The translations under genes and the position numbers were made by a program. The notes below the pieces were generated by a model. The model saw nothing but the letters and a program-made list of their open reading frames with translations. It had not been told where the DNA came from and did not search any database. A stretch of 64,000 bases of DNA from Octopus sinensis (taxonomy: Eukaryota): positions 83,080,001 through 83,144,000 of the forward strand of contig NC_043004.1 of the NCBI RefSeq assembly GCF_006345805.1. The letters run 5' to 3'. Below are positions 1 to 64,000 of the stretch, one piece after another; position 1 is the stretch's first letter, and every line of letters begins with the position of its first letter.

Positions 1-2315
1 TTTGATTATTGTTATTATCTAAAAAAAACTCTATCATTATTGTAGTTAATATTATTATCTAAAATAGTATTATCATTTATAGGTATTCTTACATTTTCAT
101 TTGGTTCTAAAGCCCTACTTTCATTATTATTATTATTGGTGCTGCAATCTAAAATAATGTTATCATTATTGCAGTTGATGTTATCTCCTAAAGTAGTATT
201 ATCATTTGTCGGCATTCCTACACTATCGTTTGTCTATAACTCTACTATCATTGCTGATATTGTTGATGCTATTAGTATTGATGTCGATATTGTTTTCCAG
301 ATGTGTAGTGTTGTTGCTGATAATGTTGTTACTCTCATTCACTGTACTTACATTCATGGCATTATTCCTATTACTAACATAATCATTCCTATTTATGTTA
401 TTATTGTTATTAACAATTCCATGGCTTTTGGTTATATTTATTTTATGACATTCATTATTGTTATTATTATTATTATTGTTGCAATTATTACTTTCCGTAC
501 TGTTATTACAATTTTCCGTTGTATTTTTATTTTTATTTATTAAATTATTTCTGGCTAGTTTTATGTTATTATTATTGATCTTAGCTATTAAAGTGGACAT
601 ATTTGGGAGAGTTGAATAAGAACTTCTGACTGTTTTTTTAGAAATAATTTTATGATATCTATGAGAGGATGGGACATTTTTTTCTAGAATTGTTTTGAAT
701 CTACCCTGAATATCTGATGAAACCGCGCAGTTAAAAGGGATGTTTAGCCATATTATGTCTTTCTTATTAAATTTCTTCGAATTAGAGTTAGGGCTGCTAG
801 AATTTTTCCCACTAGAGTTAGGGTTATTAGAATTAATCGTACCATCATCAGATTCTTTGTATTTATTAATGTTCCCGTTAGCATGTTTGCTAGTTTTATC
901 CAAGTTTATTTTACCCTTATTATAAGTATTCTCTGTTATGTTTTTATTAATATTCTTAATATCATTAGGGTACTTTGCCGCTGTAAATCTATTTCTACTA
1001 TCCTTTCTGGTATGGTCATTATTGTTGTCTACGTTACTAATAGTGTGTTTCTTAGTTTTAATTTTATTTAAGGTTGCCTTATCAGGGCTATCTATGTTAT
1101 GGTCTATGTATTTATCCTTATACTTATCATTACGATTAGATGTTGTATTAGATCCACATCTATGTATCTTTTCGACTTTATCATTTTTGTTGTTTATGTG
1201 GTTATTGCTGTTTAATTTACTTAAATTATTATGATGAGTTCCTAGGTTTTCCATATTTTCAAATGTAATTTTCTGGTTATATCCTGCTCTAGATAACGCC
1301 TCATTGTAATGTCCTGAGTGTGAGTTAAATATATTAAAATTAGATGATAATTTGGATATTCTTATGGAAATATTTCTAACTAAGGAATTTATTATATTTG
1401 GGGGATGATTAGATAATTTATTTACGTAACTAGTGATTTCACCTTCCTTTCTAAATGGATAATGTAGTTTGGAGTTAAGGTCTAAAGTAATATCTAGAAA
1501 ATTAGCTATTTTAATGTTTGGTTCGTAGGTTATGCTAAGGTTGAAATCTTTAAAGAACCTATTAATCTTCTTTTTAATTCTTTCTATGTGTGATTTATTA
1601 TTGGTATTTACAACAAACAAAGCATCATCTCTATATAGACCACCTTGCAATTCAGGGATCTCTTTATTAATGCATTTCAGTAGATATGCTCCTACTAAAT
1701 TGGTTACCTCAGCCGAATCACTTGAGCCCATAGGAATATCGAAAAAGTTAGGGGTATCAGCTCTGGTCCATAATTTTCCCTCAAACTCAATAAATGTTTT
1801 TCTAGCTAAAAGTACAATGTCTATTTCTTCTCTAGATATGAGGGAGCGATTCATCGCGAATATAAGCGATTTATTTAATAGGATAGGGGAAATGCTAGAG
1901 TAGTAGTTATTTAATGAAGGTTAAATTATTCGTATTAGTTAGGGAATTAAACCATTTAAGGACCTCATCGGTATTTATCCACAGGCTTAAGGGAAGAAGT
2001 GGGGTTATTTGGGGTAAGATATTATCTAGGATAGATTTACTAAGTCGGCCAATATCCGACTTAGTTGGACAAATACGTCTTACCGACGGGTTTTCCAGGA
2101 AATTCTTTTTATGGTCCTTAAGATTTATCCTAGGTTCGCATGGTACAATTGGTTCAGTTCGGTCTGCTAGATCATATTTTTCCATAATAGCTTTCATTTC
2201 TAAGTTAGTTTCCTTCAATTTTCCTTTGGTAGTAGTTTTGTATTTGGAGTTAAGCTCCTTGTTAATTAGATTGCTGTAGAGTGAATAGTCTACTCTATAA
2301 AAATTGCCCGTTTTG
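1..2315 (-). mobile_element. Penelope-like retroelement, RT region (5'-truncated, frameshifted, runs off left edge)
   Basis: ORFs 1907-2218 and 223-1854 carry PLE RT motifs: DKTGNFY upstream, LKDHK..NPSVRRICPTKSDIG, PMGSSDSAEV..LVG, GLYRDD, NFLDITLDL, SNHPP, IIWLNIPFN. There is a break near 1870-1910 where the FDI motif is missing. Long Asn-rich stretches follow the thumb. Confidence 0.85.
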
Positions 2316-3404
2316 TCAGCTGGTACTAATATAATATATATAAATATATATATATGCGTGTAGATACATGAATAGACAGAAAAGAGAGAGAGAGAGAGAG
2401 AGAGAGACTATATGTGAAACAGCTAGATATATTGATAAATAGATAGAGAGGGTTGGATATGAGAGGGAATATAGTGAATTTATGAGAAAACGTATTTTTC
2501 CAAGATCAATTTTCAATCTTTCGCTCGACTATAATGGGAAAATAAGTTCATTTAGATTGCAGCAAATAGTATACACACACAGACACAGACATAGACAAAC
2601 ACACACACACACACATACACACAGAGGCATACAGGTAACAAGGATGTCCAGGTATCAGTGCATTACGGCCGTTTCAAGTGGCTTCATTTAATCGGTCAAT
2701 GCAAACATTAAATCAATTTGATATAATCCACTCTCCTTGGACGCTTACGACCAATAGATTCCCAACATACAAGATACACCATTATAATTTTGTTAGAAAT
2801 TTCTTCATCAGTACTAGAGACTAAAATGCATTCCTTCGTTTTGATATTTTTCTAGCAGAATGAATTTAGCGTAACAATACCGAAAGTCTACTAAAATTTA
2901 GAGTGGCAGACGTAAATAATGGGGGTCGATAAAGAAGAATGGTGATATAGCTACATTCCCTTATATCCTTATCACATTCAACAGCTCTAATGCATCAAGT
3001 AGTCTACACCCCCTTAAAATTAAAACCATTTGGAATTGACAGTTAAGGTCTTCTTGTTGGTGATAAATTAATTAATGTCAGTTGCATTTCCCTACCCCTA
3101 TTTAACTATGACCATAAAGTCAGCCATACCTCCATAAAAGACTATGTTTCAGAAGATGCCTGTAAGATAACGATATAAAAGGCGACCTGATAACCAGAAA
3201 TTAGAGGAACAAGGGTAGCGTTACATATTATGATTATCAACTAAAATAGCCTTAAAATAGAAAACAGGAGGTCTCATCGAGATCTAAGTGTAGGAATTAG
3301 AAATACGGGGGAAAATGTGCATCTAAACTTAACAATTTTTATGTAATATGATATTAAAATTTAGAAAAAGATTTAAGGAGAAGAGAAGAAGGGTGGATTT
3401 AACA

Positions 3405-5406
<2,002 letters not shown>

Positions 5407-5429
5407 TGTAGGTATGTATGTATGTGTGT

Positions 5430-5603
5430 ATGCGTTTGTGTGTCTGTGTTTGTCCCCCTAACAAAGCTTGGTAACCGCTGGTGGTGTGTTCAGGTCTCCG
5501 TAACTTAGCGGTTCGGCAAAAGAGAACGATCGATATAATAAGTACTAGGCTTACAAAGAATAAGTCCTGAGGTCAAATGACTGAAACAAGTAATAGAGTA
5601 AAA
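5430..5603 (+). mobile_element. SINE family A, 3' half
   Basis: GTAACTTAGCGGTTCGGCAAA...AAGTACTAGGCTTACAAAGAATAAGTCC...TGACTGAAACAAG matches the 3' half of the 12616-13050 SINE. Confidence 0.75.
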
Positions 5604-7120
5604 GTCTATATATAATTTACTATAGAAATTACACCAGAATATATGATTATGGCGTATCGATGCCAATTCGAATTCCGAACACGTAAACACGTAGAATTTT
5701 CCTATATGCATGATTAAATGTATACGAATAAATTGTATTGTAAGAAACGCGACTTTAGCATGGCAAAATATATACGCTTAAGGAATAGCAAATATCACTT
5801 GGAGAAGTTGTGATAGCATAAAAAAGAAAGCAGATAATAGAATGAGTGAGTTGGGAGAACAGGTGTGAGAGAAAAAGCAGTCTAGGGAAGAAGAATGTCA
5901 ACGACCATCACTTTTCGTTTGATAGATTGGGTGGTTTACTAAGCTCAATCTCTGACCCAAATTTTAAAGCTACCGCACTGGTGGCTTTCTACGTTGCAGA
6001 AAGCTTATTTTATTTATTTATTTGTTTAGTCAGATAGCTTTTACCTACTTTTTGACTTTTCCTCTGACGGTCAATCTTCACTCCTAGTTTTGACGCATGA
6101 ACATCGGTGTATAGCTGCATCTCTTTAAGTTTTACAAAAACATCTGCTGGGACGAACATACTGATATTTCTGCCTTGTCCTTGTGAAAGTCTCATTTCAT
6201 TATTCAAACTCACAGTCTCTGGTATTGTTTCCCAACGAACACGAAGAATTGTTGTTGTTTAGGTGCCACATTCTGCCGCAGTAACGGTCCTAGTCATTAA
6301 TGTTGAAAATTGTGTCTTTGAGCTGATGGCATTGAAGATGCCCAGGGACGCGTTGTGTCCTTAAGCCCGACACTTTATTTCCCATTGCTCCTGTCAGTAA
6401 GTTATAATTAATTCAAAAGCTGTGTCACGCCGAGTCTCTTTGAGAATTACGTTAAGGGTACGCGTGTTTATGGAATGCTCAACCACTTGCACGTTAATTT
6501 CCCAAGCAGGCTTTTCCATTGATCGGATGAACTGTAAACTTCGTTATCGTAATTTATGGAATTCCAGTTTATTTACCTTACTAAAGGTAGCATTGAAAAG
6601 GGGTAACAAGTTACCATCAGTTAAGCGATAAATATATAAAATTAGAATTACATAAAGGACGCATTTGGGTGGTGAGATGGCAAGATCATTAGCACATCGC
6701 TTAAATAGCATAGTGGCATTTACTCTGAATCTTTACAATTCCCTCTGATGTCAAGTTTACCTGTAATCCCTTCTGTGTCGATAGAATATAATACCAGTAA
6801 AGTACTGTAATCTATATAATTGGAAGCGTTCTAATTCTTTAAAATCCAGCGTTTCGTTCAGAGAAATGTTGCGATCTCGGTCATTTATACACCATGAAAA
6901 CCTGGTAAGTGGCCTTGTGGGCCCCAAGGCTCCAGGAGCAAACGAGGAAATAATACTGGTAATTTATTTTTAAAGTTTTGTAAATTAGCAATGAGTCTAC
7001 TGATTTACTTTACATCATATGATTTCCAATCGAATTTACTCAAATTGCTGGCAATAATCTAGGAAGCTTTTATTTTAGGACATTATTTCCTGAATTTTTG
7101 AAAAATGATATGATACTTAC

Positions 7121-8194
7121 ATTTTTGTGAAGATTCATGCCTGTATGAAGTGTCTTAACGGATAGCAGAAAAACTAATGTTGGTAACATACATATGAATA
7201 CTAGTTCTTCTTGGCTAAGAAAATTGTTTATAAGGCCAGCAAATATGGTACAGAGACCTAGTATCATATTTAAAATTATTGCCGATATGCTATACTTAAT
7301 AATTTTGTTGACATCCCCCAGTAAGTTGCACATTTCTTCGTGTTTCGTACAATAATGCACAATCATTTTGTTTCGGTAATTCCACTCAGCATTCGGTTGT
7401 ATTTCACATCCTGACACGAAAAACGCCTGGCACTTTTCCCTCAAAACTCTGAATTCTAAAACAAGGTATTCGATTAAAAACCAGGAAAAGTTGGCTTGGG
7501 GTAAAATTTGCAAAGCAACTAGTACAAATACCCACCAAGCGACAAAAATTGGCAGAGAAAATATATTATCATTTAAAGGAAAAGGATAAAAAAATATATC
7601 AAAAATGCCGGATTCATTACGCAATAGGGGCAAAATACATGCTAAAATCGGATGCATTATAAGCACTAAGAGAATTTGAAGAATGGTTCTGATTTTCGCT
7701 ATTTTAAACAAAAAGGAGATCCTATCATCACAATCATCACACACACACAAAAGTGTGCTATTCATAAAATTTTCTTTCAATGTTTTATATTGTTTGATTT
7801 TCGATACCATTATGAAGAAATTTAAATAGGAGCAAAATTTCCATTGTATCAGCATAAGGACAGTCAAGGTCTTAGGAAAAGACTCCAAGATAAAAGTTTT
7901 GTATGAATAAGATAAAAACAACGCACAGTCTGATAGAGTAAGGAGGTAGACCATTCGATATAAAATATACTGGCACTTCTTCTTAAGATTTGATGTACTT
8001 AACGGTATCTTCTCATCATTGATAAAGAAGAACTTCTCCCATAATTCAAATAATTTTTTCCATCTACTTCGGTAAACCTTATCTTCTCTAACTTCACTGA
8101 ATTTTTCGTGAGTTTTCGACATATTTGATCTACCAAGTAACTGCAAAAACGAACAGATATAAAAGTTAATCAACAGAAACAATATCCCCTTCAT
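7121..8194 (-). CDS. Gustatory receptor-like (GRL/7TMIC) protein, paralogue 1, large first coding exon
   Basis: Multi-TM ORF with EFRVL and HEEMCNLLGDVNKII motifs, alignable to the 31747-32700 exon. It ends ..MNLHKN at a phase-0 donor AAT|GTAAGT at 7121/7120. The start may be Met at 8122 (MSKTHE), which follows a TTTTTGCAG acceptor. Downstream exons were not found in the window. Confidence 0.8.
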
Positions 8195-8473
8195 TTATAA
8201 TATTCACATAAATAATATTCACATTCTGAAGTGATAATGAAATAAAGTTGATATTCATACAGACGTATGAACACAGAAAAGTAATGGAGCACATAATCAT
8301 GATTGATTTAATAACAAAACAAAGCAATTGAAATTAATTGATGAATACAGTATGTGAAAGTTTTGAATTCATGATTGTTTACTAGATAAATCATAGTCGG
8401 AACTACTAATGTTATATACATACATACGAACACACGCACGTATGTATGTATATATATATATATATATATATAT

Positions 8474-8509
<36 letters not shown>

Positions 8510-8846
8510 TAAATATTAGGGAATATATCCAAATTTACAGGGAAAAAAAAATCAGATTTAGGATTAAATCCAATTTTATAGTAAAATATTATAAAATATT
8601 ATTTGAGACAAAACCACTATTTTGCAAAACAAACAAGGAAAGACTTAATCAATACATAAAATTTAATAAATAGTCAAAAAATTCATAATTTGTAACTGAA
8701 TTATTGGAAGTCCACCTGAAGATTGTCGATCAAGACAAGAAACGATTGTAGTGGCGGTTTTTTTGACTATTTATTAAATTTTATGTATTGATTAAGTCTT
8801 TCCTTGTTTGTTTTGCAAAATAGTGGTTTTGTCTCAAATAATATTT
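8510..8846 (+). mobile_element. (TA)n-flanked foldback element with hammerhead ribozyme (PLE pLTR / retrozyme-like)
   Basis: Near-perfect inverted repeat of about 85 bp (about 8594-8680 and 8759-8846) encloses a hammerhead motif. Confidence 0.7.
8712..8754 (+). ncRNA. Minimal type I hammerhead ribozyme
   Basis: CCAC-CTGAAGA-TTGTC(gatcaa)GACAA-GAAAC(gatt)GTA-GTGG: stem I CCAC/GTGG, CUGANGA core, stem II, GAAA and a GUA cleavage triplet. Confidence 0.8.
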
Positions 8847-8853
8847 ATATATA

Positions 8854-8905
<52 letters not shown>

Positions 8906-8906
8906 G

Positions 8907-8951
<45 letters not shown>

Positions 8952-9189
8952 GTAGGTATGTATATATGGATGGATGGATCAAAACAGTTTGATTCAAACC
9001 TTTTAGTACCCTTGAGTTTCCAGCGAGATGCTAACCGTCAACCATTTTTGAATTTGTATTTCATATTCAATTTCAGTTTTAAATTCAAAATGGTTGGCGA
9101 CTAGCATCGCGCTTGAAACTGAACAGTACCAATGAATATGAATCAAAATCTTTTGATCCATACAATAAATTGGTTGAATGACTTTTTAC

Positions 9190-10190
9190 GTTTCTCCATT
9201 CACTCTTCCAACAATTTCATTGCCTTTCTCGACATTTCAGTAAACGTACACAAATCCGCTCTCACTACCTCCATCCACTACACACACACACCGACTCACT
9301 CTCATACCTCAAATTCTCCTCCTCCCACCCTATACACACCAAGCTCTCCATTCCCCACTCCCAATTCCTCCGACTGCGCAGGCTCTGCAGTGACAACTAT
9401 GACTTTGAGACTTCGTCTCATCTCATGGCTCACCACTTCATCATTCGTGGATATCCCCTCACCACTATCCACACAGCCCTTGCCAGATCATGTTCCGTAG
9501 ACCATGCCTCTACTCTCTCTCTCTCTTTCTCTCATCCTGCGCTTGTCCCACCAATACTTTCTCCCGTTTCCTCTCACCTACCACCCCTCTACCCTTCCCT
9601 CCAACGCATCATACTCTGAGCCTTCCAGCGACTACAATCCGGCTCCTCCACGTGACTTCCTGGTCCACAGATTCTTCTATAACACCACCTCCTAATCTGG
9701 CTCGTTCTCCTGCTCCTGCACACGCTGCCGCACTTGCCCTTACCTCTCCAACACCACCATCATCCCTATCACATTACTGACTCCTTTACCTGCACTTCTA
9801 CCAAAGTCATTTACTGCATCTCCTGCTCTTCATGCCCTTCTCTGTACATCAGTCAAACGGAACGCCGCTTAGTTGACCGGTTCGTGGAGCACCTCCGAGA
9901 CATTAGACACAGCAATGACACCCGGCCTCGCACCATTTCCGCTCTATCGATCATTCATTACAACACATGTCAGTGTTCAGACTGTATTTGCACAGGGGCT
10001 ATCCGGACTCACGATTTAGCCGTGAACAGGAATTAATCTTCTCTCTTCCCTCCTTTCATCCACATGGCCTCAACTCCCCTTCTCCTTTAAATTCCTTTCT
10101 CTTCCTTCATCTGACAGCTACTTCCTCTCTTCGCTCCTACCCACCTCTTTTCTCCTCTCTTGCTTTGGAACCATCTCTGGACAGTTCTGA
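9190..10190 (+). mobile_element. Degraded Penelope-like element (RT thumb plus C-terminal GIY-YIG endonuclease)
   Basis: FLDISV..LTTSIHY; IPHSQFLRLRRLCS in an alternate frame; TSTKVIYCISCSSCPSLYISQTERRLVDRFVEH in ORF 9734-10036. Confidence 0.75.
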
Positions 10191-10412
10191 TGTCAACAAG
10201 ACCACTACTAAAGGTCCACTTGATAATCCGTTGAGCTTATGAGGCAGGATGGCCCAGTTTGTATGCATACGAGAAAATCACTTAACATAGTTTGGTTTTC
10301 ATAATGTCTGTGGGTAAAACATTTTGTATACCAATATTGTTGGTATAGAAAATGTGTCAAGATTAAATGCAAGGTATACATAATTTAGTTTTTAAATGAC
10401 GGAAATAACAAC

Positions 10413-10503
<91 letters not shown>

Positions 10504-10686
10504 CCTATTTGTCTATCTATATATATATGTGTGTGTGTGTGCATGTGTGTGTGCGCGTGTATTTATTACGGTGAAGAAGGCGAGATGGTGTGAGAGTGTT
10601 GCTACGGTATTCTCCTCCGTTAACGGGAACAAAACCCGAATTTAAAACGCTAGATGATGATGATGATGATCACGATGACGATGAGG

Positions 10687-10721
<35 letters not shown>

Positions 10722-10725
10722 ATGG

Positions 10726-11062
10726 TGGTGACCCCCTTCGGTCAGACACTGACCATGGGTTTGCACCTAGAGAGTTACCCTCTGAGGCACAAGTCTGAGC
10801 AAGGTTGTTTTATGGAAGACCAGCAGTCGCCCATGCATACCGGCCTCCCCTATCCACGTCACCGATGTTGTCCAAGGGAAAGGCAAGGGCAATACAGCTT
10901 GGCACCTGTGACGTCGCAACTCATTTCTACAGCTGAGTGAACTGGAGCAACGTGAAATAAAGTGTCTTGCTCAAGAACACAACACGCAGCCCGGTCCGGG
11001 ATTCGAGCTCATAACCTCACGATCGTAAGCTCGATGCTCTAACCACTGAGCCACGCGCCTTC
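10726..11062 (-). mobile_element. tRNA-derived SINE family B
   Basis: Reverse complement of 25367-25698. Head GGCGCGTGGCTCAGTGGTTAGAGC with B-box-like CTCGAATCC. Flanked by (TA)n. Confidence 0.8.
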
Positions 11063-11094
11063 ACTATATATATATATATATATAATTTGATACT

Positions 11095-11155
11095 TCTTAA
11101 TCTTATTTCGGCCAGTATTGGCCCACATTTTGTCTAACTTAATAGCACCAGCTGC
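11095..11155 (-). mobile_element. Short 3'-end fragment of the 34961-37630 LINE family
   Basis: TTTCGGCCAGTATTGGCCC...TGTCTAACTTAATAGCACCA matches about 34989-35033. Confidence 0.6.
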
Positions 11156-11579
11156 CAAAAATAAAGCATATCTACACATTTATATACATATATATATATA
11201 TATATATATGTTTATGTGTTTGTATGTGCATGTGTGTGTGTGTACAAATAAGCATGCAATTATTTGCAAACATTTACATATATGCAGAAGTAATGAGACT
11301 TAAAATGAAGCGATGGGAAAGAACAGGAATTTTGCTTATAAAAAGATCGAAAGTATTACAAGTTAAAGTTAACATACCTTCGTTCATTAAACTACGCACA
11401 ATATTCCAGCGGAAAGTGTTAACGAACTAAGCGTTTTTTCATGATTCAATGCTTTATATTTGTTCGTGCACAAGAACGAAATAGATAAACAGCGTTTAAT
11501 CAGAAACTCGTACAAACAAATAGAATTAACTGCTTATCTCATTATAAATATATACTGTAACATATGTCAGATGCATGTC

Positions 11580-11648
11580 AGTATGTATGTATGTATGTAT
11601 GTATGTATGTATGTATGTATGTATGTATGTATGTAGTATGTATGTATG

Positions 11649-11735
<87 letters not shown>

Positions 11736-11846
11736 TGCATGTATACATATATAGATATATACATACTTCATATAAGTATATATATGTATATGCGCATATA
11801 TGTATATATACATATACAGAAATATATGTATATATATACGTACACT

Positions 11847-11902
<56 letters not shown>

Positions 11903-11995
11903 CACACATGTAATATACATATATAGGTATACACATACTTCATATAAGTATATTTATGTATTTGTGCATATATATATATATATACACATATACAG

Positions 11996-12086
<91 letters not shown>

Positions 12087-12240
12087 TAAGTTATATATAT
12101 ATATATATATAACAAAGTGACACATACTTCATATAGTATATATGTATATGTGCCTATATGTATATATATACATACATATGCAGAAATATATATACATATA
12201 TATATATATGTGTATGTATATGTATGCATGTATGTACATA
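11580..12240. repeat. Compound microsatellite (TATG)n/(TA)n/(CA)n
   Basis: Visible simple repeats; source of spurious YI/MYVC ORFs. Confidence 0.95.
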
Positions 12241-12439
12241 ATACAATTAACGTTACGTAGCTTTAATCTTTTTCATGTATAATAATTAAAATCAAACATT
12301 TATTGTAGGTCGAGTCTGTCATGAGACTTATCTATCTCATTAAATCTCACAAGTGAGATAGCAATTGATATTGTTGTATCATGAATGCATACATATTAAG
12401 AAATAAAAAATAAATATACATATAAATAAATAAATAAAA

Positions 12440-12483
<44 letters not shown>

Positions 12484-12615
12484 CATATAGAAGTATGACA
12501 CTTGTGTTGTAAATGCGATGTGTTGTAAATGAAAACAAGCCCCTTTAGCAAATATTTTGCGAGGATAATTTGCAATTTTATTTGTTCTTTCGTTATTCTC
12601 TAAATTGCCTATATA

Positions 12616-12779
12616 GGAGTGGCTGTGTGGTAAGTAGCTTGCCTACCAACCACATGGTTCCGGGTTCAGTCCCACTGTTTGGCAACTTGGGCAAGTGTCC
12701 TCTGCCATAGCCTCGGGCCGACCAAACCCTTCTGAGTGGATTTGGTAGACGGAAACTGAAAGAAGTCCGTATATATGTA

Positions 12780-12830
<51 letters not shown>

Positions 12831-13050
12831 TGATGTATGTATGTATGTTTGTGTGTATGTTTGTCCATTCAACATCACTTGTCAATTGATGCTGGTGTGT
12901 TTACGTCCCGGTAAACTAGCGGTTCGGTAAAAGACACCGATAGAATAAGTACTAGGCTTATAAAGAATAAGTCCTGTGGTCGATTTGCTCGACTAAAAAA
13001 GCCGGTGCTCTAACATAGCCGCAGTTAAATGACTGAAACAAGTGAAAGAG
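12616..13050 (+). mobile_element. tRNA-derived SINE family A, full length, with internal microsatellite
   Basis: A-box-like TGGCTGTGTGG, B-box-like GGTTCAGTCC, CORE-like CTTGGGCAAGT, central (TA)n/(TG)n, and a 3' part ending GGTGCT..AACATAGCCGCAG..TGACTGAAACAAG. Confidence 0.85.
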
Positions 13051-13124
13051 TGTATATATATATATAGCAAGAGAACAAAAGTATGAAAGGGTCCTGGATA
13101 TTATGTAAATAGAGGAATTTATCC

Positions 13125-14960
13125 GTACATAGTTTCGGATGTCAGGGCAGAAACCCTCGCCGGTATCTCTTCAGTTACCGTGCCAGCGAAAACATGCTAT
13201 AAAAATCACCGTTAAAACAAAGGGAAATTACTGTGTGATTGACCGTTATTAAGACAAAATAACTATTAGAATGACCGCTAAGGATGGGGTGGAAGTAAAT
13301 TTAAGGGAGTAAAATTGTTCATATTAATTGCGTAAGCGCGAATGTCGATACATGCACATGCGCACACTCATGTACATGCGCCTATATGAATATACTCATC
13401 TACCCTCACTTGAAACTGACACACGCTCACCCACACATTCGCCAAAAAATATATACATGCACGCATACACGCTCGCACACACACGCACAAAACATGTTGA
13501 TACACACATCTATAAACGCACATACACACGAAAAATAGGGCTAACGGCAAAATACAGAAAAATGCGTAAAAATTCTAAAAAAATAAACATTAAGACTAAA
13601 ACACGTATATATATAAACACATACTCGCATGCACGCACACATACCCGTCTGTATACGCACATGCCCGCACAAAAATTCCATATACACGTCTATATACGCA
13701 CAAGAAAAATGCAGGGTGAAAGGTAGAAAGATTGTGTGTAAAAAATATATGAGCAATATCTCTATAAATATGTGAAAAAATATATAAAATTTACTTACGA
13801 AATATAATTAAAAAGTATAGAGAGATAAAAAGCTTGTATGTGGACACAATATAGAAAGGAAGTCCTATCTGTAATCTCGGGGGGACCAAAAACGTAACAA
13901 ATATTTAGCCATATATGGACATGAACCGAAAAGTTCAGTTCTAGAATTTAGACATGTGGTGGCGGTCTAAGCTCCTTTTTCAGATGACCCATCTTTCCAT
14001 ATCACAAAGACCGCACTTTCCACGGCCGTTGGTGCAGGGCTTACACTTCTTCCAATGGATGTTGTAACTGACACCTTTATCTTTTAAGGACCATATATGA
14101 CTGGATAATTCGGTGGTTTTCCTTTTATTCCAGTGCCTGAAGCTCAAGGTGTGATTATTGAACCTGGTTTTGAAAATACCCTCTGTAAGACCCACGTATT
14201 TCTTCGTCGAATCCGTGTTCTTATTGGATATAGAGTCCACGGTGGTTTCATAAATGATGGTATCGGACATGCAAGCTCCATTTAGCGAGCACGAATTTTT
14301 ATCCTTGCTTGAAGAGCTGGTTTTATATTGTGGTTTTTGTGTGTTGTGTGCGATGATATTTTTAAAATTAGTTGTTGAGATGAAGTTGATTTTTAAGTTA
14401 TGTATATTGGAGAGCTTTTTGTAACTATGGTTGACTGGAAAATGTCTATCTATCAGTACTAAGAAATACTTGCCTATATTAAAGGTCACTTCGGGTGAGT
14501 AGGGAATGTGAACAAGGTAGTTTTTCTATTCCTTTGTTTCCTTTTCTTTATTATTGGACTGGTGGCAGGTGCATAGGTTATTTCCTCGCTAAATTGTTTG
14601 AGCCTTATTATATACTGGTGCAACGCTATTAAAAATCTCCCTATCGAAGGAGGGACTAGAAATTCTTTTGCTAATGTTTTTAACTAAATATTTAAATACT
14701 ATGGGGGATGGCAGGTACCCACATTAATATAACTAAGTCTATCGTTGGGCTTCCTTAGGAAGGACATTATCCATTTGAGGATAACTTGAGGTTTATTCTT
14801 ATTTAGACCTTAGGATAGAAATAGGAAATTGACAACCGTCATGTTGGTGTCTGTAGTTATGCTAGGACCGAAAGTTTCCGGTTTGTATCTTGGATCGACG
14901 TTGTTTGTTTTCAGAAAAAAGGGGTGTGGTACCTTTTTGCGCCCATCTTTATTTCAGAAA
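13125..14960 (-). mobile_element. Degraded Penelope-like element with C-terminal GIY-YIG endonuclease and 3' pLTR
   Basis: ORF 13980-14489 CSLNGACM..IIYETTV..YVGLTEGIFKTRFNNH..TELSSHIWSLKDK is GIY-YIG-like. RT-thumb remnants lie at 14550-14870. The segment 13125-13280 is the reverse complement of 44880-45030 and contains a decayed hammerhead (CTGAAGA...GAAAC). Confidence 0.75.
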
Positions 14961-16057
14961 ACCTGCTGTCATCTCTGAGCGTTCTTCTTTCGTTATTTCT
15001 TGTTACTGCGACCGTGGTTTTGTACCAGTGTGAACAATTTTCTGCTGCTTCTAGTACATAGAGCCGGCAAAGATATTGTACGATAATTTAAATATATTTA
15101 GCTGTTTTATTTACATTAATCTGAGACATATAATGATGGGAAGTAATTGTATATCTATGGGTGAAAGTGTTGCAGTATATCCAACAATTTTTATTTCCTA
15201 ATTCGGTACTTTTCGCCTGCGTGTGTCAGTCATAATAAACATGTTGAATGTATTTTGTATTAAAACTTTGTTACAAGAAAGTTGTATACCAGGAAATCAA
15301 GTATCAGTAAAACCCTGTTCAAATATTTTTTGTACTTAAGTTTGCCTTATTTTGTATTTTTCTTATATTGTAGCTACCGTACACTTGCCATACGTTTGTA
15401 TATATTCGCATGCCATACAAAGAAACAGATAGTGGGAGGCACTAAATAAAAACATAGATTTTACAACGTTTATGGCATTCAACGAAGTTACGTATACTGA
15501 TTCATTTAATTTTGTAAATTATGTTTAATGGTTTGTTTACCGAGCACTATATCAAGGTTGTAAAATTATTAGTTGACACGTAAGTATTCGCCGATACGTT
15601 GATCATGTCTATATATTTAATAGACTCAGTCTATTGTTTGATAATTTATAACGTTTACAGCAGCTTAATCACCTGTCAGGTAAGTTGATCATGTCTAAAT
15701 TTTGATTTGTAGCAATTCCTGAAATATTCGTGATTGATACAGTATGGTTTGTGCATGACATGATAAAGCAGGGAGCACGAATGCAGAATTGCATGTATGG
15801 ATAAATATAGTTCAAATTTATAAAGAAACAAAGACGAAGACATGCATAGGAACAACAAGCAAGTGTATTAGTTTGACGCTCGGGAAAAATGGAAAAGTAT
15901 TTTACGTTTCGAACCTATGCTCTTCGACAGAAAGGAATCAGGAATAGAGAGAGAGAGCGACAAGGCACGTGTTGAGTTCATTGGTCCAACATAGCAAATG
16001 TATAAATGTAAATATATGTATGCATTTATATTTTTACACATATACACGCACCCATGT

Positions 16058-16330
16058 AGAGGCACATGGGCTAGTGGTTAGAGCACTTACCACTAGGATC
16101 ACGGGTTCGAATCTCAGACCGGGCGATGTGTGCGTTTATGAGCGAGACACCTAAGATCCACGCGGCTCCGGCGGAAGGTAATGGCGAACTTCTGCTGACT
16201 CATTCGCCACAACTTTCTGTCAATCTTTCCTCCTGCATCTTGCAGCTCACCTGCGACGGACGGGCGTCCCGTCCAGGAAGAGGAACCTATACACCAAGGG
16301 AAACGGGAAACCGGCCCTATGAGCCAAGCG
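16058..16330 (+). mobile_element. tRNA-derived SINE family C
   Basis: GGGCTAGTGGTTAGAGC A box and GGTTCGAATC B box. The segment CCTGCGACGGACGGGCGTCCCGTCCAGG resembles conserved central SINE domains. Confidence 0.65.
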
Positions 16331-17081
16331 TGGATGGAAAAGGAACAAATAACAACAACACGCACACATATAGAGAGAGACTTGGAATCAATCAGCTGGT
16401 GCAACTTCATTAATCAAACATTTCGCATATCGGAAGCCAGTATGTTGCCTGGGTCATCGGAAGAGGATGCATATCCTCTAGGGTTCCTACGCGCAAAGGC
16501 TTTACATCGTTGTAGCCCTCATCACTGATCTGACGTCCCAGCTACTCTTACAACTGACTAGTATTCGACCTGATGTCCATTTCCAGATCATTACTTCCTC
16601 ATAGGTTTCATTATTGTTTTCAAGCCGATTGTTGGCTCTTTCAAATATCGCCAGTACCCCTTGCAATGTGGAAATCTATTTGCCGATGTTTAACACCAGT
16701 TGACAACAAATACTGTCTATCTGTCTTCTTCTCCATCCGTCTGTTTGTCCGTCTGTCTGTCTATCTGTCTGCCTGTCTGTACGTACGTATGAAATAGACC
16801 ACATTAGTTATTAACTGTGATGTGAACAGAACAATGTAATATTAAAATGTATCCCAATATAGCGATACCATACAGACGTAGGATACATACAACATACACG
16901 CGTTACTCTCTCTCTCTCTCAATCATCCTCTTCTCTTTCTCTCTCTAATATTCTACCTACCTACCTACCTACCTACCTACCTACCTACCTACTTACCTAC
17001 CTACCTGCCTGCCTACCTACCTGCCTACCTATCTACGTGCATACCTACCTACCTACATAATACCTACCTACCTACCTACCA

Positions 17082-17285
17082 ATACAAGGGGCTGCTGAAA
17101 TGTTCCTAGCTTTGGGTAAAAGGAAATACAAGAGGATCGAATAATTATGATTTTAATTCAACATATTTTCCTCTCAGATGCACACACTTATTGCGGTGAT
17201 CTTTCAGTTTTTCTGAGTCATATAAAAGAATTTGGAAATCTGCATCTCCAACCAAGCCTTTCGCGATACTTTTCAGTCAGTAATT
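17082..17285 (+). mobile_element. Mariner-like/MITE terminal fragment (related reverse copies at about 22330-22547 and 23990-24181)
   Basis: TA-CAAGGGGCTGCTGAAATGTTCCT start. Three mutually similar diverged copies occur in the window. Confidence 0.5.
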
Positions 17286-17379
17286 AGAAGCACGCCCTCG
17301 GATTTTTCATTTGTTATTCTGTAGCATCTTCAGTTTCTAATTTTAAAGTTTTAATCTCTGTATGCTTAATTTTAGTTTA

Positions 17380-17581
17380 CTCTTTTACTCTTTTACTTGT
17401 TTCAGTCATTTGACTGCGGCCATGCTGGAGCACCGCCTTTACTCGAGCAACTCGAACCCGGGTCTTATTCTTTGTAAGCCCAGTACTTATTCTATCGGTC
17501 TCTTTGCCGAACCGCTAAGTAACGGGGATATAAACACACCAGCGTCGGTTGTCAAGCGATGTTGGGAGGGGACAAACACAG

Positions 17582-17645
<64 letters not shown>

Positions 17646-17808
17646 CATATATACGACGGGCTTCTTTCAGTTTCCGTCTACCAAATCCACTCACAAGACT
17701 TTGGTGAGCCCGAGGCTATAGTAGAAGACACTTGCCCAAGGTGCCACGCAGTGGGACTGAACCCGGAACCATGTGGTTGGTAAACAAGCTACGTACCACA
17801 CAGCCACT
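17380..17808 (-). mobile_element. SINE family A, full length
   Basis: Reverse complement of 12616-13050, including the internal (TA)n and GCGGTGCTCCAGCATGGCCGCAG. Confidence 0.85.
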
Positions 17809-18930
17809 AATATTCTATTTTGAAATTTTTCGCTTTTAGTTATAAAATTTAAAATCTAAACTGAACTTTTACATTTATTTTCATTTTCTTCTCATTTCTA
17901 TTTTTATATTGAAGTGCTCTGGTTATAAAAACACTAAAATTTTAAATGTCTAAATTTCAAAATTTAAGCCTTAAATTTTATAAAAGATCTTTTTTCGTTT
18001 TCACCAGTTTATAATTCTACATTATCCTTATCCTTTATTCAAATTTAATTTTCAAAAATGTTAAATTGATAATGCTTTTGAATTTCAATTTTATAATTTT
18101 AATTCGAATTTTTTCTTTTTATTACTCTAATATATTTTATTTCATTTCTTTAAATTTCAACAATTAATAAGAAAAGTTTTTTCGACATAAGTCCCATAAT
18201 TAGGTTTCGAAGAGTTCTCCCCCTTGAACGCTCACTCGTCTCGCTTCACCAGACGTATTTTCGCTAGTATTAAACATAGTTACTACTGAAGAACAAGAAT
18301 GAGTATGAGATACATAGCTTCCTTCCAGATCTACCAAGTCATTTTCGTAGAAGTTTTGTATTCTGTCGCAAATTCAGAAACGATTTTATGCATCAAAAAA
18401 AAAAAAAAAAGCGAAATGAAAAGGGAGAAATACAGTTGGAGTTTTATAGAAATATTTGCTTTAATATTTGATTTAACATACACCTGCGCTTAAAATGTAT
18501 CCCCGTTCAGTCAATATTTGAATATATTTTCGTATTTCATTTATCAAAATATTTCCATTTTATCACAATTCAGTCCTGTAATAGACTCTAGTTCTTCCAT
18601 CACAATTCTTATTTGGTCTCTCTCTTTCTCTCAATCTCTCTCTCAATCTCTCTTTCTCAATCTCTCTGTCTCTCATACGCACACAGACATATTTGAGATA
18701 CTTGACTTTTCTGTCAATCACTCGCCAAATCCACATTAATCCTATATTCCCTAGCAATACACTTTTTGTTTAAATAAATTTTAGCTGCGAAAACCTTTCA
18801 GTTTAAAAGTAGCTTCTTCTGGTGACATTTTCAGGTTAAATTTACCCAGCTACATACATTTAAAAAGTGAATACATTGAGTAATGAGGAATTGTAATGGA
18901 CAAACTGTATCGCATTCGTATATGTATGTA

Positions 18931-18994
<64 letters not shown>

Positions 18995-19234
18995 GTGACA
19001 CAAAAAGAATAAGACCTTGATGTGGACATTATGAATGCAGGAGAATATTGTGAGAATATGGTTGCGTGTATTTTTACCTTTTATAATTTTTTCTGCCTTT
19101 TAGAGTAACTTTTATTCAACGGTTTTTCGTAGCGTCTGTTTCCATTAATAGCCGATGAGAATGGATCATAGCTATATTAGCTCCTGCATTTGAAACTCCG
19201 AGAACTATTGTGACAACTTACTAATTTCCTAAAC

Positions 19235-20240
19235 TACACATGCAAAGGTCGTTTATGTAATTTATGAAGAGTAGCGGACCCAAGACAGTCCCCTGTGGAA
19301 CACCGCTGGTGACATTTGCTGGGCTTGAGTGGACTCCATCAACTAGAACGTTGTGTTCTATTCGCCAGGAAATACTTATTCCAGTGTAGAACTTTTCCAC
19401 GGATTCCAACATTTGCCAATTTTGAGAGTAGGATATTATGGTCTACCCTGTCGAACGCTTTACTGAAGTCAAGATATATGACGTCAGAGTTCGAACCTGT
19501 TCCCAAGGCTTTGAGTACATCTTCAATGTGGTGTAAGAGCTGTGTTAGACAATCCCTGCCACAGCGAAAGCCATGCTGATTTGCATTTAGGAGTTTGTAG
19601 GTCTCCAGGAAGTCAGCTATCCTTGATGTGGAAGGTGAGTGAGATTGGGCGATAGTTGAGTGCGAGGGATCTGTTTCCCTGTTTGAAAACCGGGATGACC
19701 GACTAGGATAGAAACTGTTTCGGTATATAACCTGCATCTAACGAATTTCTCCAGAGGTTGGTCAGAGGGACTGCAAGTTGGTGTCTACATTCCTTCAGGA
19801 GACTAGCGGGGAATCTATCAGGGTCTACAGCAGAGTAGTATTTGACCTCATTTATTGCTGCTACGATGTCAGTGGCAGTGAAGGTTATGTCTGAGATTTT
19901 ATGTTGGGAGTCAACTTCGTTCGCTTCTCTTACGTCAATATCAGTGGGAACACTAAAGACAGAGCAGTATTGTTTCTGCAATATTTCTGCCATTCCTTTA
20001 GCATCGTGTTGGGGAATGCCGTTATCATCAATCAATGGCCCAATGGGTGAGACAATGGTTCTATGCTTATTTGCATAAGAATAGAACACTTTTGGGTTCA
20101 GTTTGATGTTTTTGATTACCCACTGTTCCTCCACAGCTCTTTGATTTTCAATGGAGGTTTTCATGTCGGTCTGCAGATGAAGTTTTTCCAGCTCTAGCCT
20201 TTTAATTGTTGTTGAATGTGGATGTTGTGTGTGGGAATAT
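19235..20240 (-). mobile_element. Degraded CR1/jockey-group LINE fragment (family of 34961-37630)
   Basis: [52 protein letters not shown] across frameshifted ORFs. Confidence 0.88.
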
Positions 20241-20386
20241 TGTTGACGTCGTGACGTCCACTGATAAAGAATAAGCTACTAATTTTCTATCTGTTATGTA
20301 TGGTGTTTGTTACGTTTTTATCAGTTGTGCTGGTCATCCGGTGACAGGCGAACACTCATACATTGTCTTCAACAGGAGAGTCCATT

Positions 20387-20427
<41 letters not shown>

Positions 20428-21833
20428 TTTACTTGTTTCATTCATTCGTCTGCGGCTCTGCTGCAGTACTGCTTTCAAGGAGATTTTATTTGAATGAATC
20501 AGCCGAAATCGGGAAGCAAGTTTCTCACTACAGTCACGCCTGCGCATATGCATATATACATACATACATACATACATACATACATACATACATACACACG
20601 AAATGCATGTATGTGTATGTATATGCGCAGGCGTGGCTGTGAGGTGAGAGGCTTGCTTCCCGACGTTTCGACTTCCCGATCACATTGGTCGATTGATTCG
20701 AATAAAAAATTCAAGGTGGTACCAAAGCAGAGCCGCAGTTGTCATAGTGAACCACTGAAATCTACGAGGTTTTTTCATAGAAATTGCAATTATATATATA
20801 TATATATATTTTCTCCGTCTGGATGGGACACCGGTCGGTCGCAGTAATACACATTTTTGCCAGTTGAGTGACTGGAGCATCCCTCACCCTCACAGAGACC
20901 TCAAAAGACATTTTAAAATCTACAAAGATCAGAACTTAACTGCATCACTTGGTGATCCAAAACTGCATCTCTTGGTGGTCCACTAACTCTATGTGGGTGT
21001 TGTTCAGAACATTGTCTGGTTTAAGAAGCCACATGCGATGGCATGGTGGTTCTAAGGTGTAGGTACAGAAGGTAGTCAAACTCTGCATAAGGGGTAGACA
21101 ACAAACATACACACACACACGGATATATATATATATAAGCCATCTATACAATGATATCTGCTTGTCCATTAAAGTTCATTGACTATACGTACTGAGATTG
21201 TCCATCTCCCCCGATGTCATCCATGCTGCAATAGAAGACATCCGCGTGATTTTGAAGTAAAATATATTTCCTTTGAGGTAATTGTATCCCCTGTCGTGGA
21301 CATGCCTTGATTTTAGTAAAACAGAAACTGGATTCAGTAAATGGAATCATTACGATATTTTATTTCTAACGTTTATTTATAAATAAAGGGATGAACAAAT
21401 AAAGAAATGTAGGGCCGATTTATGATATATTTTGTAGCACACTTTCAGTAATGTATCGGCGTTATTAAGTCATGTTATTAAGCAAGTGCAGATGAGTTGG
21501 TAAGAAATAAACAGGGAGAGAAAAAATATTGTGAAAATCTTCTTCTTGATACCGTTTTAGTGAAAAGATGAGCGGAAGTTGTAACTAAATAAGCTGAAAA
21601 TTAATGATCATATATGCGTCTGATAAATCTTATAGAATCGTCTTTGTGTTTCACTGGTTGAAGGAGTTAGAACTCTCTACATTGTCACACCAAGCTTTGT
21701 TGTTTAGAATCTTGCTTGAGAAAGTGCTGTAGGGACGTGATCCGAATGCATTTATTGGTGAAATAATGTTATTAAATCGAGTTTCGTACTGCAGTTACCA
21801 TTGAAACGTGAAAACATAGATGGTGGAGCGCTT

Positions 21834-21890
21834 CTATGATGGTTTTGTCTGAATCACCACTAGTATGTAAGTAATAAAACTCCCCATCAT
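21834..21890 (-). CDS. GRL paralogue 2, exon 4 (TM7b, stop)
   Basis: Acceptor CTTTTCAG|ATG. Encodes MMGSFITYILVVIQTKPS*, matching the TYxxxxxQ signature of the GR/GRL family. Confidence 0.85.
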   Translation of the reverse strand: MMGSFITYILVVIQTKPS

Positions 21891-23051
21891 CTGAAAAGTA
21901 GAAGAGAAAAGTAATTAACTGTTATTTTTAAAGAATTAACAGGATAGTATATATAGAAGTTTATCTCTGTATCTATAAACGGCAAAATGTATATGTATCT
22001 GTGTGTCCTTTATACAAATCCAGTTTTTTACGAAAAGGCTCACATTTTCTATGGGTTTCAAAACTGTCTGAGGGTGGTCGTGAAGATCTTTTCATTTCTC
22101 CACTCACCCAGAAAGCCATTAAAAAATCGATAAATTGACTCCTTATGCCCATAATTTATTTTGTGGCCAAATTGGAGTTTTTCGCTTTTTCTGCCTTCTT
22201 TTTTTTGTTCGACTAATGGCATGTGCACAGTCTCACTAATTTTCCATGAGTATGCCATTCCAGATGTGAAAACCGAAATCCAACGAATATTAATTACTCT
22301 CAATAAAAGCTCCAACTAGCTCAAAAACAACGAAACTGGCCCGGGTTGAAATGTGATAAGAGACTTAGCTCTTGATTTCGTGAGAAATGTTTACTGCGAC
22401 CCAGCAACTTAGTAAAGCTGAAGAACCGTTGCAATAGGTGTGCGAATGTGGGAGAAGAAGAATTTGATTAAAATCATATGATAATTAACTGAACGTGTTG
22501 TATTTTATTTTACCCATTACTAGGAACTTTCCAGCCCCTTCTCGCGAATATACATATATGATTGCCTTGTACGTGGATTTGATGGAAGGAAACTGGCATA
22601 TATCCATGTTTGCATGTATGTATGTGGTTTAATAAGAGATAAAGATAGCCGAATAAAGATAAGCTTGCAGTATCATTATAGCATATCCCAGTATTTAGTT
22701 ATCCGTTGTTCAGGTCTTAATTTCAAAAGCTCCCGATATAACCATCGTCAAATTTTTTAGGCTTCTATAAAACATGCTAGGATCGATCTAATCATGTAAT
22801 CAGTATCTGTAAGTTGATAAGTATTGCGTCTATGTTAGACATGAGATAGAACGTGGAATTTATTCGTTTCGAATGGAAATATTTTACCAAGTAAATATTC
22901 CTGCGTGTATTTTAACCAGCCATATGCAAAACCTAGGAGAAGCATTTGTATTAAAAAAAATAAAGAATTGTAACTGAATGGTGCAAAATATTTATTCAGT
23001 TAGGAACTATAAAAATCATTCTAACACAAGAGTTTAAACATAAATGCACAT

Positions 23052-23153
<102 letters not shown>

Positions 23154-23160
23154 ATATATA

Positions 23161-23825
23161 TATAATCACAATTTAGGTTAGTTGAAATATGTTTGTCACA
23201 TATTTCAACTGCTAAAGGCAAATACACGGCAGTTACCTTGGAGAAAAAATCTCAGATCTTTTCGGTTTGAACGGCAGTTTTTTTTCTAGCGGTGTCATAT
23301 GAAATTGTCACCAATAATTATGACCCTAGTATCGATCTATTGCATTTCAATCTGTTTTAAGTTTAGGGTTAGGGGTGAGGAGAAGGGTATCTTTTTTCTC
23401 TTCACAAATGTAAACAAACCGAATCTGTTTCTTAAACGAGGGACTTATTCATACGGCACAAAATGTTTTTTACCTCAATAGACGTCAGTGATTGGTTGAA
23501 ATTGCAGAAATTGAAGAAAAAAACAACAAATATCTTACAAACTATAGAATTTTCTCAATAATGCCAAGAGAAAAAGATGTTTTATAAACACATTCTACCT
23601 GTATACGAAGTTTAAAATTATGTTAAAAACTGCTGTTCACGCCGAAAAGATCCAAAATCTCTCTTATGGTAAAACGGTGAGAGACGGCGACACTGAACGA
23701 ACGAGGTGTTTTCACACCTGTATATCATAAGAGAGATTTTTTCTCCACGATAACAACACGGCATTTGCCTTTAGGAGTTGAAATATGCGACAAACATATT
23801 TCGACTAACATAAATTGTGATTATA
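23161..23825. mobile_element. Foldback/MITE with ~90-bp terminal inverted repeats, interrupted by a nested MITE
   Basis: TATAATCACAATTTAGGTTAGTTGAAATATG...GGAGAAAAAATCTC at 23161-23253 is inverted at about 23733-23825. Confidence 0.7.
23254..23653. mobile_element. MITE with ~28-bp TIRs and 8-bp TSD
   Basis: TIRs (A/G)GATCTTTTCGG..TGAAC.GCAGTTTTT. TSD AAAATCTC at 23246-23253 and 23654-23661. Confidence 0.8.
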
Positions 23826-24177
23826 CGTTAACACTGCTTAGCGCATCTATTCCGATATATATACATTATCAATTCGAGAATGTCAGGTCCTCATTAGGGA
23901 TTAAATAATCCCAAAACATATATATGTGTGTATGTATAGTATGTATATAGGTTGGGAATGGGATTGCTGGAAAGATTATAGCTTTAAGGATATCGGGTAA
24001 ACCCGAGTTGGAGGCACATATTTTCGAGTTATTTTATTGGGCTTAGTAAAACTGAAGAACTGTTGCAATGTATGTGTGAATGTGGAAGGGGAATAATTTG
24101 AATAAAATTATATGATAATTAATTGAATTTGTGGCATTTTATTGTATCCAACAGTAGGAACTTTTCATGACCTCCTC

Positions 24178-24235
<58 letters not shown>

Positions 24236-24470
24236 CAACAATTGAGGGTAAAATTAATTAATTATTAATCAGTTTCACCAAGTGTTCAGTATGTAAAGGG
24301 ACCATTATAGGCGAATTCAAAATATTACATTATATATAAGGGCTTAGTAAAATAAATTACTTTGCCACATACTGAACTCATTAGAAATACCAGTGAAGAA
24401 ATTTCTTTAGCTGCTATTCTATGAGTTCAGTATGTGCAAAGTAATTTATTTTACTAAGCCCTTATATATA
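24236..24470. repeat. (TA)n-flanked foldback element
   Basis: Inverted arms at about 24331-24389 and 24415-24470 (AAGGGCTTAGTAAAATAAATTACTTTG..CATACTGAACTCAT). Confidence 0.7.
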
Positions 24471-24497
24471 TAATATATATATATATATAATATATAT

Positions 24498-24529
<32 letters not shown>

Positions 24530-24536
24530 TATATAT

Positions 24537-24590
<54 letters not shown>

Positions 24591-24600
24591 TGTTTTTGTG

Positions 24601-24712
<112 letters not shown>

Positions 24713-24787
24713 TATGTGTGTGTGTGTGTGTGTGTATATATATGTATATATATGTATGTGTATGTATGCATATATATATACATGTAT

Positions 24788-24819
<32 letters not shown>

Positions 24820-24859
24820 GTATGTATATGCATGTATGCACGTATGAATACATATACAG

Positions 24860-25317
24860 GCGCAGGAGTGTCTATGTTATAAGAAGCTTGTTTCCCAACC
24901 AAATAGTTCCGGGTTCAGTCCCACTGCGTGGCACTTTGGGCAATTACCTTCTACTCAAAGTGTTGTGAATGGATTTCGTGAACGGAAAGTGAAAAAAAGC
25001 TGCTCGATTATACGTATTATTTTATTCTTTTAATCTTTTCCTTGCTTCATTCATTTGACAGTGACCATGCTGGAGCACCGCTTTTAGTAGAGCAACACGA
25101 CCCCAGGACTTGTTCTTTGTAAGCCTAGTACTTATTATATTGGTCTATTTTGCCGAACAGCAATGTTACACGAGCGTAAACACACTAGCATCGGTTGTCA
25201 AGTGATGTTGGCGTTCGGGAGAACACATACATACATACATATATATATGTATATAAACATAAATATAAATATAAATATAAAAGTATATATATATGTGTGT
25301 GTGTGTGTGTGTATATA

Positions 25318-25371
<54 letters not shown>

Positions 25372-25870
25372 TCAGTGGTTAGAGCGTCGAGCTTACGATC
25401 GTGAGGTTGTGAGCTCGAATCCCAGACCGGGCTGCGTGTTGTGTTCTCGAGCAAGGCACTTTATTTCACGTTGCTCCAGTTCACTCAGCTGTAGAAATGA
25501 GTTGCGACGTCACTGGTGCCAAGCTGCATCGACCTTTGTCTTTCCCTTGGATAACACTGGTGGCGTGGAGAGGGGAGGCTGGCATGCATGGGCGACTGCT
25601 AGCCTTCCATAAACAACCTTGCCCGGACTTGTGTCTAGGAGGGTAACTTTCTAGGTGCAATCCCATGGTCATTCATGACCGAAGGGGGTCTTTACCCTTT
25701 ATATATATATGATGGGCTACTTTCAGGCTCTTTCTACCAAATCCACTTACAAGGCTTCGCTCACCCGAGGCCATAGTTGAAGACTCTTGCCTAAGGTGAC
25801 ACACTGTGGGACTTAACCCAGAACCATGTAGTTGGTAAGCAAGCTTCCTACTACACAGCCATTCCTGCGC
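24860..25870. mobile_element. SINE cluster: family A 5' half (+, about 24862-25005), family A (-, about 25025-25868) interrupted by family B (+, 25367-25698)
   Basis: Direct similarity to the SINE copies at 12616 and 10726. The family B copy sits in the internal microsatellite of the minus-strand family A copy. Confidence 0.75.
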
Positions 25871-26092
25871 TTGTATGTATGAATTGCAGATGTTACCTAT
25901 TCCGATCACTTTTGGACGCGCCTCTTTCAATAAGAATATTTTCCTCCCTTTCGAAAGTAGAAAATATTTTACCCTGAATTCCTTTAAACTCGCCTATGTG
26001 AGCAAAGGTGATGTTTTGAAATATTATTATGAATAAAAATGAACCTTATTTAGCGTCAAATGCAGTGAATATTAAATGCTGTGATAAATTAC

Positions 26093-26182
26093 CGTAAGTG
26101 TTGACGAGGGAGTTATTACGAAACAGCCACCAACATCAATTCCATGAGATTCAGTCGTTAACCGATTTAGGAAAACTAATAT
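26093..26182 (-). CDS. GRL paralogue 2, exon 3
   Basis: TTTTATATTTCAG|...|GTAATT, 90 nt, phase 0-0. Encodes ILVFLNRLTTESHGIDVGGCFVITPSSTLT, resembling the GR IL3/TM7a F..RL...G...GG.F.I motif. Confidence 0.85.
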
Positions 26183-26939
26183 CTGAAATATAAAAAAAAG
26201 ATGAGCGAAAACATGAGCGGAAATTGTGCAACAAGAAACGTTTAAAAACTTTCTCATACCTCAAATTGTGAAGTCTGTGGGCAAATCATCAGTGACGTTA
26301 TCCTGCTATGTGCTTGCACCAACGCAGGGACTCTTACAAATGGGAAAGCTTAGAAATGCGTACAAGCATAAATTTCAAAATAAAATTTCATTTTTACGGA
26401 CAAATTTTAAGCGAAGTTCAGTTGCATAGATGCGCGCATAATTAGCAAATTTCTGCACATTGACACTCTAACCCACACACACCTATGGGTAGTGACAAAG
26501 TGCCAGCTTTTAATCGGTGAGCACTAATCTGTCAATAGCTCACATCTGTTTCATAAATAACTTCCTTGAAGCAATCTCATTTACTAACGTAGTAAATATT
26601 ATGCATCTACAGGCCTCTGTAGTAGACAGCTATCCTGGATGTGGAAAAAAGGGACTGGAATGCTAATGCCACTGGTTTATATTAAAGAGAGCTGACCATG
26701 TTCGAACCGTAATTCCGAAACACTTCCAGCTGCTCAGAATTTACTCAGGGAAGATATTTCCATGAAAGTAAATAGTCAAGTTAATGCTATCATTTAGTGT
26801 TAATTTCACTTTTAAAAAAATTAAATTTCTAATTTTTACATGCTGCAAGTGTGTTAAAAATATCTATTAGAAATGTTTTAGTGTTTTGAATAACATATGT
26901 ATGCAAGAAGAGGAGCTTCAGTTCAGAATTTGGTGCTCG

Positions 26940-27560
26940 AATGTAATTTAATTTAATTTAACGTAGTGCGATACATTGGTAAGGTTTGTGTTATCTTCGC
27001 GTAGTCATGCGTGTGACAATATTTTCTATTCAATAGCAAGGGGATTATTTCACGAATTTAATGTCCATATATGCTTGTATGGTGACATACCATTTTTTCT
27101 GTTTGGGATGTGAAAAAGAGTATGTTGTTGGGTTTATCGAGCTTTGAATTTGCTTGCTGTAGATCTTATATGTGCGGATGTAGTAGTTGGTGAAATGCTA
27201 GGCCTTACGGCTGCGTCACAAGTAGTATTAATACAGAGACAGTTTCCTCCTTAAGTGCAGAGATTCTACAGCCGTAATCCTTATTATGGCTTTGGTTTTC
27301 GTTCGCGCCTCAAGAGAGTTCTTGGTAGTGGTAACTGGCTAGTTTTCTCGAAGTTGTTTGCTGCAGACAATTTATATTGTATTTCTCTATTCGTTTACGA
27401 TAGTTGTAGTTAGGTGGAAAAGTTGTTTGGGAGTATTCTGAAAAATGATAAGGCTGTTTGTGTGAAGACTTGCCTGTGGAATGGAGGTATGCTGAACAAG
27501 ATAGATAATTATCATTTTATTCTTCTTACGGTTCTGTGGGTGTGGTGCTGTTTATATATT
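26940..27560 (-). mobile_element. Highly decayed PLE endonuclease-region remnant
   Basis: Fragmentary peptides (FPPNYNYRK, GGNCL) resemble the linker/GIY-YIG region of 13980-14489. No open frame remains. Confidence 0.35.
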
Positions 27561-27970
27561 TTATTCTTTCCTTGTAACCACTATTATTAAAGGCTATGCA
27601 TAAGGTGTTGTAATTTCGCAGAGCACTATTTCAATGAAAGATAAAGCCGAAAGTCTAATAGATATGTTTTTTTCATAGGGTTTTAATAATGATACGATAC
27701 AACTTAATTTTCATTAATCAGATCTCAGCTTGCTCTCGAAACTTTTAACTTACACATGGACAATATAAAACCAAGATGAACACGAATCTACCAGAGCCCA
27801 ATGATTTCTGAGCTGGTCGAAACTTCAAAGCTAGAAGTAATAGTATCTTGATAAAGGATAATATGTACATATGTACATTATATATATATGTGTGTGTGTG
27901 TGTGTCGGCTTGTATGCATATGTAGGTATATGAATATGTGTATATACACATAAATGCACACACATATATA

Positions 27971-28021
<51 letters not shown>

Positions 28022-28088
28022 AGAGAGGGGGAGGGAGAAAGAATGGTATAAATAGATACAGAGACGGTGAGCAATATATATTGCTTAC

Positions 28089-28157
28089 CTTAGCAACAAC
28101 TTCCTGCTTTACGTCCTGGAATTGCATAAATTGGATACTTTGTGTAATGCTGTGTAC
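28089..28157 (-). CDS. GRL paralogue 2, exon 2
   Basis: TTTCACATCCAG|...|GTAAGC, 69 nt, phase 0-0. Encodes VHSITQSIQFMQFQDVKQEVVAK. Confidence 0.8.
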
Positions 28158-28175
28158 CTGGATGTGAAATAGAAT

Positions 28176-28236
<61 letters not shown>

Positions 28237-28270
28237 CAACAACAACAATAATAATATTAATAATAATAAT

Positions 28271-28520
28271 GATACCTTGCATATGTGCTGTGACTTGTGA
28301 TGCACTTATTTTTTCTGTATCGAATGCTTTACGTAGGGTATGTGCGGTGCCTAGCAGTGCTATTTTCTGTATGTTATATATACTTGTTAGTCCTGGTGTT
28401 TTACTTATGGATTTATCTGAATATTTTTTTATATCTATTGCACTTACTATGATAGGAATTGTTTCGATTTTTAGACTCCACATTGAAGTTAACTCTATTT
28501 CCAGATACATCGATTAGAAG
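28271..28520 (-). mobile_element. R4/Dong-type non-LTR 3' fragment
   Basis: LEIELTSMWSLKIETIPIIVSA..IQKIALLGTAHTLRK, homologous to the end of ORF 28869-29396. Confidence 0.7.
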
Positions 28521-28569
28521 CATTTTTGACTCCTTTATCATCATCATCATTATCATCATCATCATTACC

Positions 28570-28603
<34 letters not shown>

Positions 28604-28622
28604 TCATTATCATTATTATTAC

Positions 28623-28665
<43 letters not shown>

Positions 28666-28666
<1 letters not shown>

Positions 28667-29627
28667 TATGTTTGACTTTTGCTTTATATTTGTACAAGTT
28701 GGCTCCAAGTCTCACCCAGAGACCTCAAGAGACAACAGGGTTGGAAGTTCATGTTGTTGTTATGCCTAGTGTGCCATATATTTGAGGGGGGGTGTTGTAC
28801 TAATGAATGTCTAAAAAAAGTTGTTTTTTTTTTTAAACCGAAAATTATGTTTGTTTTAAACCTTGAGATTACATAGAAAGTATTTTGCGTAGGATATGAG
28901 CAGTTCCCATGAGCACTATCTTTTGAATTTCTGCCATTTTGGGGTTTTCTGGTATCTGAGTTAGGTAGCAATCAGCCCCTTTTGCTATCATTCCCAGGGC
29001 ACCTATGACAACAGGTATTGTTTTAGTCTTCAGGTTCCACATTTTGCTGATTTCTATTTCAAGATCTTTATATTTGCTGAGTTTTTGATAGGTCTTGACA
29101 GATACGTTTATATCGATTGGGACAGTCATATCAATGAGGCCGCATGTTCTTTGTTTGAAGTCTTTCAATATGATGTCTGGCCTATTTGCATCTATCTTTC
29201 TGTCAGTTTGAATGGTGAAGTTCCAGAGGAGTGAGATGTGGTCATTTTGAAGCACTGGGGGTGGTTTGTGTTCCCACCAGTTTTTTTCATGGGGCAAATC
29301 CAGGTTTTTACAGATTACCCAGTGAATATATTGTGCAGCTCTATCGTGCCTGTTGAGATACTCTGTAGGCGCTAGAAGACTGCACTTGGAGACCACATGG
29401 TCAATGGTTTAATTTTGTTGCTTGCATACACGACACGTTGGACTGCTTCTGATCTTTAATATGTTGGCCTGGTAGTTTCTTGTTGGTAGGCATTGATCTT
29501 GAGCTGCTATGATAAACACCTCTGTTTCAGATTTTAAGCCAGAGGCCATTAGCCATTGATGGGTCAGGGCTTTGTCAACATCTGCACTATTTGCTCTCTT
29601 TGGGTATTTGCCATAGAGAGGTTTTTC
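28666..29627 (-). mobile_element. R4/Dong-clade non-LTR retrotransposon 3' part (CCHC plus restriction-like endonuclease) inserted in (TAA)n
   Basis: CRVC..DH..SKC knuckle, RHD, NRPDII..LIDMTVP..K..KY RLE motifs. (ATT)n runs on both sides (about 28624-28665 and 29628-29674). Confidence 0.88.
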
Positions 29628-29675
<48 letters not shown>

Positions 29676-30659
29676 GCCGTAAGTGTTAACTCAAAGAGAT
29701 TGAAAATATAATATTTAGATAATCATAATAACTGTTAGAAGGGTTGGAATAGTCAACAATGATGAGTCGCGCACAGTAGGCATGGAATATCTGATCAAGT
29801 TCAAGCAAGGTGTCACGAACACATTGATCATGATAACGATCAGAGTCTAAAGTGTAGACGGATAAAAATAAAATGGAGAAGAGGGAAAAAAGATTGTGCT
29901 TGAATGTTGGATGTGAATGAAGAGAATGTACTAGAAGAATATCAGAGAAGAATTGAAAATGAACACGAAGTGTGTGATCCAACAGTAGTAAAAAGTGGTG
30001 AAGAAGGAGTAAGAAACGAAGGAAAGGTAAATGAAGAAAATTAAGTGCATAGGGAAAGAGATGCAGTAGAACAAGTGATATCAAATGTGGAGCAAGTCTT
30101 GGCTTTTGAACAAGTCTTAAGGGCGGGTTGGAGACTCTAGAAATGATGCGACTGCAAATTTGGGGGCAGAGAATGAAAGCGCCAAATGTAAGATATATGG
30201 GGAGTGAAAAAGTAAGGAGAGCCTGAGGCAAACAAAACGGTATTCTTAGCCTGGTTGAAAGAGAGAACATCAATGAAACAACCTACTTAATCATAGCCGG
30301 TGCTAATTTTGCGGCTGTCATAAAAGGATAGAAGCGGATGACAGCTGAAGAATAGGAAAGAAAAGAAAGGACCAAAGTGGAGGAAGAAACTGGAAGGCAG
30401 AGTAGGGCAACAAAATACCAGCTGTTATTTGATAAAATACATTTCGGTATTGCAGACGCTGGTTGATAAGATTGAATGTAGTATGATCCGATTATAAGAA
30501 AGCATATTACATGATACCGCAGAGTTGAATGAGTCAAACAATGGGCATGTTTGGAATGGCAGAAAATCTGGAGAAAATGATGAATGAAAGTATGAAACAC
30601 CATAGTGTTTTGATAGGAACCAAAGGAAAATTCCGAAGGTGAAAATCAGACGCTTATAT

Positions 30660-31330
30660 GCCATGGTGAAATTTTATCTTCATTACTATTTGTAGTGGCC
30701 ATGGTATTGCTCAGTTTCATATTACTGAAACTGAAAATATTTTATGATTTGGGGAAAGGGTATGGTCCGATAAATCATCTCCAAATAATTGATGATATAA
30801 AACTTTGTGCGAAAAATGAAAAGTAACTGGAAAGACTTGTACATACTGCCCTTTTGTTCCCGAATGATGTAGAAATGGAATTTATGCTTAGAAAATACGA
30901 TATTTTAATAATGAATTAAAGAAACGTCATCGAAAATACTTATTCAAGAGCAGTGCCAATTGTCAGGTTTAGAGTTGGAATTGTGGATTGGACAAAACGT
31001 AAGATGCAGAAACTGGGCAGAAAAATAGAAAGTAGTCGACAATATACAGTGTCCATAATCAAAAATCTGAAATTAACCGGAGTTACTTAAAAAGAAACCA
31101 GAGTAAATGATGTTTAATTGTTGTGGAATAATGTGCGCAGAAGGGATGAGACAGTTAAGTGTATCATTTTCATGCCAGCATAAGGAAGTGATTAAAGGTA
31201 GTGAATAAAGTACAGGTGATCAAGACTTGAGAAGAGGGATGAAAACGAAATTGAAAGAGAGCATGTTAAGCACACTTAAGAAAAACCTTTGCATGGTCAG
31301 GTTAGGAACGCCAAGGTGCAAAATCTTGGG
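30660..31330 (+). mobile_element. Decayed R4/Dong-like RT fragment
   Basis: INHLQIIDDIKLCAKNEK at about 30772-30825 resembles the R4 HLLYMDDIKL motif. Many stops. Confidence 0.45.
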
Positions 31331-31746
31331 ACCCTTAAAAAACAGGGCCATTGAAAAACGAAACAAAGAGCATTGTTGTAGCACTTTAAGGTCCAGTGTA
31401 TTGCATGAAAGATCAGCTGTAAAACCAGATGTTGAAATAGCTTTGCGTTCAAAGGACAATAGCTTTCCATTTTTCTTTCTGAAATGTGGATGAAGATGTC
31501 ATCATAAAGAAAGCGGACTGTCTGCTATCTAAAATTTTTGAAGTGCCTACTTTGCGGCAAGGAACGCAACTGAGGGCAGCAGCTTAGAATTCCATCATTC
31601 ACCAAATGTATACTAAAGAAGATGGATCAGTAAACGTGTGGCAACATATACGTCGGTGCAACAGCATTGGAATATTTTACGATTTGGTAAAAGACAAAAG
31701 ATGCAATTAAGATTGGGTATTATGAAGATATTGTAAAAACACTCAC

Positions 31747-32700
31747 CGATTTATTTAAATGAATTCCACACAAAATTAATAATATTAAATAAAAGAAACA
31801 GCCAGTTGCCAACATTGACATATATAGGTATGAGTAGAGGTTACTTTTCAGTAAACGGTTTATAACCCCGTAAGTTGCAATACAACAACTAAAATTGCTA
31901 GCAACAACAATAAATCCTGATGTTAGTCGTAAAGATTCATTTAGAAATTTCAGTGTCCTTATCAGAGTTTCATGAGCGCTACATATTTCTGTGATATCTT
32001 TCTGCTTCTTAATGAAATTTGAATGGTCAGGTTGCTTCTCCGTTACATAACGTTCGGCTTCAGTTGCCAACTTGTTGAACTCATAGCTGAGTGTAAATCC
32101 GATTATCAGACCTAAGTGCAAATCAATTACCAAAAGTATAAGTGAAATGGAATTAAGTGCAGTTTGTATTCCTAAAACTGATATTTTAGATATATCACTG
32201 GTTGATATTGGAAACGTTAGGAACCTCATCAAATCGTTATTCAAATACGGTGCGCTAAAATCTACAAATATGTTAGAAAGGATGGTGAAGCAAATAATTG
32301 CATAAAATGTCTTAAATGAATACATGATATTCATGATGGAATATTTTTCATCATCATCTTCAAGTTTAATTTCGGCGACAGCTTCAGCCAGTTGTTTAGT
32401 TTGTGATTTTCTGAAGAGTTTTAACAATGCAAACACAGAAAGACTGCCTCTGAAAAACACCGTGAAACCATACAAAAGTAAGAGATGAATTTTAATTTCC
32501 CCATATAGTATTAAAGTAACAATGTGACGAATAGGGTTTATAATCAAATACAAACAGAACAGAATATAAAGTGCTTGAGAACAAATTGTTGTAAATATTG
32601 GTGACTTCAATGATGAAATAGTCATGCACGATTGGATAAAATTATCACATTTCTGATAGAATTCCAGTAGTTTAAAGAACTGAGTTTCTTTCACTTTCAT
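31747..32700 (-). CDS. GRL paralogue 2, exon 1 (318 aa, TM1-TM6); full gene join(32700-31747, 28157-28089, 26182-26093, 21890-21834) = 389 aa
   Basis: Multi-TM ORF with YEFNKL and HETLIRTLKFLNESL. It ends ..GIHLNKS at donor TCG|GTGAGT (phase 0), followed by three short phase-0 exons as is typical of the GR/GRL family. Confidence 0.85.
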
Positions 32701-33299
32701 GATTCTTCAGATTTTGTCTCCTTCAGAGTTTGTTTACGTAGGAGACTGTTAAGCAGTTGATATAGGCTGCAGAGTTTTAGATTTCTCTGTGAGTTTACTT
32801 GTCAATCTATTCGTATCAAAGCTTGGACGGTATAACTTAATATAACAGAAAGCAAGGAAATCAAATACAGACTTTTAATTATGTTACGTAAGTACTTACA
32901 TGATATTAACTTTAAAGGTTTTATGATGGTTAACTGTGATTAATATCGAAGGTCGTCTAAGAACTCCACATAAAAAAAAAACTGTCACAAACAACACGAG
33001 AAATTATTAAATTTTGAGTTCAAATCAACTAATATAATGGCGTCTATGCATTATATTCTTTTGTAAGGTCCCAATAATACTTTGATTTTCTCTCAATATG
33101 TGTTCGCTCGCTTTTCAACTAAAAGCCATATATTATATGGGATAACGAATCATTTCTGTGCTTACTTAACGACTGATTGTAACTGTATGTATTATATTAA
33201 GCCAATATCTTTTACATATGCGATACATTTAAATGCATATCGTAAGACTACGTACATACATTCATATATTCATACATGCATACATATATACATAAACAA

Positions 33300-33338
33300 G
33301 CAGAAGCACACACACACACACACACACACTCACACATA

Positions 33339-33372
<34 letters not shown>

Positions 33373-33483
33373 CACACACACACATATATATATAATATAA
33401 TATATATATATATAAATAATATATATATATATAAATATAATATATATATAAATATATATATAATATATATATATTAAATATAT

Positions 33484-33528
<45 letters not shown>

Positions 33529-33687
33529 ATAAATATATATATATTATAAATATATATATATAAATATATATATATAAATATATATATATATAATATATAT
33601 ATATATAAATATATATTATATATAAATATATATATATATATATAAATATATATATATAATAAATATATATTATATATAATATATATA

Positions 33688-33739
<52 letters not shown>

Positions 33740-33745
33740 TACATA
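33300..33745. repeat. (CA)n/(TA)n microsatellite tract
   Basis: Visible simple repeat. Confidence 0.95.
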
Positions 33746-34225
33746 AGTTTTTGGAGGAGATAAGTAAAATATCAATAATGCATTGATATGAATTAGTGAT
33801 ATGAAGCATTAATTTGGAATTAATGTGAGTTTGTTGGCCGGTAATCTTAGCTAAAGGAAGTCACATAAGTATTTGTATATATCTCCTTAAATAAATACGC
33901 GTGTATGTGTGTCCGTATGTGTGTCTGCCTGTATATGTACGTGTTTGTATAATCCGATTTATTTATTTCTTCTACGCATAGAAAATATAAAGTTATTGTG
34001 TGTATCTGTCTGTTTATTCGAAGTTAAGTGGTTTCTATAGGAATTGACTTGTTGAGACATGAGTTGCGATCAGGCTTTATGAATCTTTCAAACCTTCAAT
34101 TTGTATTAATGCGAAAGGTGTACAAATGAAAGACTGTTATTATTAAATTCATATTCAACATGATTTACACAACACAGTTCAATAAACAATGTATGTATAT
34201 GTTTATATACATATATATATAAATG

Positions 34226-34904
<679 letters not shown>

Positions 34905-34911
34905 TATATAC

Positions 34912-34960
<49 letters not shown>

Positions 34961-34963
<3 letters not shown>

Positions 34964-37630
34964 TTTGATACTTTGATACTTTGATAGGTTTCGGCCATTA
35001 TTGGCCCAGGCCATGTCTAACTTAATAGCACCACCTGGTGAAGTCTTTCAAGTCAGAATTTGGGCACTATGGCCCACTCAAGTAGAGAGTTATTGTTTAC
35101 AGAGACATATCCGGGTGTAGGGGGTTTATCCGGGATTTCTTGAAGGAATCTGTCCAAAGACTTCTTGAACCCTATAGGGTCAGTTTCTGTTTTAATGTGT
35201 TTTGGTGTAATGTTAAAGAGAGCGGGGCCAATTGAGGTGAAATAATTGTGCCGTATTGTTGTTATGAGATGAGAGTGCGATTTTTGTTTTGGGCGGATGG
35301 CACGGGGCCCAAGCCTTGGATGTACCTTAAAGGTGATGCCAACATCATTTGGGCAATGCTGATGGAATATTTTCCACATCATGCAGATGATGTAGCGCTC
35401 ACGACGACGTTGGAGAGAATAGAGTTTTAGCTTTTCTAGTCGACCCCAATAGTCGAGGCCTGTCATGCCATCTATCTTTTTTGTGATTGCCCTTTGAGGT
35501 GCTTCGACTTTTTTGATACCTTGTATTGTGTGGGGAGACCACAGTGGACAACAGTATTCAAGGTGGGGTCGGGCAAAAGTAGAGAAGAGAAGGATAATGG
35601 TGTGGATATCTCTCGACTGGAAAGTTCTGAGAATCCAGGAACACATTCTGCGGGCCATGTCAACTTTGGTGTTTATATGAGTGGCCCAGCTTACGTTGTT
35701 GTCCACAATTACTCCCAAGTCTCTGATGTTGTTGGACGCCGCGAGAGTTTCACCTGAAGGAAGGGAGTATGGGAGTTTCAGGGCATCCTCTTTTCCAAAG
35801 TGGATTAGCTCAAATTTATCCTCGTTCAGCAGCATATTGTTTTTTTCTGCCCATTGGATAACAGCCAGTAGATCTGACTGAAGGCATGTCCGGTCACTCG
35901 CCTCATTTATGACCTTCTGTAGCTTGGAGTCATCTGCAAAGATTTTTATGTTGCTGTGCTTGATGATGTCATTAATGTCATTAATGTAAATGATGAAAAG
36001 AAGTGGGCCCAGCACAGTGCCTTGCGGAACGCCACTACTGACTTTGGCTGGGCTTGATTTTACCCCTTCAACTACAACATGTTGAGATCTGTCTGTCAAG
36101 AAACACTTAATCCATTTCAGTAACTTTCCAGAGACACCAATGTTGGATAGTTTTTTCAATAGGATCTTGTGATCGACCCTGTCGAAGGCCTTACTGAAAT
36201 CAAGGTAGATGACATCGGTGTTGGAGCCCTCTCCCAAAGCTCTCAAAATGTCCTCAAAGTGATGCAGGAGCTGCGTTAGGCAGTCCCTTCCATTACGGAA
36301 CCCATGTTGGTTGGAGATCAGCCGTCTGTTGCTTTCCAGAAATTGGGTTATTTGAGATCTCACCACCCTCTCAAATACCTTGATGATATGAGAGGTGAGT
36401 GAGATCGGACGGTAATTCACTGCAAGGGACTTGTTTCCCTTTTTGAAAACTGGGACAACAGACTGGGACAGAAGGTTTTTTGGAATATAGCCAGCATCCA
36501 GTGAGTTTCTCCACAGATTAGCAAGGGGAGATGCAAGTTGGTGTCGACACACCTTCAGGACACAAGCAGGGAACCTATCGGGGCCTACTGCTGAATTGTG
36601 TTTTATTTCGTTTATCGCCGCTAAGACATCAGGGGCACTAAACGTTATGTCCGATATAGTGTGTTGGGGGTTGACATCACTGATACAGCCCAGATCGGCC
36701 ATATCAGGATTGCTGAAAACAGAGCAGTATTGTTTCTGCAGTATCTCGGCCATGGATTTGGCATTATCTTGGAGAGTGCCAGTTTCGTCAATTAGAGGGC
36801 CTACAGTGGAGACAGTGACCCTGCGTTTCCTCGCAAATGAAAAGAACACTTTGGGGTTGAGTTTGATTTTTTCAATGGCCCACTTCTCCTCAGCTGATCT
36901 TTGGTTATTGATGAGGGACTTCATGCATTGTTGGAGGTTATATTTTTTGGATTCAAGCAGTGCGATAGCCGTCGAATGTGTGTGTTGCTGTTGGCAGTAC
37001 TTTAGTTTGTTAATTTTTTTGTTTGTTCTTTTTATTTTTCTGATAATGGTTTTTCTGTTTTGGGGGATTCTGCACTTTTTGTTCACAGGTCTTGGTGGGG
37101 AGTGTTTTGCACATATGTCTGTGACGGTGTCTACAAAGATCTGCCAAGATGTTTTATGGTTGGTGGAGATGTGTGTATGTGTAAAGGACCAGTCAACATT
37201 TGATAGCTCGTTCCTGATTGCATCCCAGTTGGCTTTATGGAGATCCATGTTGTCAAATGGGTGGGCTGGAGGAAGGTCACTAGGATTAGCTTTCGGCTGG
37301 TGGAATTTCATGTTACAGAGAACCATGTCATGGTCTGAAAGAAGGGTTTTTTCCACTGTAACGTTATGTATAGTGTTAGTGTGGTTACTAAACACTAGGT
37401 CCAAAATGTTCTGATGTCTTGTTGGTGCAAGGACAAGTTGGGACAAGAAAAACTCATTCGTAAAGTCGAAAAGTGACTCTGCTGCTTCTTTGTCAGCGGT
37501 TGAGGCGGGAGTGCTTGGTTTCAAACAGTTTGTAGTCCAGTCAACACAGGGTAGATTGAAGTCTCCCATCATGAGTATGTTGCTAGAATGGCACTGTTGA
37601 ATAAAGCACTTAATGCTGTTGAGGCATTCT
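34961..37630 (-). mobile_element. CR1/jockey-group LINE with uninterrupted 839-aa ORF2 (C-terminal APE part plus RT), 5'-truncated
   Basis: ORF 35053-37572: GDFNLP, PTR..NILDLVF, SDH (APE); [29 protein letters not shown] (RT). 3' tail (TATCAAAG)n at about 34961-34985. Confidence 0.95.
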
Positions 37631-37656
37631 TATATATATATATAAGTATGTATATA

Positions 37657-39265
37657 CAGTTGCGGCCAAAATGTTCAGAACGGCATTCTTTTCGTCAGAA
37701 AAGTAAGTATAAGTTTTTATCAAAGTAGTTTTATATTCTATAATTTTCACAGACAATAAATACTATATTAATTGTTATTGTCCAAGATTTTGGTGTAATT
37801 TGAGAGGATAATACAAACGTTATGAATGATTTAGTGATTTACTGCAAAACCCATGACGGCCAAGATGATCAGAACGGTTGAAAAAATAACAAAATAATCA
37901 AAAATGACAGAGAATACTGGAATTATCTAATATTTAGTGTGAAGCTCTTTAGCTTCAATCACACTCTGACATCTTCGACTGCATGAGGAAATTAAATTTT
38001 CAATTTCTTGCTGTGTGATCTTATTCCATTCTTCCTGAAGGGCATTCCATAATTGCTCAGTTGTTTTAGGATTTCTGGCTTTCGAACATTCTCCTAGAAT
38101 ATTCCATACATTTTCAATAGGATTGAGATCTGGGCTTTGAGCAGGCAATCCATAACAAAAACTTTTTCAGCCTTGAGGAAGTTCATGACCGCCTTAGCCT
38201 TGTGACATGGGGCATTGTCCTGCATGAATATGGGTGGTCGCTTAGTTGAATTTCTCAGCACAGGCAAGACATGATCTTTTATAAGTTGTTTATAAACTCC
38301 TGCATTTACCTTTCCATGTAATCGCGCCAAAGGGCCCACAGATATCATCCCCCAAACTTCCTCCACCGAATTTAACACTAGTCTTAAGGCATTCAGGCGA
38401 CAAATGTTCACCTACTTTTCGACGAACGTACCTTTTCCCATCTCAGCCAAATAACATAAAGTTAGATTCATCACTGAAATGCACCGTTCGCCATTTTTCT
38501 TGAGACCACAACACATGTTCGGTTGCAAAGGTATGACGACACTTTTTTCTTGGAGCTGATCAGTGGCTTCACTGCAGGTGCTCTTGTTTGTAGGTCATGT
38601 TCAACTAAACGACGAGACACAGTTTTTCGAGATAAAGTTTTCTTCAATACAATGCTCATTTTCCGAGAAACAACAGCAGCAGTTTTAAATCTGTCCTTTT
38701 TAACCAACTTTACCATAGCACGATCTTCTCACTTGGTCGTTTTTCTTGGCCTACCTGTAAACTTTCTTGCTTCACACGAACCACAATCATCGTAGACCTT
38801 AAGAATACCGTGTACAACACTTTTTGACTTGTTAACAATCTTTGCAATAGACCCAATACTTAAATTATCCTTTTTTCGAAGATTAATAATCTGCTGACGA
38901 ATTGGTAATGGAGTAAGTAGCATTATATTAACAAAGTACACTGCAAATATTCTTACTAATGTTTAGTAAACGAACCGTCACGTAAACAAATTCAACACAT
39001 TAGAGTTCGCCGGTTAAATATACTAAAACACGGAGTAAAAGCAACCGTTTTGACCATTTTGGCCGCCATGGGCTTTGCATTAAATCACTAAATCATCCGT
39101 AAATTTTTATTATCCTCTCAAACTACACCAAAATCTCAGACAATAACAAATAATATCGTATTTATTGTCTGTGAAAATTATAGAATATAAAACAACTTTG
39201 ATAAAAAAAATATATCTACTTGTCTGACGAAAACAATGCCGTTCTGAACATTTTGGCCGCCACTG
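37657..39265 (-). mobile_element. Tc1-family DNA transposon, frameshifted transposase, ~224-bp IR/DR-type TIRs
   Basis: TIRs CAGT(T/G)GCGGCCAAAATGTTCAGAACGG at 37657-37880 and 39042-39265, flanked by TA. Peptides GRPRKTT, FSDES, MQDNAPCH, SPDLNPIENVW. Confidence 0.93.
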
Positions 39266-39341
39266 TATGTAAAATTACTTGGAAATGGATGCGCGGCGTT
39301 CAATTATTATATGAATATATATACATACATAAATACATACG

Positions 39342-39373
<32 letters not shown>

Positions 39374-39390
39374 CATACATACATACATAC

Positions 39391-39434
<44 letters not shown>

Positions 39435-39494
39435 GTGTGTGTGTGTGCGTGTTTGTGTGTGTGTGTGTGCGTGTGTGTGTGTGTGTATGTTTGT

Positions 39495-39615
39495 GCGTCT
39501 GTGTTTGTCTCCCTAACATTGCTTGACAACTGATGCTGGTGTGTTTACGTCCCCGTAATCTAGCGGTTCGGCAAAATAGACCGATATAATAAGAACTAGG
39601 TTTACAAAGAATAAG
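39495..39615 (+). mobile_element. SINE family A, 3' half fragment
   Basis: GATGCTGGTGTGTTTACGTCCCCGTAA..TAGCGGTTCGGCAAAA. Confidence 0.7.
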
Positions 39616-40015
39616 TTCTTCCTGTAGCTCCTTTATGTGATGGACAATATGTTTTACTCTAATGAATATATTACAATCCACTTCAGAACTGAGTCTCTCA
39701 TATTCATTCACAGATTCATACCTACGTATTATAGGTTAGTCTGTTAGTATGACACTCAATTGGTTGATTAGTTTTAAAATTTATTAAACCTTTCTAATAA
39801 GCGTACATGCATAAGTGTATATGTGAGTATGTATATGAATATATAGCTTATTGTGAGTCTGCGTATGCATTTTTATGTGTACACGAATGTATGTGTGCAT
39901 GTATATATTTATATACATATACATGCGTATTACTGGTGTGTGCGTAAGTGCTCGTATATATGTCACTAGTGCATACAAATGTATAAATTTGTATGTAAAT
40001 ATATACACATACAAA

Positions 40016-40052
<37 letters not shown>

Positions 40053-40364
40053 AGATATAACATCAGGAGATAGCGTTTTGGAATCTGGGCATATAAATTA
40101 TTAGGACTCTGATATAATCCAGATCTGGTTAAACTCATCAAATGATAAGGAACATACAGAATAGTTTACGATGAATAATGATATGGTAGTTCTCTCGATA
40201 GGTGAATCCTGAGTTCCTTGCCTTGGATTTCGTACAGCATACAGTGTATATAAGCAAGGAATAATGGAAAAGGACAGAGAATTAAAGATGTTCAAAATTT
40301 AGTTATCAAAATATTATTGTCATTAAATTTAATAATGAAGAATTCTCTATTCTTCTTCATTGTG

Positions 40365-40396
<32 letters not shown>

Positions 40397-40494
40397 TGTA
40401 TGTATGTATGTATGTATGTATGTATGTATGTATGTATTTGTGTGTGTATGTATGTATGTATGTATGTGTGTATGTATGTATGTATGCATTCATG

Positions 40495-40528
<34 letters not shown>

Positions 40529-40679
40529 TGCGCGAGATCTGGTCAACGAGTATCCTGACTGTTGCCATAGTAACGAAGCTGAAGCACGCAGAGTAAATCC
40601 TCTTGGCAAGGTTCATGAAACGAACCTCCACAGTAAGAGAAATTATAAACAGAAAAAAATCTGTTTTTCAACGCCAGGC

Positions 40680-42220
40680 CAACAAATACTGGAAAAAAGT
40701 AAAGAACCAAAACAACTGAACGTACTGACCTTACAATAATTAATTTATGTAAAATATATTTAGACAATAATGAACTCCATCTTTTGGCGAAAGGATCGAA
40801 ATTCACGCTTACACCAACATTTAACCACCAAGAATTAGAGAAGGATATCCAAAAATTCTGTCGGAAATTCCGACTTGTTGAATCCTTCGCTAATAACAGT
40901 AGTGAGATTGATGAATCCCTAATAAGGAATAAATGAAAATTCACCCAACAGAAAGAAGAAATAACTACGTCAACTGATTCATTGATATCCTGACTAAATT
41001 TCTCCTGTTAGACGCAATTTCTCATGTTAGGCTAAATTCTAACAAACCAGAAATGTCTGCACTTACGCGTCTAAGCTATAGCATAATAATCATTAAACAA
41101 GCAGATAAACGAGGTGCTGTCGAATACTACAGGGTTTAGTTAGGACCAATTGAAGGACACAACATTCTGCTGTGATATACCTTCAAATATAGAACCCCAC
41201 CTCATGAAGAATACCAATAACTTGGTACCAAATCACTAAAACTCCCTTGCAAATAATGAAAGAGGCTACATCACCTATTGCCGCATCTGTTGCGTCGTAC
41301 CAAAAATACACAGCTCAAAAGAAATCCTACATGCAGTAAAGAAATGAAGTGAGTACATAAATAAACTTAATACACCCGAAAGATCTAACACTTATACCTA
41401 TTATAGCTGTCCATCATGTCCTACCCATTGTCTAAGCCATTTTATTGATATTATTTTGAAACCATTATGTACTCACAAATTTAGTTTCGTCCTTGATGAC
41501 ATCGACTTCTTGACCCAACTTCCCACAGCAACTGAATTGAATTCACTTTTACTTACTTTTGACGTAGTAAGTCTTTACATCAACATCCCACATGATTTAA
41601 GAATAAAGGCGATTCCCAATAAATTCACCGTGTCATTTACAGTAGATGCAGTCAAATTTATCCTTGTAAAAATACATTCTTTTTCGATGGAAAGTATTAC
41701 ATGCACAGCCATGGAAACGAAATTTGCCCCCGTTTACGCGAACTCCGTAATGGAGTTAGAAAACCAATTCTACCAAAGAGTAGAAGAAAACTACCGCACT
41801 GAATTTAGAAGGTGTATTGAAGATGCATGGACGAGATACTTTGACGATTGCTTCATAATCTGGACAAAATATCTAGATACCCTGGAATAATACAATATCC
41901 TCCTCAACATTCTACCCCTATTCTCCAATTTACGAAGGCGACAAGTAGTAGGAGATTATCATTTCTAGACATAATAGCAATTATGACACTACCATCACCA
42001 CTGATATACATCATAAACACACAAACGCGCATCAATACCTGGACTTTAAATTGTGCCACCCAACACATAAAAAAAGCGATTTCTCATACTGCCTAGCCAG
42101 AAAAAATTGTAACTTTGTGGAAAATGTGAATACAAGAGACAAACACCTAACAGAGCTCAAAGAATTGCTACTAAAACAAAACTACCCACCTCTATTTAAA
42201 GAAAACGGTATGCAACGGCT
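40680..42220 (+). mobile_element. Degraded Penelope-like element RT
   Basis: LAKGSKFTLTP, IIKQADKRGAV, PKIH, FDVVSLYINIPH, AMETKFAPVYAN, RYFDDCF, LSFLDI across broken frames. Confidence 0.8.
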
Positions 42221-42627
42221 ATTTTGATTTAAACCTTTGCTTAGATATATATGACAGTTTGAAGAATGTTGATCTTACAGACTATTATGAGATATCTCAT
42301 GTAAAGAGTATCGTTTGCTCCAAATAAGGATGTAGATTCATTGATTAGCGTGAGATTTAAAAATGAGTAATGATTGCCTCGTCATAGTCACAGATATAAG
42401 CAGAACAACAAACATAACAGATCTATTAGTTAAAGATTGTTTACATATATATATATTTTTTTAAATTATTATTTGAGGGAATAAAATCCAAACTTACAAG
42501 GTAAAAGAATTCAATTTAGAAATACTAAATCAAATTCCACACAATATAATATGTATATAAGATATTAGAAAAAGCACCTTTTATCAATTCAAAATGAATA
42601 ATTACATAGCACCATCTAGAAAATTAC

Positions 42628-43930
42628 GGCTGCTCAACCACTCAAATGTGGAAGTGATATATCTCGACTTTGCAAAGGCCTTTGATAAAGTCGATCATGG
42701 AATGATATGTCACAAACTGCGTGATCTCAACATAGTTGGAAAACTGGGAGAATGGCTTCATGACTTTCTGAAGGATAGAAGTCAGGTGGTAGTAGCCAAT
42801 GGGGCCACCTCCATTAACACACAAATAGTGAGCGGTGTTCCGCAGGGCACTGTTCTGGGACCACTACTGTTCATAATGGCCCTCTCAGACATGCCCTCAG
42901 CCACGCAGAGAGCCACGATCACAAGTTATGCAGATGATACAAAAGTTTCACAGGCAATACAGAACCCTGAGGACACTAAACACCTGCAATGTGAGCTGGA
43001 CGAAATATACAAGTGGGCTGAAAAGAATAGCATGCAGTTCAATGCTGGAAAGTTTCAAGCTTTATACTATCAGCATGCAAAACTGAATGCAATACCCAAT
43101 GAATACACTGGACCCGGAGGGATTGCAATCCCAGAGGCACAATCAGTGCGTGACCTGGGTATTCACATGAGTGATGACGCGACCTTTCATGTACATGTTG
43201 CTAAACTGACACTGAAATGTAGACGGCTGGCTGGATGGATTCTTAGAACCTTTAGAACAAGAGAACAAGAAACCATGATGGTCCTCTGGAAGACACTTGT
43301 CCTAAGCCACTTTGACTATTGCTCTCAGCTATGGTCACCATCCAGTGTCAAGTTGATCACAGAACTTGAGGCGACCCAACGAAGCTACACAAAGAAGATA
43401 GCCTCTATGCAGAATGTAAGCTACTGGGAAAGACTCAAGAGATTAAAATTATATTCCCTGGAGCGTAGGCGGGAAAGATATGCCATAATATACATCTGGA
43501 AGATCCTGGAGGGAAGTGTCCTGAACTTTGGCATCGAGAGTTACGCAAATGCCAGAACTGGGCCCCACTGCGTGGTGCCTAGGACTCCAAACCTGCCATC
43601 AAGATGTAGGACAAGATTCTGTGATAGCCTGGGCTTCCGAGGCCCACAGCTCTTCAATATCCTCCCGAAGAACCTGAGAGACCTGCATGGGGTGGATACA
43701 GATGTCTTTAAAATGAAGCTGGATCTCTTCCTGTCAGGTGTCCCAGATGAACCAACTTCACGGCAGGAGGGGCAGATGAGGGCAGCTGCATCGAACTCTC
43801 TCATGCACCAAATAGCAGTTGCTAGAAAGCCTCCATGAAGTGAAACCAAGTAGCAACACCAAATGGCGGTGCCCCAGCATGGCCACAGCTCATAAGCTGA
43901 AACTAGAATCAATCAATCAATCAATCAATC
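42628..43930 (+). mobile_element. CR1/jockey-group LINE, 5'-truncated, open RT C-terminal frame, (AATC)n tail
   Basis: ORF 42594-43838 ([29 protein letters not shown]). 3' UTR GGCGGTGCCCCAGCATGGCCACAG and tail at 43907-43930. Inserted in one arm of a foldback (about 42560-44120). Confidence 0.93.
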
Positions 43931-44115
43931 ATAATAGAAAAGTTAAAATTAAAATTGAAATAGGTAATACCTATTACATACATTATATTATTTTTGTAAT
44001 TTACTTAATCTTTACTTTTTAATTGTTATTTTAATTTTAACTTTTCTATTATATGTAATTTTCTAGATGGTGTAACTTAATTATTCATTTTGAATTTATA
44101 AACGGTGGTATTTTC

Positions 44116-44179
<64 letters not shown>

Positions 44180-44182
<3 letters not shown>

Positions 44183-44586
44183 GTTTAAATATTTGTTGTG
44201 CAAGATTTTTTATGTGAAGTCGTGTGTTGAAACAGATATTGTTATATTTCGGAATGGTCATTTTGCCAGTTTAGCCAATAAATATTACAGACATCCCCCA
44301 CATACACACACTAAATAAACATAAACGCACATAGAGATATAAGCATGCGCAAATGAAGACATACAATAGAAATACAAAATGGCTGACGGTTAGTAAGGAG
44401 AGACACAAATAAGTGAGAAGAAAACAAAGGACCACTGATGCGGTCACAGGAGAGTGACGAAAGAACTATGGCCGAAATAAGATTAAGATTAATGTAAAAA
44501 TAAATAACACTGAAGCAAAGTAACACCAAATATATAGTGCGTGTGTTTTTATTGGCTAAACTGGCAAAATGACCATTCCGAAATAT

Positions 44587-44639
<53 letters not shown>

Positions 44640-45050
44640 CATGCATATATACATATTGATAGAAGTGGCAAGACAACAAAAGAATGAAAGAGACCACGAT
44701 ATTATGTAAACAGAAGTATTTATCTGTAAATATATTATGTGACAACTATTTGGTAGCCATGATAAAACTCCGAGTTTCGGATGCCGGGGAGGAAACCTAC
44801 GTCGGCATGTATGGACATGCGCGCCTACGCGATTCCTATGAACATTTTTACTCTCTTAACTTTACTCCGTCCCCTTACTTAGTGGTCATTCTAATAGCTC
44901 TTTTGTCTTAATAACGGTCAATAACACAGTAATTTCCCTTTATTTTAACGGTCATTTTCATCGCATTTTTTTCAATAGCCTGATAACTAAAGACATGCCG
45001 GTGTGGGTTTTCGCCCCGACATCCGAAACTCGGAGTTTTATCATGGGAAA
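44180..45050. repeat. Two (TA)n-bounded foldback elements with decayed hammerhead motifs
   Basis: Inverted arms 44236-44283/44548-44595 with CCA-CTGATGC-GTCAC..GTGAC-GAAA at 44432-44471. Arms 44757-44789/45014-45046 with a decayed CT[G]AAGA..GAAAC motif. Confidence 0.6.
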
Positions 45051-45077
45051 CGAATAATGGTTACATATTATATTTAC

Positions 45078-45720
<643 letters not shown>

Positions 45721-45909
45721 TTTTGATAATCAGTGAATAGACTTCACTGAATATAGATATATACAATTGCGAAGTCGAGGCAAATATCACCACCCCCCTC
45801 TTTTTTTTGGTTATTGTGGTGTGTTTGTTTCGAGTGCGTCATTGTGAAGAGGTTGTGAGTTCGAGTTCGTTGGAGGACGTTGAAAAGTTTTTGTTGGAGA
45901 TTTTTGAAA

Positions 45910-47253
45910 ATGCAAGAGCAGACTTATGCGAGAGCAGCAGGCAGAGGCCTAGTTGCCAGTGAACAGGAAATGGAAGAAGTGGTGGTCGAACAGAAAACTC
46001 TAGAGAAGTATTTCGACAGTTTAAAGAGGGAGGGTGACTGCGTGAGAGTCACACCGTCCGAGGAGGAAGAAAGCAACACGGAGAAGCGTATGATTACGTA
46101 CAGGACATGGTGTGTGGCGTCGAAAAAAGTTGAAGTAGCAGAAACGGAAGAAGTAGAAAAGTGTCTGAAGGAAATTGAGGGTGAACCCACATTTTACAAA
46201 AGAGGTAGGAAATATGCCACAGTGGTGGTATATTTTAAAACAGAAAATGAAGCAAAAAAGAATGCAACAAGAATTTTGAAAACGGATAAGTGGACTTTAC
46301 TACCAAGTTACTGCGGAAGGAGGGCAGTGAGGATGAGAATTAGCAGAATTTCGCCCGAATTTAATATGGAGAGGTTGTTGGCGGCAGTGGTTTTCAACTG
46401 CAAGGATAGTGTGGAGGTGTTGAAGGTGGAGAAGTCAACAGAGGTTAAGTGGTGGGGATATACGGTGCAGGTTCTGGCACACATAACCGTGCGAGACCTG
46501 TACAACATCCCGGAGGAGTTGGTCTACCCTGATGAGACACGGCTTAGAGTCGTGGTAGAGGGAAGACCCCCAGTCTGCTATAATTGTAAATCAAGGGGCC
46601 ACCTGAAGGATGTGTGCCCGCGGGAAAAAACGAAAGCACCGGAGGCTGTAATAGAGGAGTGTAAAGATACGTGTGTGGAGGAGGGAGAAGTGCAGGAGGA
46701 AACAAAAGAGCAGCTAAATGAGGATACGGAAGAAGAACGAGCAAGTGCAGAGGAGGAAAGAACAGAAGATAGGAAGAGAACAAGGGTGGAATCACCACAG
46801 GAAGTGCAAAAAAAGAAAAAAATCAAAAGCAAGATAACAGAAGAAAAAGAAGAGAGAACACGCAAAGAAAAGGAAGTAAAAGAGAAGGCGAGAGAGCAGC
46901 CAAGGTCAGAGTTTGACCAAGAATGGGAGACAAGAGTGAAAGAGCAGTTGGAAGCGTGTAAAAAGGGAAGAAGGCCTGCAAGAAAAAACCTGAAAGTAGT
47001 TGTGATGTATATCAAGAATACAGAACTGGAAAAGAGACTTGCAGGTAGGAAAGGGTTGGTCAGGGTGAAGTTGAACCCAAAACTGTATGGTGACGATGTA
47101 AAAGGCGCAGTTATAGAAAAAGAAACATTCACAAAATTAAAAAATATATTTAATGCTATTTATATAACGCATTATGTACGGTATGACAATTTACCAAATG
47201 TTATTGACCAAATGGACTTAATAGAATATATGACGGACGAACGTCCAATATAA
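45910..47253 (+). CDS. Tx1/L1-ORF1-like (Gag-like) CCHC zinc-knuckle protein, unit A1, intact 447 aa
   Basis: MQEQTYA start, RRM-like region, RLRVVVEGRPPVCYNCKSRGHLKDVC (CX2CX4HX4C), K/E-rich linker and a C-terminal domain. No RT follows. Confidence 0.85.
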   Translation: MQEQTYARAAGRGLVASEQEMEEVVVEQKTLEKYFDSLKREGDCVRVTPSEEEESNTEKRMITYRTWCVASKKVEVAETEEVEKCLKEIEGEPTFYKRGRKYATVVVYFKTENEAKKNATRILKTDKWTLLPSYCGRRAVRMRISRISPEFNMERLLAAVVFNCKDSVEVLKVEKSTEVKWWGYTVQVLAHITVRDLYNIPEELVYPDETRLRVVVEGRPPVCYNCKSRGHLKDVCPREKTKAPEAVIEECKDTCVEEGEVQEETKEQLNEDTEEERASAEEERTEDRKRTRVESPQEVQKKKKIKSKITEEKEERTRKEKEVKEKAREQPRSEFDQEWETRVKEQLEACKKGRRPARKNLKVVVMYIKNTELEKRLAGRKGLVRVKLNPKLYGDDVKGAVIEKETFTKLKNIFNAIYITHYVRYDNLPNVIDQMDLIEYMTDERPI

Positions 47254-47657
47254 AAGAATTAGAATATATGTAATGTTAAAAAGTAAAATTGTTAATTGTA
47301 AAATTGTAAAATGTAAAATTGTATTTTGAACTGGAATATATGTAATAGTGAAATGTACAATTGTATTTTAAACGGAACTGCGAGTTGGGGGTTCGTAAGC
47401 CGTTCCATCTCATTATATATAATTCATCTTTATTTCATATTTTATTTTTACTTTATGTACCCCACGTCCCGTCTTGTAATGTCCCGTCTGAATTAGGGCC
47501 ATCTTGCCCAGAATAAAGATATAATATCACCAGCCGACCTTTTTTTTTTTGGAGTCGTTATTCTGGTGTGTTGGTTTCGAGTGCGTCATTGCGAAGAGGT
47601 TGTGACTTCGAGTTCGTTGCTGGAGGACGTGGTGGATTTTATTTGGAAATTTTGAAA

Positions 47658-48978
47658 ATGCAAGACCAGACGTATGCGAGAGATGCAGGCAGAGGCGTGG
47701 TTGCGAGTGAACTAGAAATGGAAAAAGTGGTAGTCGAGAAGAAGACTTTAGAAAAATATTTCGACAGTTTGAATAGGGAGGGTGACTGCGTGAGAGTCAC
47801 ACCGTCTAAAGAAGAAGAAAACAACGCGGAGAAACGTATGATAACATACAGGACATGGTGTGTGGCGTCAAGAAAAATAGAAGTAGCAGAGACGGAAGAA
47901 ATAGAGAAATGTCTGCAAGGAATTGAGGGTGAACCTACCTTTTTCAACAGAGGAAGGAAATATGCCACAGTGGTGGTACACTTTAAAATCGGAAAGTTGG
48001 ACTTTATTACCCAGTTTCTGCGGAAAGAGGGCAGTCACAATAAGAATTAGTAGGATTTCGCCCGAACTTAACATGGAGAGGATATTAGCGGCAGTAGTTT
48101 TCAACTGCCAGGAAAGTGTGGAGGTGGTGAAGGTGGAAAAGTCAACAGAAGTTAAGTGGTGGGGATATGCGGTACAGGTTCTGGCACATATAACCGTGCC
48201 AGACCTATACAACATCCCGGAGGAGTTGGTCTTCCCTGATGAGACACGGCTTAGAGTCGTGGTAGAGGGAAGACCCCCAGTCTGTTATAATTGCAAATTA
48301 AGAGGCCACATGAAGGATGTGTGCCCGCTGGAGAAAACGATAGCACCGGAGGCTGTAACGAAGGAGTGGAAAGATACGTGTGTGGAGGAGGGAGAAGTGC
48401 AGGAGGGAACGAAAGCAGTGGAGGCGCAAACGGAGGATCAGCTAATTGAGGATGTGGAAGAAGAACGTGCAAGTGCAGAGGATGAAAGAACAGAAGATAG
48501 GAAGAGAACAAGGGTGGAATCACCACCGAAAGTTCTAAAAAAGAAAAAAATCAAAAGCAAGATAACAGAAGAAAAAGAAGAGAGAACGTGCAAAGAAAAG
48601 GACGAACAGACAAAGACAGAGGTAAACCTAGAATGGAGAAAAAAAGTGAGATAACAGTTGGATGCTTGTAAAAAGGGAACAAGACCTGTAGGAAAATACC
48701 TGAAAGTATGCGTGTTGTACGTGAAAGACACAGAAGTGGAAAAAAGTCTTGCAGGTAGGAAAGGATTGATTATGGTTAAATTACACCCAAAACTGCATGA
48801 TGACGATGTGAAATTGGTAGTTGTAGATAGAGGAACATTTACTAAATTGAAAAGTATGTTTGATGAGGTTTATTTAACGTATTATGTATGTTATGACAAT
48901 TTGCCAAATGTGATAGACCAGATGGAATTAACAAAGTACATTACGGACGAACGTCCAATAGAACTGGAATATATGTAA
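47658..48978 (+). pseudogene. CCHC ORF1-like, unit A2 (41-nt deletion frameshift at about 47985, stop at 48652)
   Basis: Paralogue of A1 split into ORFs 47568, 47923 and 48658. Confidence 0.85.
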
Positions 48979-49354
48979 TTGTAAAATTGTAAATTGTAAA
49001 ATTGTAAAATGTAAAATTGTAAAATGTAAAATTGTAACATTGTAAATTGTAAAATTGTAAAATGTAAAATTGTATTTTAAACGGAACTGCGAGTTGGGGG
49101 CTCTTAAGCCATTCCATCTAACTCATTACACATAATTCATCTTCATTTCATATTTTATTTTTACTTTATGTAATGTCCCCTCTGCATTCGGGCTATCGTG
49201 CCCATAATAAAGATATAATATCACCAGCCGACCTATTTTTTTTTTTTGGAGTCGTTATTCTGGTGTGTTTGTTTTGAGTGCGTCATTGTGAAGAGGTTGT
49301 GACTTCGAGTTCGTTGCTGGAGGACGTAGTGAATTTTATTTGGAGATTTTGAAA

Positions 49355-50677
49355 ATGCAAGACCAGACGTATGCGAGAGCAGCAGGCAGAGGCCTGGTTG
49401 CGTGTAAACTAGAAATGAAAGAAGTGGTAGTAGAGAAGAAGACTTTAGAAAAATATTTCGACAGTTTGAATAGGGAGGGTGACTGCGTGAGAGTCACACC
49501 GTCCGAAGAAGAGGAAAACAACGCGGAGAAACGTATGATAACATACAGGACATGGTGTGTGGCGTCAAGAAAAATAGAAGTAGCAGAGACGGAAGAAATA
49601 GAGAAATGTCTGCATGGAATTGAGGGTGAACCTACCTTTTTCAACAGAGGAAGGAAATATGCCACAGTGGTGGTACACTTTAAAATCGGAAAGTTGGACT
49701 TTATTACCCAGTTTCTGCGGAAAGAGGGCAGTCACAATAAGAATTAGTAGGATTTCGCCCGAACTTAACATGGAGAGGATATTAGCGGCAGTAGTTTTCA
49801 ACTGCCAGGAAAGTGTGGAGGTGGTGAAGGTGGAAAAGTCAACAGAAGTTAAGTGGTGGGGATATGCGGTACAGGTTCTGGCACATATAACCGTGCCAGA
49901 CCTATACAACATCCCGGAGGAGTTGGTCTTCCCTGATGAGACACGGCTTAGAGTCGTGGTAGAGGGAAGACCCCCAGTCTGTTATAATTGCAAATTAAGA
50001 GGCCACATGAAGGATGTGTGCCCGCTGGAGAAAACGATAGCACCGGAGGCTGTAACGAAGGAGTGGAAAGATACGTGTGTGGAGGAGGGAGAAGTGCAGG
50101 AGGGAACGAAAGCAGTGGAGGCGCAAACGGAGGAGCAGCTAATTGAGGATGTGGAAGAAGAACGTTTAAGTGCAGAGGATGAAAGAACAGAAGATAGGAA
50201 GAGAACAAGGGTGGAATCACCACCGAAAGTTCTAAAAAATAAAAAAATAAAAAGCAAGATAACAGAAGAAAAAGAAGAGAGAACGCGCAAAGAAAAGGAA
50301 GTAAAAGAGAAGGCGAGAGAGCAGACAATGACAGAGGATGACCAAGAATGGGAGCCAAAAGTGAAAGAGCAGTTGGAAGCTTGTAAAAAGGGAAGAAGAC
50401 CTGTAGGAAAAACCTGAAAGCATTCGTGATGTATATCAAAGACACAGAAGTGGAAAAAAGACTTGCAGGTAGGAAAGGATTGATCAGGGTGAAGTTGCAC
50501 CCAAAACTGTATGGTGACAATGTGAAAGGGGTAGTTATAGAAAAAGAGACATTTACAAAATTGAAAAGGATATTTAATGCTGTTTATGTAGCGCAATATG
50601 TTCGTTATGACAATTTGCCAAATGTGATAGAACAGATGGTATTGATAGAGTATATGACGGACGAACGTCCAATATAA
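49355..50677 (+). pseudogene. CCHC ORF1-like, unit A3 (same 41-nt deletion; frameshift near 50410)
   Basis: Paralogue split into ORFs 49340, 49614 and 50426. Confidence 0.85.
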
Positions 50678-50923
50678 AAGAACTTGAATACATGTAATGT
50701 TAAAATGTAAAATTGTAAATTGTAAAATTGTATTTTAAACGAAACTGCGAGTTGGGGGCTCCTAAGCCATTCCATCTAACTCATTACACATAATTCATCT
50801 TCATTTCATATTTTATCTTTTACTTTATGTACCCCACGTCCCGTCTTGTAATGTCCCCTCTGCATTCGGGCCATCGTGCCCATAATAAAGATATAATATC
50901 ACCAGCTGACCGGTGTCTGTTAC

Positions 50924-50968
50924 TCTAGGCCGATGAAGGAAAACGATCCTGAAACACGTGTCCCTAGA
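50924..50968 (+). ncRNA. Minimal type I hammerhead ribozyme (CCGANGA core variant, palindromic stem III)
   Basis: TCTAGG-CCGATGA-AGGA(aaacga)TCCT-GAAAC(acgt)GTC-CCTAGA. Confidence 0.72.
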
Positions 50969-51155
50969 TGCAGTTCCGGCAGTGTTTGTCTCCCCTTCGT
51001 AAACGTATATAAGGACACAGGGAAAAATGTGTTAAAGCCATCAGGAGGCGTTCGATGCTTCCTAGGGCTATACAGCGGTGGTGTCCCCCCTACTGTCACG
51101 TTCTTGTTAGATTGACAGTATACAACTATTCTATATATATATATATATTTACATA

Positions 51156-51238
<83 letters not shown>

Positions 51239-51239
51239 C

Positions 51240-52438
<1,199 letters not shown>

Positions 52439-52553
52439 ATATACATGCTGACATAGAAACTTAACTATGGTCTATCTATAGCACTTATTCGGCATTACCT
52501 GACACATTTAGGTCTCAATGACACCATTATCACTTATAACATCAACATCTCGC

Positions 52554-52585
<32 letters not shown>

Positions 52586-53664
52586 TATATATATATACAT
52601 CGTCGGTAAATCATAAATCCGAAAAGGAAGTTGCAGAGCGGTATAGTATAAAACTAGATAAGGCCGTTCTATGAGAATACCCTGGGTTTCAAGTCCATAA
52701 AGCGTTTAGCTTCACCACTTATTATCAGACCCCGAAACCTGTTGGCACATGGCCCCTCTAACAAGCGCTTTTCTTTACTTCGCTAGCATGTCAGATTTTC
52801 GATAGGAAGAGGATTCATGCTAATCACTCGAAACTTTGGGGGAAAAAATGTGCCGTGTATGCTTCTACCATGAGCATCGTATCAGGGGACAAGGAACGAA
52901 ACCAGGACCTGATTTCAATATTTTGAATGGTTTTTTTTTATATATATATTAGCATTAAAGACCCGTCGTTGCCGGGTCATAGTGCTAGTGCATGTATATA
53001 TGTGTATACATATGTGTACATATTACATGTACATCTATATATACATCTACACATAAAATACAAAATACAAAGTTATATCTTGATATCGCTAGTGATAACA
53101 ATATTCAAAATATATCACAGACTGGAATTGTTAGCCCGTCTCTTGTAATTTCGATCAATTGTATCTTGTCCTCCCTCTTGTATAGAAGTGTGGCTCCAAT
53201 CCAGCCTACTTCTACTGCTGGGGGGGGGGGCATTTAAATTTTTTTCCCGGGACGTCCTACGTCCCAGATATAATATTTCCACTTTGCAATTTCGAGTCGA
53301 GTACTCCCTTCCATGCTCCGTTGACTCGAACCTTGCTTCTATTGTGTCGAATTTACCGCCTCTGATTAGATATCTTTCATAGTCGCACCAAGACACTTTT
53401 CGAAGGTGCTTTCCTCTATGTGATTTTATTACTACCCACAAGGGGCGAACATAGAGGGGACAATACAATCGGGGAACTTAAAATAAGAAAGCGAAATGAC
53501 AAGAAGGGAAAAAATAAAAATAAAAATGACAAATGAAAGAATATTTACAATGAGATGCAAATGCCCACTCGATCCCCGGAATCGAGAGGTTACATTTTCG
53601 TCACCTATAGTTCACAATTTTTTTTTTCTTTTTTCTCTTCTTTCTTCTCTCTCCTCTCACAATC

Positions 53665-55063
53665 TCACACGTATTCCATAATACTTTTCAAGTCTCTAAA
53701 GTCAATCACTGAGCCCTCAGGCAGCCGCTCTTTCACTCGAACACCCGTGTAAAAATTACACTCTCTCCAGCTGCTCTGAGGAACTCAGCGACTCTTTCTT
53801 CGGGGATCAGAGCAGTCTCCTGCCACTGATCAGTCATCCTGTTGACCCACACATGTCCCTCCATACTACATGTCAATTCCTTCATTTCGGGGCTGAAATG
53901 GAAGGTTATTAACTTGTAGTAATCTTGTTTCCGTCCTACGTTTTCTCTCGTTTTTCTTTTCGGGCTTATTTCTTCCTTGTTCTCCTCTCTTTGTTTCTCT
54001 CTTTCTCTCTTTTTGCCTTCTTTTCTTTCTTCTTCCTTCTCTTGTCTTTTTGGTTCTTTGTCTGTTCTCTCTTTCTCTCGTGTTTTATGTTCCTTTTCTT
54101 TTTCTTTTTGTGTGCCGTCTTTTCTTTTCGTTTGGTTCTGTTCTCTCTCTTGTTTTTTTCCTGTTGTTTCTTTTTCCTTTTTCTTTTCCTGACTCTGTTT
54201 TGGTTCTATTTCTTTCTTTTCTTTTATTTCTTTTTCCTTCGTTGACTTATTATTTCCTTTCTCTTGTTGTTTTGTCTCCTTTTCTATGTTTTCTTTTTCA
54301 TTTACCGTATTCTTCTTTTCTTCATTTTCCTTCTCATACTCCGCCATGAATTCATATAACGGGCACTCTTTTTTAATGTGCCCCCTTGTCCCGCACAAGT
54401 AGCAGTTTGGCTTTCTTCCCTCTACAATTACACTGAGGGTTTTCTCGTCTTCGATTTCTATTCTATAGGGGAACCTTTCAATGTCCTCTTTTGTGGCCAT
54501 CAAACACAGTTCTACCCCATATCCTCTCCAATTTACTGCGTTGGACTCCTTAAAGGATTCCACCTCCACTTCCTCTTCTGCTGCTCCTAGAATAGCTGTT
54601 GCCAGCCATTCTGTTTTTACTTCTGGGGGTATATTCGGGATTTTAACCCGGACCCCTCTTCTTCCCTTGTATGAGGGCCACATTATAAATGTTTCCGCTC
54701 TTAGAACAGTGGTAGCCAGTGAGGCTGCAATTTCTTCCGTTGCACATCTCACCTCCACCGTACCAAATTTTTTTCCTCTACTCACGTAGGTCGATTTATC
54801 CATTATGTCTCCCAGACATTTTTCGATCTCTGCTATCTCCACTCTTGCCAGTTTCTTTGTACTTTTGTCCTGGGTTCTATACGTTACAGTTTTGTTTTCC
54901 TTGTCCTCCTTTGCTTTCGCGGGGGGATTAGCTTCACGCTATCACCCTCCCTTTTGAATAGCTTTTCATATTCTTTGATTTTACTTTTCTCAAAGAAAAC
55001 ATCCTTCACGATTATTGCCGAATCATTATTATTCTTTCCCGTGACCCCCGCGTAAGTCGCCAT
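53665..55063 (-). pseudogene. CCHC ORF1-like, unit B2 (two 1-nt homopolymer deletions relative to B1)
   Basis: Near-identical to 55447-56847. Length 1399 versus 1401 nt. Confidence 0.8.
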
Positions 55064-55446
55064 GACTAGAGGGTCAATTCACCTTCTTCAGAAGGTTTCC
55101 AAACGTGGAGGCAAATGCCTCGCGCGATATTAATCACTTTACACAACAAAATTTCAACGTCTAATCACAGATAACAACACACGTGGGTAAATTTCCTCCA
55201 TGTGATTTTATTACTACCCACAAGGGGCGAACATAGAGGGGACAATACAATCGGGGAACTTAAAATAAGAAAGCGAAATGACAAGAAGGGAAAAAATAAA
55301 AATAAAAATGACAAATGAAAGAATATTTACAATGAGATGCAAATGCCCACTCGATCCCCGGAATCGAGAGGTTACATTTTCGTCACCTATAGTTCACAAT
55401 TTTTTTTTTCTTTTTTCTCTTCTTTCTTCTCTCTCCTCTCACAATC

Positions 55447-56847
55447 TCACACGTATTCCATAATACTTTTCAAGTCTCTAAAGTCAATCACTGAGCCCTC
55501 AGGCAGCCGCTCTTTCACTCGAACACCCGTGTAAAAAATTACACTCTCTCCAGCTGCTCTGAGGAACTCAGCGACTCTTTCTTCGGGGATCAGAGCAGTC
55601 TCCTGCCACTGATCAGTCATCCTGTTGACCCACACATGTCCCTCCATACTACATGTCAATTCCTTCATTTCGGGGCTGAAATGGAAGGTTATTAACTTGT
55701 AGTAATCTTGTTTCCGTCCTACGTTTTCTCTCGTTTTTCTTTTCGGGCTTATTTCTTCCTTGTTCTCCTCTCTTTGTTTCTCTCTTTCTCTCTTTTTGCC
55801 TTCTTTTCTTTCTTCTTCCTTCTCTTGTCTTTTTGGTTCTTTGTCTGTTCTCTCTTTCTCTCGTGTTTTATGTTCCTTTTCTTTTTCTTTTTGTGTGCCG
55901 TCTTTTCTTTTCGTTTGGTTCTGTTCTCTCTCTTGTTTTTTTCCTGTTGTTTCTTTTTCCTTTTTCTTTTCCTGACTCTGTTTTGGTTCTATTTCTTTCT
56001 TTTCTTTTATTTCTTTTTCCTTCGTTGACTTATTATTTCCTTTCTCTTGTTGTTTTGTCTCCTTTTCTATGTTTTCTTTTTCATTTACCGTATTCTTCTT
56101 TTCTTCATTTTCCTTCTCATACTCCGCCATGAATTCATATAACGGGCACTCTTTTTTAATGTGCCCCCTTGTCCCGCACAAGTAGCAGTTTGGCTTTCTT
56201 CCCTCTACAATTACACTGAGGGTTTTCTCGTCTTCGATTTCTATTCTATAGGGGAACCTTTCAATGTCCTCTTTTGTGGCCATCAAACACAGTTCTACCC
56301 CATATCCTCTCCAATTTACTGCGTTGGACTCCTTAAAGGATTCCACCTCCACTTCCTCTTCTGCTGCTCCTAGAATAGCTGTTGCCAGCCATTCTGTTTT
56401 TACTTCTGGGGGTATATTCGGGATTTTAACCCGGACCCCTCTTCTTCCCTTGTATGAGGGCCACATTATAAATGTTTCCGCTCTTAGAACAGTGGTAGCC
56501 AGTGAGGCTGCAATTTCTTCCGTTGCACATCTCACCTCCACCGTACCAAATTTTTTTCCTCTACTCACGTAGGTCGATTTATCCATTATGTCTCCCAGAC
56601 ATTTTTCGATCTCTGCTATCTCCACTCTTGCCAGTTTCTTTGTACTTTTGTCCTGGGTTCTATACGTTACAGTTTTGTTTTCCTTGTCCTCCTTTGCTTT
56701 CGCGGGGGGGATTAGCTTCACGCTATCACCCTCCCTTTTGAATAGCTTTTCATATTCTTTGATTTTACTTTTCTCAAAGAAAACATCCTTCACGATTATT
56801 GCCGAATCATTATTATTCTTTCCCGTGACCCCCGCGTAAGTCGCCAT
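55447..56847 (-). CDS. Tx1/L1-ORF1-like CCHC zinc-knuckle protein, unit B1, intact 466 aa
   Basis: MATYAG.., EIEKCL, RGKKFGTVEV, GRRGVRVKIPNIPPE, LSVIVEGRKPNCYLCGTRGHIKKEC, K/E-rich tail. Homologous to A1. Confidence 0.87.
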   Translation of the reverse strand: MATYAGVTGKNNNDSAIIVKDVFFEKSKIKEYEKLFKREGDSVKLIPPAKAKEDKENKTVTYRTQDKSTKKLARVEIAEIEKCLGDIMDKSTYVSRGKKFGTVEVRCATEEIAASLATTVLRAETFIMWPSYKGRRGVRVKIPNIPPEVKTEWLATAILGAAEEEVEVESFKESNAVNWRGYGVELCLMATKEDIERFPYRIEIEDEKTLSVIVEGRKPNCYLCGTRGHIKKECPLYEFMAEYEKENEEKKNTVNEKENIEKETKQQEKGNNKSTKEKEIKEKKEIEPKQSQEKKKEKETTGKKQEREQNQTKRKDGTQKEKEKEHKTREKERTDKEPKRQEKEEERKEGKKREREKQREENKEEISPKRKTRENVGRKQDYYKLITFHFSPEMKELTCSMEGHVWVNRMTDQWQETALIPEERVAEFLRAAGESVIFYTGVRVKERLPEGSVIDFRDLKSIMEYV

Positions 56848-57840
56848 GACTAGAGGGTCAATTCACCTTCTTCAGAAGGTTTCCAAACGTGGAGGCAAAT
56901 GCCTCGCGCGATATTAATCACTTTACACAACAAAATTTCAACGTCTAATCACAGATAACAACACACGTGGGTAAATTTCCTCTATGTGTTCAAATCTTCT
57001 TTTTTTTCTACATTGTATACTTTTTAGACAATAGTCTTTTCTTTAATTAATTTTTTTATTATCCATCTGGACTATTCCATTTCTGCACGCGAATTTTATT
57101 TTTAATTTATTCTCATTCATGTGAAACCACTTATTCAAGTTCAAGTCATTGATGCAATTTTATACCAATTGCTATTTTTACTTTTTTTATGTTACGATTA
57201 TATTACACTTTAGTTTAATTTTAATTATTACTTCCTACATATAATTCAATTGTTATTATTATTTTTATTGTTAAAATGAAAGTATCTGACATAAAATAGA
57301 GAAACGTTTTTGCTTCACTTTTAACACGTAATACTGAAATAGTGGAGAAGATATGATGTTGCTATGGGCTTGCTATAGGCAAGAAGTTGAACATTTTTTG
57401 CGCCTGAAACTATATGGACCCTAATTAAGGCATGTGTAAAATTTGAATGGAATTGGTTGTGTATTTCTCAAGCTTTAGGGAATCGTAGTGGAGAAGATAT
57501 GATATTGTTGTGGGCTCGCCCTAGGCAAAAAGTTAAAAATAATTTGCCCATGAGACTCCCCGGACCCTAAGAAAGGCATGTGTAAAATTTGAAGGAAATT
57601 GGTTGTGTAGTTCTCAAGTTTTAGGGAAACACACAGACAGACAGACACACACACATTCTCAGTTTTATATATATATAAAGATTTCCGTAAAAGTTTCAAC
57701 AAACAAAAACAGTAAAGGAAGCACTGGTAAAAAAACTTACTTGAATATACACAAATATTTGATCAAATTTTAAAGTGTGCCTGTCCATAAAATATGCAAT
57801 CTGGCAAATAGGGTTCATAATGAAATATTTACAGAGCACA

Positions 57841-58220
57841 AGTGTGGCTGTGTGGTAAGTAGTTTGCTTACCAACTATATGGTTCCGGGTTCAGTCCCAC
57901 TGTGTGGCACCTTGGGCAAGAGTCTTCTACTATAGCCGCGGGCCGACCAAAGCCTTGTGAGTGAATTTGATAGACGGAAACTGAAAGAAGCCCGTCGTAT
58001 ATATATTTATATATATGTGTGTATTTATGTATCTATGTTTATCCCTCCCCCCCACCATCGCTTGAGAACCGATGCTGGTGTGTTTACGTCCCCGTAACTT
58101 AGCGGTTTGGCTAACGAGAACGATAGGCTTACAAAGAATAAGTCCGGGGTCGATTTGCTCGACTAAAAAGCGGTGCTCCAGCATGGCCGCAGTCAAAATG
58201 ACTGAAAACAACTAAAGGAG
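57841..58220 (+). mobile_element. SINE family A, full length
   Basis: Matches 12616-13050, ending GCGGTGCTCCAGCATGGCCGCAGTC. Confidence 0.85.
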
Positions 58221-59019
58221 AGCAGTAAATAAAGTATTTTTGAACAAATTCTGTTAAAATTTAGCGATTTGAGTCAAGAGACGGTGAAATTTGATTCTCT
58301 AATATTATTGCATCTTTGATAAAATTTCAGCATTTCAAAAAACTTCTTTTCTTTTACTGTCATGCTTTTATACTATCAGCTTCTTTACAACTTATTCGTG
58401 TATCCATCTTTAAAACAAAACATGTAAACCACGTTAACTGTAATTATCTTCCAATTTACTAGTTTTTCTAATGATCAATTATAGTTTTATGTAACATATT
58501 TCTGTGCATATCTCTAAAACATTCAGATAAGCCACATGTAATCCGAACGAAGGGATTATTGTTCAAATGTAATTAGATGATACGTCGTAAATTATTTAAA
58601 ACAATTTTATATGGTTACATGAGACAGACAATACACAATATCTAATGTGTATAAAGTACTAGGAAGTATATAAATAACAATGACATCAAATGGATCTATG
58701 TAATTAGGGCTTATGTATTAAGAAAATGCTCATCATAGGATGCAATAAAGTACTGTGTGCGCTATGATTTGATCATTATCGGTGTTTATATCTAAAATCA
58801 ACAACTTTTATCACTAGAGTTAATAAATGTAAATCTTCAGTATATGTATATGTGTGAAGGAGGTCTATACGTTTGTAGAAAATCGTTAAAACCCACGTTC
58901 ACACACACGCCCACGCAAACATTTACATGCACACACACACACGCTCAAACACACGCACACATTCACACACACACTCACACACACACATACACGTATATAT
59001 ATATATGTATATATGTATA

Positions 59020-59170
59020 CGGCAGGCTCCTTCCAGTTTCTGTCTACCAATTCCACTGACAAGATTTTGATCGGCCCGAGGCTACAGTAGAAGACACCTG
59101 TCCAAAGTACCACGCAGTGGGACTGAGCCCGGTACCATGTGAATGGTAAGTAAGCTGCTTACCACAGAAC
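59020..59170 (-). mobile_element. SINE family A, 5' half
   Basis: CAGTTTC.GTCTACCAA..CCACGCAGTGGGACTGA. Confidence 0.7.
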
Positions 59171-59631
59171 CATGTTATCGTGAACCAGGTCAGTTTAAGA
59201 AAATGTAAACTTTTTTGAACTTATAATATTCTCTGTGTGTATATACATACAGATACAATACCAATATTCCACTGAACTTTTAAATAATTCCCTCTGGAAA
59301 CTAATTTTAACATTTCCTTGAGAATGTATTTATAAGTTGTAATCTGTTGTGCCCAATATTTTAATGAACTTATTAAACTTTTTTATATTTTCCCAAGATT
59401 TTCCCTTGTTAGCTGTTCTTAACATGTTCTTGTTATCAAAGAATGTATATATGTATTGTAGTATTTTGTGACAACTAATAACTAACACAACCAAGCTTTT
59501 ACATGTTTCTTTTGACAATTTTTTCTAAAAAGTGATACCGGTAAAGTAAATAAACATCTTTTAAAATTGCATTTCCAAACCTTCTTTCATATATAAGTTC
59601 ACTCGTGCGGTACGTTACAACTCCACTTTGT

Positions 59632-59694
<63 letters not shown>

Positions 59695-59709
59695 TATACA
59701 TATAATATA

Positions 59710-59739
<30 letters not shown>

Positions 59740-59741
<2 letters not shown>

Positions 59742-60075
59742 AGGGTGAAAAATTAAATATTAATTTCATTAGTGTCAGTTTTAAACCAGTGGCCTAGCAT
59801 ATTGAAAAATCTGAAGATTCAGAAAATCTGAAGATTCAGAAAATCTGAAGATTTATCCATTATGCTAGAAGTAGATCCCCTATGGTCTTAACACTAAGAA
59901 AGGATTGTTCTCAAGAAAATTTAGCAAACGCCAGGACGTATCATTTCATTTGTCTTGCTCGTTTACGTTCTGGCGTTTGGTAAATTTTCTTGGGAACAAT
60001 CTTTTCTTTGTGGTAAGTTTATGGGGGGGGGGTCTACTTCTAGCATAATGAATGTCTACTTAGTGGTCATCCCTG
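59740..60075. repeat. (TA)n-flanked foldback element
   Basis: Hairpin at about 59858-60050 (CATTATGCTAGAAGTAGATCCCC / GGGGTCTACTTCTAGCATAATG) and a 17-nt tandem GAAAATCTGAAGATTCA. Confidence 0.6.
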
Positions 60076-60076
60076 T

Positions 60077-60184
<108 letters not shown>

Positions 60185-60216
60185 TTTGTGTGTATGCATA
60201 CATACACACACAGACA

Positions 60217-61965
60217 TCTTAAAATCCTTAAATCCTTAAAAATGTTTTAGCCCGAAGGCCGCGGCCATGCTGGGGCACCACCGCTGAATGAGCCACACTA
60301 GTTTGTGAATCCACCTCTGATACGTGGCACTTGATCAACAAGGGAGTTCGATGCTGCTGCCCGCATCCGTGTCTCCTGTCGTGAGGTAGGTTCATCTGGG
60401 ACTCCCAACAAGAAGAGATCCAGTTTAGTTTTAAAGAAACCCACATCCACACCATGTAAGTCTCTCAGGCATTTAGGGAGGATGTTGAAAAGCTGTGGTC
60501 CTCTGAAACCCAAGCTGTTGCAGTATCTGGACCTGTATTTTGATGGTGATGTTGGAATCCTTGGCACCACGCAGCGGCGCCCCGTTCTGCGGTTGGAGTA
60601 ACTTTGAATGCCAAAGTTTGGGATAAGACCCTCCAGGATTTTCCAGATGTATATTACTGCATATCTCTCCCGCCTCCGCTCCAGGGAGAAGAGGTTTAAT
60701 ACCTTCAGTCTTTCCCAGTAGCTGACATTTTGCATTGAGACGATTTCTTTGTGTAGCTTCTCTGAGTTGCTTCGAGTTCTGCTGTTTGTTTTATATTGTG
60801 TGGTGACCAAAGTTGGAGCAGTAGTCCAAGCGGCTGAGGACAAATTTTTCCATAGGACCATCAGTGTCTCCTTCTCTCTTGTTCTGAAAGTTCGGAGAAT
60901 CCATCCAGCTAGCCGTCTGCATTTTATCACCAGATTAGCAATATGCATTTGGAAAGATGCATCATTGCTCATGTCAATGCCCAGGTCACGCACTGATTTT
61001 GACTCAGGGATTGCAATTCTTCCTGGGCCAGTGTATCCAGTCTTCACGTCATTTACTTTGTGTGCCAGTAGCGCAGGGCCTGGAACTTACCTGCATTAAA
61101 CTGCATGTTGTTGTCCTCAGCCCACCTGTATATTGTGTCCAGCTCATGTTGCAGATGCGCAATATTTTCAGGGTTCTGTATTGCGTGGGAGACCTTTGTG
61201 TCATCTGCATAGCTAGCAAGGGTGGTCATCGTAGCAACTGAAGCATGTCTGAAAGGGCCACTATGAACATCAGTGGCCCCAAGACAGTGCCCTGTGGGAC
61301 ACCGCTTGTTATTTGCGTTTCCCTGGAGGTGGCTCCATTGCTCACAACTGCCTGTTTTCTGTCTTTTAGGAAGTTGTGCAGCCACTCTCCAAGTTTCCCG
61401 CCTATGCCGAGACCACGCAGTTTGTGACAGATCATACCATGGTCGACTTTATCAAAGGCTTTTGCAAAGTCAAGATATATTACATCCACATTTGAGCCAT
61501 TTAGTAGCTGTTTCAACACCCAGTCATAGTGTTGCAGGAGCTGTGTTAGGCAGCCTCTACCTGGTCGAAATCCATGCTGGGTGTCAGACAGTAAGTCATT
61601 TTCTTCAAGGAACATGATTAGTTTCTTACGGACTATTCGTTCCATGACTTTGCTGATGTGTGAGGTCAGAGAGATAGGCCTATAATTTTTAGCATCTGCT
61701 CTGCTCCCTCCCTTATGGATAGGGCATATTACCCCGTCTTTCAGTTTGACTGGGAGCTTACCACTTGCAAGAAAGCTCTGAAAAAGAAGCTGTAGCGGTT
61801 TTGCAAGGGCTCGTTTGCACGATTTGAGAAGGATCGCTGGGAATCCATCAGGTCCAGCAGCTGAGTTTGTGTCAATCTCATCAATGGCTAGTGTGATATC
61901 ATCTTCTTCGATGTTGATGTACTCAATTTTTGTCTCTTTGGCCGCTGGTAAAGTGGCAAAGAATC
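60217..61965 (-). mobile_element. CR1/jockey-group LINE, 5'-truncated, frameshifted
   Basis: ORFs 61226-62044, 61053-61385 and 60298-61047 carry RT motifs. 3' GGTGCCCCAGCATGGCCGCGG and (AAGGATTT)n tail. Confidence 0.92.
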
Positions 61966-62468
61966 TAGTTAAAAAACAAACAAGCCCACAAACTCTCGCA
62001 CGCACACACACACATATACACACAGAGGCTGGTTTTCTTTGCATGACAATCGTTTGAACTTCTTTATATATGTATACTATAAATCTTAGAGAGACTTCTC
62101 TCTAAGAAATTCACAAGTGCTGATATGAAATACATCTGTGAGTTTTGCTTCAGCAAAAGCATTTTCTGAGAAATAGCAGCAAACGTCTACTTTTCTTCTA
62201 ATATACAAAGAAATGTTTATCTGTTACATATTGTCGTAGAAATAGAAATGAGGGTTAAATATAGTAATTAATTTCGAAGCAGAGAATTCATTTGTTCGAA
62301 TGTATAGTCATATATTCACACTATTCTACAAACGCACGCGCGTACACGCGGACATCTCTCTCCCTTTCTCTCTCTCTACCTTTCTTTTTCTCTCTCTCTT
62401 TCTGCATATATATATACGCATGTGTGTATGCATACATACACGCACATATGTATATACAATATACATAC

Positions 62469-62655
62469 CGGCGAGCTGGCAGAACCGTTAGTACGCCGGG
62501 CGAAGTGCGTAGCCACGTTTTTTTAGGTTGACTTTGCCTTTCATCCTTTCGGGGTCGATGAATTAAGTGCCAGTTACGCGCTGGGGTCGATGTAATCGAC
62601 TTATCCCTTTGTCTGTCCTTGTTTGTCCCCTCTGCGTTTAGCCCTTGTGGGTAGT
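62469..62655 (+). mobile_element. SINE with Deu/Nin-domain-like core
   Basis: GGCGAGCTGGCAGAACCGTTAG head; GCCTTTCATCCTTTCGGGGTCGAT..AAGTGCCAG central motif. Confidence 0.55.
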
Positions 62656-62664
62656 AGTAAAAAA

Positions 62665-63028
62665 TACATACATACATACATACATACATACATACATACA
62701 TACATACATACATACATACATACATACATACATACATACATACATACATACATACATACATACATACATACATAATACATACATACATACATAATACATA
62801 CATACATACATACATACATACATACAATACATACATACATACATACATACATACTACATACATACATACATACATACATACATACATACATACATACATA
62901 CATACATACATACATACATACATACATACATACATACATACATACATACATAATACATACATACATACATACATACATACATACATACATACATACATAC
63001 ATACATACATACATACATACATACATAC
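62665..63028. repeat. (CATA)n microsatellite
   Basis: Visible simple repeat. Confidence 0.97.
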
Positions 63029-63372
63029 TATATACTTTTCTGAGTTTTGGCGTACGTTTATAAGAGTTCAGATACAAATGGTTTGAGATTATATTACCGT
63101 GTATAGAAATATTGTAAAACGCTAATGTTTGAATGAGAATAACATAAACGATTTAGCAGCGGTTTTGCTGTAAACTATAATTGGACAGAATTCCATGAGT
63201 GGATTCCTTTTATGTGTTTAAATGTACACTGTATTTTATGAGTAATACATAGTCTTTGGACTAAATGTTTACACGCTAGGCCACTGGAAGTGAAAATTTC
63301 TATTAATTTCTATTTTTTCCATTCGATATGATTAAGTATATATATATAAGTAATCCCTCTCTCTCTCTGTCA

Positions 63373-63419
<47 letters not shown>

Positions 63420-63422
<3 letters not shown>

Positions 63423-63570
63423 GACGGATTTCTTTACATCTACCAAATCCACTTAGAAGGCTTTCATTAACCCGAGGCTATACTAGAAAACACTTGTCCA
63501 AGGTGCAATGTAGTGGGACTGAACCTGGAATCGTGTGGTTGGGAAGTAAGCTTCTCACCACACAGCCACT
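63420..63570 (-). mobile_element. SINE family A, 5' half
   Basis: TCTACCAAATCCACT..GTGGGACTGAACC..CCACACAGCCACT. Confidence 0.7.
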
Positions 63571-64000
63571 TCTACAATTATAGAAGGTGTGTGTTTAAAT
63601 GATTGTATATATTTATTTAAATAGAATTACACACATGCAGAGAGGGAGAGAGAGAGGGAGGAAAAGAGATACACACACACACACGCATATGTATAGATGT
63701 TAGATTACATTCAGATTTAATAAACCATGTCAATTATTGCTTTTCATTTGATCCACTTCGGTCATAAACAAGCGTTAATGAAGAGAGGAATTTTGAAAAG
63801 GAACTGACGTAGCTTCAGTGAAGCTTCATCAGCAACTACACCCACTAGAAACACACTACTACAAGAATTTATCTCACAGTAATGTACACACAAGAAACAA
63901 GTGGTGCATTTCACGTGTTGCTCTGCATGAAATTAATGCTTTCAGAGCGATATATTTCGCAGTAGCGGAAATTATTTTTTAAAATATAAAATATAATGGT

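Follow-up and report, generated by a model that had tools for sequence, protein, structure and literature searches.

Organization of the array

The window analysed here is a stretch of 64,000 nt from Octopus sinensis (GCF_006345805.1, NC_043004.1:83,080,001-83,144,000, forward strand). As described in the initial annotation, it contains three head-to-tail units that start at positions 45783, 47523 and 49217 and are closed by a motif at 50895, with periods of 1740, 1694 and 1678. The sequence AATATCACCA occurs four times in the whole window, at 45783, 47523, 49217 and 50895 only. The units also show the T-rich leader and the 3' UTR ending in a hairpin, AATAAA and GATAT that had been reported for them, with no poly(A) and no ORF2; on the other hand, the proposal of one ORF per unit fails, given that unit 1 alone is open and units 2 and 3 are frameshifted. 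The features of this region are the following:

45205..45721, no strand assigned, inverted pair of partial host-repeat monomers (94.6% palindrome)
45463..45792, plus strand, left part of the 362-bp host repeat, split by the array
45752..45765, plus strand, TATA-like box and putative promoter element: TATAWAWR with one mismatch, starting at -31, -29, -27 and -25 from the insertion
45783..45792, plus strand, left target-site duplication (TSD) AATATCACCA, putative start-site region
45793..47522, plus strand, unit 1, member of the young sub-lineage; differs by 1.2% from L131, an off-target copy at another locus
45910..47253, plus strand, intact ORF1 of unit 1 (A1), 447 aa
47496..47522, plus strand, 3' tail of unit 1: GGGC/GCCC hairpin, AATAAA, GATAT; no poly(A)
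47523..47539, plus strand, inner junction 1, target-like motif running on into the unit 2 leader
47540..49216, plus strand, unit 2, of the older sub-lineage; its ORF begins at 47658 and loses the frame at a 41-nt deletion near 47990
49217..49233, plus strand, inner junction 2
49234..50894, plus strand, unit 3, older sub-lineage; ORF from 49355, 41-nt deletion near 49687, second frameshift near 50410
50895..51134, plus strand, right-hand target copy together with the right part of the host repeat, up to its terminal (TA)n
50925..50967, plus strand, predicted type I hammerhead-like motif (pattern match)
53410..56988, minus strand, family B dimer, two units 99.8% alike

The 41-nt deletion common to units 2 and 3 puts the ORF out of frame at about codon 110, and one additional nucleotide is missing from unit 3. 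The junction motif had been thought to form the flanking host sequence as well; it is indeed present within the flank, but the left copy has just 10 nt, and the inner junctions read GCCGACC whereas the right host copy reads GCTGACC. The local target was therefore not simply copied into the inner junctions.

A second, related ORF1-only dimer (family B), overlooked in the initial annotation, lies on the minus strand at 53410-56988. A 13-nt duplication is found at both of its ends and, with one mismatch, between its units. Its intact ORF (56847-55447, minus strand, 466 aa) is 37% identical to A1 over the N-terminal half.

The ORF1 protein

Alignment-based prediction of the fold of A1 (the single-sequence model, with a pLDDT of 36, was unusable) suggests two RRM-like folds at approx. 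residues 50-137 and 136-219, followed by a CCHC knuckle (222-237), an acidic/basic linker and a C-terminal domain (332-447) that is predicted to be folded. Searches with this model returned generic RRM/ferredoxin-like matches with Z values up to 8.8 and barely tested the C-terminal domain, for which a protein-atlas search gave no usable match. A profile search of the PDB with A1 matched mainly zinc knuckles, and no homologue was detected at E≤0.001 among the 8000 proteins scored in a set of 5.8 billion. The family ORF1 is under purifying selection, with a mean dN/dS of 0.11 over residues 1-240 (dN<dS in 52/52 pairs) and of 0.34 in the C-terminal part. The C-terminal domain was also considered as a hallmark of the ORF1-only elements; nevertheless, a similar-looking segment was seen by eye in the ORF1s of autonomous elements, and this specificity was therefore dropped as unproven.

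A dispersed family and its probable autonomous partners

The units of the window belong to a family (family A) that is dispersed over most chromosomes, with at least 152 matches, a lower bound given that 150 of 14,320 candidates were scored. The dispersed copies show TSDs of 10-18 nt and empty target sites, as would be expected from the site-preferring retroelement that had been proposed. Simple truncation of a longer element was not seen, since an APE domain was present downstream in none of the 133 scored family-A ORF1 matches (matches and not unique copies, each with at least 1.4 kb downstream), and 120 of them were followed by the tail; in the comparison set, 41 of 46 other ORF1 matches had a downstream APE. 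Copies followed by ORF2, or dispersed copies without TSDs and target preference, were the results that the annotation had set against its own reading, and neither was seen, the exception being a single chimeric or nested copy (L181) in which a family-A 5' half is joined to an autonomous LINE. ORF1 as the sole ORF, its homology to L1-group ORF1 and dispersal by retrotransposition place the window units in a HAL1-like class, although they have no poly(A) and reside in an invertebrate genome, contrary to the strict definition of HAL1. Family A works like HAL1 but arose independently. Contigs from presumed-RNA runs cover parts of the ORF, as material of a kind that cannot show starts or expression.

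The same genome carries autonomous LINEs whose ORF1 is 27-37% identical to A1 (E down to 5e-45) and is followed by an ORF2 of approx. 1130 residues with the order APE-RT-zf-RVT, which matches human L1 ORF2p with E 2.5e-68 and R2 with 2e-24. On the basis of their domain make-up (APE, RT and a C-terminal zinc motif, as in Tx1-type elements) and of the L1-group match of the RT, these partners are provisionally classified as L1/Tx1-type; they reuse the same sites in repeats, that is, they show a target preference. An autonomous element with the same 3' end, which the annotation had suggested looking for, does exist, since one LINE family ends in the approx. 40-nt tail of many family-A copies. Moreover, autonomous and ORF1-only copies occupy the same targets (L171 with L201/L211; L174 and L252-L261 with L218-L223). 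The tail type of the window itself, with the GGGCCATC hairpin (40 matches), was on no autonomous element among the 30 loci examined, and 5 of 30 loci with this tail were off target. Likewise, a search for an autonomous element at the retrozyme-like target by the tail-plus-target pattern gave three matches, all in one ORF1-only locus. The shared tail and the shared targets indicate that family A is likely mobilised in trans by the RT of a related LINE.

The host repeat

The flank of the array, not recognised as such in the initial annotation, is itself a mobile repeat of approx. 362 bp with a hammerhead-like motif. The repeat forms partial tandems of one or two monomers, and a 5' inversion such as that at 45205..45721 recurs at many of its copies. 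The motif consists of stem I (CTAGG/CCTAG), the core CCGATGA, stem II (AGGA/TCCT), GAAA and a short stem III, with a predicted cut after GTC at 50962. All stems and the core are present by pattern, and the stems co-vary across three repeats. Rfam gave no hammerhead match on the window at E≤5, just matches of miRNA models on palindromes and (TA)n, none reaching the gathering score, and the fold of a 61-mer with the motif is not unusual (z -0.98).

Non-LTR retrozymes and Penelope pLTRs are described as short non-coding monomers with a type I hammerhead that form partial tandems (PMC7229834; 10.64898/2026.07.22.740005). The host repeat appears to resemble them in its non-coding monomer of approx. 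360 bp, its single predicted type I hammerhead-like motif and its partial tandems; it differs from them in the core CCGATGA, the prevalence of one or two monomers, the 5' inversions in (TA)n and the lack of an Rfam match. No match to the Penelope-like protein of the window was found in the host-repeat loci examined; the repeat may have originated from a pLTR. Use of a retrozyme or pLTR as a LINE target is not reported in the available text of those two sources (PMC7229834; 10.64898/2026.07.22.740005).

The 25-mer of the target has 172 exact matches, and among the first 30 of them 24 were empty and 6 filled; 14 of 20 target regions read left half, one to three units, right half. At six loci with young copies, the host repeat is on average 6.2% diverged and the element 1.6%, the former value being the larger in 15/15 pairs (upstream-flank identities, inflated by free end gaps, were left out). 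These divergences indicate that the young elements entered already diverged copies of the host repeat independently. Together with the dispersed family, its TSDs, the empty sites and the tail of the partner LINE, they support the repeated insertion at one site that had been proposed for the array.

Position of the insertions

In most target classes, the insertions share a position relative to a TATA-like box. TATAWAWR with at most one mismatch is found at -36..-24 in 12 of 20 upstream classes (62 sites), against 1.82 expected (P 7e-9), where the classes are unrelated target sequences and the interval was chosen after the data were seen. The exact word is present in 5/20 classes (0.42 expected) and the initiator-like word TYAGT in 6/20 (1.06 expected). 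Targets with differing TSDs and the same distance include three hammerhead repeats that are unrelated by eye, an unclassified repeat with CCAAT and TATA, and the start of a transposase-like ORF. Of the single target claimed at the outset, the preferred position is thus retained and the fixed sequence is not: several unrelated repeats are entered approx. 27 nt downstream of a TATA-like box. One TATA-less site (L327) is CpG-rich, with a GC content of 65% and a splice-donor-like site 99 nt downstream; its upstream words are presumably ETS-, NRF1- and E-box-like.

The remaining 8 classes are without the motif; they include a whole autonomous family (5 sites), the family B class of the window, and insertions into the tail or ORF of relatives (L182, L196). 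In a held-out test TSDs were recognised in 13 of 40 regions and the box in 9 of these 13, but in 2 of 6 new classes (P 0.07), where two of the six are mis-paired junctions and one positive (L353) looks distantly related to a known target. A SINE with the same tail has the box in 4 of 25 TSD-bearing copies, with approx. 2 expected, a weaker control since it may use another LINE. In this AT-rich genome, TATA-like words could serve as recognition sequences of the endonuclease and not mark promoters. Contigs of two presumed-RNA runs span 45692-46033, beginning approx. 90 nt upstream of the putative start. From the sequence pattern, the clade likely uses Pol II start sites for its insertion, with the promoters there borrowed by the inserted copies. 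The literature searched describes neither a LINE aimed at TATA boxes or transcription start sites nor an ORF1-only octopus LINE; Repbase, subscription journals and supplements may contain such families.

RNA intermediate and growth of the arrays

Three genomic copies carry ADAR-type A>G clusters: L211, with 70 A>G versus 4 G>A, and two L130 units with 96 A>G each, 95 of them in common, whose edits show depletion of a 5' G (5/94 versus 180/625). Such clusters in genomic copies point to an RNA intermediate; among the units of the window no edited copy was found.

The off-target copies L038, L041, L043 and L060 still begin with the usual target sequence of the family as a 5' tag. In the four mixed arrays (the window, L121, L123 and L124) a young-clade unit always lies upstream of an old-clade unit; in the window, units 2 and 3 do not share the clade of unit 1. 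The arrays at L187, L189 and L194 adjoin older relatives, at whose 5' end they lie. Alignment columns 450-900 show no difference between units 2 and 3 (100% identity), and the 41-nt deletion is present in 2 of 32 units, both in the window. Formation of unit 2 by simple unequal exchange between units 1 and 3 was rejected, its 3' third being just 78-85% like unit 1.

The explanation that we consider probable is that the array consists of three stacked copies of a dispersed 1.7-kb ORF1-only element, likely copied by a LINE RT and inserted separately at the predicted start of the host repeat. The RT of a related L1/Tx1-type LINE would copy the element through RNA, and the clade, without a promoter of its own, would direct its insertions to Pol II start sites. 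Once inserted, the element would be driven by the host promoter, and transcripts would start within the duplicated target, so that daughter copies would bear a short 5' tag of the previous target. Since the promoter would stay in place, new copies would land at the promoter-side junction and older ones would be pushed downstream, building arrays; local gene conversion may later have homogenised part of units 2 and 3. The aiming may be done by ORF1p in cis, which would be the reason why a non-autonomous element keeps ORF1.

More tentatively, a promoterless LINE clade might dock on the Pol II start complex via ORF1p and insert in sense at +1, with an ORF1-only offshoot that parasitises the promoters of ribozyme-bearing retroelements. 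Sense insertion at +1 of active promoters would cause every full insertion to be expressed, and the offshoot would persist as an old lineage because it kept the aiming protein.

Alternative explanations

A rather unlikely alternative is that the same ORF1-only element is aimed by DNA sequence in the manner of classical Tx1 elements, through the endonuclease of each Tx1-type partner, which would read its own target or an AT-rich, bendable stretch approx. 30 nt upstream of the nick; the link with promoters would be incidental or reflect survival of copies that happen to be transcribed. Tx1 families pick particular repeats, snRNA genes and microsatellites, a choice credited to the endonuclease (PMC4494074). 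Here, target and tail type do separate the sub-families, a fixed target without TATA is used by one autonomous family, the TSD start of the SINE is fixed, and the held-out test was not significant. However, one sub-family with 90% identity and a single tail (L187, L189, L199, L200 and L201) has many unrelated TSDs at a constant TATA distance, and diverged versions of the host repeat with different TSDs were entered at the same position; a 5'-truncated autonomous copy (L241) also bears the motif, and a TATA-less promoter-like site is in use.

It is improbable that a few insertions spread as composites by the Penelope-type machinery moving the host repeat, with arrays formed by tandem duplication or unequal exchange, although parts of the element are included in the inverted structure of L122, L126 and L127 are 0.6% apart with an identical junction, and the identical stretch and private deletion of units 2 and 3, the common edits of the L130 units and the similarity of the family B units all fit local duplication. 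The greater divergence of the host repeat in every pair, the several junction and tail types at one target, the mixture of clades in one array and the copies in other targets with their own TSDs argue against it, so that this route accounts for parts of some arrays, not for the family, and is largely refuted as the main one. The domesticated ZCCHC3-like host gene family in local arrays that the annotation had offered as an alternative finds no support and is very improbable: purifying selection on the ORF, which is also expected of a master-driven mobile element, and ZCCHC3-domain clusters among the atlas look-alikes (at 0.87-0.90) are outweighed by the dispersal over most chromosomes, young copies with TSDs, the tail of LINE type, the empty sites, the many copies that are broken, the edited ones that became fixed in DNA and the homology to the ORF1 of autonomous LINEs.

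Relation to known elements and significance

To our knowledge, most described LINE derivatives with ORF1 alone come from mammals, with a few special cases in addition. HAL1 (half-L1) of mammals is a non-autonomous L1 derivative with ORF1p only (PMC5753468). The element of the window is likewise non-autonomous with ORF1 as its sole coding product; in contrast to HAL1, it is an invertebrate element without poly(A), has a structured tail shared with a LINE, strong target choice and arrays, and its ORF1 is of the RRM-RRM-CCHC type, with no match to solved human L1 ORF1p in the PDB profile search. The closest working analogue is TRE5-A.2 of Dictyostelium, which bears ORF1, lacks ORF2 and is mobilised in trans, its 3' module being essential; TRE5-A ORF1p binds TFIIIB and is thought to choose sites at a fixed distance from the transcription complex (PMC3159450). 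TRE5-A inserts approx. 50 bp upstream of Pol III genes, whereas the clade of the window would insert in sense at a Pol II start, apparently borrowing the promoter. The Tx1 elements (Tx1L in Tx1D, Tx1-Mar and SINEU, Keno, Kibi, Koshi) are L1-group APE-RT LINEs that insert at fixed positions of other repeats and mobilise non-autonomous partners with the same preference, and their transcription from flanking sequence has been proposed (PMC4494074). Each of them has one target sequence family, whereas the clade of the window uses many unrelated repeats at a constant TATA-like distance; moreover, unlike their non-autonomous partners, the element of the window encodes ORF1. HeT-A of Drosophila extends chromosome ends and is not known to generate TSDs or to belong to the L1 group, in contrast with the internal insertions and the 10-18 nt TSDs seen here. 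As points of resemblance, HeT-A is Gag-only and forms head-to-tail arrays, its Gag targets the RNP, and its promoter lies partly outside the unit (PMC5537684). Tandems of R1 type separated by the target duplicate arise via repeated insertion at one site (10.1101/158386), R1 being, in contrast to the element of the window, autonomous and sequence-specific for rDNA.

Family A represents a large, old and recently active invertebrate lineage of ORF1-only elements, and its edited copies, fixed in DNA, are a case in which RNA editing has acted back on the genome. Provided that the position rule corresponds to genuine start sites, the clade would represent a LINE lineage that targets Pol II initiation, just as TRE5-A and Ty3 target Pol III genes; one could then test for what reason ORF1 is retained in non-autonomous elements, and which of the two, ORF1p or the endonuclease, picks the sites. 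In that case, promoters of animal retrozymes could also be mapped from the insertions and, if the tentative reading of docking via ORF1p were true, nested 5' tags and ordered arrays would record germ-line-active promoters and their order.

The tandem array and its neighbours

The three-unit tandem array with a repeated boundary motif proved to be real: three head-to-tail units of 1.7 kb span 45783 to 50911, and AATATCACCA is present at all four unit boundaries and nowhere else in the window. The initial annotation assigned one ORF to every unit, which applies to unit 1 alone, where a frame of 447 aa is open; units 2 and 3 are frameshifted by a common 41-nt deletion. These two units are identical in columns 450–900, yet 81–89% alike in columns 1050–1500, which points to spread of the deletion by conversion or template switch. 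Unit 1 groups with a young clade, its nearest copy being an off-target one 1.2% away; the clade of units 2 and 3 is older. The inner junctions carry a C variant of the motif, versus T in the local host copy.

Other features of the window
53410–56988, minus strand: ORF1-only dimer of the related family B, 2.5 kb from the array, with its own 13-nt duplication
223–1854, minus strand: 543-aa ORF, no Pfam match, presumably with a Penelope/Naiad-like RT motif
7070–8194, plus strand: hydrophobic ORF of 374 aa, by eye a chemoreceptor-like membrane protein
31720–32700, minus strand: hydrophobic ORF of 326 aa, by eye a chemoreceptor-like membrane protein, nothing significant in Pfam
35053–37572 (minus), 42594–43838 (plus), 3469–5102 (minus) and 60298–62044 (minus): fragments of a further APE-RT LINE family

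The last family, which we take to be CR1-like, shows RVT_1 and Exo_endo_phos_2 in its longest fragment. The family B units are 99.8% identical, with a frameshift in the second, and their protein shares 37% identity with that of the window's family A across the N-terminal half. The sequence upstream of family B also occurs in L178, a region in which a B-like ORF1-only unit is stacked with an autonomous LINE at one site.

Family A, its protein and its probable autonomous partner

Family A, the dispersed ORF1-only family of units 1–3, has at least 152 matches to its N-terminal half in the 2.72-Gb genome (150 of 14,320 candidates scored). The proposal that these elements encode ORF1 without ORF2 was borne out by a scan of 141 fetched regions: among family-A matches with enough downstream sequence, an APE domain followed in 0 of 133 and a tail in 120 of 133; for ORF1 matches of greater distance, APE followed in 41 of 46. 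One exception is L181, an autonomous LINE fused to a family-A 5' half, a join that arose by either template switch or nested insertion. Families A and B split from the autonomous ORF1s with support 100/99 in a midpoint-rooted tree that carries a long-branch warning (34 rows left from 94 after thinning). Mean dN/dS of intact family-A ORFs (n = 13) is 0.11 over residues 1–240 and 0.34–0.36 beyond.

In the unit 1 protein, Pfam detected a CCHC knuckle alone, below the cut-off (E 0.0019). A structure model built from a 23-row alignment (mean pLDDT 70) predicts two beta-alpha domains ahead of the knuckle and, behind it, a disordered linker that leads to a folded C-terminal domain. Its top Foldseek matches are tandem RRM proteins (E 7e-5), and VIA-align gave RRM/ferredoxin-like folds with Z up to 8.8. 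ZCCHC3-domain clusters are found among its atlas look-alikes (0.87–0.90), a likeness that serves as a lead only.

A zf-RVT search revealed autonomous elements of ~5.1–5.4 kb, with ORF1 and an APE-RT ORF2 of ~1130 aa whose nearest solved structure is human L1 ORF2p; the best named match of the partner RT is from Argonauta (60%). The expected autonomous element with the same 3' end exists for many family-A copies, which bear the ~40-nt hairpin-AATAAA tail of one autonomous family; the window units bear a second tail type (40 matches), and in the 30 loci read for it this tail stood only on ORF1-only copies or as bare fragments. Two target repeats are common to autonomous and ORF1-only copies. Autonomous LINEs of the partner's clade also form tandem runs with periods of 3.6–5.7 kb (G000:C9:76.60–76.62 Mb and C3:72.50–72.53 Mb), and one autonomous family (L173, L175, L180, L272, L273) shows a single fixed 18-nt TSD, within a repeat lacking a TATA-like box at −30.

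ADAR-type footprints fixed in the DNA of two regions point to an RNA intermediate: in L211, A>G changes number 70 and G>A changes 4, and two L130 units show 96 A>G each, 95 of them in common, with 5' G depleted. The hyper-edited units of L130 are the two upstream ones; the hyper-edited ORF of L211 (2659–3993) is still open, with many residues recoded.

The host repeat as a target

The array interrupts a 362-bp monomer whose 25-nt target word has 172 exact genomic matches; of the first 30, 24 are empty and 6 lie behind an element tail. A type I hammerhead-like motif, which Rfam did not score, lies 35 nt behind the insertion point, and the same layout is repeated in two other target repeats with stems that differ in sequence and still pair. 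The host repeat resembles animal retrozymes, as described in the accessible portions of PMC7229834 and 10.64898/2026.07.22.740005. More hammerhead-like repeats occur in regions L218–L223, L174, L209, L228, L331, L346 and L351, with insertion ~30–35 nt upstream of the core and core variants that include TTGAnAA and TTGACGA.

Repeated insertion at one target, as first suggested, agrees with the regions around close copies (n = 20), where both monomer halves surround 1–3 units in 14, the right half only is present in 3 and neither in 3. Judged by divergence, entry into the host repeat is repeated and independent, since six young-copy loci differ among themselves by 6.2% in the host repeat and by 1.6% in the element (flank above element in 15 of 15 pairs), and since unit 1 and units 2 and 3 fall in different clades. 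TSD-separated tandems produced by repeated insertion have been documented (10.1101/158386, accessible portion). The region L122 contains an inverted structure centred inside element sequence, which suggests that element and host repeat were there once copied as one.

Position of the insertion sites

Relatives use other targets with unrelated TSDs: two further hammerhead repeats, the start of a transposase-like ORF, the 5' ends of older relatives, and a repeat of no known class that contains CCAAT and TATA boxes. This unclassified repeat (~1.2 kb, often located within (TA)n) flanks L171, L185 and L186, and both sub-family A2 and the autonomous partner use it as a major target. Clustering by upstream sequence placed 62 sites in 20 classes (57 sites detected by an automatic TSD finder, which left out repeats of at least 21 nt and inner junctions, and 5 added); one class fuses two distinct hammerhead repeats. 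TATAWAWR, which we assume as the TATA-box consensus, starts at −36 to −24 with at most one mismatch in 12 of the 20 classes, where the same flanks would predict 1.82 (P 7e-9, for an interval picked after the data were seen), and TYAGT is found at the TSD in six of 20 against 1.06 expected. Eight classes have no TATA-like motif. The main rival explanation is that sites are picked by the sequence specificity of the endonuclease, in the Tx1 style (PMC4494074, accessible portion). One TATA-less site, inside multi-copy DNA, has the look of a CpG-rich promoter with a short first exon behind it. In a held-out set, TSDs were found in 13 of 40 new regions, with TATA in 9 of the 13; its new classes had TATA in 2 of 6 (P 0.07), two of the six being mis-paired. 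On balance, we consider aiming at start sites the probable reading.

A SINE of ~240 bp shares the LINE tail and is abundant (2,723 exact matches to one pattern; window 62619–62662 and L274–L303). TATA is present at 4 of 25 TSD-bearing copies, the TSDs (10–18 nt) start differently, mostly with GGTA, and several are SINE-in-SINE, self-insertion being frequent at one position. One autonomous family (L234, L268, L269) lies just inside a head sequence resembling that of the SINE, a site that is possibly a Pol III start and not a Pol II one.

A possible mechanism

Under aiming at start sites, an upstream host promoter would drive transcription starting inside the TSD, and daughters would inherit the target tag; this fits the leaders, which resemble the target at their start, also in copies that lie off target, and the C variant at the inner junctions. 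Contigs from two runs guessed to be RNA reach ~90 nt further upstream than the inferred start. As the promoter would stay put, new copies would be directed to the promoter-side junction, and such re-insertion is consistent with the order of units in mixed arrays, where the upstream one is of the young clade in 4 of 4, and with the left junction repeated at the first inner junction in L130 and L136. The aiming factor may be ORF1p, by analogy with TRE5-A (PMC3159450) and HeT-A (PMC5537684), both as far as the accessible portions describe them, together with the contrast offered by the SINE.

Relation to known elements

A recent octopus repeat annotation reports 13 recently active L1-Tx1 families (PMC13282606), and the terms 'ORF1', 'non-autonomous' and 'hammerhead' do not occur in its main text. 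Literature searches of partly accessible sources, with Repbase outside their scope, returned no case of a LINE directed to the start sites of Pol II. The array element is very probably a trans-mobilised ORF1-only LINE derivative that inserts repeatedly at this site; it would work like HAL1 (PMC5753468, accessible portion) and TRE5-A.2, with an independent origin.

Follow-up and report, generated by a model that had tools for sequence, protein, structure and literature searches.

On the minus strand of a 64-kb window of Octopus sinensis DNA, the whole stretch analysed here, two units arranged head to tail encode nothing beyond one ORF1-type protein, raising the question of what kind of element they are and how they came to stand in tandem. 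Our analysis indicates that these units (element B), together with those of a sister array in the same window (array A), are probably non-autonomous ORF1-only LINEs that were mobilised in trans and stacked by re-insertion at the same site (Table 1).

The B units have periods of 1784 and 1782 bp, and the junction sequence TTTCCTC(T/C)ATGTG occurs at 53410, 55192 and 56976 (variable base T, C and T, respectively) and nowhere else in the window, in agreement with a sequence-only reading of this DNA, which had described two ~1783-bp units bounded by this repeat. That reading had both units encode a 466-aa protein; the ORF is intact in B1 only, whereas B2 carries two frameshifts. As it had also noted, B2 differs mostly by homopolymer indels, namely two single-base ones (53750 and 54920) in addition to the junction substitution, the units being 99.8% identical. 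The unit, bounded by target-site duplications (TSDs), holds a single ORF with no endonuclease or reverse transcriptase (RT) inside, and its 1.77 kb leave no room for an ORF2. Terminal inverted or long direct repeats of at least 11 nt were sought at the ends of B and none was found besides the TSD, consistent with an element lacking LTRs and TIRs, and 3' poly(A) was present in none of the five units (A1-A3, B1, B2). An Rfam scan of the window returned no match at gathering score and only microsatellite-driven or weak E-value matches, giving no support for a ribozyme, or any other known RNA, at the unit boundaries.

Table 1. Features of element B, its target and array A (window positions, unless ORF1 residues are given).
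Feature	Position	Strand	Remarks
TSD copy, 5' side	56976..56988	-	13 bp; CACATAGAGGAAA in element sense
Element B1	55205..56975	-	1771 nt; 128-nt 5'UTR + ORF1 + 242-nt 3'UTR
13-mer, middle copy	55192..55204	-	one substitution vs other copies
Element B2	53423..55191	-	1769 nt; as B1 apart from two homopolymer frameshifts
TSD copy, 3' side	53410..53422	-	13-mer match
ORF1	55447..56847	-	466 aa
RRM fold	ORF1 residues about 49-135		structure model
Second RRM/ferredoxin-like fold	ORF1 residues about 136-217		structure model
CCHC knuckle	ORF1 residues 220-235		scores above Pfam cut-off
K/E-rich linker	ORF1, after CCHC		
C-terminal domain, fold unassigned	ORF1, about 85 aa		without atlas match
Upstream 3'UTR block common to B and A	55293..55342	-	shuffle test
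Conserved 3' motif TTGTA.TGTCCCCTCT...TTCG	55228..55250	-	motif scan
4-bp GC stem, then AATAAA	55205..55228	-	AATAAA ends 2 nt before junction
Copy D, part upstream of insertion	57003..57050	-	profile columns 54-69; ends 14 nt before 13-mer
Copy D, part downstream of insertion	53135..53422	-	profile columns about 74-174; profile E 3e-7 and 0.006; tblastn E 1e-9
Array A, three units	45783..50911	+	A1, A2, A3
A1 intact ORF	45910-47253	+	447 aa

The B dimer is flanked by collinear, successive pieces of a third, decayed ORF1-family copy, termed D, which the sequence-only reading had overlooked and which is broken at the 13-mer, which itself forms codons of D at columns 74-78; the profile score of the upstream piece (12.05) was reached at none of 109,646 background positions. 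Because these pieces are consecutive and interrupted at the 13-mer, the repeat is a true target-site duplication, and the alignment supports insertion of B into an ORF1 pseudogene, the presumed empty site being read from the flanks.

Array A carries a 10-mer at its left end and a 17-mer at its two internal junctions and right end, and the 3' ends of A1, A2 and A3 all meet the target at one identical base, the duplications being 10 or 17 bp long. Divergence of A1 from A2 and A3 amounts to 12-14%; the latter two have a 41-bp frameshifting deletion in common, and the dN/dS between A1 and A2/A3 is 0.18 in the RRM-CCHC part, showing that ORF1 of the A copies is under purifying selection. At one locus each, array A sits in a hammerhead-bearing repeat and B in copy D; these target sequences are unrelated, which is hard to reconcile with a single enzyme of strict sequence specificity serving both.

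The tandem itself could have arisen differently, by local duplication between the 13-bp repeats after a single insertion, or could be an assembly or polishing artefact, an account to which we give slightly less than an even chance and which touches only the tandem, not the type of element. The near-identity of B1 and B2, with internal differences confined to two homopolymer indels of a kind common among long-read errors, speaks for it; however, the ends of the duplication coincide precisely with those of the element, the junction bears its own substitution, array A has a like layout with units that are 86-94% identical, and Octopus vulgaris contains runs of non-identical neighbours.

In O. vulgaris, 18 of the 22 B-related proteins end at the same C-terminus; these are near-identical and lie on 7 contigs (at the protein level only). 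Dispersed copies show 92-99% identity and many copies are broken or truncated, supporting a B family that is multicopy and dispersed. The accessions form five consecutive runs, four of them with non-identical copies, where consecutive numbering denotes adjacency rather than head-to-tail 1.8-kb spacing, and clustering across the family is suggested; in one run, the three proteins are identical and may represent isoforms. Relatives number 883, the named ones being octopod proteins, and can be assigned to neither autonomous nor non-autonomous elements. Of 150 listed relatives, 129 were scanned, and none of these had an RT or endonuclease domain among the matches listed (best 25 of 44 Pfam families), which is uninformative on autonomy since ORF2 is normally a separate protein; a word-index search with A1 gave no match, and the absence of matches to fused forms of 1092-3115 aa is weak evidence.

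Related to this, A and B might have arisen recently and independently, by deletion of ORF2, from two autonomous Tx1/L1 families related to each other, their common 3' end being the parental 3'UTR, with no long-lived ORF1-only lineage. We regard this as plausible, if somewhat less probable than its negation: PMC5753468 describes HAL1 as having arisen several times independently, PMC13534243 gives ORF1-only elements as about 40% of Drosophila telomeric families, and the 883 relatives are not assignable, but the A subfamilies are 14% apart, all ORF1-only and with ORF1 under purifying selection. Such an origin is compatible with ORF1-only LINEs mobilised in trans, altering lineage age only.

The B protein was confirmed as a divergent homologue of the array A protein (37% identity to A1 over 265 aa, E 1e-44), while the C-terminal domains of B and A showed no link (473 and 99 of 1000 shuffles). 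The structure model (pLDDT 92.5) contains a confident alpha/beta RRM; single-sequence fold prediction reached a pLDDT of only 38. Foldseek searches with the model gave tandem-RRM proteins as best matches (E 1.8e-5), in line with the structural comparison to the La RRM (VIA Z 9.1, rmsd 2.6, 82 residues), and the predicted order is RRM-RRM-CCHC, that is, the type I non-LTR ORF1 arrangement. No Pfam match to Transposase_22 (type II ORF1p) was found in ORF1, a PDB sequence search returned only knuckles and low-complexity matches, and no L1 ORF1p is among the fold matches listed, which does not exclude resemblance. Across 120 alignment members, zinc knuckles were the only Pfam family in more than one member, giving no sequence-level tie to a named L1/Tx1 ORF1 (best 25 of 44 families). 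An 89-aa O. vulgaris ORF considered as a homologue of the C-terminal domain stood at 10 of 1000 shuffles pairwise but at 515 of 1000 by leave-one-out profile, and is unproven.

The two families also meet at their 3' ends. The motif previously reported there is present in both with 3 N, without mismatch in B1, B2 and A3, with one in A2 and two in A1, whereas the 4-N form originally given has 2 mismatches at its best match; these five are the only matches in the window, against 0.01 expected, and five were reached in none of 100 shuffles. A 4-bp GC stem and AATAAA end both families, as proposed, although A1 reads GAATAAA rather than TAATAAA, and, when aligned without gaps, the A and B stems are offset by one column. 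The description of the DNA as otherwise dissimilar was slightly overstated, a second 3'UTR block of ~50 nt being common to both (score of B against A1, A2 and A3 exceeded by 0, 0 and 1 of 2000 shuffles). Third codon positions of A and B are 32% identical, near saturation, yet the two 3'UTR blocks are kept, which supports constraint on the 3' end. Folding of this end was no better than in shuffles (z -0.14 to -1.41), no other LINE in the window carries the motif, and no autonomous partner was found there. A candidate third A-like 3' end at 53150-53310 (+) failed to reach significance (103 and 270 of 2000 shuffles), the region being copy D on the opposite strand.

Instead of binding RT, the conserved block may serve as a polyadenylation or 3'-processing signal, or as a promoter for the next array unit, the latter favouring arrays selectively. 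In HeT-A, a promoter drives the next unit of the array. AATAAA at the very end, the U/GU-rich start of the next unit, the apparently family-wide clustering and the lack of significant RNA structure are all consistent with such a role, but ~140 nt with two conserved blocks exceeds the needs of a poly(A) signal, and the fixed element end just behind the block would be expected of an RT start site; we consider the alternative rather unlikely. RT binding and 3'-processing or promoter roles are not mutually exclusive.

Within the B motif core, CCTCTATGT matches 9 nt of the TSD exactly when reverse-complemented, a match of a type found at a frequency of 6.5e-4 among window 13-mers and in 0 of 5600 ORF1-sense 13-mers. 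The complementarity extends over 5 nt only in A, where the B result does not replicate, and the RNA-guided part alone, in which pairing of the variable core with the target would help to select that target, is highly improbable.

A host gene family, intronless and domesticated, that encodes ZCCHC3-like RNA-binding proteins and spread by retrocopies and tandem duplicates rather than as a selfish element, is very unlikely: purifying selection, AATAAA and an atlas match to ZCCHC3-like RNA-binding domains (score 0.89, a lead only) would suit it, but not the TSD insertion into a decayed paralogue, the many broken or truncated copies, the spread over 7 contigs at 92-99% identity, or the missing poly(A) of ordinary retrocopies. 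Least credible, and already largely refuted, is a Gag-only LTR, DIRS/Ngaro or Helitron-type element integrating via a circle with the 13-mer as its own recombination core, which shares exact head-to-tail units, a CCHC knuckle and a subterminal hairpin with B, but conflicts with a 13-mer belonging to the target ORF (D), with A junctions that differ in sequence and vary in length, and with the modelled RRM rather than capsid fold and the lack of terminal repeats beyond the TSD, on which B was rejected as an LTR/DIRS Gag-only element.

If, as we favour, A and B are ORF1-only LINEs mobilised in trans, the unit would be transcribed and its ORF1p would bind its own RNA, whose conserved 3' end would be bound by the endonuclease/RT of some autonomous LINE, most likely of L1/Tx1 type. 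Staggered nicks and target-primed reverse transcription by this putative enzyme would produce the 10-17 bp TSD, evident for B and likely for A, with cDNA synthesis beginning, as the junctions indicate, 2-5 nt past AATAAA and poly(A) not being copied. The boundary between upstream flank and TSD would survive insertion, allowing later copies to insert at that site again, on the 5' side of their predecessor, and repeated entry would build head-to-tail arrays with a TSD at every junction, edited later by conversion or unequal exchange; at the B locus, the target would be the ORF1 of the decayed relative D. Such a course fits A, while B is indistinguishable from local duplication. TSD-sandwiched tandems from sequential insertion have precedents (PMC4494074; 10.1101/158386). 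A bolder extension would see an ancient octopod superfamily of ORF1-only retroelements that perpetuates itself and whose many lineages, 21-46% identical to B in protein sequence, insert preferentially into each other, forming mixed head-to-tail nests by means of a common poly(A)-free 3' signal; this seems improbable.

Repeat surveys keyed on reverse transcriptase overlook ORF1-only elements, and gene annotation lists those of octopus as uncharacterised genes or splices them into host models, inflating lineage-specific gene counts. ORF1-only LINEs, named in the literature for three lineages (flies, mosquitoes and mammals), would be extended to cephalopods and probably to type I ORF1. The short 3' end common to two near-saturated families offers a natural footprint of a candidate cis-signal and a probe for the autonomous partner, and opens to test why selection on ORF1 persists in an RT-borrowing parasite and how repeated entry at one site starts a tandem array. 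No description of the octopus family was found in the openly available literature; an entry in Repbase or Dfam may exist, and this cephalopod branch appears undescribed.

The real class of non-autonomous ORF1-only retroelements that the sequence-only reading proposed is partly borne out, by an ORF1-only unit with a true TSD, by a family that is multicopy and dispersed at the protein level and by a constrained 3' end, but the class itself is already known from HeT-A, HAL1 and Ag-Sponge (as given in PMC5786205), making A and B a cephalopod variant. Like the known ORF1-present non-autonomous LINEs, B combines an ORF1p-type protein, no endonuclease or RT, and a TSD-bounded unit without LTR or TIR.

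HAL1 and L1 carry a 3' poly(A) tail, whereas the octopus units lack one and lie in TSD-sandwiched arrays; with no type II ORF1p and poly(A) in none of five units, B was rejected as HAL1 proper. Mammalian HAL1 is nonetheless alike in being a non-autonomous LINE derivative with ORF1p alone and TSDs (PMC5753468, PMC5786205), mammalian L1 ORF1p being type II, with a coiled coil, a single RRM and a CTD, and the modelled octopus ORF1 type I (PMC5203782). Ag-Sponge of Anopheles, compared by description only, is likewise an ORF1-present non-autonomous LINE, of CR1 origin (PMC5786205). The ORF1-only telomeric Jockey elements of Drosophila, HeT-A among them, are described as having ORF1 only, CCHC, head-to-tail arrays and mobilisation in trans (PMC13534243), the last being proposed for the octopus units too; they are telomeric and average 8 kb, whereas the octopus units are interstitial, 1.7-1.8 kb long and have a target duplication per junction. 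RRM plus CCHC is the type I ORF1 seen in Tx1, although Jockey-superfamily elements have it too (PMC5203782), and Tx1/L1 clade membership is defined by RT, which B does not carry. SINEU is non-coding with poly(A) and Tx1L has ORF2, neither of which holds for B; yet the LINEs of the Tx1 clade that prefer particular targets, and the elements depending on them (Tx1L in Tx1D; Tx1-Mar with SINEU-3), are described as inserting into other transposons, forming TSD-sandwiched tandem copies and nesting related families at one target (PMC4494074, PMC1950540, PMC5203782), with parallels at the octopus loci, one each for A and B.

The B family is represented in this animal, AT-rich, microsatellite-laden DNA by a minus-strand dimer of two units, B1 and B2, which follow each other head-to-tail and are bounded by three copies of the 13-mer TTTCCTC(T/C)ATGTG, as the sequence-only reading had described for two tandem ORF1-only units. 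Two homopolymer indels, both breaking the B2 frame, are the sole differences between the units, in agreement with that reading's remark on how B2 departs from B1. No reverse transcriptase (RT), LTR or TIR is present in B, and a poly(A) tail was found in 0 of the 5 units of B and its sister array A (A1, with an intact 447-aa ORF, A2 and A3), all of which end 2-5 nt past AATAAA. An 18-nt 5'UTR match between A1 (45875-45900) and B (56928-56945), reached in 5 of 1000 shuffles, is missing from A3.

Positions of features in the window
Feature	Position	Strand	Remarks
Array A	45783-50911	+
B dimer	53410-56988	-
13-mer copies	53410, 55192, 56976		middle copy with one substitution
B1	55205-56975	-	128-nt 5'UTR, 466-aa ORF, 242-nt 3'UTR
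Type I hammerhead-like motif	50924-50968	+	CCGATGA core, palindromic helix III
Palindrome, 517 bp	45205-45721
LINE	42594-43931		terminus (AATC)n
LINE ORF2 pieces	35053-37572 (-), 3469-5102 (-), 60298-62044 (-), 19245-20165		first: open frame of 839 aa encoding RT and part of an endonuclease
Two paralogous hydrophobic ORFs	7070-8194, 31720-32700	-	77/297 aligned residues identical; no Pfam match
Presumed Penelope-like RT fragments and second hammerhead-like remnant	223-1854 (-), about 42050-42220, 52310-52370		223-1854: no Pfam match
Two-copy tandem repeats, 146-bp and 278-bp	57340-57628 and 34226-34856

Downstream of B2 lies a third, decayed ORF1-family member, D, in the same orientation as B, matching columns of about 74-174 in a profile of the A and B ORF1 proteins (E 3e-7). 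It shares 33% identity with B-type proteins and 45-57% with other relatives, and columns 74-78 correspond to the 13-mer. Upstream of B1, the flank aligns to columns 54-69 at a score reached by 0 of 109,646 background positions, and this match stops 14 nt short of the 13-mer, compared with 12 expected, over an A-run. Because the two flanks are consecutive pieces of D, with the 13-mer within its ORF, the site before insertion would have been one continuous ORF holding a single 13-mer, which, judged from these flanks, is a true target-site duplication (TSD). The empty site, proposed earlier as a check, could be deduced within the window, D being continuous across the 13-mer, and the insertion of B into this ORF shows a mobile unit without ORF2.

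The 3' motif common to A and B (TTGTA...TTCG) was recovered in all five units, with three variable bases rather than the four first given, and in its corrected form it matches nowhere else in the window (0.01 expected). A second 3'UTR block of ~50 nt is also common to both families (0, 0 and 1 of 2000 shuffles), which makes the claim that their DNA is otherwise dissimilar a little too strong. Between A and B, identity at codon positions 1, 2 and 3 is 56, 61 and 32% (236 codons), and 3'-end similarity outlasting that at silent sites implies, at the sequence level, constraint on the 3' end. Substitution ratios likewise show constraint on ORF1 (dN/dS for A1 against A2 and A3 of 0.18 in the RRM-CCHC region and 0.24-0.29 overall).

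The B and array A proteins share 37% identity across 265 aa, and the best protein match, at 99.2% identity, is with an Octopus vulgaris model, which points to the O. vulgaris species group as the source. A search with the two-family profile gave 883 relatives with E<=0.001, of which 150 were listed; among 20 looked up, the 11 with named taxa were all from Octopus or Argonauta. The N-terminal 245 aa gave a predicted fold at pLDDT 92.5 (120-sequence alignment), for which the best Foldseek matches were tandem-RRM proteins (E 1.8e-5, with a low whole-chain TM of 0.28). With VIA-align, residues 47-135 superposed on the La RRM (82 residues aligned at rmsd 2.6, Z 9.1), whereas residues 134-218 matched RRM/ferredoxin-like folds at a middling Z of about 7-7.7; a single CCHC knuckle scored above the Pfam cut-off. 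As modelled, the B protein is a type I ORF1 (RRM + CCHC). Because Tx1 and also Jockey-superfamily elements have this type (passages of PMC5203782), a Tx1/L1-type parent clade is likely, though not fixed by it. Separately, proteins P0069, P0090, P0112 and P0122 carry ORF1 fragments spliced within host gene models, three with WD40, LDL-receptor and astacin domains, and are either annotation chimeras or exonisation.

Among 30 O. vulgaris cluster members read, 22 are B-related, and 18 of these end at B's C-terminus, spread over 7 contigs. Consecutive accessions form five runs (CAI9715245-249 and 251; CAI9719596/7; CAI9729052/3; CAI9739099-101; CAJ1099379/80), four with non-identical copies. At the protein level the B family thus appears multicopy and dispersed in O. 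vulgaris, and the runs hint at clustering. Four of the 22 models have a different ORF spliced upstream of B, hinting at mixed nests. This multicopy 89-aa ORF, one exact sequence of which lies on 9 contigs (P0020-P0030, P0003), has no match in the window and is at most a possible relative of ORF1.

In array A, the 3' ends of A1, A2 and A3 all join the same base. Both internal junctions carry a 17-mer that recurs at the right end (16/17 there), while at the left end the match is limited to the initial 10 nt, a pattern that fits an earlier insertion with a 17-bp TSD and a final one, of the intact A1, in which the first nick fell at the same place and the TSD was 10 bp long. A1 shares 86-88% identity with A2 and A3; these two reach 99-100% over about 600 bp (about 47840-48400 and 49535-50100, including a common 41-bp deletion), compared with 84-97% around this tract and 84-86% in the 3' coding part, which suggests gene conversion or recombination. 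With the array removed in silico, a hammerhead-bearing repeat stands as two copies in register, spaced by 362 bp, consistent with, but not proof of, a target continuous before insertion. This repeat, which we take to be Penelope/retrozyme-like, also makes up the palindrome. The hammerhead-like motif directly after the array was the sole match of a dedicated scan and is below Rfam detection.

The observation is real and biologically coherent, with support beyond that of the sequence-only reading, and we consider it quite probable that B and A are ORF1-only non-autonomous LINEs. Units would be transcribed, recognised through the 3' motif and mobilised in trans by an L1/Tx1-like ORF2 via target-primed reverse transcription, with same-site re-insertion building head-to-tail arrays. 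Of the earlier proposal that the motif is a cis-signal for a trans-acting RT, the ORF1-only element with a TSD and a conserved 3' end stands, and the motif may be recognised by an RT. For B alone, local duplication or assembly error would leave the same dimer as re-insertion. Against L1/Tx1-type trans-mobilisation via the motif, predicted 3' folds are no better than shuffles, the stems of A and B have different sequences and lie one position out of register, and the two insertion targets are unrelated sequences. Nor did the suggested check on autonomous elements, made within the window, favour it: none of the LINEs there terminates in the motif, which is absent from all four ORF2 pieces, and the one LINE tail compared matches a local SINE instead. 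An old ORF1-only superfamily with mutual homing, perhaps with RNA-target pairing, seems unlikely. Nine nucleotides of the B motif (55232-55240) are an exact reverse complement of the TSD (53410-53422), a match spotted post hoc, equalled by 72 of 110,514 window 13-mers and 0 of 5600 ORF1-sense 13-mers (chance ~7e-4), and not repeated in A.

Elsewhere in the window, the two hydrophobic ORFs are probably multi-pass membrane proteins, presumably resembling gustatory-receptor-like chemoreceptor exons. The 3' tail (43857-43902) of the LINE ending in (AATC)n matches that of an abundant local SINE (58162-58207), and the two likely form a LINE-SINE pair.

Non-autonomous LINEs that keep ORF1 are already established as a type (PMC5786205, PMC5753468), with HeT-A from Jockey, HAL1 from L1 and Ag-Sponge from CR1, and B would work like these. 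It differs from HAL1 proper in its type I ORF1 and lack of poly(A), and, unlike the Drosophila telomeric families, which are ORF1-only in about 40% (portions of PMC13534243), it is not telomeric. Sections of PMC4494074 and PMC1950540 already describe a Tx1 preference for other transposons as targets and, with part of 10.1101/158386, tandems sandwiching a TSD through sequential insertion. The B family is not mentioned in the portions of octopus and mollusc repeat surveys covered (PMC9115989, PMC10294476), and a literature search outside Repbase, Dfam and supplements found no description of it. The class of ORF1-present non-autonomous LINEs is already known; what appears to be new is its cephalopod variant.
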